Source of the DNA: Macrostomum lignano
Lineage: Eukaryota
Assembly: GCA_002269645.1 (NCBI GenBank)
Contig: NIVC01002351.1
Coordinates: 117,790-181,789, forward strand
Length of the DNA: 64,000 bases
Direction: 5' to 3'
Part shown: piece by piece, positions 1-64,000 of the stretch
Numbering within the stretch: position 1 is the first letter of the stretch
How the letters are laid out: each line of letters opens with the position of its first letter
Translations under genes and position numbers: made by a program
The notes under the pieces: generated by a model
Told to the model about the DNA's origin: nothing
Databases searched by the model: none
The model's input: the letters and a program-made list of their open reading frames with translations, nothing else

Positions 1-429
1 TTTTTGCATAGCTAGCTAGTTAGATACACAGAGAGAGCACGCATGGTCTGCTTGGCTGTTTTAGTGCAGGCAAATGGGTGGGTCTAACATTAAATATCTA
101 TGATAAGTTTGTAATAGCATGTCAGCGTTTTGAATGCTGATAAAAACTGACATCAAGAGTGACAAAACTGACATCAATGTGACAAAACAAATATTTGATC
201 AATGTAACTTTATTTGATGACAATCTGGCATGACAAGTGTGCATCTAGTGCTTCTTTGATAAATGAGAAGTTTACTACTATGAGTGGCCACAGGATGCTG
301 CTACTCAGAAAAAATTCTGCAATGACACAAATCGTTAGATTGCGAAAAGGAGCAATAATTTTTTGTGAAAATTATAATTTACTTTTTTTCACTATTATAT
401 TGCACAATTTAAGATACTAATAAAAAAGC

Positions 430-830
430 ACTCTACCAACCACCCCACTCCGCTAACCACCCCACTCCGCCAAACACCCCACTCCCCCAAACACCCCACT
501 CTGCCAAACACCTCACTCCGCCAAACACCCCACTCCGCCAAACACCCCACTCTGCCAAACACCCCACTCCGCCAAACACCCCACTCTGCCAAACACCCCA
601 CTCCGCCAAACACCCCACTCTGCCAAACACCCCACTCTGCCAAACACCCCACTCCGCCAAACACCCCACTCCCCCAAACACCCCACTCTGCCAAACACCT
701 CACTCTGCCAAACACCTCACTCCGTCAAACACCCCACTCCGTCAAACACCCCATACTCTGCCAAACACCTCACTCCGTCAAACACCCCACTCCGCCAAAC
801 ACCCCACTCCGCCAAACACCCCACTCCGCC
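430..830. repeat. 17-bp minisatellite (CCAAACACCCCACTCYG)n
   Basis: About 23 near-identical tandem units; it explains the overlapping repetitive ORFs 395-715, 433-681 and 513-698. Confidence 0.95.
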
Positions 831-889
831 AGCCTTACTTTACTCTAACGAAACAAGTAAAGTAAAACAACTAAAATCACATAACTCCA

Positions 890-1085
890 AGACCAAAGAG
901 CCTTTAGAGTCTGCGAGCTGCACCACCACCTGCTGCTCAACTGCGTCGGCTTGAAAGCAATCGAGTCAAAGTCAGTCTTGCTGGTGTTGATGAGGCTGTC
1001 TCGAAGGTCGATCGCTTCGCCGGGCACCAAGCCTCGTTTTTCCAGGTGCAGGCGCACCTGAATCCTGCCTGAATCCTGAAGTACA
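890..1085 (-). pseudogene. Arrestin C-domain-like fragment (possible degraded ARRDC paralog exon)
   Basis: The translation SGRIQVRLHLEKRGLVPGEAIDLRDSLINTSKTDFDSIAFK aligns by eye with the ARRDC in this window ([41 protein letters not shown]). The likely continuation QQVVVQLADSK is in another frame. No flanking exons found. Confidence 0.4.
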
Positions 1086-3059
1086 GCTGGAATTGCCCAA
1101 ATTTCAAATGGAAACGAGAATTAACGCTCCAACCCAACCCTGAGAAGAGATAAAGGATTAGATCGATGCATACTGTACAAACGCGATCATGCGTACATTT
1201 TCAAGGCCAAGTGGTGAACACTGTTACGCCTGTCCTTCTTATGGCTACGCGGTCAAGGAGTACTGTACGGGTACATGGATATTTGCGTGCACTTTTTCAA
1301 GGGGTGAACGAGTGCCAGCAGGGGTTGACGTTTGTACATGTATCAAAAGAATGCAGACGAAGTATACACAAATTGAACTCAATTGCACTTTTTCAGCACT
1401 CGCATTGTTATGCTCTACATCTTTATGACTCCTTTACTTGTACTTTACTGTACATGTAGGCTAGTATAGAAAGCACTGACTGAGTAGTCTATGCGCTGGA
1501 TGAGGAGTGCTCTTACAAGTGTTGTGGCCTGCGCCACAATGACCTTCTCATCAACTTGTTTTTTTTGGTGCATGCGAACCGCCCGGTCTGCCGGCCTAGC
1601 TGGTTTGAGTTGGTTCAGCCGGCTTTGGTTTTAGGCAGCCGGCGTGTGCTCATTGGCTGGCTGGGCCGGCAGACCCTCGCTTTTCTACCCCCCCCCCTCG
1701 TTCGTAAAGCCTTACCCAGCGCGTGTTTTGATTGGCTGGGCTAGGGTGGGGTGCTCGCAAGGTTCTGTTTTGTGTGTTTTTGCGCTCAGGCCGGTTTGGC
1801 CCACTCCCCCATTTTTTCTGCATACTATTTATTAGCTGGCTTGGAGCCGGCCGGTGGCACGCTGCTTGGTTTTTCCGGTTAGAGCTACACCAGCAACTGA
1901 GTAAGAAAACTATATCATAAAAGAACAAAACTGCACGAGCCCAGTAAACTATCGGAACACTTCGTAGCAAGCTAATCCGTGCCACCCGCCGTCTTCGAGC
2001 TGCCAGAACAGTTACTACGGCCAAATAAACTGCGTTGCATGAGTCGGTTTGACCCCGCCCGGTGAGCTTAAATTACGTTTATTCGGGTTGCGTTCGCGTT
2101 CTTTTGGGGCTCTCTGCACGTGTCTTCCCTCCATCCTCGCCGCCTCATCGCTTCACCTACTCACCCCCTTGCTCACCTGCACTCTTCGATTGGCTTGGAG
2201 TGTCTGTACGCCCCAGCTAATCCATCACCTCGTATCTCTTGATTGGTCCGGAGTGTCTGTACGCCCCGGCCAATCCTTCACATTCACCTCGTTTCACATT
2301 CACCTCGGTGACTCCCGGGCCGGCTCTGAGTGGCTATCCGCTCCGCTGACCGCGGCAGTACCCCGAGCCTTCCGTGACCGAGGAGTGCCTGTGCGCCCCG
2401 GGTCACATCTCTCCCTCTTCCCCTCGGAGTGGCCATCCGCCTCGAGGAGCGCCAGTCGTTCGCCTTCTGTCCATCCCTCCGCCGCGCGCCCGGGGCAGTC
2501 CCGCACCGAACCCGCTACCCGGGGAAAACAAAACGACCGGGCTAGACGAGATCGCAGCCCGCGAGTACAACACAAGTTTAGCTACATGTACAGTAACTTC
2601 CTCAGCAGAATCTTGCATATTGTTTTCTAGAACAATTATTGGAAGTACAATGTACATGTACATGTACCGGTATTTCATCAAATTTTAATTTTAATACATT
2701 TATTTTATTTTTAAACAATAGCTAAGCCTTAATTTAAGCAAGTTTAAGTGTGAAACGAAACGGTCTATGAAACGTTCAAACGGTAAATAAACATTAAATA
2801 AAACGAAGCAAAAGATGAAAAGAGAAGTAGACTCTATTAAAGCCTTCCTTCCCCATATAGCGCTGGATCTTTTAAGATGCAATTTTAATTCCTAAAGGCG
2901 CAAACTGCCTTTTCTCCTATCGCGAACTTGACTTCAACAAAAATGCCTACATTTCTCTTGGCATGTAAGCTGCAGGACAGAAAAAATCTAATTTTCAGCT
3001 TTTTAAATCACAAATTTCAGAGCCATGCGTACAGCTATAGCTATTTAAATCTAGGGGGT

Positions 3060-3215
3060 AGATGAGGGGGTGGAGAGGGGAGAGAGGAGAGAAGTGAGAG
3101 GAGAGGGAAGAGGAGAGGGGAGGGGAGAGGAAAGAGAGTAGAGAGGAGAGAAGAGGAAGGAGAGAGGAGAGGAGAGGGGACAGAAGGAAGAAGAGAGAGA
3201 AAGCTGAAAAGAGAC
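3060..3215. repeat. GA-rich low-complexity tract
   Basis: Purine-only (GAG/GGA/GAGAG) run. Confidence 0.85.
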
Positions 3216-4429
3216 ACAAACCTTGAGCGGGTCGGATTGCTATTTTAAAGTTTCAAATTATACGAGGGCCGGATGGAGAGGCTTTGCCGGATTTTGCCGA
3301 CCCCTGCCTGTTACATCAACTTTAACTTCCGGACATGAAAGTGTGGTATGGAGTTTCAGCAACTCTACACTTAATTATAGTTATTCCCCGCCGTGCTAAC
3401 GATTAAAGGCTCGTGAAGCATGTCCGTGTTAATCCGGACATTGTTGCAAGGTTGGTGACAGATCATAGCATATACAATGCATGATGCAACGCACAAGTTC
3501 TAGTCAGGCTATGTTGCTAGCTACCATTTCAAGCTGACGAGAGCGTTGGGAGCGTCGAGAGCGTCGGGTCGGTACGATTGGGCCAAGCTGCAGTGCCCGT
3601 CCACTATCCGCTGCGCCCAGCGGCGACTTCAACTGGATTCGAGATTCGAGATTCGTGGACGAGATTCGAGCCGAGGGCTACTGCCCCCTGTTCAGGAGGT
3701 CCTCCTGCTCACCTTGCAGGGCCCGTTCAGGCAGGGTCAAGTTCAAACCCGTCGATACGTGCATGGACTGCCTGCTGTGCGACGCTGGGGCGCCCGAGAC
3801 TGCCAGCGGGGCGGAGCGGACCTATCGCTCTGTCGTCAGCTTTCTACTCTAATTCGGATAGTGTTAGCAGTAGGGTTAGGTCGGAATTACTTTTTAATAA
3901 TTATGGGGAGTATATTGCTGCAAAATCGTTTACTGCTGCCCGCACAACGAGAACTTCACTCAGCTGATTTTCGGCATCAACATGATGTGTGCGTCAGGGC
4001 ATGACCTGCATAACCACCCACATTGTCTGCCGCGAGTTTTCAACTATCTTGCCATGAATTTTGTAAAAGAGCTGACTTTTTTACCGGAGTCGGCTTCAGA
4101 AACAACAGGCGCCAGATCGCGAAGCTTCACATTTCATCACTGCGTTCAAGCAGGAATGAGCTACATGTAGCTTCCAATTAATTGCTTGCAAAATATTTCA
4201 CGGTTCATCAATTTATCATTTTTAATCCAGTTTTATCATAATATGAATTTTTTTAAATTTCTCGTCGATAACTTTAACCTTCTATATGCAGTTTGTAGTG
4301 ACTGGCTGCTAGCTGGTTATTCAGCAGCATTCACTAGCTTTCCCTAAGAGTGCTGTGATCCGCTGCACAGTAGCTCAGTCCACCTGATCTAGTGAGAGAG
4401 ATACCCTGTGCTGGGCCTAAGTGTTTACT

Positions 4430-4800
4430 GCCCGATGACTCATCGCCTGAGCAGGCGCGGGCAGCCACACTCAATGTCTTCCCACTCGCGCTGAGGAGGC
4501 ATAGCAGGATGACTCATCACCTGCGCGGAGTGAAATGGCTGCCTAGAGGGAAACAGGATGACTCATCCGCCCAAATTCTATTTTTAGCACAAAATAAGCA
4601 CGTGACTGTGCACGCACGCTATGCGTGGCCACTGACCTTGGGTCACGCCACTGCCGCGTGACAGGGTTGCCTTATTTTGAAGTTGGCCTTGGATCACGCG
4701 TCTCTCGCATGATTCCATTGACCAAATAAGGAAGTTTCACGCGCTCACCGCATGAAACTCACGTGACTTTTGGGTGTCCGCTCGGCTATAAATACGGAGC
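4430..4800 (+). promoter_or_regulatory. Promoter/LTR-U3-like motif cluster
   Basis: Three TGACTCA sites (4436, 4510, 4559), CACGTG E-boxes (~4600, ~4760) and TATAAATA at 4787. No downstream gene or LTR partner identified. Confidence 0.3.
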
Positions 4801-7800
4801 ATCTGAGAGCCGTTTCTCTCCAGATCGTGAGCCGCGTTCGGGAGCCTCCTAGATTGGAGCTGCCTCTGCCTCCGAGCTCTCCTCTCTCATTTCAGGTTTA
4901 CAGGTTTTCAGGTTCGAGCAGCATTCTACTAAGACGATCGACTGTCGAGACATTTTTCAGATTTGCCTTTGCTCCGAGCGACTTCGTTATTTTATTTCAG
5001 GTGACGGAAAGACAACTCTGCCGACGCGTCGAGTCCGCACACCAAGGTGGCAGCAACCCTACCAAGTCAAGGCTAACGTTTTAGGTTCATTTTCAGGCAA
5101 ATCGATAGGTAGTACAACGGTGCTATCTAGCTACTTCAGGAGCAGCGGGTTCTATTTCTAGGAACATCTTCAAGAACCCGAGAAGAAGCAAAACAAGTTC
5201 TTTATTCAAATTACTTATTGAAACTATATAAGTGAGTATTTAGTCAGAATTATTGTGCAAATAGTACACTGGCTCTGTAAGGAATATTGGGGCAGAATTG
5301 CGCCTCCACAAAGAGGTTCTTATCTATAGGTTCTAGTTATAGAAAAGTCCTTGGCCTAGTTATCCATAAAAATCCTGAATAAAACACTGCTCCCATCATT
5401 AAAAGCCTCGCTATACGTTATCCGCAGATGCCTCAGCTTCCCGCATGCCCGTGCATTGCCCAGCACGTCTGTCGCTCAGGAGTCAGGAGTGAGGGAGAGA
5501 GACTGACTCCATATATCAACTTTATTGAATCCTCTACTTGGCCCTCTGCTGCAATGCCTCGCTGCCTTCAATAAAGTTGCGCGTTAATTTTAGCAATTTG
5601 TCTGCATGCTGGTTGAGTTGAGCCGTTGAGCTTTGGAAGCAACGGAGAGAGGCAGTGGGAGAGCTGGCATATGGTAATGCATGCAGACCAGTCATTGCTG
5701 ACTTCGCTACTCCAACAGGATCCTCAAGCCAAAGTGATGTGTTCCTTACTACCAAGACTTTTTAGTAGTCAAGGAACAATCACTTCTAGCTTCTTTGCTA
5801 TCCAACCCAGTTATCAGATAAAGGTACTTCTTACCTTGACTTCGATTGGAGATATCTCTTCAGGAGTTCTCTTGTAGATCTCGCTTGGATCTCTCTTTGA
5901 TCTCGTAGATCAGGCGCCTTGGTTCTCCTGTTGCTCTGGTCCTGGTTTTCTTGTACTTCCGATGAAGTGACTTCCGGCCGGTGTCTGCAGTCAGGACCAA
6001 TCAGAGGCCTCGTATCAAACAATGGGTACCCTGCGCCGAATAGCGGTTTCTCCTTAGCCTTCTCCTTCTAGTAGTGCCTCTATGCACTCTAGGTAATGCT
6101 CCGGTAATAATAATCCAAATTATAAGAAAGTCCTTCGGGCGACTACTGCCAATGGAGTCTCAAATGGACTCAAGAGTCTCAACAGACTCTAACACTATAA
6201 CAATAGAGAGTCGACTCAACAACAACTGGCGCAAATGAGAAAGGCTTACCGCAAGAGCTCGACCGAGTCTCGATTGACTTGGTGATCAGGAAGTCTCGCT
6301 AAGGATTTCCTCTTCGGAGCGCTCCTCTTCCGTGGGGAGAATGGCTCCGGTACCGCTTTGGGCCGCTTGTATTTATAGACGATTTTGCAGGCCAAAAAAA
6401 GTAACATGACTCATGGGTTGCGCTATAATTTGTAACATGACTCTTTGCGGCTATTATTAGAAAGTGATTCATTCCGTTGCTATAAATAGTAACATGATTC
6501 ATTCTGCTGATATAAATTGTAACATGATTCATAACATGATTCATCGTTAAAGTTTAGGTGCGCATGCGTGCACTTATTTACTTATAGTAGCATCCTAGGA
6601 TTGTCAATTACTTATTTTGCGGGAGGTAGAACACTATACAAAAGCATCTCACAGTGCTTTGATGGGTTGAAAAATCCAAAAGCGCCATCTCAGATGTGCT
6701 CAGATTTCAACAGCCATTCAGAAAGTCAACAGGCAGCACTCACGATTGTTGCTAACTACGAGAGCGTAATATTTTATCATAAGGATTCATAAAATATGAG
6801 GATAGAAAGTTTTGTGTATAATTGTTAGAAAACAAGTACGAGATAAAAGGTTAATATAGTATAGCGACAATTACAGTAACTTACAGCTACTGTAAAAGTA
6901 TCGAAGAGTCTCGCTACAGACATTAAAATCTTAATGACTCTGGTTAGCTAAAAATATTATTCTCACTTCTGTCACCGCAACATAAAGTTTTTTCTTCATC
7001 ATTGAGTGCTATAAGTGTGACGTTGCTAGTTTAAATGGTCCCGAAAAAGGGCCGTTGGACTATAGTTTCCCTCGCAATTTCTCATATTAATTTCTCCAAT
7101 AGTTTATTTTAACGTTTACTTATAGTAGCGTGCAAGTAATCTGTATCAATTGCTAATTCACTGTGTATTTGGTAGGCCTCACGCTCGCCTGTGAATTTTG
7201 GCACGATCGATAATTTCAAGTTCTCTCGCCAGCCAATGAAAACTCTCCGTGTTTTACGCTCCCCCCTTTTGCGCTCTTTATTAACCCCCCGCCTGGCGGC
7301 GGGCACTCCTCACTTTTCTGTTCTTCGCGGCTCTTGTTTTCCTTCTCCTGCCTTCTGTCTGCCTCCTTATCTCTCGCCACGGCTCCGCTGTCTGGGCCAG
7401 CCTGTTTACACTGCCACTGCCTGCCACGGCTAACGCCAATCTCACCACTACGCATCTGCCTCTTCTGTGCTCATCGCCGCTACTCACCACGTTGCATCGC
7501 CCTGCATCACTCGCCTACCACTCGACTACAACTTCTAATTCACCTTCAATTCAAAACCATTGTTGCAGCCGCCAGTGTCCCAAAAGTAGAATAAGTTCTG
7601 TATTAACGTTAACCAAATTTGAATATTGATTTAAACAATAAAACAACTACGGCAGTTACCTGCCTTGTATGCCAAGTGCTCCGCTACACAATCCGCTTCT
7701 CAAGACTTGACTCGATTCATTTTGGGACTACGACTTACGGCAACTCTCGTAAAACGGCCCTTCTAAGGGTCATAGCCTCAACACCAATAATCGTGACAAT

Positions 7801-7819
7801 AAGGTAAGCTGTCAAAGTT

Positions 7820-8363
7820 GGGGGCGCTTCATAAGACCTAAACTTCACAACGCCTAAAATCGAAAATGCAGCCTCCTTCACAACGCCTAAATTTCACATC
7901 GCCTAAATTTCACAACGCCTAAAATTTCTGCACGCTCCTTCACATCGCCTAAACTTCATATCGCCTAAATTTCACAACACCTAAAACTGAATGTGAAGGA
8001 GAGAAGCAAAGATTTTAGGCGTTGTGAAATTTAGGCGATATGAAATTTAGGCGATGTGAAGGATGCTGCATTTTCGGTTTTAAGCGTTGTGAAATTGAGG
8101 CGATATGAAGTTTAGGCGATGTGAAGGAGCGTGCAGAAATTTTAGGCGTTGTGAAATTTAGGCGATGTGAAATTTAGGCGTTGTGAAGAAGGCTGCATTT
8201 TCGATTTTAGGCGTTGTGAAATTTAGGCGATATGAAATTTAGGCGATGTGAAAGAGCGTGCAAATATTTTAGGCGTTGTGAAATTTAGGCGATATGAAAT
8301 TTAGGCGTTGTGAAGTGTGGTGGTTTTAGGCGTTGTGAAATTTAGGTCTTATGAAAGCGTCCC
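7820..8363. mobile_element. Non-autonomous DNA transposon (MITE) with inverted subterminal repeat arrays
   Basis: Imperfect TIRs GGGGGCGCTTCATAAGACCTAAA / TTTAGGTCTTATGAAAGCGTCCC; perfect 8-bp TSD TCAAAGTT (7812-7819, 8364-8371); TTCACAACGCCTAAA units on the left arm and their reverse complement on the right arm. Confidence 0.85.
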
Positions 8364-9639
8364 TCAAAGTTTAGTACAGCGATCAGTTTTAAGAACGAAT
8401 GTTAAAACAAAGACTTGCTTTAATAAGCAAAAGCAACTCTACAATTGGGTCAAGAAGCAGACCGGTTGAAGAAAAACCTTCAGCTGTTTAAAAACACTCC
8501 AAAATTACAAAGAAAACGATCATTTCATGCAGGCATGCTGCGCCACCAACCTAAACCAAAGCTGCTAGAGCTTGCATTAAAAAAATTACTGTTGGACAAC
8601 ATTTGTCCTGAAATTATTGGGGTCGTGACTCGACAAATAAATTAACGCAGCAGCTGACCTGCAGAAAATTTGAGCCACAGTTAGGAGCTCAGCTGGATAT
8701 CAGACTTCAAACGTCTTCATCGAATACGATGGTATTTGTCATATTTTTAGTTGGGGTCTCGATAGCGCATGCCTGCTAGCAAAGTATTCAGCAGCTTGTG
8801 ACCCCAAGCCACGGTTGTGGAAGCTTTACGAATTCCCCACTAGCCCAGAACTTAAAAATTAACTAAAAATGATTAGTGACACAAGGCTAAACAGTCTAGT
8901 TTAAATTCCAGAGGTTGGAATAAGCTTAATTTTAGTAAATAATTACGGACAAGCAAGCAATCATTCATTCAAACATACAAATCTTAGAGATTTAGTGTAT
9001 TTCGATTACTTCATCCCTCGGACGGTGCAGTTTTTTCTTCGCAGGCACTTTAATTCTCTTTGATTCAACAGCAAATCCCTTCAATACTCTCGCACATCAC
9101 ATATATAGATGAGAATATATGAGCTCATGGGAGAACTGCTAAGATGTCGAGGCTTAACGGAAAATCTCTAAGATAGTTAGATGTCGAGGCTCATGGGGGA
9201 ATTGCTAAGATGTCAAAGCTTATGTGGGAATCGCTTAAAAATATGTGGCATTAACAAGCTTTAGGAAATTAACAATAGCAACTGGTACTCGTAGATAAAC
9301 TCGAAGTTAATTCAAAAATGTATATCTTTCTTTGTTGCCTCCCTGTTGGGGGGGGGGCACAGATTGCTAGTCTACTATACTAAAAAACGCATTTTGATTT
9401 AACCCAATAATTTGATAACCAATCGTCACCTTGCGAATCTCAATGGTAGTTTTGTTCAGCTCTCGACACGATTGGTTGCGAATTTCGCCTCTGATGCTAA
9501 ATGACTCGCAGGCAGAAAACCGCGCCTATACAGGTGAATGTTGGCCACAATGTCTCCGGCGCAAAGACAGCTGAACAAACTGCAGCACGACCTGGCTGGG
9601 GATCAGAAGCTGTAAGTGGGAATCCCATTTTAATCCCAT

Positions 9640-10345
9640 CCCTCCTCCCTGATGCTTCAGTGGCGCCTCCTACTCCCCGATGCCTCAGTGGGTGCCTCCT
9701 CCCCGATACTTCAGTGGGCGCCTCCCGATGCTTCAGTGGTGCCTCCTCCTCCCCGATGCTTCAGCGGGCCCCTCCTTCTCCCAAATGCTTCAGTGGTGCC
9801 TCCTCCTCCCCGATGCTTCAGTGGGCGCCTCCTCCTCCTCCCAAATGCTTCAGTTGCGCCTCCTCCTCCCCGATGCTTCAGTGGTGCCTCCTCCTCCCCG
9901 ATGCTTCAGTGGGCGCTCCTCCTCCCAAATGCTTCAGTTGCGCCTCCTCCTCCCCGATGCTTCAGTGGCACCTCCTCCCCCCGATGCCTCAGTGGGTGCC
10001 TCCTCCTCCCCGATGCTTCAGTGGGCGCCTCCTCCTCCTCCCAAATGCTTCAGTGGGCGCTCCTCCTCCTCCCAAATGCTTCAGTTGCGCCTCCTCCTCC
10101 CCGATGCTTCAGTGGCACCTCCTCCCCCCGATGCCTCAGTGGGTGCCTCCTCCTCCCCGATGCTTCAGTGGGCGCCTCCTCCTCCTCCCAAATGCTTCAG
10201 TGGGCGCCTCCTCCTCCTCCCAGATGCTTCAGTGGGCGCCTCCTCGGCTCCTCCCCGATGCTTCAGTGGGCGCCTCCTCGGCTCCTCCCCGATGCTTCAG
10301 TGGGCGCCTCCTCGGCTCCTCCCCGATGCTTCAGTGGGCATCCCC
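9640..10345. repeat. ~27-33 bp minisatellite (CCTCCTCCCCGATGCTTCAGTGGGCG)n
   Basis: Tandem units with variable CCT number; it generates the three-frame ORFs 9501-10544, 9652-10416 and 9680-10363. Confidence 0.95.
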
Positions 10346-11174
10346 TTGTTATCGTCGATGTAAGCTTCCTGGGACGCGTAGATTTCCCTGTCCTTTCCAG
10401 TGCCTTGTCAAATTGAACCTGGCTGCTTCCGAATGGCGTGACTTCAATGCCTGTAGGACCAATTCAGGACAGCGTTTCAATCAGGAATCTTCACAAATAA
10501 AAAACACAACAAAAGAGACCACTGCCATGAGAAACTACTACTGAAACTATTTTGGATAAATTCGAATGGGCTATCGCTACAAACTTGTCAACTCGTTCAA
10601 GAAAAATCCCCACTAAAAATGCACTCAGTCGAGAGAAACAACGCAAATTTTGACATAACCTTGCCTAATTGCCACACTGGGGCCAGCAGTATTTCTAAGA
10701 AATAAAAATATGCATGTTGATCTGACTGCTCCGTTATCTTAAGTATTAACGTAACATTAGGTAAACCACAAACTGGCTTAATTTTCTAGCTATCTGAACC
10801 TGACCAGGCCGGTAAACAGACTGCGGGTTGATCTCGGAGTCTAGAAATTCAATGCTGAACTGTCTAAGTTTCATATTTCAGGCCGACAAAACAACTCGGT
10901 TACCTTAATGAGCTTTGATCAAAATTGCTCTTAGGACTTTTTTCAATCAAAGATTTTTTTGAGCAGACTTAGAATCTTGCCTTGCCGTACATACAGACTG
11001 ATGCTGTACTTTCTTGAAAAGAAAATTCTGGTACAGCCTCGCGGCAAATGTATTCAGAAGTGTACCAATTATAATGTACATCTTGGGACTACTTGTATAT
11101 ATCTTATGACCAGAATATTCCTGCTGTCTGAAAGTCAATGATTGATACTACTGAGTCGGAAATGTTAAGTAGTT

Positions 11175-13650
11175 AAATCAGATCTGGATTATTGCAATCG
11201 GATCTGGTCATAGCAATCGGATCTGGGTCATTGCAATCAGATCTAGGTCATAGCAATCGGATCTGGGTCATTGCAATCAGATCTAGGTCATAGTAATCGG
11301 AACTGGGTCATTGCAATCAGATCTAGGTCATAGTAATCGGAACTGGGTCATTGCAATCAGATCTAGGTCATAGTAATCGGAACTGGGTCATTGCAATCAG
11401 ATCTAGGTCATAGCAATCGGATCTGGGTCATTGCAATCAGATCTGGGTCATTGCAATCAGATCTAGGTCATAGCAATCGGATCTGGGTCATTGCAATCAG
11501 ATCTGGGTCATTGCAATCAGATCTAGGTCATAGCAATCGGATTTAGGTCATAGCAATCAGATCAAGGTCATAGCAATCGGATCTGGGTCATTGCAATCAG
11601 ATCTAGGTCATAGCAATCGGATCTGGGTCATTGCAATCAGATCTAGGTCATAGCAATCGGATCTGGGTCATTGCAATCAGATCTGGGTCATTGCAATCAG
11701 ATCTAGGTCATAGCAATCGGATCTGGGTCATTGCAATCAGATCTGGGTCATTGCAATCAGATCTAGGTCATAGCAATCGGATTTAGGTCATAGCAATCAG
11801 ATCAAGGTCATAGCAATCGGATCTGGGTCATTGCAATCAGATCTAGGTCATAGCAATCGGATCTGGGTCATTGCAATCAGATCTAGGTCATAGCAATCGG
11901 ATCTGGGTCATTGCAATCAGATCTAGGTCATAGCAATCGGATCTGGGTCATTGCAATCAGATCTAGGTCATAGCAATCGGATCTTGGTCCTTGCAATCAG
12001 ATCTAGGTCATAGCAATGGGATCTTGGTCCTTGCAATCAGATCTAGGTCATAGCAATGGGATCTTGGTCATTGCAATCAGATCTAGGTCATAGCAATGGG
12101 ATCTTGGTCATTGCAATCAGATCTAGGTCATAGCAATCAGATCAAGGTCATAGCAATGGGATCTGGGTCATTGCAATCAGATCTAGGTCATAGCAATGGG
12201 ATCTGGGTCATTGCAATCAGATCTAGGTCATAGCAATCAGATCAAGGTCATAGCAATGGGATCTGGGTCATTGCAATCAGATCTAGGTCATAGCAATGGG
12301 ATCTGGGTCATTGCAATCAGATCTAGGTCATAGCAATCGGATCTGGGTCATTGCAATCAGATCTAGGTCATAGCAATGGGATCTGGGTCATTGCAATCAG
12401 ATCTAGGTCATTGCAATCAGATCTAGGTCATAGCAATCGGATCTTGGTCATTGCAATCAGATCTAGGTCATAGCAATGGGATCTGGGTCATTGCAATCAG
12501 ATCTAGGTCATAGCAATGGGATCTGGGTCATTGCAATCAGATCTAGGTCATAGCAATCGGATCTGGGTCATTGCAATCAGATCTAGGTCATAGCAATCGG
12601 ATCTGGGTCATTGCAATCAGATCTGGGTCATTGCAATCAGATCTAGGTCATAGCAATCGGATTTAGGTCATAGCAATCAGATCAAGGTCATAGCAATCGG
12701 ATCTGGGTCATTGCAATCAGATCTAGGTCATAGCAATCGGATCTGGGTCATTGCAATCAGATCTAGGTCATAGCAATCGGATCTGGGTCATTGCAATCAG
12801 ATCTAGGTCATAGCAATCGGATCTGGGTCATTGCAATCAGATCTAGGTCATAGCAATCGGATCTTGGTCCTTGCAATCAGATCTAGGTCATAGCAATGGG
12901 ATCTTGGTCCTTGCAATCAGATCTAGGTCATAGCAATGGGATCTTGGTCATTGCAATCAGATCTAGGTCATAGCAATGGGATCTTGGTCATTGCAATCAG
13001 ATCTAGGTCATAGCAATCAGATCAAGGTCATAGCAATGGGATCTGGGTCATTGCAATCAGATCTAGGTCATAGCAATGGGATCTGGGTCATTGCAATCAG
13101 ATCTAGGTCATAGCAATCAGATCAAGGTCATAGCAATGGGATCTGGGTCATTGCAATCAGATCTAGGTCATAGCAATGGGATCTGGGTCATTGCAATCAG
13201 ATCTAGGTCATAGCAATGGGATCTGGGTCATTGCAATCAGATCTAGGTCATAGCAATGGGATCTGGGTCATTGCAATCAGATCTAGGTCATAGCAATGGG
13301 ATCTGGGTCATTGCAATCAGATCTAGGTCATTGCAATCAGATCTAGGTCATAGCAATCGGATCTGGGTCATTGCAATCAGATCTAGGTCATAGCAATCGG
13401 AACTGGGTCATTGCAATCAGATCTAGGTCATAGCAATCGGATCTGGGTCATTGCAATCAGATCTAGGTCATAGCAATCGGAACTGGGTCATTGCAATCAG
13501 ATCTAGGTCATAGCAATCGGAACTGGGTCATTGCAATCAGATCTAGGTCATAGCAATCGGATATGGGTCATCGCAATCAGATCTAGGTCATAGCAATCGG
13601 ATATGGGTCATCGCAATCAGATCTAGGTCATAGCAATCGGAAATGGGTCA
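11175..13650. repeat. 20-bp satellite array with 40-bp dimer and 240/880-bp higher-order structure
   Basis: About 120 units alternating GCAATCAGATCTAGGTCATA and GCAATCGGATCTGGGTCATT, in register with no indels over most of its length. Confidence 0.97.
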
Positions 13651-14654
13651 AGATTCAAGAATAGACTCGAAATAGAAATAGACTCAAAATTTAACAATAA
13701 ATAGTGCAAGGCACACATGTGCTGGCTTTACCATAGTTAGTATAAGTATATTTTGATCATGAAACGTCAGATTAATATTGATAGGCTTTAAATTTTATAA
13801 CTGCACCATCGTAATAATAAGAACATGAGTTAATTTTTTGCAAGATTGCAATACACGCTATTGATAAATAAAATAACAAGTAAAGCGTTTTTCAGTTATT
13901 CTGTAACAGATTCAGCTCGCTTTGCCATATATAAAGAAAACAGTAATCATAGGAAATTTGTGGGAATCCATGCAGGCGCTCTACCCATTCCGCCGACTCC
14001 ACGCACTTGTACACACGCTCAAACGGGGTGTACAGCGAACCCTCGAAGCAACCATTGGTATCGTGGCGCGAGAATAAGTGCTCTGGTCCCCAGGACTTTA
14101 CCATTGACTGTAAAATTAAAAGCACTGCTTTTAAGTGAGGGAGGTGAGCTGGGTGTGGGTGCCAAGCCTCACTCTGAACCATAGACTGATTCTATAGAAT
14201 CTGATGTACATATGTGATTCTGATTTACGAGTAAAGCCCATTTAATTATCAGTGTCGATTTTTATCTTCCATCGAAATGACTGACGAATATATGAATACA
14301 AAATTCTCTACCAGATTACTTGTAGAATTTTTTTGCTGTTTATGACCCTTGAAAAGTCGTTTTACGCTAGATCACATTGAGCTGGAGAGTTGGTCCCGCG
14401 GTGAGAGCCAATCATGGCCCCCATGCATCTGCATCAACGTCATCAACAGTTGTTAATGGTAATAAAAATATTCAGTTGGTAAAAACATAGTTGTAGTAAT
14501 GATACTGATTTCTTGTGAAATGCGAAATTCTACGAAAATCTCTAAACAGACGCTCAATTATAAGTAGTATCATTGTCGAATAAAAGTGTATCTAGCGTTC
14601 TAGATATCTGTGCTTTTCATAAATTCAAGTCTTGCATGCTTATATCAGTCCTAA

Positions 14655-14940
14655 TAAATAATAATAATTGATTACATCTGCCCTAATGAGCAGATATGCA
14701 ACCGACAGCTCAGCCGCAGCTATTGCAAGGCGCATCTGAAGGCTGCGTACGGCTGTTCAGTCCAAGGACTGGAGAGGGGGGTCGCCACACACACCCTCAA
14801 CACCCCAGCTAATGCTGACACCCATCTTACAGCTGTGTGAACTGACGTAATGCAGAGTTAAGCGTCTTGCTCAAATCACACAAATTGTTCTATTGGGATC
14901 GGGAATCGAACCCCCCCCCCACCGACCTTCAAGCCGACTA
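14655..14940 (-). mobile_element. tRNA-derived CORE-SINE, 5'-truncated copy
   Basis: Homologous to 20190-20485; B box GGTTCGATTCC retained, A box missing; AT-rich tail. Confidence 0.75.
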
Positions 14941-15164
14941 CAATAAGTGTCACTAGTTGAAGCATGTAGAGCCAATGGCATTTCAGGCCAGGGCCATACA
15001 CATAGAAATTGTCTACAAACAAAATGACACAATTTATTGGTAAAGCCAGAAAAATGAATTATTGCAATTTTAAAATGACAGCATTTACTAAATTGCTTAA
15101 TAAAATCTCCCCATAAAATATGAAACAATAAAAAATTTAGTATGCAATCATATTTTTAGCGTAA

Positions 15165-16520
15165 CAGGATCTGGGAGACTGGCCCAGCAACTGGGGATCT
15201 GGGAGGCTGGCCCAGAAACTGGGGATCTGGGAGGCTGGCCCAGCAACTGACACTCTGGGAGACTGGCCCAGCAACTGGGGATCTGGGAGGCTGGCCCAGC
15301 AACTGGGGATCTGGGAGGCTGGTTCAGCAACTGAGGATCTGGGAGGCTAGCCCAGCAACTGGGGATCTGGGAGACTGGCCCAGCAACTGAGGATCTGGGA
15401 GACTGGCCCAGCAACTGGGGATCTGGGAGGCTGGTTCAGCAACTGAGGATCTGGGAGGTTGGCCCAGCAACTGGGGATCTGGGAGACTGGCCCAGCAACT
15501 GAGGATCTGGGAGGCTGGCCCAGCAACTGGGGATCTGGGAGGCTGGCCCAGCAACTGGGGATCTGGGAGGCTGGCCCAGCAACTGAGGATCTGGGAGGCT
15601 GGCCCAGCAACTGAGGATCTGGGAGGCTGGCCCAGCAACTGGGGATCTGGGAGGCTGGCCCAGCAACTGACACTCTGGGAGACTGGCCCAGCAACTGGGG
15701 ATCTGGGAGGCTGGCCCAGCAACTGACGATCTGGGAGGCTGGCCCAGCAACTGGGGATCTGGGAGGCTGGCCCAGAACTGAGGATCTGGGAGGCTGGCCC
15801 AGAACTGAGGATCTGGGAGGCTGGCCCAGCAACTGACACTCTGGGAGGCTGGCCCAGCAACTGGGGATCTGGGAGGCTGGCCCAGCAACTGAGGATCTGG
15901 GAGGCTGGCTCAGCAACTGGGGATCTGGGAGGCTGGCCCAGCAACTGGGGATCTGGGAGGCTGGCCCAGCAAATGGGGATCTGGGAGGTTGGCCCAGCAA
16001 CTGAGGATCTGGGAGGCTGGCTCAGCAACTGGGGATCTGGGAGGCTGGCCCAGCAACTGGGGATCTGGGAGGCTGGCTCAGCAACTGGGGATCTGGGAGA
16101 CTGGCCCAGCAACTGACACTCTGGGAGGCTGGCCCAGCAACTGGGGATCTGGGAGAATGGCCCAGCAACTAGGGATCTGGGAGACTGGCCCAGCAACTGA
16201 GGATCTGGGAGGCTGGCCCAGCAACTGACACTCTGGGAGGCTGGCCCAGCAACTGGGGATCTGGGAGACTGGCCCAGCAACTGACACTCTGGGAGGCTGG
16301 CCCAGCAACTGGGGATCTGGGAGACTGGCCCAGCAACTGACACTCTGGGAGGCTGGCCCAGCAACTGACACTCTGGGAGGCTGGCCCAGCAACTGGGGAT
16401 CTGGGAGGCTGGCCCAGCAACTGAGGATCTGGGAGGCTGGCCCAGAAACTGGGGATCTGGGAGGCTGGCCTAAGCAACTGGGGATCTGGGAGGCTGGCTC
16501 AGCAACTGAGGATCTGGGAA
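15165..16520. repeat. 28-bp minisatellite (GGGGATCTGGGAGGCTGGCCCAGCAACT)n
   Basis: About 48 tandem units; it explains the repetitive ORFs 15148-16477. Confidence 0.97.
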
Positions 16521-16791
16521 GCCCAAAAATTAAATCATAGCTTGGGAAGAAAGTTAGCTGAACAGTACAGGAAGTGGAAATGAAAATAGCAGTTTCAATT
16601 TTTCTACAAGCTCTAAAACACTACTTAAAATAGTCAAGCATTGAGAAGGCGAAGCATGTTTAACAGCTGTTCTCAGTGAAAAAATGAAAAAAAAATTTTC
16701 TGCGGTCGAAACGGTTCTTTTACATCATAAATTATTTTTCAATTGGCTCGCATTAAAACATATTGCTATACTGGCAGTGCTGCAGTTGTTG

Positions 16792-19700
16792 CTAGGCAAC
16801 GGGAGCACCAGTTTTCCATCTTGACGCCTGCGTCGCCGCAGGCGGGGCGGTGGCCGCCAGTGGGAAGTAGGGGTAGCTGGGCGCCCACTGGCTGCTCGCG
16901 TTGAAGCTCCTGCCCTCGTCTTTGTCCATTTCCACTCGGCCAAACATGCACTCTGCGTAGCTGGGCGGCGCTGTATTGCAAGGCGGAGCAATTCCTGTTT
17001 TTTAATGGGATCTGAGCATTTCTACAATAGAATCTGAGCACTTCTACAATAAAATCTGAGCACTTCTACAATAGAATCTGAGCACTCTAAGTTGAATCTA
17101 AGCACTCTCATTAGCATCTGAGCACTCTCATTAAGATCTGAACACTCTCATTAGCATCTGAGCACTCTAATTAGCATCTAAGCACTCTCATTAGCATCTG
17201 AGCACTCTCAGTAGCATCTGAGCTCTCTCATTAGCATCTGAGCACTCTAATTAGCATCTGAGCACTCTCATTAGCATCTGAGCACTCTCCTTAGGATCTG
17301 AGCACTCTCATTAGCATCTGAGCACTTGCGTTAGGATCTGAGCACTCTCATTAGCATCTGAGCACTCTCATTAGCATCTGAGCACTCTCCTTAAGGATCT
17401 GAGCACTCTCAAGTTTATCTCTCATCTCAGACCGCATAACTTCAATAGCTTACGCGGAACAAACTGGCCACCAGGCTGCGGCTGCTGCTCGACGACGCCG
17501 TCACCCGACGGCGCCGTTGGCAGCGGCGGCGGCAGTGGCGACATTCCGAACGTCGACCAGAGCGGCACGCTGCCGATCAGCAGCTCGCAGCACTCCTTCT
17601 TCATCGACAGGCAGCAGCCACCGTCCGCATTCAGCTGGACACAGGATGAAAAAAAATGAATGTGTGGATGCACTTTGACTGGTATGGATGTACTTTCTGT
17701 GGCACTCATGCATTTTTAACGGTACTGGTGTACTTTTGTGGTACTAGTGTACTTTTAACGATCCTGATGTACACTTGGTACTGTACAATTGATTACTGGT
17801 ACTATAAAACTTATAACGCTACTGGTGTACTTATCATGAAATCGAGTACATTTCTAAATAGTACAGATACATGCACTTTTAATTTCTAATGTTAATGATA
17901 CACTTTCAAGATAAGCGCGGTCTGCAATCAGCTTTTATTCTTTCCTTTAGACTCATAGATCACTTGATAAAAAGGACTTGTTTCAAATAGTAATTTCAAC
18001 CTACTCGAAAGTAGTAGTGCACGCGTATATTGTTACAGCCTTCAATGTGCGAACTGGGCACGGGGTTGACCGGCAGAAGATGGTTGAGCTGCATCGACTG
18101 GCCCTGCTCAATGCCGGACAGGCTGACAGAGGAGGCCACGCGGGACGAAGTTTTGCGCTTGCTGGGCGTTATAAATATGCTTTGCTGCAATGGCGGGATG
18201 AAATGTAGGAACTTGGGTTAGTTAAGTGAAATTATGTCAGAAATCGATGCTAGTCCTGTACTCCACAAATCACTTGAACGTTACGGAATTCAAGGCAGTT
18301 TTTCTTTTTACAGGATAGAATAATCTGTGCTTGATTGTGCACAGGGTCAGGTGGTCTAACGCCCCCAACTGCCCCTGTCCTTCCCCCGCCCTCTGCAGGG
18401 CCCTGCTTGGACTCAACCGCAGGGACATCAGGGCGGTAACCATGGGCCCTCTTGGGTCCGCTACCTGAGGGCTACAGGGCGAGCGACAATCCACCTCCTG
18501 GACTCTCCAGAGGGGGGTCGGATCTCCCTGCGCGACACCGCAGCACCACCTACCTGTGGTTGCCAGGGGTTTGCGGAATTGGCGGTAACGCCTCTTTGGT
18601 ATATCCGGAACCTCCTGTAGCTATAGTCAAGGGCTTAACTTTTTACAAGCCTTGATGTGTTGGACTTCATAGATCCTCTACTAGATTGAGTAATCAGACA
18701 TTAGACAACAAACAAAGACTGAAGGATTAAAAGCCCTGGTCATCAGGTATCTGCTCTGTTCTGGATAATTGCTGAGCATCATAACCTCTCCACTGTACGA
18801 CATTCATTCTATCTCTGCAAATTTTGAAATTTTGGTTACAAAAAGGTGAAGGTGTAGACTGTAGGTTAAACAAGTTAGCCAGACCTGATAAATCTCAAGG
18901 TTGACATTCTCCAGGTTGGTTTTGCTGGTATTGCAGATCTCACCGGTGATGTGCACCTGTTCTCCTGGCACGTAGCCCTTCTTAGGCAGGGCTACGCTGA
19001 CCCGAACTTTGCCACAGCAACAATTGAAGCAATAGCAGCACTTGACGTCAAAATCTTCCTCAGATTTAAACGGTCCAACCTCGTCGGGTAGGCGAATGTT
19101 CAAGTCGAAGTCGCGAATAACGGTGAACATTTTTTTAGTGTAGTTGTCAAACTTCCACGGCCGATCAATGTTAGCCTTGATCTCATAGCGAATTCGACCG
19201 ATTCCGCCTTCGAATGACGATGGCGCGGTCGGCGGCAGTTGAAACGTCACCGGGTAGATGTACTCCCCAGCTGGGTGGTGCTCCGCCGAGGGGCCCGCAG
19301 TCTCGGGAGCTGTCAAGGCGGCGGGCACAACAAGGATGTGCAGCTGCGCGGATGACTAATAGCCTAATAGATGCTGCAGTTATTGACACTAGCAAGTGCA
19401 ACACTGAATCACAACCGTTGCATCCTATTAATAACTTCAACTATTGTTTCTACTATACTAACCACATAAATATAAATATATAAATTAGATAATTAAACTC
19501 GCAACTATGGAGTATTTATGGCAACTCGAAATTTTTATCGTAATATTGTTTTTCACTCGAGTAGATATAGCCTGATTAAGCTTTATATATAAAAACTTTT
19601 CTATAGTAACCATTTTTATTCATAATTTGTCTTTTGAACCTTAAAAGAAAAAATTTGAAGCCTCTTTTGATTTTTTGGTACATGTAGTTTACAACATTTT

Positions 19701-20913
19701 GCGCTCTTTTATGACAAATCTGATCTTCCCAAAGAAGAATAATTGAATAATGTAAATTTGCTTGCTGCAAATATAGACTTGAACATAATCCCCTTGAATT
19801 TCCAATACGGAAGTTACATACAAGCAAAATTTGACAATTCAAACAGATCTCACTGTAAATAGCCACTTTCTGATCGATGTAAACTTCCTCAGATCTGTAG
19901 TGCACAGTCTCTGTTCGGCGGTTGTTGCCAGATCCGGTTGACCTGCTCTCGGTCCAGTGTACATAGGAATGGCCGAATAGCTTAACGTATATCGCTGGAA
20001 AAGACAAGCGTTGGGTGTGATTGCTAAATTCGCTAAGCTAACTTGATTTTAGATGGCGGTCCAATCAGTTCCGGATACTTGTAAAGTCAATTTCAGGTAT
20101 GAAATAATTTGAAAATGTTCGCTTTCCAAAACACAATAGTGTAATACAATCATTGCATCGGGAAGATTTATTAGAAAGATTATAATTATAATAATTGATT
20201 ACACCCAAACCCAATTGGCCAGACGTACAATCGACAGCTCAGCTGCAGCTATTGCGCAGCGCATCTGAAGGCTGCGTACGGCTGTTCAGTTCAAAGACTG
20301 GGGGGTCGCCACACACCTCAATTACCCCAGCTAATGCTGGTGCCCATTTTACAGCTGAATGAACTGAAGCAATACAGAGTTAAGTGTCTTGCTTAAGGAC
20401 ACAAACTGTTCCAGTGGGATCAGGAATTGAACCCCCCGACCTTCAAGTCGTGAGTCTGACGCTCTAACCACTAGGCTACAACCCCTACTAGAAGGATTGT
20501 ACACTGATCGATCACTGATCCTCACAACTGCGAAAGAAGCAAGCATGTTTCTTTTGCGTAAAGTTGATTCAAAAGTTTTCGATATAAAATTAGTAATTAT
20601 TTTGGTTAATCAGTACAGACATTTCGTGTATAGTAGTAAAAAAGGAAAATACGAGTATTCTATCGCCCCTATTAAATTTGTAAGCTTGTAAGTGCAACAG
20701 CCTTCTATGTTTGTTTTTAAATATTAAAAGCATGTAAAAATGAAATGTTTTATAATTTATTGTAGCTTGAAACAGTGTGTACCAACCTCTGCACTTGACA
20801 GGCTCGGTCAGTCTCAGGTGAACCTGGAATGCGATGGTCTGACCGGAGCGGTACACAGCCTGTGGATTCACCTCGGCATCGTCGAATACAATGTCGAATA
20901 TTTCCACTTTCAT
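16792..20913 (-). CDS. ARRDC: Alpha-arrestin (arrestin domain-containing protein), 6 exons, ~410 aa
   Basis: Hand-assembled exons 20913-20787, 19994-19854, 19309-18885, 18184-18005, 17634-17454 and 16970-16792; all GT-AG with consistent phases (1,1,0,0,1). Arrestin-N motifs ([38 protein letters not shown]), arrestin-C motifs ([24 protein letters not shown]) and a C-tail with PTAP and PPSY. Confidence 0.9.
17020..17410. repeat. 20-bp minisatellite (AGCACTCTCATTAGCATCTG)n in ARRDC intron 5
   Basis: About 19 units; same family as 48910-49580 in reverse orientation. Confidence 0.92.
18340..18640 (+). mobile_element. Degraded non-LTR retrotransposon 3'-end fragment in ARRDC intron 3
   Basis: 18455-18575 is clearly homologous to the reverse complement of 58510-58625. 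It translates in pieces as [16 protein letters not shown] and [10 protein letters not shown], resembling the C-terminus of ORF2 in I/R1-group LINEs. Confidence 0.5.
20190..20485 (-). mobile_element. tRNA-derived CORE-SINE, full-length copy in ARRDC intron 1
   Basis: tRNA-like head (A box TAGCCTAGTGGTTAGAGC, B box GGTTCAATTCC), then GTGTCCTTAAGCAAGACACTTAACTCTG...CTGTAAAATGGG (MIR/CORE-like domain), a shared 3' body and an AT-rich tail. Confidence 0.8.
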
Positions 20914-22920
20914 TATAGCGATTGTAGTTTGGCGAGAGCTGGAAATTTCAGGCAAGGTGAATCAATATGCTGCAGTCCCACGGGTGTGCTAGGGAAAGGC
21001 GGGAGTGTGTCGGGTGGCCTATGCTCATGAAATATTGGCCTAAGCGCTGCAGATATATCGAGGGGTGGACGGTTTTCAAAGTGGGACTGCAAACATCCAA
21101 CTTGCGGTTCCGCTCTCTCTCTTTCTAACCCCTTTGAACTAGCTTTGGATGCCTCTTTCTCACTGACCAATCAACCGTTTGCATTCATGGTTTCTAAGGT
21201 TTTATCCTTGAGCTGCTGGGCAGACTTTTCCCTTGATCGAACGGTTTTTTGAGAATAAGACTGAAAAATTTCCGGCAAAACAACCAGGGAGGACTGGGTG
21301 CAGCTGCTAGCGGTTCATAAAAGCGGAAGATTTGAGAGCTTCCCTACTCCAAAACTCTACCCTGGCTGAGCTAAATTATACCGTATAAGACTACTGTCGG
21401 GCGCATCCAGGCACTAAACAGTTCAGTTCTTAGTTCGGGCTTCTAGAATGCCCCAAACTCAAACACAAAACGAGGGGATAGAAAAAATGCCGACTTCCTC
21501 ATTCGCCCTCTTGCTCCCCTTCCCACGGAGTCGAATTTTCATTCACCCCTATCCCCAACTCTCCTTGATTTGCATTTCTCTGGTCTCTCGTGCCCCATAT
21601 AACTGATTGGCACGGGTGGTCAAAAACCACCCGGATCAAAGATTGGACCACCGCGGTGCAGCCCCCAAGCCATGGAGTTCTCATAAATTATCGGAAGAGA
21701 TCGTCTAGTCTAGGCTCACTCCTAACCAGATTCTAGCTCTGAAACTCCATAAACGAAGCTTCCGTTACTAATTCTCTTACAGAGGAGAGAAAGGGAGGCA
21801 GACAGAAACGCGCAGTAGAGAAGGAATCTACAGCCAGAGAAATGCGAGAGCATCTAGATGCATGCCAATTTCTCGCGCAGGGGAGAAAATATTACTCAGT
21901 TCTGCGTGGAAATTTTTTGTACAAGAAAAATATGGTTCCCCGTCTTTTTGGCTGCTCGGCTGCTATGGCTGCCCGCGGCAATGCAAAAGAATATTGAAGA
22001 GTAGTTCAGAGAGTGTAAAAGAGAGAGAGAGACACTGGGTGAACGCACAGCGCTATTAAAGCAAAGTCAGCCGTCTAAGCGCACCCCATGTTAGCCTGTA
22101 CAGACAGTCAATGCATTGCAAACAGTTAAAGTCGAATTAATCGTACGCGCCTGCAACACATGCAGACAAAGCGAAAGGCGGAGCCGCAGAAGTGTACCAA
22201 ATGCACCCTGACTTGAACTATTACTTCCAGGCAACCCAGACAGCCAACAGAATAAATCATTGGTACACAATTTCAACCATCAATTTTGTTATATTTCACC
22301 AACCGCAGCTACTGAGAGTAATGTAAGTAGAGGCAAAAGCAGAAAACTCGTCATTGATAATGTTTCTCAGAATTTAAATAAATATTACGTATTCACAGCT
22401 GGAATAATTGGAATTTAAGAACCTGCCGCAACTGCTTTACCTTCAACTGCTTCGGGTGAAAAGCACTAAAAAACATAATGAAAATTTTGTTAATAAAAAT
22501 AACAATCCAAATCAAAAAGCCACAATAACGGATCTTTGGTTAGTAAGAAACGCAGTTTCACCTTGAAACCGTGCAGTTAAGGACACATTGTATAAACGAT
22601 AGTACTGTATACAGATTGTACAAACAATTCCAACAAGATTAAGCCATAAAAACGATGAAAACTCAATCGATCTGTATAAGAGAGACGAGCTGAATATAAA
22701 AAGTATAATGCTTGAATAAAACATCACCACTAAACGACAATACCGAAAAATACCCAAAAAGCTACCTTCCACATAGAAATGGTGCCTATCTGAGTATTCG
22801 GGAATAACTGCAGAAGAAAAAAACCACATACTCGTAAACTTAGTGAAGTCTCAGTAATTCAAAGACAGACTCATAAAGACATTAATCATCCAGGGTGGTA
22901 GCAGGATACAAATTGCGACC

Positions 22921-24741
22921 TTATTGTCCACCAGGATATGGTGCACCACCTTGCTGTGCAACCGGATATGGTCCACCACCTGGTTGTGCACCAGGATATG
23001 GTGCACCACCTGACTGTGCACCAGGATATGGGGCAGAACCAGACTGCATGCCAGGGTAAGAAGTATCGCCAAAAAAGCCACCCGAAATTCCGGCACCACC
23101 AGCGGCTGACGGAGCGTCGTTGCGAACTCGAGGCGGACCAGCTCGAATTCCGCGACGCCTCATCCACTCGCACACCTGATTCGGAAGCTCCGCCAGTACC
23201 TCCTTTGCCAAGGCATACCTGCTGCGATCAATGTTGCCACCCTGAATGAAGCGACGCAAAGGAACGAATTGGACGACATCTCTTTCGGCGATCATCGACC
23301 CGCAGCGAAGTCGCTTGTCGTCTGAGTCCAGATCCTTCATAGCCGAGAAGTCCTCGTTTCCGACACCAACTATGATTATAGACATCGGTAGAGATGACGC
23401 CTTGATGATTGCCTGCTTCGTCTTCTCGAAGTCCGTGATGATTCCGTCAGTGATGATCAGCAGTACAAAGTACTGAGCTCCTGTCTGGTGAGCCGCAGCC
23501 ATTGACGCTACGTGGTTGATCACGGGCGAAAAGTTTGTCGGGCCGTACAGTCGCACCGCTCTGATGCAAGACCGATAGGCCGCGAGAAGACCTGGCATTC
23601 CTGCGCAGTACGGGTTTTCGGGCTGCAGAGTCAGCGAGAACGCATCCTGAACTCCCGAGAACATTGGAGGCAACAGAGCTCCGAAGCCCAGTCCGGGAAA
23701 CTGCTTGTCTGAGTCGTAGTCCTGCACGATCTCTCCTACCGAAATTATCGCCAGCTCGTACTGGTTCGGTCGGCCGTCGGCGCTCACGTGGTGCAGCGAG
23801 TGAGGGTCTCTGGGGTCTCCATTGCTACCCGTGAAGTCGATTGCAACCGTGAAGTGCAGCTCAGTGCCGCCCTGAATGTAGTCGACGAACGAGTCGATGG
23901 TCTCGATTCCGATCTGGCTGAACACGATGGTTCCAGCCGACTTTTTCTTCTTGCTGATGAGGGTTCGTTGGGCGGAGCGGCTTTGGGCGACCTCCTGCTC
24001 CAAGCTCTCCAGGCTGCTGTAAAAGCTTCCTATCAGATCATGAGAGCCGTCTCCGTCATAATCATAGCAATCAAATCGTAGGATTAAACGCTTATTACCA
24101 CGACAGATTCGAGCGACTGGTACAGAAAACATTGCCCATCGTGGGTTCAAGTTATTCTTGATAACCTCCGTTCGATGCACAAGAGACCAATTGCGAACGT
24201 GGTTTAACTCGTCTTCGCTTGTTACATCTTCAAGTGGTTGATAGATTTCAAGAAATGGATCTGATTTGCCAAGAAAGTCTTTTTTATCAAGTTTGTGCCC
24301 TTCAATTTGAAAGTTAACAACTTGCTTGCACTCTTGAACTTCTACACAGGTTACAGTAATGATGGACGTCTTCGAACTTTTTGTCCTGCAAAGTTTAGTT
24401 TCGAATCGACGTCGGCTTACAAGCTCGCCGATCGAAGTCTCCAACTCGCCGAGAAAGTCGTGTTCAGACAGTCGAGCACTCGGACTGTCCAAGTCGTAAA
24501 TTTGAAACTTCACCAGCTGACGCTCCTCGAACATGAAGTCGACAATGAACCGATGGCTGAATTCGGGATCAAGCGTGTTGTTCAGTCTCTCAGTTCTGCC
24601 GATTTCTTGAAAATTGGAAGTTCCCGGCTGGCGCAGGAACAGGACGCACTGAGGATCTGACTTGGAGGTGACGTCGCGGTCAGGCAGATTTCTGCAGGAC
24701 ACGCTGATCTCAACGCGACTGGTTAGGCTTGGGCCGGACAT
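22921..24741 (-). CDS. CPNE: Copine paralog 1 (C2A-C2B-vWA, Gly/Pro/Tyr-rich tail), intronless CDS, 606 aa
   Basis: SRVEISVSCRNLPDRDVTSKSDP, LDKKDFLGKSDP, vWA motifs FTVAIDFTGSNG, QYFVLLIITDG, LPMSIIIVGVG, RDVVQFVP. The ATG at 24741 follows a CAG splice-acceptor-like site. Confidence 0.95.
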   Translation of the reverse strand: MSGPSLTSRVEISVSCRNLPDRDVTSKSDPQCVLFLRQPGTSNFQEIGRTERLNNTLDPEFSHRFIVDFMFEERQLVKFQIYDLDSPSARLSEHDFLGELETSIGELVSRRRFETKLCRTKSSKTSIITVTCVEVQECKQVVNFQIEGHKLDKKDFLGKSDPFLEIYQPLEDVTSEDELNHVRNWSLVHRTEVIKNNLNPRWAMFSVPVARICRGNKRLILRFDCYDYDGDGSHDLIGSFYSSLESLEQEVAQSRSAQRTLISKKKKSAGTIVFSQIGIETIDSFVDYIQGGTELHFTVAIDFTGSNGDPRDPHSLHHVSADGRPNQYELAIISVGEIVQDYDSDKQFPGLGFGALLPPMFSGVQDAFSLTLQPENPYCAGMPGLLAAYRSCIRAVRLYGPTNFSPVINHVASMAAAHQTGAQYFVLLIITDGIITDFEKTKQAIIKASSLPMSIIIVGVGNEDFSAMKDLDSDDKRLRCGSMIAERDVVQFVPLRRFIQGGNIDRSRYALAKEVLAELPNQVCEWMRRRGIRAGPPRVRNDAPSAAGGAGISGGFFGDTSYPGMQSGSAPYPGAQSGGAPYPGAQPGGGPYPVAQQGGAPYPGGQ

Positions 24742-26194
24742 CTGTAATTTTTTGCACAAATTTTCTATCGCTTAAGTGTTGAAAAATTGTAGGAATATCT
24801 CAACTTAAGCCATACTGACTGACAATTAGGCTAGTTCTGTCGGCTGTAAACTTAAGTATTGCGTTGGATATAGCATTGAGACACAGTCGGGGCTTATATT
24901 ATATATTAAAAAAATTGAACCTTAAAATACAGAAGAAACAAACCTTTATTTTGCAACCAATTTACCGCCAAAACATTAAGCTAAATATAGAACCATGGCG
25001 GACGCACCAAGTTTAATCTAGTAAAAGCAAGGTAGAAATAAAAATTGCTTGCTTCATTTACGCAACTAAGTAGGTCATTGCTTCACTTTCGTCGCTTTGC
25101 GAAAAGAGTTAGTCATCTTTTCAGCAAAGCTTGCTACAGGCAAGAGAGAGACACTTAAGCGCCTGTTCAATAACCAAACACACGTAGCACTGAAGCAAAC
25201 TCGTAACAATATAATGCTTTCGTATACGTGATGCTTGCATACTACGAATTTCTAGCGACTGCCAAAACCACAAAATATCTTTACTGTCTTGTTGTGTGGG
25301 TTAGTATGCCAGAACCTTGTGCAAACATTCAGTGTAGCTATTTCAACTCGATTTGTAAGGCCACATTCGAATACACGCTGAGCATTCAAGTGTATGCTTA
25401 TCGAGAAAATCTAAAAATAGCCTGCTTCTCAAACTTAATAAGATATGGTAGCTACATTTAGATTCAATGTACGCTCGTGCAGTATATTCATCGCCATATA
25501 CTAAATTTAGTATACAATTAATATATTCTGAAACTCTGAATAGCTTCCAGAAGGTCGTCTAGCGTAATCACTTATTCATAGTTTCAGTTAAAATAAATTG
25601 ACTAAAAAGCAATGTTTTTCGCCAGGAAAACCTCTGGGAGCTATACGTATATTATTCACAACTAGCGTAAACTGGCAAAACTTCACGGATCGCAGGACAG
25701 TAACAAAAAACAAATAATTATAAAGGAATAAAGACGGATTGCTTTTTTAACGCTGAATAAACACAACTGGAACCTCCATCGGACATTGTATGGATGTGTA
25801 TGGATCCTAAAAATATGTGTATGGATAGGCTTGTACATATCCTTTATAGCTTACTTTTCGTTAATGTAAGCAATGGTGGTATGAGTAGAACCGAGAGCTT
25901 CGAACCGGATTGAAACATAGAGAGAAATATATGGCCGGGAAATTGCGTTGTAGGCAAAGTTCTGCGTGTTGACGTAACTACTGATTGCTTCTCTTAGAGA
26001 GAAATCACCTGATTGGTTACTATACAGTGAAAAATCGATTAAATATGTGTATTAATATGATACAAAAGCTCTGATTTAGTAAATACCTGGAGGATGAAGT
26101 ATTGTATACGTCATTCCAAACTATTGTAGTAGTGTCAGTGAATGGAGCACACACGGCACAGAGGGAGGCGTGGGCACAGAATATTACATACGAG

Positions 26195-26864
26195 CAAAGA
26201 GTATTGAGGTCGCCTAGTAGAGTGCCAATAAGGATGAAAATCTGAAGCCGACTTTTAGAATCCACCCACCCCCTCCGGTCACCAAGCTTTTTAGTCTATG
26301 GCACAAGTTATGGCTAGAATGGTGCACAAAGCCGATGCTCAGAAATATAAGACATTTTACACTTAGAAAATGCATGTATCAAATAAGCAAGACAACATCG
26401 CTCAGTCACCAGACTCAGTTGCCGTCGTCGATACACAACTCCGTAACAGCCATGCCATATAGCCTTATCACTTATGCCTTTTGCTTTTCCCACTGCTGCA
26501 CCTTCACTCTGCTTGTTTATCACTTTGTTTTTTGTCTTTCCAACTCAGCTGCAAGAATCCTGCTCAACTTCTTTTCTCCTTACACAATGCAATCATCGTA
26601 CGTACGGTTACAGTATAGATACAGAAATAAAGTCTTGAGGACGTCTTAAGCATACATGGTATTCGTCCAGCTACTAGCTACTTGTATTTTTCTCATGCAC
26701 TCTATGTAAATTTCTGAGCATCGGCTTTGTACGCCATTCTAGCCACAACTTGTGCCATAGACTAAAAAGCTTGGTGACCGGAGGGGGTGGGTGGATTCTA
26801 AAAATCGGCTTCAGATTTTCATCCTTATTGGCACTCTATACTAGGCGACCTCAAATACTCTTTG
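26195..26864. mobile_element. Non-autonomous DNA transposon with ~160-bp TIRs (hAT/P-type 8-bp TSD)
   Basis: 26195-26355 is the near-perfect reverse complement of 26705-26864; termini CAAAGAG...CTCTTTG; perfect TSD CATACGAG (26187-26194, 26865-26872). Confidence 0.9.
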
Positions 26865-28610
26865 CATACGAGTAATTCTGTGTAAATTCCTTGGATGTGG
26901 GGAAGAAGCCCTCGCTATCTACCATAAACTAAGTTTCACTGCAACAGGCTAAATAAAAACGTTTCTGTAGTCTATGGCCGTGCCTAAGCGGGGAATGAAC
27001 TTTATTTAGCGTGTCTTGGTATGATATTAGCAAGGCTGCAAAAAAGTAAAAAACTGGACTCAAAATGAGAAGCAAACAACAGCATAAAAACAAAACAATT
27101 TTTGGTTGCAGAAAAAAATATAAAATTGTCGATAAAAATTCTGCAAGAACAATACACATTAGATTAAAAATGTGCTGCAAAATTTAAGAAATCATCACTT
27201 TTCGACAATAGCAATGTAATTATTCATATTTAATTTGTTGTACAACATAGCTAGCTGTACCGAAATATTAAATTCAACACATAGACACTTAATATTATAG
27301 ATATAAATATTTAGCTCAAGACACTAAGCGTAGGAAAGAAGCGATCCTTAGTTTAAAACACAGTTTAGAGCTAATTATAAAATTGATAATAGAAACGCCG
27401 ATACGGAAGCCAACAAAAGCAGTAAAACATAATTAAAATGATCTACTGGATTTGAAAATTGCTCTATAGGAAACACTTTTTACGATTATACTTGAATAGT
27501 GACTGGTTACAAGCAATTTAAGCACTAAAATATTACATGATTAATTCAATAATTAGAATTTTTATCGTCAATATTGCTTTGGTCGATTAAGAGCTCATTC
27601 ACACCGCCATTAAACAACGCCAAGTTTCATGTAATTACAAAATTTGTACATTGTACATTAACTCCTTCTCAACATCAGTCGTGGAGTGCCGGCCATAAAA
27701 CAGCGATGCTATCTACGAGCTAGTGCACGAGTGCTCAAGAGTCAGCGAAATGGGCCTTACAGTCTGTAGACACGAAATCACCGAAGGCGTTGCATTAGAG
27801 AGCCCACGATCCCTTTATTACAGTGAATGACTGTAAACGCTTCATTTATGACAATATGATGACGGTGTGAAAAAATTAAGGTGACAAGAAATCACTGTTT
27901 TAATAAATAAAGTACTAATGTTTAGCTATTGGTCATCATTGATTAAAACTCAAAATTCTTGATGCAGTGCTGCATAACTGCAATTTTTTATCGGTATAAA
28001 GTGGACAGGAACATCCAACCTGAACATAAACAAATGTACAATAACATCGATTCAAGGAGCACTGGGAGGCACACCCAGATACGGAGGTACTGAAGCCTGG
28101 GCGCCGCCAGAAGCGGCAGGATAGGCCGGCGGTGGTGCAGTCGGAGCCGCAGCTCCAGGAGCATAGACTGGACCTGCAGGATAGCCAGGCTGAGGGGCGC
28201 CAGGATATCCTGGACCCGATTGAGGCACACCGGGATACGGAGCACCAGGATATTGAGCTCCTCCTGGTTGAGTGCCAGGGTACGGAGCGCTTCCAGGAAT
28301 TCCGGCACCACCAGCAACTAACGGAGCGTCGTTGCGAACTCGAGGCGGACCAGCTCGAATTCCGCGACGCCTCATCCACTCGCACACCTGATTCGGAAGC
28401 TCCGCCAGTACCTCCTTCGCCAAGGCATACCTGCTGCGATCAATGCTGCCACCCTGAATGAAACGACGCAAAGGAACGAATTGGACGACATCTCTTTCGG
28501 CGATCATCGACCCGCAGCGAAGTCGTTTGTCGTCGGAGTCGAGCTCCTCCATCGCAGAGAAGTCCTCGTCTCCGACACCAACTATGATTATGGACATCGG
28601 TAGAGATGAC

Positions 28611-31600
28611 TGTGAAAACTCCACTTCGGGGGTAAGACCCCCCCCCAAAGGCAGAGAGCTTGTATTTAATATAGCTGGCCAACAATAAAGGTTGTCTGAC
28701 AAAGCGTAAGCCAATCACACGCGCGCGTGCAGGTGTACACCTGCACTGTACATTACACTGAGCGGAGCAACTAACTGAGCAGACCCACGCTACCACATCC
28801 CTCCCCATCTACATGGGGATCAGGGATCGCAAGAGAATACATTAGCGCAACACGTTATAGTGTGAGGAACAAAAACTCAATACATAACTTAATAATAAAT
28901 AATAATTAACCAGTACCAAAACTACGAAAACGCCAGATAGGAAAGCAACGACACAACAGAATAAGGAAAATAAACCATAACCATAACAAAGTTCAAAATC
29001 CAAATTTAAACGTCCGAACACTACAGTCAATCAAAATAGTCTCTTTCACAGATGACGTCACCCGTAGCTCAGGCGCTCCGGGGGACGTCGAACTCGCGAC
29101 GATCGGCGCAGAGACCCGTCGATCTCAGGGTCTCCAGGAGCAGCCAGGTTTGGCGGCTCGTCTACGGCCGGCATCGCAGCTTCCGGCTCAGGTGCGGCCT
29201 TGGCGTCGGTAGCACCGTCTGTCACGCCAGCTCCTGTAGGCCGCGGCTGCTCAGGACCACCGCGGACATGGTCAACGTGCCGCCGCACCACTCGGTCGTC
29301 GCCATCGAAGCCGCACAGGTAGGAGGCCGGACCGGCGGCACCGACAACTCGCGCCGGCTTCCACCGACCTCCGTTGGCTCCAAAGTCTCTGGCCAGTACA
29401 GCGTCTCCAGTCTCGAAGGTCCGGAACCGAGCTTTGCAGTCGTGGTGCTCTTTTTGCTGACCTTGCTTACGCTGTACTCTTGCTCCCAGGTCTGGCCGAG
29501 CTCGATCTAGCAACGTGCACAGTCGCCGTCCCATCAGGAGTTCGCAGGGAGCCACACCAGTTGTCGCATGCGGAGTGACCCGGTAGCTCAGCAGGAACCG
29601 GGCGACCTTATCCTCCAAGGAGCCTTCGCGCTGCTTCTCCAGGGACCGCTTCAGCGTCTGGACAGCTCGTTCCGCCAGGCCGTTGGACGCCGGATGGTAG
29701 GGAGCAACGCGCACGTGCTGAATGCCGTTCTTCCGCAGAAAGTCGGACATCTCCTCGCTGACCAAGTTGGGCCCATTGTCCGACACCAGCACATCTGGCA
29801 ACCCGTGCGTCGCGAAGCTGGAGCGGAGTTTCTGGATGGTCACAGCTGAGGTCGCTGACGTCACCACATGCACATCCAGCCACTTTGAATGGGCATCGAC
29901 GACGACCAGCAGCATCTTGCCAGACACCGGACCCGCATAGTCGATATGCACTCGAGACCACGGTCGGTCAGGCCACGGCCACGACAACATTGGCGAAGGC
30001 GCCGGGGCGTTCTGCAACTCCTGACAGTCAGAGCAGGCCTTGGCCAGGTTTTCAATCTCCGAGTCTAATCCTAGCCACCAGAAATAACCTCGGGCTAGCG
30101 TCTTCATGCGTGACGCCCCCGCATGACCTTGATGCAGCACCTGGAGCAGTGCAGCTCGCGCTCCGACCGGGACCACCACTCGAGCGCCCCACAGGAGGCA
30201 GCCGTCTTGCACACTGAGCTCAGCCGCTCTCTTGGAGTATGGCAGCAGATCGTCACTGACCCGCTCTGGCCAGCCGATTTGCGTGAAGTGCAGAGCTCGG
30301 GCTAGTGTGGGGTCCCTTCGAGTCAGGCCGCGTATCTGAGCTGCCGTGACAGGTCCATCGTCCAGGTGGTCCATCAGCATGACCAGCTCTGCCAGCTTCG
30401 GGACCGTCGCCGGCTTGTCGGGCAGCGGCAGGCGACTCAGGGCATCGGCGCACAGCAGTGAGGCTCCGGCTCGGTGAACCATGCGGTAGTTATAGCCAGA
30501 CAGCAGCAGAGCCCACCTCTGAATTCTTCCAGATGCCAGGGCCGGCACGGCCTTGTTCTCAGCAAGCAATCCAAGCAGAGGTTTGTGGTCACTCACCAGC
30601 AGAAATGGGCGGCCGAACAGGTACGCGTTGAACTTCTTGACCGCAAACACTACCGCGAGGGCTTCCTTCTCGAGCTGCGAGTAGTTTTTCTCAGCGTCGT
30701 GCAACGTACGCGAGGCAAAGGCCACAGGCCGGACAGCTCCATCGATCCTGTGGCTGATGACCGCGCCCAGACCGTAGGGGGACGCGTCGCACTCGAGCAG
30801 CAGGTCTTCGCTCGGGTCAAAGTGCGCCAAAACCGGAGCCGAAGACAGCAGGGCCTTGCACTTCTCGAAAGCGGCGTTCTGAGCAGCGCCCCAGTTCCAG
30901 CGGTGTTGCTCGCGCAGCAGCAGGTGCAGCGGTGCCAGGACTTGAGACAAATTAGGCAGGAACTTGCCATAGTAGTTCACCATGCCTAGGAAGCTGCGCA
31001 GCTGAGTTGCGTCCTTGGGAGCTGGAGCGCTGACAATCGCCTCGACCTTGTCTTTGATCGGGTGCAGGCCGTCGGCATCGATGCGGTGACCGAGATAACT
31101 GACGCTCGTCTGCATGAACTGGCACTTCTCCAGTTTGCACCGGAGGCCGCTCTGGCTCAGCTTCTCCAGAACCTGCTCCAGGGAGTTCAGATGACTGCTG
31201 TCGTCCTTTCCGGTGATGATGAGGTCATCGATGAAGCAGGCGGTGCTGGTGATTCCTTGCAGCAAGCAGTCCATCCGGCGCTGGAAAATCCCGACCGCTG
31301 GCGAGACACCGAAGGGCAGCCGCGTGTACCGAAGCAGCCCTTTGTGCGTATTGATCGTGCAGACTTCCTGGGAGGCCTCATCGAGTGGTAGCTGCATGTA
31401 CGCCTGCGACAAGTCGAGCTTAGTGAAGAGCCGCCCACCAGTCAGCTTCGCGAACAGCTCTTCGATCCGCGGCAGAGGATACGAGTCGGGCTCCACGTTC
31501 GGGTTGACGGTCTGCTTGAAGTCGGCGCAGACCCTCACAGAGCCGTCGGACTTGAGCACTGGCACCACCGGCGATGCGTACTCGGAGTGCTGCACGGGCA

Positions 31601-31887
31601 CCAGGATTCCTTGTTCGATCTCGCGGTTCAGTTGGCTCTCCACCTTGTCCTTCAAAGCGAATGGGAGATTCCTGGCCTTCATAAAGCGGGGTTGAGCATC
31701 GGGTTTCATATTCAAACTCACTGGCGGTCCGTTGTACTTTCCTAGCTCAGGCGAAAAAACATCGCTGTACTTGTCGAGCAGCTGCTGCAGTCTGGGCGAC
31801 ACCCCTGGAGCAGCCGCCACAGCCACTGTGGGCACTGTGAGCAGCCACTGAGCGGAGCAACTAACTGAGCAGACCCACGCTACCACA
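28611..31887 (-). mobile_element. Ty3/Gypsy LTR retrotransposon, internally deleted (no gag/protease, truncated 5' LTR)
   Basis: TG...CA termini; 5-bp TSD ATGAC (28606-28610, 31888-31892); complete 187-bp 3' LTR at 28611-28797; PPT AGATGGGGAGGGA at 28798-28810; only 42 bp of 5' LTR remain (31846-31887, identical to 28756-28797). Confidence 0.95.
29058..31845 (-). CDS. pol: Gypsy pol (RT-RNase H-integrase), open frame but no ATG start or upstream gag/PR
   Basis: RT: YPLPRIEELF, KLDLSQAYMQ, RLPFG, FIDD. RNase H: CDASPYGLGAV, DHKPL. Integrase: H-x3-H...C-x2-C, HIDYAGP, SDNGP, SNGLAERAV. RT-RH-IN order is the Gypsy order. Confidence 0.93.
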
Positions 31888-34757
31888 ATGACGCCTTGAT
31901 GATTGCCTGCTTCGTCTTCTCGAAGTCCGTGATGATTCCGTCAGTGATGATCAGCAGTACAAAGTACTGAGCTCCTGTCTGGTGAGCCGCAGCCATTGAC
32001 GCTACGTGGTTGATCACGGGCGAAAAGTTTGTCGGGCCGTACAGTCGCACCGCTCTGATGCAAGACCGATAGGCCGCGAGAAGACCTGGCATTCCTGCGC
32101 AGTACGGGTTTTCGGGCTGCAGAGTCAGCGAGAACGCATCCTGAACTCCCGAGAACATTGGAGGCAACAGAGCTCCGAAGCCCAGTCCGGGAAACTGCTT
32201 GTCTGAGTCGTAGTCCTGCACAATCTCTCCTACCGAAATTATCGCCAGCTCGTACTGGTTCGGTCGGCCGTCGGCGCTCACGTGGTGCAGCGAGCGAGGG
32301 TCTCTGGGGTCTCCGTTGCTGCCCGTGAAGTCGATTGCAACCGTGAAGTGCAGCTCAGTGCCGCCCTGAATGTAGTCGACGAACGAGTCGATGGTCTCGA
32401 TTCCGATCTGGCTGAACACGATGGTTCCAGCCGACTTTTTCTTCTTGTTGATGAGGGTTCGTTGGGCGGAGCGGCTCCGGGCCACCTCCTGCTCCAAGCT
32501 CTCCAGACTGCTGTAAAAGCTGCCGATAAAATCGTGCGACCCGTCGCTGTCGTAGTCGTGGCAGTCGAAGCGAAGTAGCAGCTGCCTGTTTCCGCGGCAC
32601 AAACGGTTCAGTGGAACCAAAAATTTGGCCCATCGCGGGTTCAAATTGTTCTTGATTACTTCGGTACGATGTACAAGTGTCCAATGTCGGACTTTATTGA
32701 CTTCATTTTCACTCGTAATTTCCTCCATTGGCTGATAAATTTCAAGGTAAGGATCGGATTTTCCAAGAAAGTCTTTTTTGTCAAGCTTTTTTCCTTCGGC
32801 AATGAAACTGACTATTTGTTTGCACTCTTGAAGCTCGAAACACGTGATTATAATTGTGGACTTCTTGTGTCCAGTTTTGGACAAAGTAGTTTCGAATCGA
32901 CGTCGGCTTACAAGCTCGCCGATCGAAGTCTCTAACTCGCCGAGAAAGTCGTGTTCAGACAGTCGAGCACTCGGACTGTCCAAGTCGTAAATTTGAAACT
33001 TCACCAGCTGACGCTCCTCGAACATGAAGTCGACAATGAACCGATGGCTGAATTCGGGATCAAGCGTGTTGTTCAGCTTTTCAGTTCTGCCGATTTCTTG
33101 AAAATTAGAAGTTCCCGGCTGGCGCAGGAACAGGACGCACTGGGGATCTGACTTGGAGGTGACGTCGCGGTCAGGCAGATTTCTGCAGGACACGCTGATC
33201 TCAACGCGACTGGTGAGGCTTGGGCCGGACATCTGGAACAAGTTAGTACCGATTAAACTCGATTCGGTTTAATACAGATTACCGCCCGTGTAATCAGTGT
33301 AGCTTTACTTTACTTGCATAGAAAAATGTCACCCTCATAATGCTACAATCGATGAGCAAAGTAAACATCCTGCCCTAAAATAGGTTTGCTGTTATCGTAC
33401 TTTACTCGTTCAGGATCTGAAGAATAAGATTATATGCCTATGCAAGAGGCCATTGGCAATGAACTAATCTTAGTAATTACGACCTAGTTCTAGATTAGGC
33501 ATGCAAACTTGGCTGGAGTTACTATTTTAGAAAGATTAACTGGAATGTTGTCAAGAAGCAGTAAATGATTTATTAACTAATAATTTTATCGTACTTTTGC
33601 ACAATTCCATAAGGAACAATTTAAATATTTGGAAAATCAGCACTTTTTGAATAAGCGAGATTTTTTTAGGCCTTGATCAAGTAATATAACGAAGCAAAAA
33701 TATAATGAATATACAATTTCAGCATTTAGCTTGACGGCAATGTCGGAATAGCAGACGTACCGGTAGGTATTCAAAACCAGTAAATATTAATTTCGTGGAT
33801 ACATGATTTAAAAACATACAATTGCGGCGAAATTGGATTGGCAAATAGTAGCAGTATAAATAGAGTGGGAAAAGTATTTTAATTAAAGTACAAAACAGTT
33901 CACGTCTTATCCGTCGGATGCATTAATCTTTTCTTGTGGAAAGCAAAAGCAGAATAACTATTTAGTAACAAGAATTATATTTTCATAACTACTGACGAGC
34001 AGCACTTTAAATTACGATTTCCAATAGCATTCTATGGAAAAATTAATAATTTCGATAATATTTTTATGTAAACTCGTAGTCACTGCTTGCTACGTAAGGA
34101 AAAATGATCTTTCTAACCCGTCAGACAGAAAATTAGGCTTTTTTATTGCCTATACTCAATACAAATTAAAGCCAGCTTAGATCATTAACAGCTAGCAGAA
34201 ACTCTGCCGATTACAATAGAAAACCAATTTGAATCTTTTTTAGGCATCTCAACTTTATGACAATTTGGTTAGAATGCATTCGAGTTGCTGATACTGGTAT
34301 AGAATTTCTATTCTTTTCAGTGTGGCCATATGTGACGACGTCGTTAGCATCTTAAATTTTTAGTTTCTATGTGAGTTTTTATTACTTAAAATTATTATAG
34401 TTGATTAATTTGCAGGTTCCCCAGCTATTAATTTAATGTAATTTATTTAGAAAAAATGTACTTAAGTTTTATTTATTTAAGTCCAAGTTATTACTACTTT
34501 TTTGATAGATATCTTAGGTTTAAATGAATCGGATTTCCCCGCCAATTTAAATTGTTGCCTCGCGCTCGTTTTGTACTCTCCTCAACTCGGCATTTTGTCT
34601 CGTACCATGCGTGTCAACACTACTAATAATTGAACTAGCTAACCAATAAATAAATACTAATAAATAATTAACAAATAATTAATTAATCGCTGACTACATC
34701 TCGAACTCGCTACGTCACACATAGATAAGTGAAACGAGCGGGGAATAATGTATCGGT

Positions 34758-34880
34758 ATTTATTCCCCACTACTCAGGCCTGGCCATAGACTATAGGAAT
34801 GTATTCCTTCGGCCTGGCGCAATAAAACTCCAATAAATATGTTTCTATAGTCTATGGCCGGGCCCAAGTGGGAAATAATA
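34758..34880. repeat. Short palindromic (MITE-like) repeat
   Basis: GGCCATAGACTATAG...CTATAGTCTATGGCC inverted repeat with outer TATTCCCCAC/GTGGGAAATA arms; the right half recurs at 26961-27000. Confidence 0.6.
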
Positions 34881-35352
34881 AATATTATAAGCTAGTATAT
34901 GCTACTTAAACGCACTATAGTTTTATTCAGAGGAAAAAACTGTCTATGGTTTAAGTGAGGGCTTCACCCTCACACCAAATACTGGCCCCACACCGACTGT
35001 CGCAATGGCAGTGTGACTTAGGCATAAATGTCTATGACACCATATTAATAGGATAGCCATAGCAACTCTTGACTCCAAAACAAAATGATAAAAAAATGAA
35101 AAAGCCATTAAAAGCTACAAATTCAATGCACATGGGTAGGCTGGATGATAAATAAGAGCATTAAAACAATACTGAAAAATCAACGCATCGAATTCCTTTA
35201 AACGAAATAAATTAAAGAGTAATTACAACAGCAGACGTATTGTTTTTTTAAATGAGGAGATTACAAGACAATTCAAGACAAATAGAGCTAGCCATCAATG
35301 TTTTATATCAAATTTATACAGCAGACAGCAAGACTCGCAAAAAATCGTCTGT

Positions 35353-37491
35353 TTAAGGAGCACTGGGCTGCGTCCCTCCGGCTACAGAGTAATTTTGAGC
35401 CAAGTGGCCATAGCCGGCTTGACGAGAGCTCACTTGAATACCGGGGTAATTTGCGGCGCCATACTGGCCTGGACCAGTAGGATATCCTCCAACATTTTGA
35501 TAAGCACCAGGATACCCTGCGCCACCAGTAGGAGCACCAGGATACCCTGCGCCACCCGTAGGGGCACCAGGATACCCTGCGCCACCCGTAGGGGCACCAG
35601 GATACCCTGCGCCACCCGCAGGGGCACCAGGATACCCTGCGCCACCCGTAGGGGCACCAGGATACCCTGCGCCACCCGCAGGGGCACCAGGATACCCTGC
35701 GCGACCCGCAGGGGCACCAGGATACCCTGCGCCACCCGCAGGGGCACCAGGATACACTGCGCCACCCGTAGGGACACCAGGATAAGAAGGAGCTGAAGCA
35801 GGAGAGCCATCAGTACCTGGTGCGGCAGTAAATGAGGATGGGGCAACAGGGCCTGACGCTGGAACATTTGAATCAGATCGCACTTTAGGCGGACCAGCTC
35901 GAATTCCGCGACGCCTCATCCACTCGCACACCTGATTCGGAAGCTCCGCCAGTACCTCCTTCGCCAAGGCATACCTGCTGCGATCAATGCTGCCACCCTG
36001 AATGAAGCGACGCAAAGGAACGAACTGAACAATGTCTCTCTCAGCGATCATCGAACCGCAGCGAAGTCGTTTGTCGTCGGAGTCGAGCTCCTCCATCGCA
36101 GAGAAGTCCTCGTCTCCGACACCAACTATGATTATGGACATCGGTAGAGATGACGCCTTGATGATTGCCTGCTTCGTCTTCTCGAAGTCCGTGATGATTC
36201 CGTCAGTGATGATCAGCAGTACAAAGTACTGAGCTCCTGTCTGGTGAGCCGCAGCCATTGACGCTACGTGGTTGATCACGGGCGAAAAGTTTGTCGGGCC
36301 GTACAGTCGCACCGCTCTGATGCAAGACCGATAGGCCGCGAGAAGACCTGGCATTCCTGCGCAGTACGGGTTTTCGGGCTGCAGAGTCAGCGAGAACGCA
36401 TCCTGAACTCCCGAGAACATTGGAGGCAACAGAGCTCCGAAGCCCAGTCCGGGAAACTGCTTGTCTGAGTCGTAGTCCTGCACAATCTCTCCTACCGAAA
36501 TTATCGCCAGCTCGTACTGGTTCGGTCGGCCGTCGGCGCTCACGTGGTGCAGCGAGCGAGGGTCTCTGGGGTCTCCGTTGCTGCCCGTGAAGTCGATTGC
36601 AACCGTGAAGTGCAGCTCAGTGCCGCCCTGAATGAAGTCGACGAACGAGTCGATGGTCTCGATTCCGATCTGGCTGAACACGATGGTTCCAGCCGACTTT
36701 TTCTTCTTGCTGATGAGGGTTCGTTGGGCGGAGCGGCTCCGGGCCACCTCCTGCTCCAAGCTCTCCAGGCTGCTGTAAAAGCTGCCGATAAAATCGTGCG
36801 ACCCGTCGCTGTCGTAGTCGTGGCAGTCGAAGCGAAGTAGCAGCTGCCTGTTTCCGCGGCACAAACGGTTCAGTGGAATCGAGAATGGAGCCCATTTTGG
36901 GTTTAAATTCTTTTTAATGAATTCGGTTCTGTGCACCAAGACCCAACTGCGAACTCTGGGTACTTCTGATTCAGTTTGTATTTCATCCATCGGCTGATAA
37001 ATCTCCAGAAAAGGGTCAGACTTGCCAAAGAAGTCTTTCTTGTCAAGTTTGACGCCTTCGACGCGAAAATTGGCAATTAGTTTGCACTCCTGAAGCTCCA
37101 AGCAGGTCAGTATAATGAGAGATTTTTTTGTACTGCCAGTCTTGGTCAAAGCCGCCTCGTACTGTCGCCGACTGACAAGTTCACCAACAGTGGTCTCAAG
37201 TTCGCCTAAAAAGTCATGGTCCTGCAGGGCTGCGCGCGAGCTGTCAACATCGTAGAGCCGAAAAATGACTACCTGTCTTTCCTCGAAGCAGAAGTCTACT
37301 TGAAACTTGTGATTGAATTGCGGGTTTAGGGTGTTCTGTATGCATTCAGTGCGACCAAATTCATGCGTTGATGTTGGCGTTTTCATGAACAGGACACACA
37401 TTGGATCAGATTTGGACATGACATCACGATCTGGCAAGTTCTTGCAAGAGACAATGATCTCCACCCTGCTAGTGAGCTGAGGAGCTGCCAT
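35353..37491 (-). CDS. CPNE: Copine paralog 3 (C2A-C2B-vWA, YPGAPxGGAG decapeptide repeat tail ending PSAP), intronless CDS, 712 aa
   Basis: Same copine motifs as paralog 1; a 30-bp coding repeat at ~35500-35790. Confidence 0.95.
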   Translation of the reverse strand: MAAPQLTSRVEIIVSCKNLPDRDVMSKSDPMCVLFMKTPTSTHEFGRTECIQNTLNPQFNHKFQVDFCFEERQVVIFRLYDVDSSRAALQDHDFLGELETTVGELVSRRQYEAALTKTGSTKKSLIILTCLELQECKLIANFRVEGVKLDKKDFFGKSDPFLEIYQPMDEIQTESEVPRVRSWVLVHRTEFIKKNLNPKWAPFSIPLNRLCRGNRQLLLRFDCHDYDSDGSHDFIGSFYSSLESLEQEVARSRSAQRTLISKKKKSAGTIVFSQIGIETIDSFVDFIQGGTELHFTVAIDFTGSNGDPRDPRSLHHVSADGRPNQYELAIISVGEIVQDYDSDKQFPGLGFGALLPPMFSGVQDAFSLTLQPENPYCAGMPGLLAAYRSCIRAVRLYGPTNFSPVINHVASMAAAHQTGAQYFVLLIITDGIITDFEKTKQAIIKASSLPMSIIIVGVGDEDFSAMEELDSDDKRLRCGSMIAERDIVQFVPLRRFIQGGSIDRSRYALAKEVLAELPNQVCEWMRRRGIRAGPPKVRSDSNVPASGPVAPSSFTAAPGTDGSPASAPSYPGVPTGGAVYPGAPAGGAGYPGAPAGRAGYPGAPAGGAGYPGAPTGGAGYPGAPAGGAGYPGAPTGGAGYPGAPTGGAGYPGAPTGGAGYPGAYQNVGGYPTGPGQYGAANYPGIQVSSRQAGYGHLAQNYSVAGGTQPSAP

Positions 37492-40400
37492 GTCTGTGAA
37501 TGTTCATAAATTGTAGCAACTTATTATTATTTTACTAGCCTATAGTAGAGAAATTTAACAAGATCAAAAATGTTTTGAAAAAATCAGGAAAACTATGCAT
37601 TTATGATGTGTTGAGTGCATGCTTAGGGATTAGTGGAATATGTATCTAGCTACTACTTTTTTGACCAGCTATGGCTAATATGTCTATATTGTAACATTGA
37701 TTTATTATTAACTTAAAGACCCTAACTAACCTAAATTTGAGCTAACAACAGAAAAGGATTTCAATTAGTTGCAAAGCTATAAATATGATCAATTTGTTAC
37801 TAAAATGAACATATATTCATTGGTATTATATATAGGGTTAATATTTATACTTAAAAACTTCAAAGATAGCCAAGTCCCAACTGTATATATGCTAAGTAAT
37901 AGCCTACTGAAAGAATATAATATCCTATTCATAGGCAAGTTCTAGCTAGTGCTATCATAAACCAACTATAACAATATATATGCAAGCCTAATTCTAGTCT
38001 TAATATATACAAGAGGTTTAATCTTATGCATAAGACTAAAACTATTATGGCTAGATAATAAAATAAATATTTTAATAAATAAATAAATAAATAAATAAAT
38101 TTATTTATCTTTTGGCACGAATTTGAATTTAAAAAACAATACTAGATATAGGCCTATGGCATACTAAACCAAAGTTTTTTATCAATTGATTTTATAAATA
38201 TAAGTTTATATAAAAATGCTAATTAAAAACAACCTAGACCTAGACCCTAATGATAATATATGTAGAATATAAAGTAATAATTTATAATAGAATTAATAAT
38301 AGAAACAATTTAAGGCAATTTATTTATACATTAAAGTCAATTAGGCTAAGCTAAAACATAAAAATTTATTTTAGTCTGAGTAATATTCCTAAGCAAATAT
38401 AAACAAAAAATATAAGGTCTTTATAATAAACTATATAAAGTTAATAGACACTTCAAAAAGCATTTAGCATTAGATAGGGCCTAGGGGCCTATACAGTATA
38501 AATAAAAAGTTTATTATCAACTTCCAATTAGCTAAGCCCAAAAGGTATAGAAGTGAAGAACGCTGTTTTAAAAATTTGATTCAAGTTGCATTTAGATTTA
38601 GGCTTATTAAGCCATTAGTATTGAAATTGCCAAATGTTAGGCTTAGACATAGCTAGGCTTAAGTAAGGATTTGAAATCTAGTCTATGAATCTATCAATTG
38701 TTTTTTAATAAAAATAATGTAAATTTACTTAATTTTCATTGGCTAGCCTACACTACACATAATTTCTTTCTTTTCCTATTATTTATGGGCGTCAGTTTTA
38801 ATGACACTGTAATTTTATTAGAATGGTCTTTATGCAGTATGGAGCCAGTACTACTATTGCCATAATTATTGCTACAAGGAATAGTCCTGGCTAGTGACAT
38901 TAGAAGAAATAAGTACTCGTAAAATAAAACACTTTACTTAGGTTAACTAATTTGAAGTTAGAGTGAAGTTATAGAAGTTATAGAATCATTGTGGCCATAG
39001 GCCTATTATCCTAGGGGCTAGGCCTAAAACGCTTTAATAAATTACTTGCCCTAAGGGTGCCCTAATGCTTAGGCCCTATCTTGAAAGCATTACCTAGTAC
39101 TAGTAGGTCACTAGGGCTATCACATGTGATGTGTGTATGTAATAGTTTTAAAAATCAATGCAAGGACCCATGTTAAAAATGCCGTTTGTACACACTGTAT
39201 CAACTTAAACTAAATATTATAAACTATACTATATCATTAGTTTGATTTAAATAACGATTAATATTGCTGTATTTAGCAAAACATTATTTATTAAATATTA
39301 ATTTTTGAACCATAGTCCTCTAAAGTTTAATGTTTCGTGTATCGTGCTAACTAGCTTCCCAGTCCAGGACTACTCAAGCAGAGGACAGGACACTTGGAAA
39401 ATATTAGGAGGCAGGTTTTACCGAAAAAATATATTACGGAGTTGCGATTAATCGAATTATTATTAGTTGCCAAGTTCAGGGCCAAGAATTCAACAGGGCA
39501 TTACCGCGTACCTGCATTCTAATCTTGCCAGCTCTGCCTATTTTCTCATCTGCCATTGAATCGTGGCATGAAGTGTGAGTAGAGATTGCGCCTGTCACAG
39601 GGGATGGAATAGAAGCTGAGGATCAGAGTGCAAAATTACCGAGTATGATCGCCGAGTACATCCAAATAAAATGATCATAACAGTGTAACGTATTTCGAAG
39701 TACATAAGTGTACTATTCGAGCCCCATCACATGTACATGAAGTAGGAAAAGACATTAGAAAGACGTTATCTATTATCTACCTTTGTGATCCTGGGGCTTG
39801 AGGGAATTGTAGCCTAGAATCGCCAACCAACTATAAATGGGGATCATTTTATATCCAATTAAAGTCCTCGTTCACAACACTGTCTATAACTGTCCCTTAT
39901 GTGTGGCGTTTATTCGCGACCTGGCCTTGAGGCGCGCCTTGTGATGCTGAACGCGTATTCTGTTGTTGTTGCTGTACTTGAAGATGAGCAGTTAACTGCT
40001 TCCAATAAGAAATACTGCCATACTGTGACAAATAACTATATATAGTTTCTTATCGATCTGTATAGTGTATTTTTAGGAAATTTAACCAAATATTTTCTTA
40101 GAAACGAAGTTTTATTTCCCGTCTTTCTGCACTTATATTTTGTCCTTGTGTAAGTACACTGTAATGTGCATCAAATATGTGCACCAGTTGAGCTGCTGCT
40201 GACGTTACATGTACGTCCTACTCGTGAAAAGCTATATATGATCGTAGCTCTGAAAAATCCAATTGTGACTTGACTTGGATCATTTGTTGTGGTATATAAT
40301 TGTAGAATGCACTGTACATGTATATATAGAAGTAGTTCTTCTTACGCGGGATGCTTAGGCATGATGTAGGACGCATGCTGGCCGTAAGTGGGTCGTAAGC

Positions 40401-41419
40401 CGGAGGTACATGTAGCGGGGGCGTAATCTGGGAAGAAAATGTTATAGCGTGTTCACGCCCAAAAGCATTCCACTTTATGTTCTTAGAACGCGTCATGTAA
40501 GTCCACTCGCTGTACTGCTTCTAGCTCGTAGCCTGCCCTCCGCTCGTTTTCAAACATAATAGAACGTTGCCTTGCTACTATGACTATAGTAGCCGTCTAT
40601 ACAAATATATTGAGTTTCCTGTTGGCACAATCGGTGCATTCTAAGGTCACAACAGAAACAAAATGACATATGAAAAAACGGCCCAGTTGCTAAGACGTCT
40701 CAAAATTATCCATTTTCTAAAAGGAAATTCTGTTTCTGATTTTTAGTAGTTGCTCAATGATTCAGAATATTTAGAAAAAAACGCCCTGTCTGTATAAATG
40801 TACATGTGCATATTTGTCCATAGTGCGCTGAATTTTGGGCAGAGAATCGATTGTATTTTACGGAGTCTGCCTCGAGACAGACGGATGTCTGGAGTTTGAG
40901 CACAGTGCACATGAGCTCGTAGCTTGCACTCTGGTTTATTATGGTGTGTTAAATTATATTAAAAAAGTTTTTATTGGATTTTTTATTAAAATTCAATATT
41001 TTGTCCTTACATTTCGAATTATAAGTGAACGCGAGACGAGATTCCCGACTCACCCTCTGCATCAGAAATAACGGATAGCTAAATATCCGCGAGAGGGCTT
41101 TTGCTTAAATGTCCGGAATTAGATTTATTATTCAATAATTTGAATTACTGTGCGAATCTTACAGAATTTGAGCAGCGAGGTGAGACAACCAATTGCATGC
41201 TTTGTGGCCAGCGATTTTTTTGCGTATATATCCGCTGTAGCCATGGCTGCAGAATGCCAAAATGGAAGGCAAAAATAGCTGGAATATTTCTTATACGTTG
41301 GTTTAATTTAATTTTTCTTACGCTTCTTACAAAACGCTTCTTAAAGTCCATGCAAATGCTTACGGTACGATAGCAGGTTTCAACAAAAGTACCATTTGTA
41401 CCATTTTAATAAAAATATG

Positions 41420-41950
41420 TCTCTTGGGGGGCGCCCCTGTCTCTTGGTGAGCGCCCCCGTCTCTTGGTGGTCTCCCCTGTCTCGTGGTGGGCGCCCTTGT
41501 CTCTTGGGGGCGCCCCTGTCTCTTGGTGGCCGCCCCTGTCTCGTGGTGGTCTCCCCTGTCTCTTGGGGGGCGCCCCTGTCTCTTGATTGGCGCCCCTGTC
41601 TCTTGGTGGCCGCCCCTGTCTCGTGGTGGTCTCCCCTGTCTCTTGGGGGCGCCCCTGTTTCTTGGGGGGCGCCCCTGTCTCTTGGTGGTCTCCCCTGTCT
41701 CGCGGTGGTCTCCCCTGTCTCTTGGGGGCGCCCCTGTCTCTTGGGGGGCGCCCCTGTCTCTTGGTGGTCTCCCCTGTCTCGCGGTGGTCTCCCCTGTCTC
41801 TTGGGGGTGCCCCTGTCTCTTGGTAGTCGCCCCTGTCTCTTGGTGGTCGCCCCTGTCACTTGGTGGTCGCCCCTGTCACTTGGTGGTCGCCCCTGTCTCG
41901 TGGTGGGCGCCCCTGTCTCTTGGTAGTCGCCCCTGTCTCTTGGTGGTCGC
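41420..41950. repeat. ~19-21 bp minisatellite (GCGCCCCTGTCTCTTGGTG)n
   Basis: Tandem units; it explains the repetitive ORFs 41380-42011. Confidence 0.93.
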
Positions 41951-42437
41951 CCAGCTGTCTCTTTGTATCCTAGGCTGCTGGATCCCACGTCTAAGAGGAG
42001 ACAAAAGTTAGGTTTGGATTAAGTTTTAAGACAGGTCCAGGTTAGGGCTCAGTTTTAGGTTAGGCCATTATGATGTAGGATAAACTAATTTTAGGGTTAG
42101 GTTCGACAGCCAACCGTTGTATAGACGCAGTTTTATCCTAAATAACTTTGGTTAAAACCGATCCCGAAGCAATCGACTAAATCAAGACAAGTGTTTAACG
42201 CGTGTGGTATGCTGTGCAAAGGGCGTCCAATGTTTTAACTTTGCACTCATATCTTTTTATTTATTCTGAGATTGACTACTAAATTAGACTCAATTATACT
42301 CTAAATCTGATGATAAATAGTTGATTGTTGGCATTCAGATTTTTTAGCATCTATTTATCCGACAAATAGTTCGTATTGTCGTTTGCCACAGTTCCAAGCT
42401 CTTTAAATAATTAGTCGCTCTTAGCAATAATAACATT

Positions 42438-42984
42438 TCATTCGTTTTCAAACACCACGGCCTCGGCGCAGTAGCCGCTGAGGTAGCGGACGGTGCAGGT
42501 CCGGCAGCAGCACCTCTGCACCAGGTTGTCTGTGTTAAGTCTGCACCTCAGCTTCAACAAAGAGACGTTCTTCTTCATTCTCTCGCTGCCTGAAACAACA
42601 GATCAATTAGTGAAACGCTTACTGTGTCTCTGTATTCTGACTTTTAATAAAAACTGGTTTCAATGCAACACGACTCTCACTGAGTATCTCTCGAGTCCTC
42701 TTGGCGGTGCGGAACCTGCCGTAGCTGTTGTACATCCTGCCGTCGCAGACTTTAGCCACGGCGTCGATTAGTTCGCGGCCGCAGAAGTTGACAACCGTGT
42801 TCTGCGGGTAATTGACAGATTAATGTGATGATAGCATTATTGACGGTAGCGTTTGGCACGATAAAAGTACTCTATACGAGCTCACCGGATTTTTCTCGTC
42901 GAAATTCAAATAGTTATAGGAAGCGAGAAGACCACTGAAGCAGCTGAGCAGGATAACTGCGAACAGTACATTTGCAAATTGCAT
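42438..42984 (-). CDS. ilp: Insulin-like peptide precursor, 3 exons, 123 aa
   Basis: Exons 42984-42886, 42801-42681 and 42589-42438 with GT-AG introns (phase 0, 1). Signal peptide MQFANVLFAVILLSCFSGLLAS; B chain FCGRELIDAVAKVC (C-x11-C); KR and KK sites; A chain LVQRCCCRTCTVRYLSGYC (CC-x3-C-x8-C). Confidence 0.88.
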
Positions 42985-43239
42985 GGCGACTAGTTGGGAG
43001 AATAGGATTTTTAAAATAAAATTGGCAAGGAGTGGCGCTTGCTTGTCTGCAGTTATTATCGAGCAGCCTTCAACGGACGCAGGATTTTGAGGCAACGAGA
43101 TTTCGGCTTACATTTTATTGATTTTATAGACTTTGTGAAGCCAAGGTGATTGGAGGGCTCATGGAAAACCAATCGAATAGAACAAATACTACTGTTTGCC
43201 ATCGACATTCCTATAGTAGTCAATGAAAAATTAACCATT

Positions 43240-44000
43240 TATTCTGCTTCAATCAAGTCATTCATTCTGCTGCAATCAAGTCATTCATTCTGCTGCAATC
43301 AAGTCATTCACTCTGTTGCAATCAAGTCATTCACTCTGTTGCAATCAAGTCATTCACTCTGCTGCAATCAAGTCATTCAATCTGCTGAAATCAAGTCATT
43401 CATTCTGCTGCAATCAAATCATTCATTCTGCTGCAATCAAATCATTCACTCTGTTGCAATCAAGTCATTCATTCTGCTGCAATCAAATCATTCACTCTGT
43501 TGCAATCAAGTCATTCATTCTGCTGCAATCAAGTCATTCACTCTACTGCAATCAAGTCATTCACTTTGCTGCAATCAAGTCATTCATTCTGCTGCAATCA
43601 AGTCATTCACTCTACTGCAATCAAGTCATTCACTTTGCTGCAATCAAGTCATTCATTCTGCTGCAATCAAGTCATTCACTCTACTGCAATCAAGTCATTC
43701 ACTTTGCTGCAATCAAGTCATTCATTCTGTTGCAATCAAATCATTCACTCTGCTGCAATCAAATCATTCACTCTGCTGCAATCAAATCATTCACTCTGCT
43801 GCAATCAAATCATTCACTCTGCTGCAATCAAATCATTCACTCTGCTGCAATCAAATCATTCACAAAGCAACAATCAACCGTTCACAAAACAGCAATCTAC
43901 CACTCACAAAGCAACCATCCAACATTCACAAAGCAACCATCCAACATTCACAAAGCAACAATCTACCACTCGCAAAGCAACCATCACACATTCACAAAGT
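43240..44000. repeat. 23-bp minisatellite (CAATCAAGTCATTCACTCTGCTG)n grading into ~20-bp ATTCACAAAGCAAC units
   Basis: Tandem units; it explains ORFs 43150-44040, 43316-44002 and 43500-44006. Confidence 0.93.
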
Positions 44001-44129
44001 AATTAACAATCAAAGCAGGGTGAATGTCAGTTTTAGATGATTTTTAAGCGCTCGTCATGTGATTGATATGCGAGTAATATGAAATTATCGATGGTTTTAG
44101 TGTGAAAGGATGACTGTTACGGAGCAAGT

Positions 44130-44600
44130 CGTGAATGGCAGATCCCTAAGTTGTGAATGGCAGATCCCTAAGTTGTGAATGGCAGATCCCTAGGTTGTGA
44201 ATGGCAGATCCCTAAGTTGTGAATGGCAGATCCCTAAGTTGTGAATGGCAGATCCTTAAGTTGTGAATGGCAGATCCCTAGGTTGTGAATGGCAGATCCC
44301 TAAGTTGTGAATGGCAGATCCCTAAGTTGTGAATGGCAGATCCTTAAGTTGTGAATGGCAGATCCCTAAGTTGTGAATGGCAGATCCCTAGGTTGTGAAT
44401 GGCAGATCCCTAAGTTGTAAATGGCAGATCCCTAAGTTGTGAATGGCAGATCCCTAGGTTGTGAATGGCAGATCCCTAAGTTGTGAATGGCAGACAGCTA
44501 AGTTGTTAATGGCTGATCCTTTAAGTTGTGAATGGAAGATCATAAAGTGGTGAATGGCATATTGCTAAGTTGTGAATGGCAGATAGATAGTGAACAGTGA
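44130..44600. repeat. 22-bp minisatellite (GTTGTGAATGGCAGATCCCTAA)n
   Basis: About 20 tandem units, degenerating rightwards. Confidence 0.93.
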
Positions 44601-44975
44601 ATTTGAATAGCTGATCGTGAATGGAAGAACCAAATACTATTATTAGCGTGCTTTTTCTGATATTTGTTTTGCTTTGGTTACAGAGACAAATTTGGCAGTG
44701 CGCTCAAGCTGGATCAGCGATCCAAAGATTTCCTCGGCATGTAACTTCTTTGCAGACACGCAGCGGGCGTTGTGTTGCAGAAACTGACGTCTGATTGCTT
44801 TGAGCAATTTTAGACAAACTTCGTGCCAGAGAAATCTCGAAAAATAGCTGAGCTTTTCTGCCGACAGGTGTCCCCTGTCAGGCCTTTAAAATTGCACAGC
44901 TGACTGAGCAGCGTCTCAACTCAGGAAATAAATTTCAATTGACGTGCAGCGAAAACCCTCCACCCACGATTTTTG

Positions 44976-45217
<242 letters not shown>

Positions 45218-45978
45218 CATCTTGTGCACTGTATAACTTGCCTAGCAGTTTTTACAGGGTGATGGTTTGCTGTAGTCTGGGCTTGTAGTAGTTGAGCTCG
45301 CGAAATGTGTGCATTCATATACTTAGGATATTGTTAGCAAAGTCCAACTAGGTCAAACAAGCAAAGTCCATTCAGCCGCCTCCTACAAGAAAATACTTGC
45401 CTAGAGTACTAAAAGATAATTCAAAATGCAAAGTCATCTAAGCGCGGTACGCAGTGCTTGTGCTTATTTCTGGTTCAATTTCGTTTCATCGTCTTGTTTA
45501 TTTGCTGGAAGCAAGAAGGAGCCGCATCAAAGGCAAAAAAGTACAATTTTCAGCCCTCTATTTAAAAGAAAATTAGGCCTAATTAGTTAATTATCCTTTG
45601 TTGCATTAGCTAATATGAGCAACATGCTACTTTAATATTGTCTAGCGCAAAAGTGAGAATAGCTGCATACATATTATAGGTGCCTTATTACTGTTAAAAA
45701 ACTAGCTATACGAAATGTCCAACCTTGCAAGTGAAATATAAATTAACTATTAGTGCAAACTGGGAATCAATTCAGAGGCCACATGCTATGGCGACGCATG
45801 CCGCACTCACAAAGGTGTCAAATTAGCCATATAAACTTGTGCAGCGCAATGCCAGCGGATGAGTTAACAGAAATGGTCTATCTTAATTTAAGTTTTCATT
45901 TTATAAAAAAAGAGACGCGTACGTTCAAAAAAACATGATGCAAAACTCGGGACACAGTACTAATTGTCCAGTCTGTCA

Positions 45979-55938
<9,960 letters not shown>

Positions 55939-56694
55939 CTTCCAAGGTGTTGTTTTAAACAAATGGAAACTGTTGTGACTAAAATTTGTCAAGAATTATA
56001 AACATTTTCTGCATTGATGTCTAACTTCGAACTTGGCTCGAAAGTATTTAGGACCAAGTTCATCAAAATAATTTGACTACTATAAATATGACGCGATCTG
56101 TTGTGAACAAAGAAATGCAGTCTAGGTATTATGGTTAGGTAAGCTAAGGGACTCCAGGATCTTTAGGAAAAAAGCTACATGTATGTAAACGCGGACTATA
56201 TATAAGAGCTATTAGAAAATGTGATAAAATAGTCAAATAAAACACTTCTCACCTCTGCAGCCATATTTAATATAGAGACAGAGAAAAATTATAGCTAGAA
56301 AAAACACACAGCCGCTGGCCCAGCCACTCTGTCAAATTTATCTTTCAAAATGGCGCCATAAATGTGTCCTCGCGTACATAACGAAGATCGTTATAAGCAC
56401 TGAATAAAGCCGGAATTTCTATCGCTCAAAAAGTTTTCTATCCAGACTTAATTTTCATTTATTCGTCTCGCATTTACACCCAAACTTGCATTTATGATTT
56501 TAAAGCTCTATTTACAGCTCCATTTATATTTACAGCTTTAAAAGATAATAAAATATATACACAAATAATAAAATGTGGAAATTTGAAATTTGAGCATGAA
56601 CAAGACATTGTGTCAGATATGCGACTCGTATGTTATTGCTTAGTCAGAAAAAAATTGAACTGAACTATTCTGATACAAAAATAAATAAGGCACG

Positions 56695-57545
<851 letters not shown>

Positions 57546-58429
57546 TTGACTGATAGATACTTTAGTTTCAAACTGTTTTTACTGAAGTAAGAAATCCCTC
57601 CCACACTACTGAAACAGAAGCCCAGTAGCTTATCAGAACATGATGAAAATGTCTGGCATGTAAATGGCACGAAAGGCACGGAATTGAACTCGCTGACTTT
57701 GGCACAAATGCCGGCCGTGTTCTCAGTAGCTCTTATAATTTTTTTATGCTGACCGAAAAAGAAGAATAAAAACTTACCTATAGCTGAGATCAAAAGCGCT
57801 CATTTATAGACAGGCCGGTAAAAAAGGTTTGAAAAACCAATGAAAGAGAAAATTCAAGCCTCTCAATGGAAATTCACGCAGAAATTGATCTTGTAGGAAA
57901 GTATATTTCTCCATGGAGTCGAATAGATGTTAAAAATATTTTTATACATCCAAATAGACTACATCATGAAGGCTTACATCCAAGACGTGGGTTGAAGTCC
58001 AGTGACACGTTTGTTTACCTGTTCAAAAATTCGCCAATAAGCTGTAAGAATACTCCCAAACTGATTAAGTGTTAGTCTGGAATGGGATTTGCTACTTTGA
58101 AGCAACTGTTATTAGAGAAGGACATTGCGTCGGGGGTGCTTGAGGCTCCTCTCTTACCCTATTTTAGTTTAGTACAGACCTTCGATTTTAGCCATCTGCG
58201 AAAAGCAACGATGATTTTAGGGAATTCAGCAAAGCCGAATGTTTGAAGAGCGTGCTAAAACTGCTGCTCGAAGCTTAGTGGAGATGAGCAAACAGTTGAG
58301 TATAGATATGATGCAAAGTGTGTAGAAATGTTAGTCTCTTAGAGAGGAGACTCGCAAATACAGTCATTCACTTTATAAAGCTCATCTTCACACTTTTTAG
58401 TATGCAATAGATATTGGGTAAAATAATTT

Positions 58430-58770
58430 TCAATAGCCCTCTTTGTTGACGCAGAATTGCCGCTGTAGGGGGCGCCCATTCCGATAACCCCTGGTGACCT
58501 CGGTCAAGCTGGTGCTGCGGTGTCGCTCAGGGAGATCCGGTGGTGCCGGTGGTCCGCCTCCGGAGAGTTCAGGAGGACAATGGAGGTGGATGGCCGCTCG
58601 CCCGGTAGCCATCAGGTAGCGGACGAGCTGGCAGAGATTCTCGGGCCTGAAAACGCTGGAGAGGTCCGAGTTTGGGCCGAGGTAGGTGAGCTTGTCCTGA
58701 GTAAAGGCACAGTCACACAGATGAAGTGCTGTTGCTGTCCGAACCCATGTGATCTTGAAAGTTTCTGACA
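58430..58770 (-). mobile_element. Degraded non-LTR retrotransposon 3'-end fragment
   Basis: H(F/L)ICDC-like motif (frameshifted) followed by LG...ENLCQLVRYLMATGRA; homologous to 18455-18575. Confidence 0.5.
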
Positions 58771-61078
58771 AACACGCACTTTATTTTAGTCACTGTGCTG
58801 ACGTCAGTCAAAGAGATAAAATAACAAATTTTTTCCAAAGGCCGTTTTAATAATGAATGACTTTGACTTTGACTTTGGCTTTCGAATGTAATTGCCAAAG
58901 CCCCTGGCATAGAATTACCACAACACCAGGCCAGTGGTGCTGCGACAGGAAATTGCTTAGGGCGTGTTTTGTATTTTACATTTGGGCAGCAATATAAACA
59001 CCGGTAATTAGTTAAAGAAGGATGAGAATGTAAACAGGAGGAGCTGACGATTTATCAGATTTTAATTTGTAGAGAATGCCTCTGTTTTCCAGTATCTAAC
59101 GGAGAGTTTTGAGCAACAAATTATCGTCGTCTTATGGCCACGCCCTAGCAACTATACGAAAAATGTGTGCGTGCTAACGGTATAATACATCTACCTGCCT
59201 GGTGGCTCACCGAGCTGATAGGAAGAAAGGCACACTCTGTCAGGGAGAGGCGAAGAATACGAGAATATGAGTGAATTCCTTCAAGGCCTATACGATGAGG
59301 TTGCACTGCAAACCCTTGAGCCAACGCGGGAATAATGCTTGTACTGCAAACAGAATGAGCTGTGTCTTCGATTCAACCGGCCCCGGCTAGTCCCAGCCAG
59401 TCCACTAGCAACTCAGTGGCTCAAATGTTTCTTTGCATTAATAAATTCATCGGGGAGAAATATTGATTAAGGAGGTAAAAAAGTAAAGACCTCCAGCTCA
59501 CTGGCAAAGGCAAGGAAAATTTCTGACTCGGCTTCAACAAGCTGCTGAGATGTTTTGGATGTGCCTGCGGTTTCCAATAGAAACCAAAATAAGCCATGCA
59601 TATTTTCTTTGTATTTTTAATTCACCTGACTAACAGAACAGAATAGTTTTGCAGATTGTGCTCAAGACGACTCAAGTAGAAGGACGGGGAACTGCGTTTC
59701 TTGGTTTTACCAAAAATATACATTCCGAGGGAATGGAGGCTCTCAATTTTTTCGCACAAAATTTGTTTAAAATTGCTTTTGCAGTAGAAGGCAGACCCAA
59801 GGAATGAATTAAGGTGCGCTATTTTTTATAATTTTAGGCACAGGACATGCAGGTACATGTAGGATATAAAATTGACACAGATTCATAATTTTTTAAACAG
59901 AATGATTTTGCTTTGTATGCAAGGATCGCAAAGGAAAAAAGGGTTTTTTGTTTCACCATTAACGCAGTACCCGAGGCAATACCTGATTAAAAATTGTTGC
60001 AGCCTACCGAAGGTGCTTGGATCGTACAGTTTATAAACTTAGTTTCTATCCTACTGTATCTGGGACTCTGACTTTCTACTTGGTCAGGTAAAATGAATAA
60101 GCTGTGAATTCTTCAGGCTTCGGCCTTGCTCCTTTCGCTTCTTCCACCCCTGCCAGCAAAGGAGGATCGCGATGCTCGTGACGCATTAAAAGAAAACTGC
60201 AACAGATGCCGTCTTATTTCATTTATTCAGTCGGTAGCTCGCAACTCATGCTCGAAGCCAACGCTAGGTCTCTTTCACCCTGGCTGTCGGGTTTATCAAT
60301 ACACATGCATACTGCTCCATCATAGACTCAGCTTTCTTCCCAAAACTTGGCAAAAATTTGCTTCTATAATTGAAAGGCTTCCGTCATTGTCGGTCTGAAA
60401 GCTTTCCGCATTTTAGCAACCTGTCAAGTTCTGACACTGTTGTTTTCAATCCGGCTCTTTCTTAGTCCAGTGAAACAATATTTCAATGCCTATCGGAATT
60501 CCAGTTACCTCCAAAGAAGAAGTATGAAACCGCATTATCAATTCCCGATGGCACTTGATATAATTTGATTGACGTCCCGTGTCTGCAAATACCCAATATC
60601 TGTGATGAGCATCATTTGCATATATCTAGATATGTGTGCATTAACAACGTCATCTATTTAATAATACTTGCATTGCAAGTATTGCTAGTATTGGTGTACT
60701 TTGAAGACGTCTGTAGTACCAGAGTCGGGTATTTTTCAGTAGTCTCAAAGCAGTGTTCAAGCCAAGCTCAAATGAAAAAAGCAACAATGATTCGCATAAC
60801 GAAAGGTATTGAGTATTCTTTTATCAGACACAATCGTTTATTGCCAGAAAAAGGGAATCTATCAATAGTTTTTTTCACGATCGTTAAATTACCAAGCTTG
60901 GTGATACAGTGGCTCAAGGGGGGATTGGAGCGGTTGCGAGCGAGTGTCTGTGTGTGTGTTAATTCAGTCAGTTTTGTCTGCTTGCAGCGCTTTTAAATTT
61001 TCGAATTAGCATTCTGTCGAGTACAGTTAATCCATTTTGGCTCGGGTTGCTCAGGATTAGAGACACGCCAGAAGATTC

Positions 61079-61549
61079 TTAGCCCAGTCGAGACTGGGCG
61101 CTCCAGACGCGCTTGTCGAGGTTCGCCTCTTCGATGGTGTCGATGGTGTCATCCCAGTCCTTCTTTCCCAGTCGGGAACCGGCATGCCAGGCCTTCTTAC
61201 CCAATCGGGAACCGGCATGCCAGGCCTTCTTTCCCAGTCGGGAACCGGCAAGCCAGGCCTTCTTTCCCAGTCGGGAACCGGCATGCCAGGCCCTCTTCTT
61301 TCCCAGTCGGGAACCGGCATGCCAGGCCTTCTTTCCCAGTCGGGAACCGGCATGCCAGGCCTTCTTCAGCACAGCATCGTAATAATCAGAGTCAGCTCTA
61401 TCCATGTGCATCCTGTACATTGCCTCCAGTTCGTCCAGACTGTCTCCGTCATGATGTTCGTCGTCTACGGCATGGTGAGACGAAGCTGAGCAGGACACTA
61501 CGGCAATGGAGATCAGCAGTAGAGTCGCAATTAACGGGTGCTTCAGCAT
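61079..61549 (-). CDS. Neuropeptide precursor (AWHAGSRLamide family), single coding exon, 156 aa
   Basis: Signal peptide MLKHPLIATLLLISIAVVSCSA; acidic/His-rich propeptide; 5x AWHAGSRL-G, 1x AWLAGSRL-G and a terminal VWSAQSRL-G, flanked by KK/KKR/KR. Confidence 0.93.
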   Translation of the reverse strand: MLKHPLIATLLLISIAVVSCSASSHHAVDDEHHDGDSLDELEAMYRMHMDRADSDYYDAVLKKAWHAGSRLGKKAWHAGSRLGKKRAWHAGSRLGKKAWLAGSRLGKKAWHAGSRLGKKAWHAGSRLGKKDWDDTIDTIEEANLDKRVWSAQSRLG

Positions 61550-62832
61550 GTCCGTTCCTGCTGGCTCAACGTCGTCAGTCTGTGGGTAATCAGTAGAGTT
61601 CGTCAAGACGTGTTAAGCCCTGTCGTTGAGATAGCACGGGAAGCGAAGCAACTGGGTTAGCCAGGAGCAGTGAGTCCCCTTTTAGAACTGGGAGCTGGCG
61701 TCGCTACTGATGCTGCAGGCCAATCGCCTTCCGATTAGGAGGGGTGGGGCGAGTTCTCGTGCGTCACACGACATTGGTTGGCTGAGCAAAAGAGTGGATT
61801 TTGGGAGTTTCAGCGAATCGTTTCTAAAGCCGTATGGAATCAGGATTTCAAACAAGAATTGTCTGTTGGTAGTCATGGATTCGTGTACCTAGCCGTATCA
61901 GTTACAGTTTCTCAGGATAGCATACCAAGAGTTCAGGATGTGAGCACAGTGTTCTGCAGGATGTGAGCTTTGCACCAGCAATTTGAACTTGTTTAAATAA
62001 TTCTCTTTGCATTCGTTGTTGATTTTGTGTTTAAAATCAATACGCGCTTCGGGTCCCAATGGACTGCCTCTCGGAGAGCAGATTTAGCTGAAACCATTCA
62101 GCTCTGTTCACTTAGGCTCGTTCAATCAGGCTGGCTTTAGCGCTAATTCAATTTCAATCGGATGATGAAAGCTGGATCAGTCAGTTTAGATTGCTATTTT
62201 TGCAAAAAACCGCCGTATTTAACAAATGGATTATCGGTTAGAGCTTGATGTTAAAATAGATTTTCGAATTGACAGCTTAAAACCGCGGCTATTAGCGTAG
62301 AATCTCGTCGATTTTGTTATACTCGCAGTTCGACGTAATTACGTTATTACGTCTCGAATGCGGCACGCGAATCGGCAATCCAGTATTTTTATGCGCACTC
62401 CATAAAACTGCAATGAATACATTTCGGGCGAGAGATGGTTGGGAAAAATTGAGGATCTGGGTTAAGCCGCGAAATTTATTCCATTAGTCACAAAATACAG
62501 GGCACGCAATTGCGACTCCATAAAGGTAGTCAGTTGGCAATAAAATATCATATTGGGGAACAGATTTTAGTAAACTGGGACATGAAACTTTATGCCAAAA
62601 CTTTTATAGAAATATTTTACAGGCTGGTGTACCTAATTAGAACTCTGAGATTCAAAAAGGTAGCAACAAATCATTTAGTTGGGGTGGCTGAATATCTCAA
62701 GAGGTCCATAAACCCGGGTAGAGGTATCCGGAATTGATTCCGTGCTCGCCTATGAGACCTCAAGGAACGGAGTCCGTACACTGCTTGACGATAAGAAAGT
62801 TCAGGGGCGCTGCTAACACCCAGCCTGAGCAG

Positions 62833-63177
62833 CAGGCACGTCGTTACCGGGGGGGGGGACAGGGGGGACATGTCCCCCAGAAAAGCTCTGGGGGACATGC
62901 CAATGCTTTGTCCCCCACCCCACCTTGCCAGTCGTTTTGGTAATCAATACTTTTTCTACAGGGTGCTAAATATAGCGCCTTCGGCGCTAAAATGAGTGCC
63001 TGCAACGCTAAAATGAGTGCCTGCTGCGCTAAAATGAGTACCTGCGGCGCTATAATGAGTGCCTGCAGCGCAAAAATGAGTTCCTGCGGCGCTAAAATGA
63101 GTAGGCCTAAGTTTAGTCATGTACATCTTGAATTCTTGGCTTTGTCCCCCCACCATAAATCCATGGCGACGCCCTTG
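62833..63177. mobile_element. Short copy of the same hAT-like MITE as 51272-53011 (opposite orientation, ~6 satellite units)
   Basis: Ends CAGGCACGTCGTTA...TGGCGACGCCCTTG; the arms match 51272-51345 and 52950-53011 in reverse; degenerate flanks CCTGAGCA / CCCGAGCA. Confidence 0.8.
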
Positions 63178-63606
63178 CCCGAGCATGTGTATGCGCACAC
63201 ATCCACTTGTGTGCGTACAGCTCAGAGTGTCCGGGAATGACTGTTTGGCTGGCGGGTCAACTGTTTGCCTTGATCTGGGGGGCACAGCGCCCAACATCGA
63301 GAAAAATAACTGACTAAACATCTATTCGATTGACACTATAGTTTCTTTATGAAGTAAACTAGTCAGTGATGGTAAAGTGATGGTCCAAAATGGAACAAGT
63401 CACAAAACATTACAGGTCACAGGTAGCTTTCGATTTTGGTTTAAATTTTGCCAAACGAACGCATTCTGCAGTGATTAAAATTGGTTTATCGGTTTATTGA
63501 GGGCATAGGCATGCATGCGCCCGACGACTCTCGCATTGCAGTGCGTGTCTGTGTACAGTATTGGCGCTCCTGTATGAGCGATCAGGAGTCAGCGGAATGG
63601 GCGGAA

Positions 63607-63915
63607 TTAGTTGTGGGACGATGTCGTTAAAGGCGTTGCGCCAGGGTTTGTACACCTTTTCACTTTCCCTTTTGAACTACCTGCAGCCAATTTTAGTTTT
63701 ATTGCATCCTGTTCCGACAATTTTTGGTTGTGACGCAGCATTGTTTTTAAATCAGTTTCGACAAGCTGCGATACAGATTCAACATTTTGCACACATTCCA
63801 ACAAACAGTCGATCAGTTTTAACAACTGCCAACCAATTCCGGTCAAGTGAGGTAAGAAATTATCACCTACGCTTTTCTGGTTTTGAAATTTCCATTCCAA
63901 AAACTCTTCATAAAA
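63607..63915 (-). CDS. Possible terminal exon of a gene entering from beyond the window
   Basis: A non-repetitive, helical-looking open frame (FYEEFLEWKFQNQKSVGDNFLPHL...) with a CAG acceptor candidate near 63912 and AATAAA about 110 bp after the stop. Identity not established. Confidence 0.3.
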   Translation of the reverse strand, partial: FYEEFLEWKFQNQKSVGDNFLPHLTGIGWQLLKLIDCLLECVQNVESVSQLVETDLKTMLRHNQKLSEQDAIKLKLAAGSSKGKVKRCTNPGATPLTTSSHN

Positions 63916-64000
63916 TTCTGCACTTACATTATGAAAGCAGTTTACCAGGATCAATTAAATACAAACCGTTTAATCTATTCCTTATGGAAGCAACCATCGG

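Follow-up and report, generated by a model that had tools for sequence, protein, structure and literature searches.

P(S/T)AP and PPxY motifs in copine tails of Macrostomum lignano and across the copine family: candidate docking sites for TSG101 and Nedd4

The question raised by this locus is whether the short proline-rich motifs found in the tails of its copines are docking sites for host ESCRT and Nedd4 proteins or words that arose by chance in low-complexity sequence. The window analysed here, a stretch of 64,000 nt from the flatworm Macrostomum lignano, presents on its minus strand, head to tail, copine 3, copine 2 (interrupted), copine 1 and a six-exon alpha-arrestin (Table 1). The original prediction had been that the tails of copines 2 and 3 carry virus-like late domains of the P(S/T)AP and PPxY classes, and that the neighbouring alpha-arrestin carries both classes as well.

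The copine locus and the interrupted copine 2

To begin with, the domain content of the three copines was established. Two C2 domains and the Copine domain of Pfam were found above the cut-off in copines 1 and 3 and in the intact form of copine 2. The architecture is C2A-C2B-vWA, and residues 6-529 of the core align to Arabidopsis BON1 (6KXK) with an E-value of 1e-92. Moreover, the aspartates of loops 1 and 3 are present in both C2A and C2B of all three copines, and most of the C2 loop aspartates are nearly invariant in an alignment of 60 rows. These aspartates are the calcium ligands of the C2 domains. The window copines are ordinary C2A-C2B-vWA copines, for which calcium-dependent binding to phospholipid membranes would be expected from family membership. 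The same build is shared by the whole family (CPNE1-9, Arabidopsis BON1 and nematode NRA-1); copines 2 and 3 differ in their long tails of Pro, Gly and Tyr, which carry P(S/T)AP in both and PPxY in copine 2. Furthermore, the best match of the copine 3 core was the M. lignano protein P0004 (86% identity), which was identified by sequence comparison as the uninterrupted form of copine 2.

In the window, copine 2 is split by a 3.3-kb LTR insertion that had gone unnoticed in the original prediction. The insert has TG...CA ends, a 3′ LTR (28611-28797) preceded by a purine tract and a 42-bp remnant of the 5′ LTR (31846-31887), and it is flanked by a 5-bp target duplication (28606-28610 and 31888-31892). 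It holds the domains RT-RNaseH-integrase in this order and lacks most of the 5′ LTR, gag and protease. By its domain order and its ends, it is a Ty3/Gypsy-type LTR retrotransposon. The copine 2 frame of the window enters a stop inside the element after residue 450; with the insertion and a stop at residue 451, the tail is therefore encoded only by the uninterrupted allele. Contigs from the X2 and X9 runs (two of four examined) span the empty site with the 5-bp duplication collapsed, and run X1 had loose ends matching it. The sequence of the X9 contig agrees with copine 2 in 28343-28605, a part that differs at 12 sites in copine 1 and at 9 in copine 3. Moreover, further genomic copies of the element are indicated by loose ends with other flanks. 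Copine 2 as it stands in the window is probably a disrupted copy or allele, the intact allele encoding the full tail.

Removal of the insert as an intron was considered and rejected, the nine in-frame GT/GC-AG pairs near its ends all having donors that were weak by eye. The only joint seen across the insertion was the exact empty site. The occupied junction was bridged by none of the contigs listed, an absence that carries no weight (331 pieces lay outside this list).

Table 1. Positions of the copine and alpha-arrestin genes, their tail motifs and the inserted element in the window.
Feature	Position	Strand	Basis or remark
Copine 3, 712 aa, intronless coding sequence	35353..37491	(-)	ORF and Pfam
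Copine 3 terminal PSAP	35356-35367	(-)	Directly before the stop
Splice acceptor of copine 2; likely spliced-leader trans-splice site	33233..33239	(-)	Directly before the copine 2 ATG
Copine 2, 5′ part: C2A, C2B, most of vWA	31888..33232	(-)	One substitution relative to P0004
Internally deleted LTR retrotransposon, 3277 bp	28611..31887	(-)	Interrupts the vWA-coding part of copine 2
Copine 2, 3′ part: vWA end and 96-aa Pro/Gly/Ala/Tyr tail	28052..28610	(-)	Equals the last 185 aa of P0004
Copine 2 PTAP	28133-28144	(-)	Residues 603-606 of the intact protein
Copine 2 PPAY	28121-28132	(-)	Residues 607-610 of the intact protein
Copine 2 terminal PSAP	28055-28066	(-)	Directly before the stop
Copine 1, 606 aa, 69-aa YPG tail	22921..24741	(-)	ORF and Pfam
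Alpha-arrestin (ARRDC), six exons, 418 aa	16792..20913	(-)	GT-AG boundaries and open frame
ARRDC exons	20787-20913, 19854-19994, 18885-19309, 18005-18184, 17454-17634, 16792-16994	(-)	Inferred, not from reads
ARRDC PTAP, residue 116	19221-19232	(-)	Inside the Arrestin_N match
ARRDC tail PTAP, residue 330	17509-17520	(-)	
ARRDC tail PPSY, residue 361	16957-16968	(-)	

Motifs in the tails of the window copines

The PTAP, PPAY and PSAP-stop of copine 2 and the PSAP-stop of copine 3 were all recovered in the translated sequence as had been predicted, and so were the long YPG-rich tails of both proteins. YP occurred 6 times in the copine 2 tail (2.2 expected) and 12 times in that of copine 3 (2.8 expected), which is 177 aa long with tandem repeats of the GYPGAP type. 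YP and YPG were strongly enriched in all three tails, including that of copine 1, in whose 69 residues neither P(S/T)AP nor PPxY was found. The tails consist of 58-66% P+G+A and are nearly uncharged, with no lysine in copine 2 and a single one in copine 3. Judged from this composition, the P(S/T)AP sites would lie in an exposed, low-complexity region.

The tails of copines 2 and 3 were shuffled 20,000 times each. A terminal P(S/T)AP appeared in 0.1% of the copine 2 shuffles and in 0.07% of those of copine 3, two P(S/T)AP motifs in 0.5% of the copine 2 shuffles, and P(S/T)AP abutting PPxY in 0.35% of them. Any P(S/T)AP was found in 12% of the copine 3 shuffles. One PPxY was found in 46% of the copine 2 shuffles, so the PPAY of copine 2 by itself lies within chance expectation.

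The arrangement of PTAP and PPAY in copine 2 had been likened to the late domain of Ebola virus VP40, which is an overlapping PTAP/PPEY (PMC8402826). Both proteins have the two motif classes within eight residues; however, the copine 2 motifs are not overlapping, as had been claimed, but abut at residues 603-606 and 607-610 with no proline in common, and the abutting layout was present in only 1 of 254 homologue tails. Copine 2 is a host gene for which no viral origin is indicated, and the term virus-like is left as a framing only, the motifs being host motifs which viruses also use. An origin of the motifs from a virus or a retroelement was rejected, since the tail lies outside the insert, is encoded by the host gene and is identical to that of the intact M. 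lignano protein. None of the 254 homologue tails ends exactly in P(S/T)AP, although 11 have the motif within five residues of the end.

Motifs of other ESCRT-linked classes were also searched. ALIX-type YPxL and ALG-2 type-2 motifs were absent from the window tails and at chance level across the family, and the strict ALG-2 type-1 motif (PPYP-x4-YP) was absent from every tail examined. With the relaxed type-1 definition, PYP/PxYP ... YP (PMC5037681), one weak site was found in copine 2, a result reached by 178 of 2000 shuffles.

As regards copine 1, its coding sequence stops after PYPGGQ, and the frame remains open for 12 further codons that include another YP (22883-22923, minus strand). The tail of copine 1 may therefore have been shortened recently.

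Divergence among the three copines

Between copines 2 and 3, 25 of 36 fourfold sites of C2A are different, compared with none of 100 in the vWA part. Moreover, the C2A of copine 3 is saturated against both copines 1 and 2, whereas the vWA-coding halves of all three copines are nearly identical, with 0-2 of about 100 fourfold sites differing (22921-37491). The identity at fourfold sites of vWA, set against the saturation of C2A, therefore suggests ongoing gene conversion confined to part of the copine genes.

The sole alignable DNA around the stops of copines 2 and 3 is a run of 16 nt at the PSAP-stop, which has been kept between two old paralogues with a saturated C2A. The two terminal PSAPs, whose codons are identical, are homologous and therefore count once. 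The shared PSAP-stop could also stem from a short conversion tract.

Motif frequency in the copine family

To keep the tails from influencing the ranking, only the folded core was used to search for homologues. The main set comprised 136 usable tails from the best 150 representatives at 50% identity. The window proteins and P0004 were left out before counting, as were P0006 and 12 representatives whose vWA end could not be aligned, and P0137 and P0264, in which the tail resembles a further domain or mis-joined sequence. Expected values were taken from 500 residue shuffles and 500 dipeptide shuffles of the same tails, and reordered motifs were counted as controls.

A total of 18 of the 136 tails had P(S/T)AP, compared with 3.8 ± 1.8 for residue shuffles and 8.8 ± 2.1 for dipeptide shuffles, and PPxY was present in 32 (12.5 and 18.7 expected, respectively). 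Neither count was reached by any of the 500 shuffles. In the 118 tails of the first search, P(S/T)AP appeared in 13 (2.2 and 6.7 expected; 0 of 500 shuffles) and PPxY in 10 (4.2 and 7.1 expected; 0 and 23 of 500 shuffles). A further 55 tails, mostly from molluscs, included 8 with P(S/T)AP (2.0 expected; 1 of 1000 shuffles) and 17 with PPxY (7.9 expected). For this last set, 45 rows already counted were dropped and 20 were set aside as copine-8 type; the pattern used for that filter included PPPY, so these 20 rows provide no independent count. Among the tails with a length of at least 20 aa, 39 of 79 carried P(S/T)AP or PPxY. In tails of at least 100 aa, PPxY was at chance level (8 found, 8.3 expected).

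Among the 12 orderings of its letters, P(S/T)AP was the most frequent (18), with 17 for the shifted reading [ST]APP and 0 for the PxxP control PA[ST]P, and the reordered controls were at or below chance. The second position of PxAP was occupied by S in 13 proteins and by T in 7, compared with G in 4, Q in 3, P in 3 and A in 2; by these counts, serine or threonine is selected at this position.

The comparison with shuffled tails was the one on which the original prediction had been staked, and it found the motifs in excess family-wide. Given this excess, the flat reordered controls and the selection for S/T, the reading of the motifs as ESCRT and Nedd4 ligands therefore survives it. The motif signature is family-wide and more frequent than chance, clearly for P(S/T)AP and less so for PPxY. 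The idea that the motifs are a peculiarity of these flatworm genes gives way to their recurrence across the family; no other flatworm species was among the named matches. In homologues, P(S/T)AP is enriched beyond its surroundings; it is recurrent, not conserved in position, and occurs in a minority of copines.

Position, phylogeny and breadth of the motifs

The copines carrying these motifs came from molluscs, annelids, a nemertean, echinoderms, a hemichordate, nematodes, an insect, trout, a choanoflagellate, a chytrid and a euglenid. The named carriers included Lottia, Lineus, Capitella, Dimorphilus, Mactra, Argonauta, Amphiura, Apostichopus and Ptychodera, together with NRA-1 of Ascaris, copine-3 of trout (PSAP) and those of the choanoflagellate, the chytrid and the euglenid. 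The Lottia copine has the same abutting layout as copine 2, in the form PSAP-PPAY. The tails do not align between lineages, and one paralogue group of molluscs has neither motif.

Furthermore, P(S/T)AP was found in 18 of 229 N-terminal extensions, where 1.4 were expected. In a FastTree phylogeny of 223 cores, the motif was C-terminal in 31 copines, N-terminal in 17 and at both ends in none. The C-terminal state requires at least 27 changes on the tree. The N-terminal state requires 5, which corresponds to about five events and not to 17 independent ones. The 17 copines with an N-terminal P(S/T)AP have C-tails of only 3-13 aa. Altogether, either motif was present in 74 of the 223 copines, the majority being without.

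Vertebrate copines had been said to lack such a tail in general. This stood for the long YPG tails, none of which appeared in the rows seen, but not for the motifs: PPPY was present in 118 of 120 copines of the copine-8/5 type (mostly from fishes; P(S/T)AP in none of the 120), and the trout copine-3 has its PSAP. The named copine-8 rows of mammals and birds also carry PPPY. The PPPY of vertebrate copine-8 lies a few residues after vWA, and its tail, unlike those of window copines 2 and 3, is 20 aa long and has neither P(S/T)AP nor YPG repeats. This short tail is well conserved as a whole, so PPPY does not stand sharply above its flanks.

Two further observations were made on homologue tails. 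The last residues of vertebrate copine-8, T-Q-I, are highly conserved and resemble a class I PDZ-binding end. In P0261, a copine tail with PPSY is followed by a C-terminal WW domain of its own (Pfam WW, E 1.8e-15).

Copines as candidate ESCRT and Nedd4 adaptors

The explanation that we favour, at slightly better than an even chance, is that the tail motifs are host docking sites for the TSG101 UEV domain and for Nedd4 WW domains on a calcium-triggered membrane adaptor. A rise in calcium would bring the copine to the membrane through its C2 domains, as expected from the family. P(S/T)AP would then bind the UEV domain of TSG101 (ESCRT-I), and PPxY the WW domains of the Nedd4 family, as predicted by their consensus. 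PSAP-UEV binding is weak and needs the avidity of oligomers (PMC13442042), which could be given by the local concentration of copines, perhaps aided by the YPG repeats. From the precedents of TFG, annexin A7 and galectin-3, clustering through these repeats may supply the avidity or a contact with ALG-2. Finally, the tail would recruit ESCRT-I and a Nedd4 ligase, and the membrane would be shed, sorted or repaired. Against the adaptor explanation stand the motif count of 74 in 223 copines, the lack of either motif in copine 1 and the chance level of PPxY in long tails.

Known systems show similar designs. The host PSAP adaptors of TSG101 (ARRDC1, galectin-3, TFG and HRS) have P(S/T)AP in a low-complexity region, as the copines do; TSG101 binding has been demonstrated for these adaptors, whereas the copines have a consensus match, and their membrane targeting would be by C2 domains. 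ARRDC1 buds microvesicles and recruits TSG101 through its PSAP (PMC9105457), and the PSAP of TFG recruits TSG101 and drives lysosome repair (PMC13442042). In the annexin A7/A11-ALG-2-ALIX system, a calcium-dependent lipid-binding core is joined to a Pro/Gly/Tyr-rich tail linked to ESCRT, which again resembles the copines. However, annexin A7 reaches ESCRT indirectly via ALG-2, while the copine tails have a direct ESCRT-I consensus and no strict ALG-2 type-1 motif.

Moreover, cells require CPNE1 and CPNE3 to repair toxin pores in the plasma membrane, and both proteins are shed in vesicles; their partners in repair are described as not yet identified (PMC9865450). In a review that counts copine-4 among the partners of ALG-2, bound by way of vWA, copines are suggested as possible upstream factors in ALG-2/ESCRT repair, the question being left open (PMC5037681). 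The literature also asks how ESCRT first reaches a wound, and a recurrent ESCRT-I/Nedd4 docking motif would offer a concrete mechanism for the role of copines in repair. With its familiar parts (copine core and standard motifs), this would extend known adaptor logic and would not be a new kind of system. No report of P(S/T)AP or PPxY motifs in copines was found in the full-text literature searched, in which few subscription journals are included. The terms 'CPNE' and 'copine' do not occur in the five supplementary text files of PMC8509885, and other interactome tables could still list contacts of copines with WW domains or TSG101. The motif signature is apparently previously undescribed on copines.

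A broader proposal, offered tentatively and with the balance against it, is that copines are a pan-eukaryotic, unrecognised class of calcium-switched ESCRT-I/Nedd4 adaptors. Their C2 domains would sense the calcium entering at a wound, their YPG repeats would cluster the protein, and their motifs would nucleate ESCRT directly, without ALG-2. These motifs would have arisen several times, at one terminus or the other, in lineages ranging from euglenids to vertebrates, with the PPPY of copine-8 among them.

Alternative explanations

The motifs might bind TSG101 and Nedd4 and yet serve to mark the copine itself for sorting or turnover. Once calcium has driven it to the membrane, the copine would be ubiquitinated and packed as cargo into intraluminal or shed vesicles, with no nucleation of repair. 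Galectin-3 is loaded into exosomes through one PSAP (PMC7563435) and copines are found in shed vesicles (PMC9865450), and the patchy distribution of the motifs would suit a regulatory add-on. However, with hardly any lysine in the tails of copines 2 and 3, ubiquitination would have to take place on the core or on a partner, and a calcium-switched membrane module combined with PSAP mirrors the proteins that act as recruiters. This alternative is considered unlikely.

In another explanation, which is quite improbable, the functional element would be the YP/YPG-repeat tail itself, which would either be read by penta-EF-hand proteins of the ALG-2 type or form condensates like those of annexin A7/A11; the [ST]AP and PPxY-like words would be read by another partner or be passengers. 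The enrichment of YP/YPG in the motif-less copine 1 as well as in copines 2 and 3 fits this idea, as do the type-1-like ALG-2 motifs of the family (8 of 136 tails, 1.9 expected) and the A[ST]AP and GSAP variants, which are common in its tails. In annexin A7, moreover, it is the N-terminal region that brings in ESCRT-III by means of ALG-2 (PMC6491720). On the other hand, the strict type-1 motif is missing from the tails examined, the single type-1-like site of copine 2 is weak, and PSAP is also found in short N-terminal extensions that have no YP repeats. A function of the YP repeats is compatible with the adaptor explanation, the two not being mutually exclusive.

The neighbouring gene bears on a third alternative. 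It has Arrestin_N and Arrestin_C of Pfam and a PPxY tail, and the PTAP and PPSY that had been predicted for it are both in that tail. A further PTAP, at residue 116, was rejected as a free motif for lying within the Arrestin_N domain. By its domains and tail, the neighbour is an ordinary alpha-arrestin with an ARRDC1-like PTAP. The copines and the arrestin had been proposed as a clustered module, for which adjacency is what the locus shows: the stop-to-start gaps are 2120, 3310 and 2007 nt, and these 2.0-3.3 kb, taken raw with no repeat adjustment, exceed the published cut-off for trans-spliced operons of M. lignano, defined by repeat-adjusted gaps <1 kb (PMC8629364).

A co-transcribed, trans-spliced operon that comprises the three copines with the alpha-arrestin and encodes one ESCRT-recruiting module is held to be highly unlikely. 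It would agree with the head-to-tail order of all four genes on one strand, with acceptor-like sequences before all four starts and with a spliced-leader join at the copine 1/2 start, where a contig of run X2 has a 22-nt loose end equal to the published M. lignano spliced leader; copine 1 shares its first 17 coding bases with copine 2, so the leader read is assignable to either. Another M. lignano copine, apparently fused to a VPS25-like segment in a merged gene model, points the same way. Against it, besides the gaps, 30% of M. lignano genes are trans-spliced in any case, and PPxY tails are usual for alpha-arrestins. As for the merged gene model (P0279), the tail of a copine paralogue ending in ASAPPPYY runs into a segment that looks like VPS25 (ESCRT-II), after which the record is named, and this suggests that the copine and VPS25 genes are neighbours.

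Lastly, that the motifs are chance words of Pro/Ala-rich low-complexity tails is very improbable and largely refuted at the family level: single motifs do arise often in shuffled tails of copines 2 and 3 and the tails do not align between lineages, but the family counts were reached by none of 500 shuffles under two shuffle models, the reordered controls stayed at or below chance, S/T is selectively used, the N-terminal extensions are enriched as well, and PSAP has been retained at the stop of two saturated paralogues.

Other features of the window

On the minus strand, an ORF resembling a neuropeptide precursor (61079-61546) has a signal-peptide-like start and six near-identical repeats of the AWHAGSRLG type with KK/KKR flanks; it had no Pfam match. 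Exons of a P-type ATPase (45979-55995, minus strand), recognised from their translation, presumably belong to a gene like that of the Na+/K+-ATPase alpha subunit. In addition, a weak tRNA-like match (31.9 bits), possibly the head of a SINE, was found in intron 1 of the arrestin (20415-20485, minus strand), beyond which the search of Rfam over 15-45 kb gave nothing. In the interval separating copine 2 from copine 1, two inverted arms with 95% identity (26194-26349 and 26707-26865) and a spacing of about 360 nt are MITE-like. Finally, long minisatellite arrays were observed from 11086 onward and at 15180-16510, 17069-17393, 48908-49565 and 51563-53025; the 17-kb and 49-kb arrays are related to each other and lie in opposite orientation.

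Follow-up and report, generated by a model that had tools for sequence, protein, structure and literature searches.

Insulins with four disulfide bonds are known from molluscs (MIPs and cone-snail insulins) and nematodes (beta-type INS peptides), where the extra bond is inter-chain and links an additional B-chain cysteine to a cysteine just before or near the A-chain CC. Among flatworms, roles in growth, stem-cell proliferation and germline control have been reported for planarian ilp-1 and the schistosome insulin-like peptide (ILP), and binding and activation of insulin-receptor-type kinases have been reported for the ILPs of schistosomes and Echinococcus (PMC5391603, PMC3923246). The insulin-like prohormone-1 of Schmidtea mediterranea (Smed-ILP-1; UniProt E3CTK9; Collins et al. 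2010, PMC2953531) has a signal cleavage site with mass-spectrometry support (PMC2953531 supplement). The schistosome ILPs (SjILP/SmILP; Du et al. 2017, PMC5391603) possess a published A-chain signature, CCCX(2)CX(8)C, and the paper describing them mentions six conserved cysteines and three bonds only.

The DNA analysed here, referred to as the window, is a stretch of 64,000 nucleotides from the free-living flatworm Macrostomum lignano, and all coordinates are those of this stretch. We conclude that the minus-strand locus at 42984-42438 is copy g3 of Mlig020476, an ILP gene of this species, and we assign a probability of roughly 0.85 to this explanation as a whole.

Structure of the ILP gene

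Reading and translation of the sequence revealed that three minus-strand exons (42984-42886, 42801-42681 and 42589-42438) splice to a 372-nt frame, which runs from an ATG at 42984 to a TGA at 42440-42438 and encodes a protein of 123 amino acids. The initial annotation had proposed this three-exon structure, with its 84- and 91-bp introns, and the spliced translation reproduces its 123-aa sequence letter for letter. Both introns are of the GT-AG type (GTGAGC...CCGCAG and GTGAGA...TTTCAG, respectively), both would introduce in-frame stops if left unspliced, and their GC contents (42% and 36%) are lower than those of exon 2 (57%) and exon 3 (56%). The prokaryote-style ORF list holds only three fragments of the gene (42820-43095, 42619-42759 and 42438-42578), in keeping with the earlier remark that the ORF track had missed it. 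On the 5' side, the deposited partial model P0008 matches the window exactly across 42985-43094, and an in-frame TAA at 43110-43108 shuts the frame upstream of this extension. The features of the gene are, in the direction of transcription:

43122-43128, minus strand: candidate TATA box (TATAAAA), ~30 nt before position 43094, at which the 5'-partial coding models deposited in GenBank for copies g2 and g3 start; putative promoter element
42985-43094, minus strand: 5' untranslated region, minimum extent, translated in frame by the partial models P0001 and P0008 (PQNPASVEGCS...SQLVA)
42886-42984, minus strand: exon 1 coding part, residues 1-33, comprising the putative signal peptide MQFANVLFAVILLSCFSGLLA and the first part of the B-chain region; phase 0 at its GTGAGC donor
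42802-42885, minus strand: intron 1, 84 bp, GT...AG; 6 positions differ from copy g2 (L001), including a 1-bp indel
42681-42801, minus strand: exon 2, residues 34-73 and the first base of codon 74, with the B-chain core FCGRELIDAVAKVC; C40 at 42783-42781, C52 at 42747-42745, KR site at 42702-42697
42590-42680, minus strand: intron 2, 91 bp, GT...AG, phase 1, within the C-peptide region; a 4-bp indel and one substitution relative to L001
42438-42589, minus strand: exon 3 coding part, with the remainder of the C-peptide, the A chain NLVQRCCCRTCTVRYLSGYC and the stop; KK at 42575-42570, Cys89 at 42545-42543, CCC (residues 100-102) at 42512-42504, C105 at 42497-42495, C114 at 42470-42468, stop codon at 42440-42438
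42529-42530, minus strand: internal AG/A acceptor of UniProt model A0A1I8FSC5, which skips 60 nt in frame with loss of KK and Cys89
42260-42265, minus strand: candidate polyadenylation signal AATAAA, ~175 nt past the stop codon; putative function

Deposited models and genomic copies

The product is 100% identical to GenBank PAA58647.1 (BOX15_Mlig020476g3) and to the UniRef/UniProt entry A0A1I8FZJ4 ("IlGF domain-containing protein"), and 99% identical to another deposited M. lignano protein. The in-frame 5' extension of PAA58647.1 likewise agrees with the window at every position. Both GenBank and UniProt contain four near-identical copies, Mlig020476.g1-g4, with one and the same 123-aa gene model, and the gene can thus no longer be termed cryptic, as it had been when it was first noticed. 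The three other copies are 98-99% identical to that of the window, with differences only at Asn27/Asp27 and Asn81/Ser81, and all of them keep every cysteine. The GenBank annotation of the assembly is based solely on RNA-seq (StringTie/TACO assemblies and a de novo transcriptome, in which TransDecoder predicted the ORFs; PMC5730564). Since these transcript-derived models carry the same junctions and the identical 123-aa product, the splice sites proposed earlier have transcript support. The copies are ~98-100% identical and, for this reason, RNA-seq alone cannot show which particular copy is expressed. Copy-specific markers such as Asp27/Asn27 could reveal which of the four is transcribed. No expression or RNAi data for Mlig020476 were found in a full-text literature search or in the supplements of two Macrostomum transcriptome papers.

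Contig NIVC01002056.1 (L001), which carries copy g2, shares 98% DNA identity with the window over 6.7 kb. Within the coding sequence 3 of 372 positions differ, two of them synonymously, as against 8 events in 175 intronic bases, 1-bp and 4-bp indels included (coding versus intron, Fisher p=0.006). The exons are more conserved than the introns in this comparison, and indels occur only in the introns and the 5' untranslated region. The codons AAT (Asn27), TGC (Cys15) and GCC (Ala66) are particular to the window copy. In copy g2, as aligned to window positions 42380-43100, 3 bp (GCC) are missing directly before the ATG, and Asp27 is found in place of Asn27.

These comparisons bear on the possibility that the window copy is a silent duplicate, with expression confined to other copies of Mlig020476. 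High redundancy of the assembly, owing to extra large chromosomes, is on record (PMC5730564), and the gene occupies a 1.3-kb unique island between minisatellites, both of which would suit a duplicate of this kind; however, its frame, splice sites, TATA box and cysteines are all intact, and its changes relative to copy g2 are mainly synonymous or intronic, which renders a silent copy distinctly unlikely. A different objection could be raised from UniProt model A0A1I8FSC5 (P0002), in which the final exon of the Na/K-ATPase gene upstream (identical to the window ORF 45979-46581) is fused to exon 2 of the ILP gene and 20 codons are skipped via the acceptor at 42530/42529, giving a product with seven cysteines and no signal peptide. 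Were the true transcript to use this acceptor, the hormone precursor would be shorter and devoid of both KK and Cys89. The junction is in frame and an AG is used, but the source model is chimeric with the neighbouring ATPase exon, has no signal peptide and an odd number of cysteines (7), whereas four RNA-seq-derived GenBank models take the 91-bp intron. Moreover, a pyrimidine tract is present in the TGTTGTTTCAG acceptor and none in TTAACACAG, and the skipped segment includes a cysteine that is conserved in other flatworms. We judge A0A1I8FSC5 to be a prediction artefact, being an ATPase chimera that contradicts the four transcript-derived models, and regard use of the internal acceptor as highly improbable. 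The 123-aa precursor encoded by copy g3 is the product discussed in the following sections.

Assignment to the insulin family

The precursor matches the Pfam Insulin family (PF00049) with 34.9 bits (gathering cut-off 23; E=3.1e-8) over residues 39-114, covering profile positions 3-81 of 81, and the insulin-like character originally ascribed to it is thereby borne out. Given this E-value and the 100% identity to deposited proteins, the pattern is far beyond chance, and on the strength of these matches a chance ORF is ruled out. The best matches among all PDB sequences are human insulin and proinsulin constructs together with IGF-1 and IGF-2. In these alignments FCGRELIDAVAKVC is placed opposite LCGSHLVEALYLVC and the A chain NLVQRCCCRTCTVRYLSGYC opposite the human insulin A chain, while the core residues A2, A3, A16, A19, B8 and B11 are conserved in kind with respect to human insulin and IGF.

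The cysteines are arranged as C40-X11-C52, followed by C89-X10-C100 C101 C102-X2-C105-X8-C114. Six of the eight align with those of insulin and IGF-1 (C40=B7, C52=B19, C100=A6, C101=A7, C105=A11 and C114=A20), and C89 and C102 are additional, just as the initial annotation had read the canonical spacing plus two extra cysteines. Cys102, the third C of the CCC, corresponds to insulin position A8, and Cys89 is located six residues ahead of the A1 equivalent. Vertebrate insulin and IGF-1 resemble the Macrostomum peptide in that C-G-X10-C and CC-X3-C-X8-C align residue by residue, with retention of the hydrophobic positions of the core. They differ from it in possessing six rather than eight cysteines, the Macrostomum peptide having a Cys at A8 and a 14-residue N-terminal A-chain extension that contains the other one. 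Vertebrate insulin genes, too, have an intron in the C-peptide region.

The hydrophobic N-terminus MQFANVLFAVILLSCFSGLLA aligns with the signal peptide of Smed-ILP-1. A relaxin-type peptide was considered and rejected: relaxin-like peptides present the B-chain receptor-binding cassette R-X3-R-X2-I/V, and the Macrostomum B chain reads G-R42-E-L-I-D46-A-V-A49, with Asp for the second Arg and Ala for I/V. The six-frame translation of the window contains no other CC-X3-C-X8-C motif and no further insulin genes.

AlphaFold2 models computed on 3- and 5-sequence alignments were of low confidence (mean pLDDT 49.7 and 52.7, respectively). In the first of these, helices span residues 42-60, 96-102 and 107-117, at the positions expected for the B helix and the two A helices. 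The best Foldseek match was the human insulin precursor 8pi6_A, with a TM-score of 0.55 and a non-significant E-value of 0.84. A single-sequence HMMER search, which covered 1.84 billion representative proteins, returned solely the Macrostomum copies and a spider "bombyxin B-2 homolog" (P0003) at E=1.4e-4. Two long proteins near E=1e-3 in the same search matched over short stretches only and were disregarded. Word-indexed searches, performed with the protein alone and with a Macrostomum plus Schmidtea profile, did not produce additional flatworm ILPs.

Comparison with other flatworm ILPs

BLASTP comparison with Smed-ILP-1 gave E=3e-10 at 29% identity. The planarian peptide has the same arrangement, C-X11-C ... 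C-X10-CCC-X2-C-X8-C, with 8 of 8 cysteines aligned and no gap between the extra Cys and the last A-chain Cys; both species are free-living. The two precursors differ in the C-region, which is 11 residues longer in Smed-ILP-1, where no KR follows the B chain and where the sole dibasic site (KK) is situated between the extra Cys and the CCC, whereas the Macrostomum KK is found 8 residues upstream of the extra Cys. As a consequence of this KK position, the extra Cys of the planarian peptide would fall on the B/C-side chain, and its bond would be inter-chain.

Schistosome ILPs were retrieved by means of a seeded profile, in which the added rows were artificial chimeras that served as search seeds only; their N- and C-terminal residues were derived from PCR primers in the literature (PMC5391603 supplement 1; PMC3923246). 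This search yielded the ILPs of S. japonicum, S. mansoni and S. mekongi (P0012-P0014), each of which was assessed by its actual sequence; the primer-seeded profile did not retrieve the Echinococcus ILPs. All three schistosome peptides match PF00049, share the CCC-X2-C-X8-C signature that is present in the Macrostomum A chain (CCCRTCTVRYLSGYC) and, as in Macrostomum, have the extra Cys in an N-terminally extended A chain. They read ...GKR/FDDLC-X14-CCCIGC-X8-C, as opposed to X10 in Macrostomum, and identity is only ~25%. When the five sequences are aligned, the KR of the schistosomes shares a column with the KK of Macrostomum, and exactly 19 residues lead from there to the CCC in both. The schistosome genes consist of two exons with an intron of >8 kb (PMC5391603), in contrast to the three exons and the 84- and 91-bp introns of Macrostomum.

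The initial annotation had suggested that flatworm ILPs show a similar CCC; this is indeed the published state of affairs in schistosomes (PMC5391603), and Smed-ILP-1 and the three schistosome ILPs carry both extra cysteines. The eighth Cys is separated from the CCC by X10 in Macrostomum and Schmidtea and by X14 in the three Schistosoma species. All five flatworm sequences contain the two extra residues together, and neither residue is present in the spider protein P0003 or in human insulin and IGF. The B chains of the aligned flatworm ILPs contain the two canonical cysteines with none added (C40 and C52 in the case of Macrostomum). Judging from these alignments, the extra cysteine pair is a flatworm trait, common to Macrostomorpha, Tricladida and Digenea, and is not peculiar to the M. 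lignano gene. Since Macrostomorpha branch early within the flatworms, the shared eight-cysteine pattern implies that the pair dates at least to the common ancestor of Macrostomum, planarians and flukes.

The four-disulfide insulins of molluscs and nematodes also have eight cysteines, as in Macrostomum. An extra disulfide of their type was nevertheless rejected, given that the Macrostomum B chain holds only its two canonical cysteines and that both extra residues are on the A-chain side; the flatworm pair looks like an independent solution. On its sequence, the Macrostomum gene is an ordinary, already deposited member of the known flatworm ILP group, and what is mildly novel about it is the fourth cysteine pair, specific to flatworms, in its chemistry and role. 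M. lignano is a transgenic, regenerating flatworm model. A defined ILP gene in which the promoter is compact and the introns are short gives access to the ways in which insulin controls neoblasts, growth and degrowth, and the germline of this hermaphrodite. Furthermore, Macrostomum offers a free-living, non-parasitic system for the structure of a schistosome-type ILP.

Predicted processing and a putative fourth disulfide

We infer the following processing sites, disulfide pairing, receptor and physiology for the Macrostomum ILP. A short transcript would be produced from a TATA-type promoter and spliced twice to encode the 123-aa preprohormone, from which the signal peptide would be removed near residue 18-21, at a site homologous to that of Smed-ILP-1. 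The prohormone would adopt an insulin fold with the three canonical disulfides (B7-A7, B19-A20 and A6-A11), and a prohormone convertase is predicted to cut after KR68 and KK80, freeing a C-peptide of ~10 residues (TREILSSERM). The hormone is expected to consist of two chains, the A chain (NVSLLKLRCRLNTDNLVQRCCC...) being extended to 19 residues, instead of 5, ahead of the CC. Cys89, within this extension, most likely bonds Cys102 (A8), a pairing suggested by the even cysteine count and the strict co-occurrence of the two residues, and the bond would staple the extension onto the first A-chain helix. Extrapolating from other flatworms, the hormone may signal via an insulin-receptor tyrosine kinase to act on growth, stem-cell proliferation and the germline.

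A stapling bond tolerates the variation in upstream-Cys spacing among flatworm ILPs (X10 versus X14), but this variation shows that the loop is not rigidly constrained. The initial annotation had envisaged that the fourth disulfide might keep part of the C-region attached after KR/KK cleavage. For Macrostomum this idea is unnecessary: Cys89 is downstream of the KK and would, once KR and KK are cut, belong to the long A chain, such that no disulfide is needed to hold a C-peptide piece. The scenario would apply to the planarian homologue, where the KK is positioned between the extra Cys and the CCC. The dibasic site is thus shifted relative to the extra Cys, and the bond would accordingly be intra-chain in Macrostomum and schistosomes and a tether for a C-region fragment in planarians.

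We tentatively propose, at somewhat less than even odds, that flatworm ILPs form a four-disulfide insulin class of their own, in which A8 would be bonded to a Cys within the 14 residues that extend the A chain at its N-terminus, with this extension folded over the A1-A8 helix. In vertebrate insulin, this helix contacts the receptor. If the proposal is true, the shifted dibasic site represents a natural experiment in the evolution of insulin processing and topology. No description of an A8-to-extension bond was found in the flatworm ILP literature examined.

The pairing and the cleavage on which this proposal depends each have an alternative. Cys89 and Cys102 may not be bonded together, in which case the connectivity would be rearranged (for instance, with Cys89 joined to a canonical A-chain Cys) or intermolecular dimers would form. 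Such arrangements are sterically conceivable in several versions where three cysteines are adjacent, the low-confidence AlphaFold2 models contain no structural evidence that favours any pairing, and some arthropod insulin-like hormones have non-insulin disulfide arrangements. The number of cysteines is even, however, both residues strictly co-occur in the flatworm sequences examined and the canonical six align perfectly with insulin, so that we consider separate bonding of the two doubtful. As to cleavage, the product could be an IGF-like single-chain growth factor, with KR and KK uncut, the C-region kept as a connecting domain and AEAVVFENE as a short D-domain-like tail. In line with this, the PDB matches to IGF-1 and IGF-2 equal those to insulin in quality, the B-to-A core interval is short and a 9-residue C-terminal tail is present. 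Against it, the dibasic sites are at aligned positions (KR68 and KK80 in Macrostomum, KR and KR in schistosomes), and the schistosome B and A chains have been assigned separately, with the A chain starting directly after the second KR (PMC5391603). Planarian ILP-1 fragments with basic-site ends, some of them low-confidence, have also been seen by mass spectrometry (PMC2953531). A single-chain factor is therefore unlikely, and a two-chain hormone with a putative Cys89-Cys102 bond is the reading that we prefer.

Genomic neighbourhood

The ILP gene is contained in a unique island of ~1.3 kb bracketed by minisatellites, between a P-type ATPase gene and a group of copine genes. The neighbouring features of the window are:

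22921-24759, 31880-33241 and 35353-37491, minus strand: three tandem copine paralogues (C2 and Copine domains), downstream of the ILP gene and on the same strand
29058-31886, minus strand: 942-aa ORF with reverse transcriptase, RNase H and integrase (LTR-retrotransposon pol)
41418-41963: minisatellite, 20-bp unit, 27 copies
43236-43999: minisatellite, 23-bp unit, 27-33 copies
44126-44584: minisatellite, 22-bp unit, 21 copies
44976-45222: (TCTA)n microsatellite, ~62 copies
45979-55992, minus strand: exons of a P-type cation ATPase, Na/K-ATPase alpha type, just upstream of the ILP gene and on the same strand
46410-46688: (AGACAGAC)n array, ~35 copies, adjoining the last ATPase exon

The ATPase exons encode the Pfam domains Cation_ATPase_N, E1-E2_ATPase, Cation_ATPase, Hydrolase and Cation_ATPase_C. 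The copine segment of L001 also matches the window at 32185-32886 (88%) and 23691-24051 (96%). In the middle copine copy, the Copine domain ends at profile position 134 of 218. The retrotransposon ORF adjoins this truncated copy and coincides with a GC-rich block (57-60%, versus ~45% elsewhere); an LTR-retrotransposon has probably inserted into the middle copine gene. Finally, the minisatellites around the ILP gene produce long spurious ORFs on both strands, and the (AGACAGAC)n array yields spurious ORFs rich in CLSV or DRQT.

Follow-up and report, generated by a model that had tools for sequence, protein, structure and literature searches.

Among the neuropeptide precursors described in flatworms, a group of ten planarian prohormones was named "RL/RMamide" by Collins et al. 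(2010) because their peptides end in Arg-Leu-amide or Arg-Met-amide; the group is descriptive, and it is not a proven clade. One of these prohormones, Smed-spp-1 (GU295176), encodes three copies of AYWASRMamide, with a KK site and, before it, a propeptide rich in Asp (Collins et al. 2010). In Schmidtea mediterranea, mass spectrometry (MS) detected this peptide as KK.AYWASRMa.GKR, i.e., amidated and released by cleavage after KK, together with other KK-flanked peptides. SPP-1B has full MS coverage, and spp-1 is expressed in the brain, the nerve cords, and the pharynx. A first reading of the DNA studied here, made from the sequence only, had named AYWASRMamide as a planarian peptide, and correctly so: it is the amidated product of Smed-SPP-1 found by MS after KK cleavage.

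Two further systems are relevant for the comparison. The cestode gene npp-30 has a precursor in which the last peptide ends with a Gly followed directly by the stop codon, an ending also present in the planarian SPP-4, SPP-5, and NPP-22. Luqin-type peptides are the other system. According to a review on luqin, the cestode npp-34 precursor is luqin-type, and S. mediterranea has four luqin-type genes, two of them without the Cys pair. In the same review, flatworm luqin precursors are described as divergent, lacking the Cys pair and carrying the peptide at the C-terminal end, and its supplement includes multi-copy insect RYamide precursors with a ...GSRY-Gly motif (e.g., in Nasonia).

The DNA that we analyzed, hereafter the window, is a stretch of 64,000 nucleotides from Macrostomum lignano and corresponds to the final 64 kb of contig NIVC01002351.1 (GCA_002269645.1, assembly Mlig_3_7; 100% identity over window positions 56079-64000). 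On its minus strand, from 61549 to 61079, translation gives a 156-codon ORF closed by a TAA stop (61081-61079), within a coding exon that begins at 61579; the assignment of the coding sequence is based on translation, ATG context, and codon usage. The product is exactly the one proposed in the sequence-only reading, in which the strand was not given: a signal peptide and seven Gly-extended peptides, five of them AWHAGSRL, one AWLAGSRL, and one VWSAQSRL.

The precursor starts with a predicted signal peptide (residues 1-22, positions 61484..61549, minus strand), with cleavage predicted after residues 21-24. It was assigned by rule, on the basis of the n/h/c regions and of hydropathy. The N-terminus, MLKHPLIATLLLISIAVVSCSA, opens with a short, basic n-region that includes K3, continues with a hydrophobic core of 14 residues (Kyte-Doolittle hydropathy peaking at 3.31 over residues 10-18), and closes with a c-region of small residues, SCSASS, containing C20, the single Cys of the precursor. 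Residues 23-61 (61367..61483, minus strand) form a propeptide, recognized by its composition, which had been described as acidic and His-rich; residues 24-61 indeed include 9 Asp, 3 Glu, and 5 His among 38 residues.

The propeptide is followed by a KK site and six tandem units (61166..61366, minus strand; AWHAGSRLG five times and AWLAGSRLG once), identified by translation and by Tandem Repeats Finder (TRF). The single units lie, on the minus strand, at 61360-61334, 61327-61301, 61291-61265, 61258-61232, 61225-61199, and 61192-61166. The sites between them are KK in four cases and KKR in one, and a KR precedes the seventh unit, in agreement with the earlier statement that the spacers are almost all KK. 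Downstream, translation gives a KK, the acidic spacer DWDDTIDTIEEANLD, and the KR (61109..61165, minus strand), then the diverged unit 7, VWSAQSRLG (61082..61108, minus strand), which directly abuts the TAA, the Gly-stop ending having also been predicted correctly. All seven units end in R-L-G, and each of the seven is bounded by KK, KKR, or KR on its N side and by G-KK or G-stop on its C side. In general, all the sequence-level tests (signal peptide, Gly-dibasic periodicity, in-frame array, motif kept in the diverged unit 7, codon usage, gene structure, and the transcript-derived GenBank model) agree with a multi-copy precursor of predicted amidated peptides.

To place the exon junctions, we mapped two public proteins onto the window (tblastn) and then read the splice borders. 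Both public models include a 5' exon that covers at least 61926..62062 (minus strand) and is probably an untranslated leader. It is separated from the coding exon by a 346-nt intron (61580..61925, minus strand; GTATGC...CCCACAG, with GT at 61925-61924 and AG at 61581-61580). A canonical AATAAA poly(A) signal, recognized by sequence only, is located 236 nt past the stop (60837..60842, minus strand).

The two public models read the 5' exon in different ways. The deposited model, PAA58649.1, is 150 aa long and starts from the ATG at 62012, which is in frame once the leader is spliced and would place 39 residues ahead of the signal peptide. The other model (A0A1I8FZ11) reads 62062..61922 in a different frame and without a Met. 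For neither frame did we find homologues of the exon reading. Furthermore, the context of the main ATG is GACATGC, with a purine at -3, whereas that of the upstream ATG is CGAATGC, with a pyrimidine at -3. Since the public frames conflict, no homologue was found, and the two ATGs differ at -3, the 5' exon was taken as probable 5'UTR.

The deposited model also lacks 45 codons of the array (135 nt, i.e., four units plus an AGG), so that the genomic ORF has 6+1 peptide copies and the deposited transcript-based model 2+1. The 135-nt gap was considered as a real intron and this was rejected, as no GT...AG pair fits. Most simply, the gap is a mapping artefact of a repeat-collapsed short-read transcript, or it reflects the transcript of a paralogue with fewer copies. 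A collapsed array and an upstream ATG giving the longest ORF are two failures typical of repeat-rich prohormones, and therefore more neuropeptide genes of this annotation may be hidden in the same way.

The top database match of the precursor is an M. lignano protein from contig NIVC01002351.1. The locus is present in public records as BOX15_Mlig031239g1 / PAA58649.1 / UniProt A0A267ECX1, labelled "hypothetical" or "uncharacterized" protein. A second public entry, UniProt A0A1I8FZ11, labelled "Secreted protein", is a paralogous fragment from an older M. lignano assembly, with a coding part 100% identical to that of the precursor gene and a different leader. The novelty suggested by the sequence-only reading thus has to be limited to the interpretation of the peptides, the gene itself having already been deposited in GenBank and UniProt as an uncharacterized protein. 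Wudarski et al. (2017) report that RNA was the only evidence behind the GenBank annotation of Mlig_3_7 (RNA-seq processed with StringTie/TACO, together with de novo transcripts mapped by BLAT). Because the annotation rests on RNA alone, the model BOX15_Mlig031239g1 is an indirect sign of transcription, and going by it the locus appears to be a genuine transcribed M. lignano gene.

Searching public assemblies for exact matches to the 156-aa and 175-aa products gave no record besides the GenBank contig. In the full-text literature searched, AWHAGSRL, AWLAGSRL, VWSAQSRL, "Ml-npp" names, and Mlig031239 were absent, with the proviso that the tables of McVeigh 2009 and Koziol 2016 may list the peptide. 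Neither SR[LM]G peptides nor the precursor gene appeared in the supplementary data of the polyclad larva atlas or of the 2026 M. lignano transcriptome paper, and the literature searched contained no catalogue of M. lignano neuropeptides. Word-indexed protein searches with the precursor, SPP-1A, and ppl-1 retrieved M. lignano proteins or the queries themselves only, from a database with few flatworm proteins. A metagenome pattern scan gave 99 matches, none of them a relative, and no Pfam family was matched at E-values up to 10. Considering the word-indexed search, an exhaustive HMMER search, and the metagenome scan together, no orthologue was detected outside M. lignano. The repeat ORF of one ENA contig (AWQRGLAKRLGKK repeats) has no signal peptide and was dismissed as a product of chance. 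The precursor is an ordinary lineage-specific multi-copy neuropeptide-type gene, of which flatworms have dozens.

Going by its sequence, the precursor is quite probably a prohormone of the regulated secretory pathway and a member of the flatworm RL/RMamide class, with peptides that would most likely be neuropeptides. In the processing that we propose, the signal peptide would be removed, a PC2-type convertase would cut after the KK, KKR, and KR sites, a carboxypeptidase would trim the basic residues, and amidating enzymes would turn each C-terminal Gly into an amide. At the C-terminus of unit 7, which ends in Gly-stop, endoproteolysis would be unnecessary. The predicted products are five AWHAGSRL-NH2 (one of which could be RAWHAGSRL-NH2, from the KKR site), one AWLAGSRL-NH2, and one VWSAQSRL-NH2, with predicted [M+H]+ values of 896.485 for AWHAGSRL-NH2, 872.510 for AWLAGSRL-NH2, and 945.527 for VWSAQSRL-NH2; the acidic propeptide and the acidic spacer peptide would be by-products. 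The corresponding values are 1052.586 for RAWHAGSRL-NH2, 954.490 for the Gly-extended form, and 1764.745 for the spacer DWDDTIDTIEEANLD. Processing at KK has a direct precedent in flatworms, since planarian MS shows amidated AYWASRM after KK cleavage. M. lignano has a PC2 homologue, for which in situ hybridization (ISH) suggests nervous-system-specific expression and whose knock-down is lethal in hatchlings (Arbore 2015). If planarian prohormones are a guide, these peptides would most likely be neuropeptides whose receptor is probably a GPCR; processing, amidation, neuronal expression, and receptor action are what we infer for them.

The neuronal location of the transcript is something that we infer, and some planarian prohormones are expressed in glands, sub-epidermal cells, the intestine, or reproductive organs. 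The gene could then be active in gland or epidermal cells rather than in neurons, its secreted multi-copy precursor yielding for instance a pheromone, a defence peptide, or a reproductive peptide. This is unlikely, however: many copies of short (8-aa) predicted amidated peptides flanked by dibasic sites are the typical design of a neuropeptide precursor, and spp-1, the planarian precursor closest in overall layout, is expressed in the CNS and the pharynx. As for an antimicrobial role, it would look unlikely, the peptides being too short and too weakly charged.

We also evaluated to which described family such peptides could belong. SPP-1 was the best full-length match among the nine planarian RL/RMamide prohormones compared (18 bits, against 7 at most for the others), and it was the only one of the nine with S-R-[L/M]-Gly. 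BLASTP of SPP-1 against the precursor gave E=3e-6, a value driven by the repeats. With phmmer the score was 16.8 bits, against 12.3 +/- 7.7 bits for a null with permuted cores, and an ungapped permutation of the SPP-1 peptide against the M. lignano peptides gave a P of 0.56. We found no specific similarity between the propeptide and those of the planarian prohormones, acidic composition being all that they share; the string "MDRA", common to the propeptide and ppl-1, was dismissed as not significant. Kinship with SPP-1 is not statistically demonstrable.

For an unbiased ranking, the three M. lignano peptides were compared with 35 Gly-extended peptides taken from catalogues of cestodes and planarians, the cestode source being the npp supplementary table of Taenia crassiceps, with names after Koziol et al. 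2016. At the top was, unexpectedly, the cestode luqin-type npp-34, SPQFAWRPHSRF, which had the highest score against all three M. lignano peptides (19.3; the next, npp-30, scored 12.3) and a single-family permutation P of 0.0097. A-W-H-A-G-S-R-L aligns with the octapeptide at its C-terminal end, A-W-R-P-H-S-R-F. The permutation P values for npp-30 were 0.075 and 0.31. Across the whole catalogue, the permutation P for npp-34 as the best of 35 was about 0.12 (two different nulls), and of the three look-alikes npp-34, npp-30, and SPP-1 none stands up to this test. Eight residues hold too little information for a family assignment.

The precursor could be read as a highly diverged multi-copy luqin/RYamide paralogue, with an aliphatic C-terminal amide and a luqin-type or derived receptor. 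Besides the ranking, the four luqin-type genes of S. mediterranea and the multi-copy RYamide precursors of Nasonia are in line with this idea. Nevertheless, the catalogue-wide P of about 0.12 and the structure of the precursor speak against it. The Arg-[Phe/Tyr/Trp]-amide of luqins is replaced by Arg-Leu, and of the spiralian W-R-P-[Q/H] only the Trp is retained (W-H-A-G, W-L-A-G, and W-S-A-Q), even though spiralian luqins are otherwise very conserved. The C-terminal Cys-x10-Cys is missing, the sole Cys lying in the signal peptide, although luqin precursors of parasitic flatworms lack this pair too. In luqin precursors one or two peptides lie beside the signal peptide, whereas here the peptides number seven and a propeptide of 39 aa stands between them and the signal peptide. 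On balance, we consider a luqin/RYamide origin improbable, slightly more so than expression in non-neural cells.

The sequence-only reading had also noted a loose likeness to PRXamide/pyrokinin peptides. The exhaustive HMMER search, on 1.84 billion representative proteins, gave 53 matches at E<=0.001, and the best non-self matches were crustacean pyrokinin precursors (Cherax, Penaeus, and Armadillidium), with E-values down to 5e-21; lower in rank were myomodulin-like and buccalin-like precursors and junk repeats. When the six variable residues of each unit were masked with X, the scores remained at 55-71 bits, whereas masking of RLG-KK dropped them to about 0. The score depends wholly on RLG-KK, and thus the similarity to pyrokinins consists only of the amidation/cleavage periodicity plus Arg-Leu. 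The masking experiment leads us to reject the HMMER matches as homologues, with no precursor homology to pyrokinin past the processing motif. Of the likeness, the common RL-Gly-KK periodicity stands and nothing more.

Moreover, the M. lignano peptides do not conform to F-x-P-R-[L/M/V]-amide: A-G-S-R-L has neither the Pro at -3 nor the aromatic at -5. As both defining residues are absent and the similarity is only periodic, the precursor is not a pyrokinin. A variant of this idea would make it a PRXamide/pyrokinin (neuromedin-U-related) member in which Pro changed to Ser, perhaps together with planarian spp-1. The crustacean precursors that lead the non-self matches (E=5e-21) would be expected under it, and among the planarian RL/RMamide peptides the AYWASRM of SPP-1 is the nearest to the pyrokinin-like YFSPRM of ppl-1 (right-aligned score of 18, against 5 at most). 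We hold this variant to be very unlikely, given that the score survives masking of the peptide cores and vanishes with RLG-KK, that Pro -3 and aromatic -5 are both missing, and that true PRLamide/PRMamide precursors exist as separate genes in cestodes and planarians (npp-35, ppl-1, and spp-3).

A more basic point is whether the array is coding at all. TRF describes it as a 33-bp unit repeated 6.5 times (61150-61366, 92% matches), with a single indel, an in-frame AGG. Four of the six units are identical in nucleotides, and the whole set shows three codon changes, two synonymous and one His>Leu. Unit 7 has many base differences, yet W, A, and S-R-L-G are kept, with synonymous Ser and Gly codons. 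The near-identical units of about 33 bp fit the recent internal amplification that had been proposed, but concerted evolution would give the same picture.

Minisatellites are frequent in the window (about 20 arrays, whose periods range from 4 to 147 bp), and many of them have long stop-free stretches, so a stop-free ORF over a repeat is weak evidence when taken alone. Other features set this array apart. In a six-frame scan of the 64 kb for G-[KR][KR] sites within 120 aa, the precursor ORF has six, and the sole other stretch with at least three is a low-complexity Gly/Arg/Glu-rich one (3066-3245). Within the window, the combination of G-dibasic sites and non-repeat flanks encoding a signal peptide is found in the precursor ORF alone, and G-dibasic periodicity was absent from the other tandem arrays (0/17 checked). 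Using the Pfam-verified genes of the same window as reference, the codon-usage log-likelihood was +0.16 bits/codon for the whole ORF and +0.25 for its non-repeat parts, and it was negative in the other two frames and on the opposite strand. The 63 N-terminal codons scored within the top 2.3% of random chunks. That the array is non-functional, either a minisatellite that happens to be open or a decaying duplicate gene, is suggested by the several long stop-free runs among the about 20 minisatellite arrays, by the many redundant copies of M. lignano, a recent polyploid, and by the lower number of repeats in the transcript-derived model, but it is extremely improbable in the face of a repeat period divisible by 3 with its single indel in frame, non-repeat flanks giving a signal peptide and a diverged unit 7 that keeps the motif through synonymous changes, positive codon usage in the precursor frame only, a transcript-based model on record that includes a spliced leader exon, and a paralogue fragment (A0A1I8FZ11) 100% identical in the coding part although its leader differs.

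To our knowledge, no flatworm other than M. lignano can be stably transformed on a routine basis. This analysis is useful mainly because it corrects the gene model and offers a candidate ligand in a species where transgenesis is possible. The corrected seven-copy precursor can be a source of reagents (synthetic peptide, antibody epitope, ISH probe, and promoter for a neuron-subtype reporter). Rhodopsin GPCRs that are specific to flatworms and still orphan are numerous, and in parasitic relatives they attract interest as targets for anthelmintics; the predicted peptide would be a candidate ligand for them. Should intermediate taxa confirm a connection with spp-1, npp-30, or luqin, this would help to sort the confusing RL/RMamide peptides of flatworms. 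A wider and rather speculative reading, to which we give little credence, is that AWHAGSRLamide, AYWASRMamide, and GFLTASRLamide belong to a single SR[L/M]amide family spanning the flatworm phylum, derived from a luqin/RYamide (or PRXamide) duplication with an aromatic to aliphatic switch at the C-terminus. If true, it would imply a co-evolved, Platyhelminthes-specific lineage of orphan receptors.

Comparing the precursor with each of the known systems, the resemblances are partial in every case. Pyrokinin precursors share the many tandem copies ending in R-L-Gly-KK/KR with a period of 11-13 residues; both those of crustaceans and planarian ppl-1 (YFSPRMamide) differ in the Pro at -3 and the aromatic at -5. 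The myomodulin-like flatworm prohormones (mpl-1/2 and npp-6, with A[V/I]RL[M/L]RLamide) have in common with M. lignano the C-terminal RLamide, the multi-copy layout, and the RL/RMamide class. Their core is instead [M/L]-R-L, they had the lowest scores in the peptide ranking, and the myomodulin C-terminus [M/L]-[L/M]-R-L-amide is absent from the M. lignano peptides.

The luqin of npp-34, SPQFAWRPHSRFamide, has A-W at -8/-7 and S-R at -3/-2, as in M. lignano. Arthropod RYamides have G-S-R-x-amide, with multi-copy luqin-type precursors in insects, and flatworm luqin precursors are, like this one, without the Cys pair. Unlike the M. lignano peptides, luqin/RYamide peptides have Phe, Tyr, or Trp at the C-terminus and an R-P following the Trp.

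The peptides of npp-30 (T. crassiceps TcrWFU_06536; GFLHSGRLamide and GFLTASRLamide) are also 8-mers whose second residue is aromatic and whose central residues are small, and they end in [S/G]-R-L-Gly; AWLAGSRL and GFLTASRL share four identities plus four conservative pairs. The order of the npp-30 precursor is similar as well (acidic propeptide, amidated peptide, spacer, KR, and a final copy ending in Gly-stop). Its differences are Phe in place of Trp, RR/KR sites in place of KK, and two copies only.

Finally, SPP-1 has, like the M. lignano precursor, a signal peptide, an Asp-rich propeptide, a KK as first site, and KK alongside KR, and its copies start with Ala, contain a Trp, and end in S-R-[M/L]-Gly. 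The two differ in peptide length (a 7-mer in SPP-1 and an 8-mer in M. lignano), in copy number (three and seven), in the position of the Trp (-5 and -7, an offset of two residues), and in the C-terminal residue (Met and Leu). On the basis of these sequence comparisons, the precursor is placed as a putative member in the descriptive RL/RMamide class of flatworms, with spp-1, npp-30, and luqin as the leads.

The deposited model of the RLamide precursor gene, BOX15_Mlig031239g1 (PAA58649.1, a "hypothetical protein"), covers positions 61079-62012. This model starts at an in-frame ATG located upstream, inside a probable 5'UTR exon, and 45 codons (135 nt) are missing from its repeat array, across a gap lacking GT-AG borders. 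Repeat-rich prohormone genes may thus be systematically mis-modelled in the M. lignano annotation.

Directly downstream of the RLamide precursor gene lies a multi-exon P-type cation ATPase gene (46733-55992, minus strand), encoding the Cation_ATPase_N, E1-E2, Cation_ATPase, Hydrolase and Cation_ATPase_C domains. Its introns are packed with long minisatellites, at 48908-49565 (20 bp, 33 copies), 51364-52896 (21 bp, 73 copies) and 54022-55082 (30 bp, 35 copies). The 21-bp and 20-bp minisatellite families were found again, inverted, kilobases away: by eye, the 21-bp unit of 51364-52896, CTCATTTTAGCGCCGCAGGCA, matches the 62965-63102 unit in reverse complement, and a similar relation holds between the 20-bp families at 17010-17411 and 48908-49565. 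This inverted recurrence suggests that minisatellite-bearing elements, possibly mobile, have been dispersed. The two 21-bp arrays flank the RLamide precursor gene on both sides. Furthermore, the spike in AT skew between 56 and 58 kb (0.41) is due to an (AGAC)n microsatellite of 845 bp (56698-57542, 211 copies).

The window also contains three tandem copine genes on the minus strand, all with C2 and Copine domains, located at 22921-24759, 28052-28714 plus 31880-33241, and 35353-37491. The middle one is split by an insertion (29058-31886) carrying a 942-aa ORF, which interrupts it exactly at Copine profile position ~133/134. With its domains for reverse transcriptase, RNase H and integrase, the ORF is of the Ty3/gypsy retroelement type; it sits in a GC-rich block (GC 0.57-0.60). 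A partial ORF at 18804-19328 (minus strand), in which both Arrestin_N and Arrestin_C were recognised, is probably a single exon of an arrestin-domain gene.

Outside the window, we compared Schmidtea mediterranea prohormone sequences taken from the supplement of Collins 2010. Among the planarian RL/RMamide peptides, SPP-1 (AYWASRM) came by far the closest to YFSPRM, the pyrokinin-like peptide of ppl-1, with a right-aligned BLOSUM score of 18; the others scored at most 5. In both arrays, KK stands at the beginning and 'GK' at the end. These similarities hint at a possible origin of spp-1 from a PRXamide gene by a Pro-to-Ser change.

The HMMER search of representative proteins, with the precursor as query, also brought up unnamed multi-copy precursors. 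P0040 (Logan assembly, 219 aa, animal) encodes about 10 myomodulin-like peptides of the form x-x-D-S-[M/L]-R-L-amide. P0011 and P0031 (ENA / marine eukaryote catalogue) encode buccalin/allatostatin-A-like AWNSGF(N)SGM/FSGGL-amide peptides, whose N-terminal A-W-x-x-G is also that of the M. lignano peptide.
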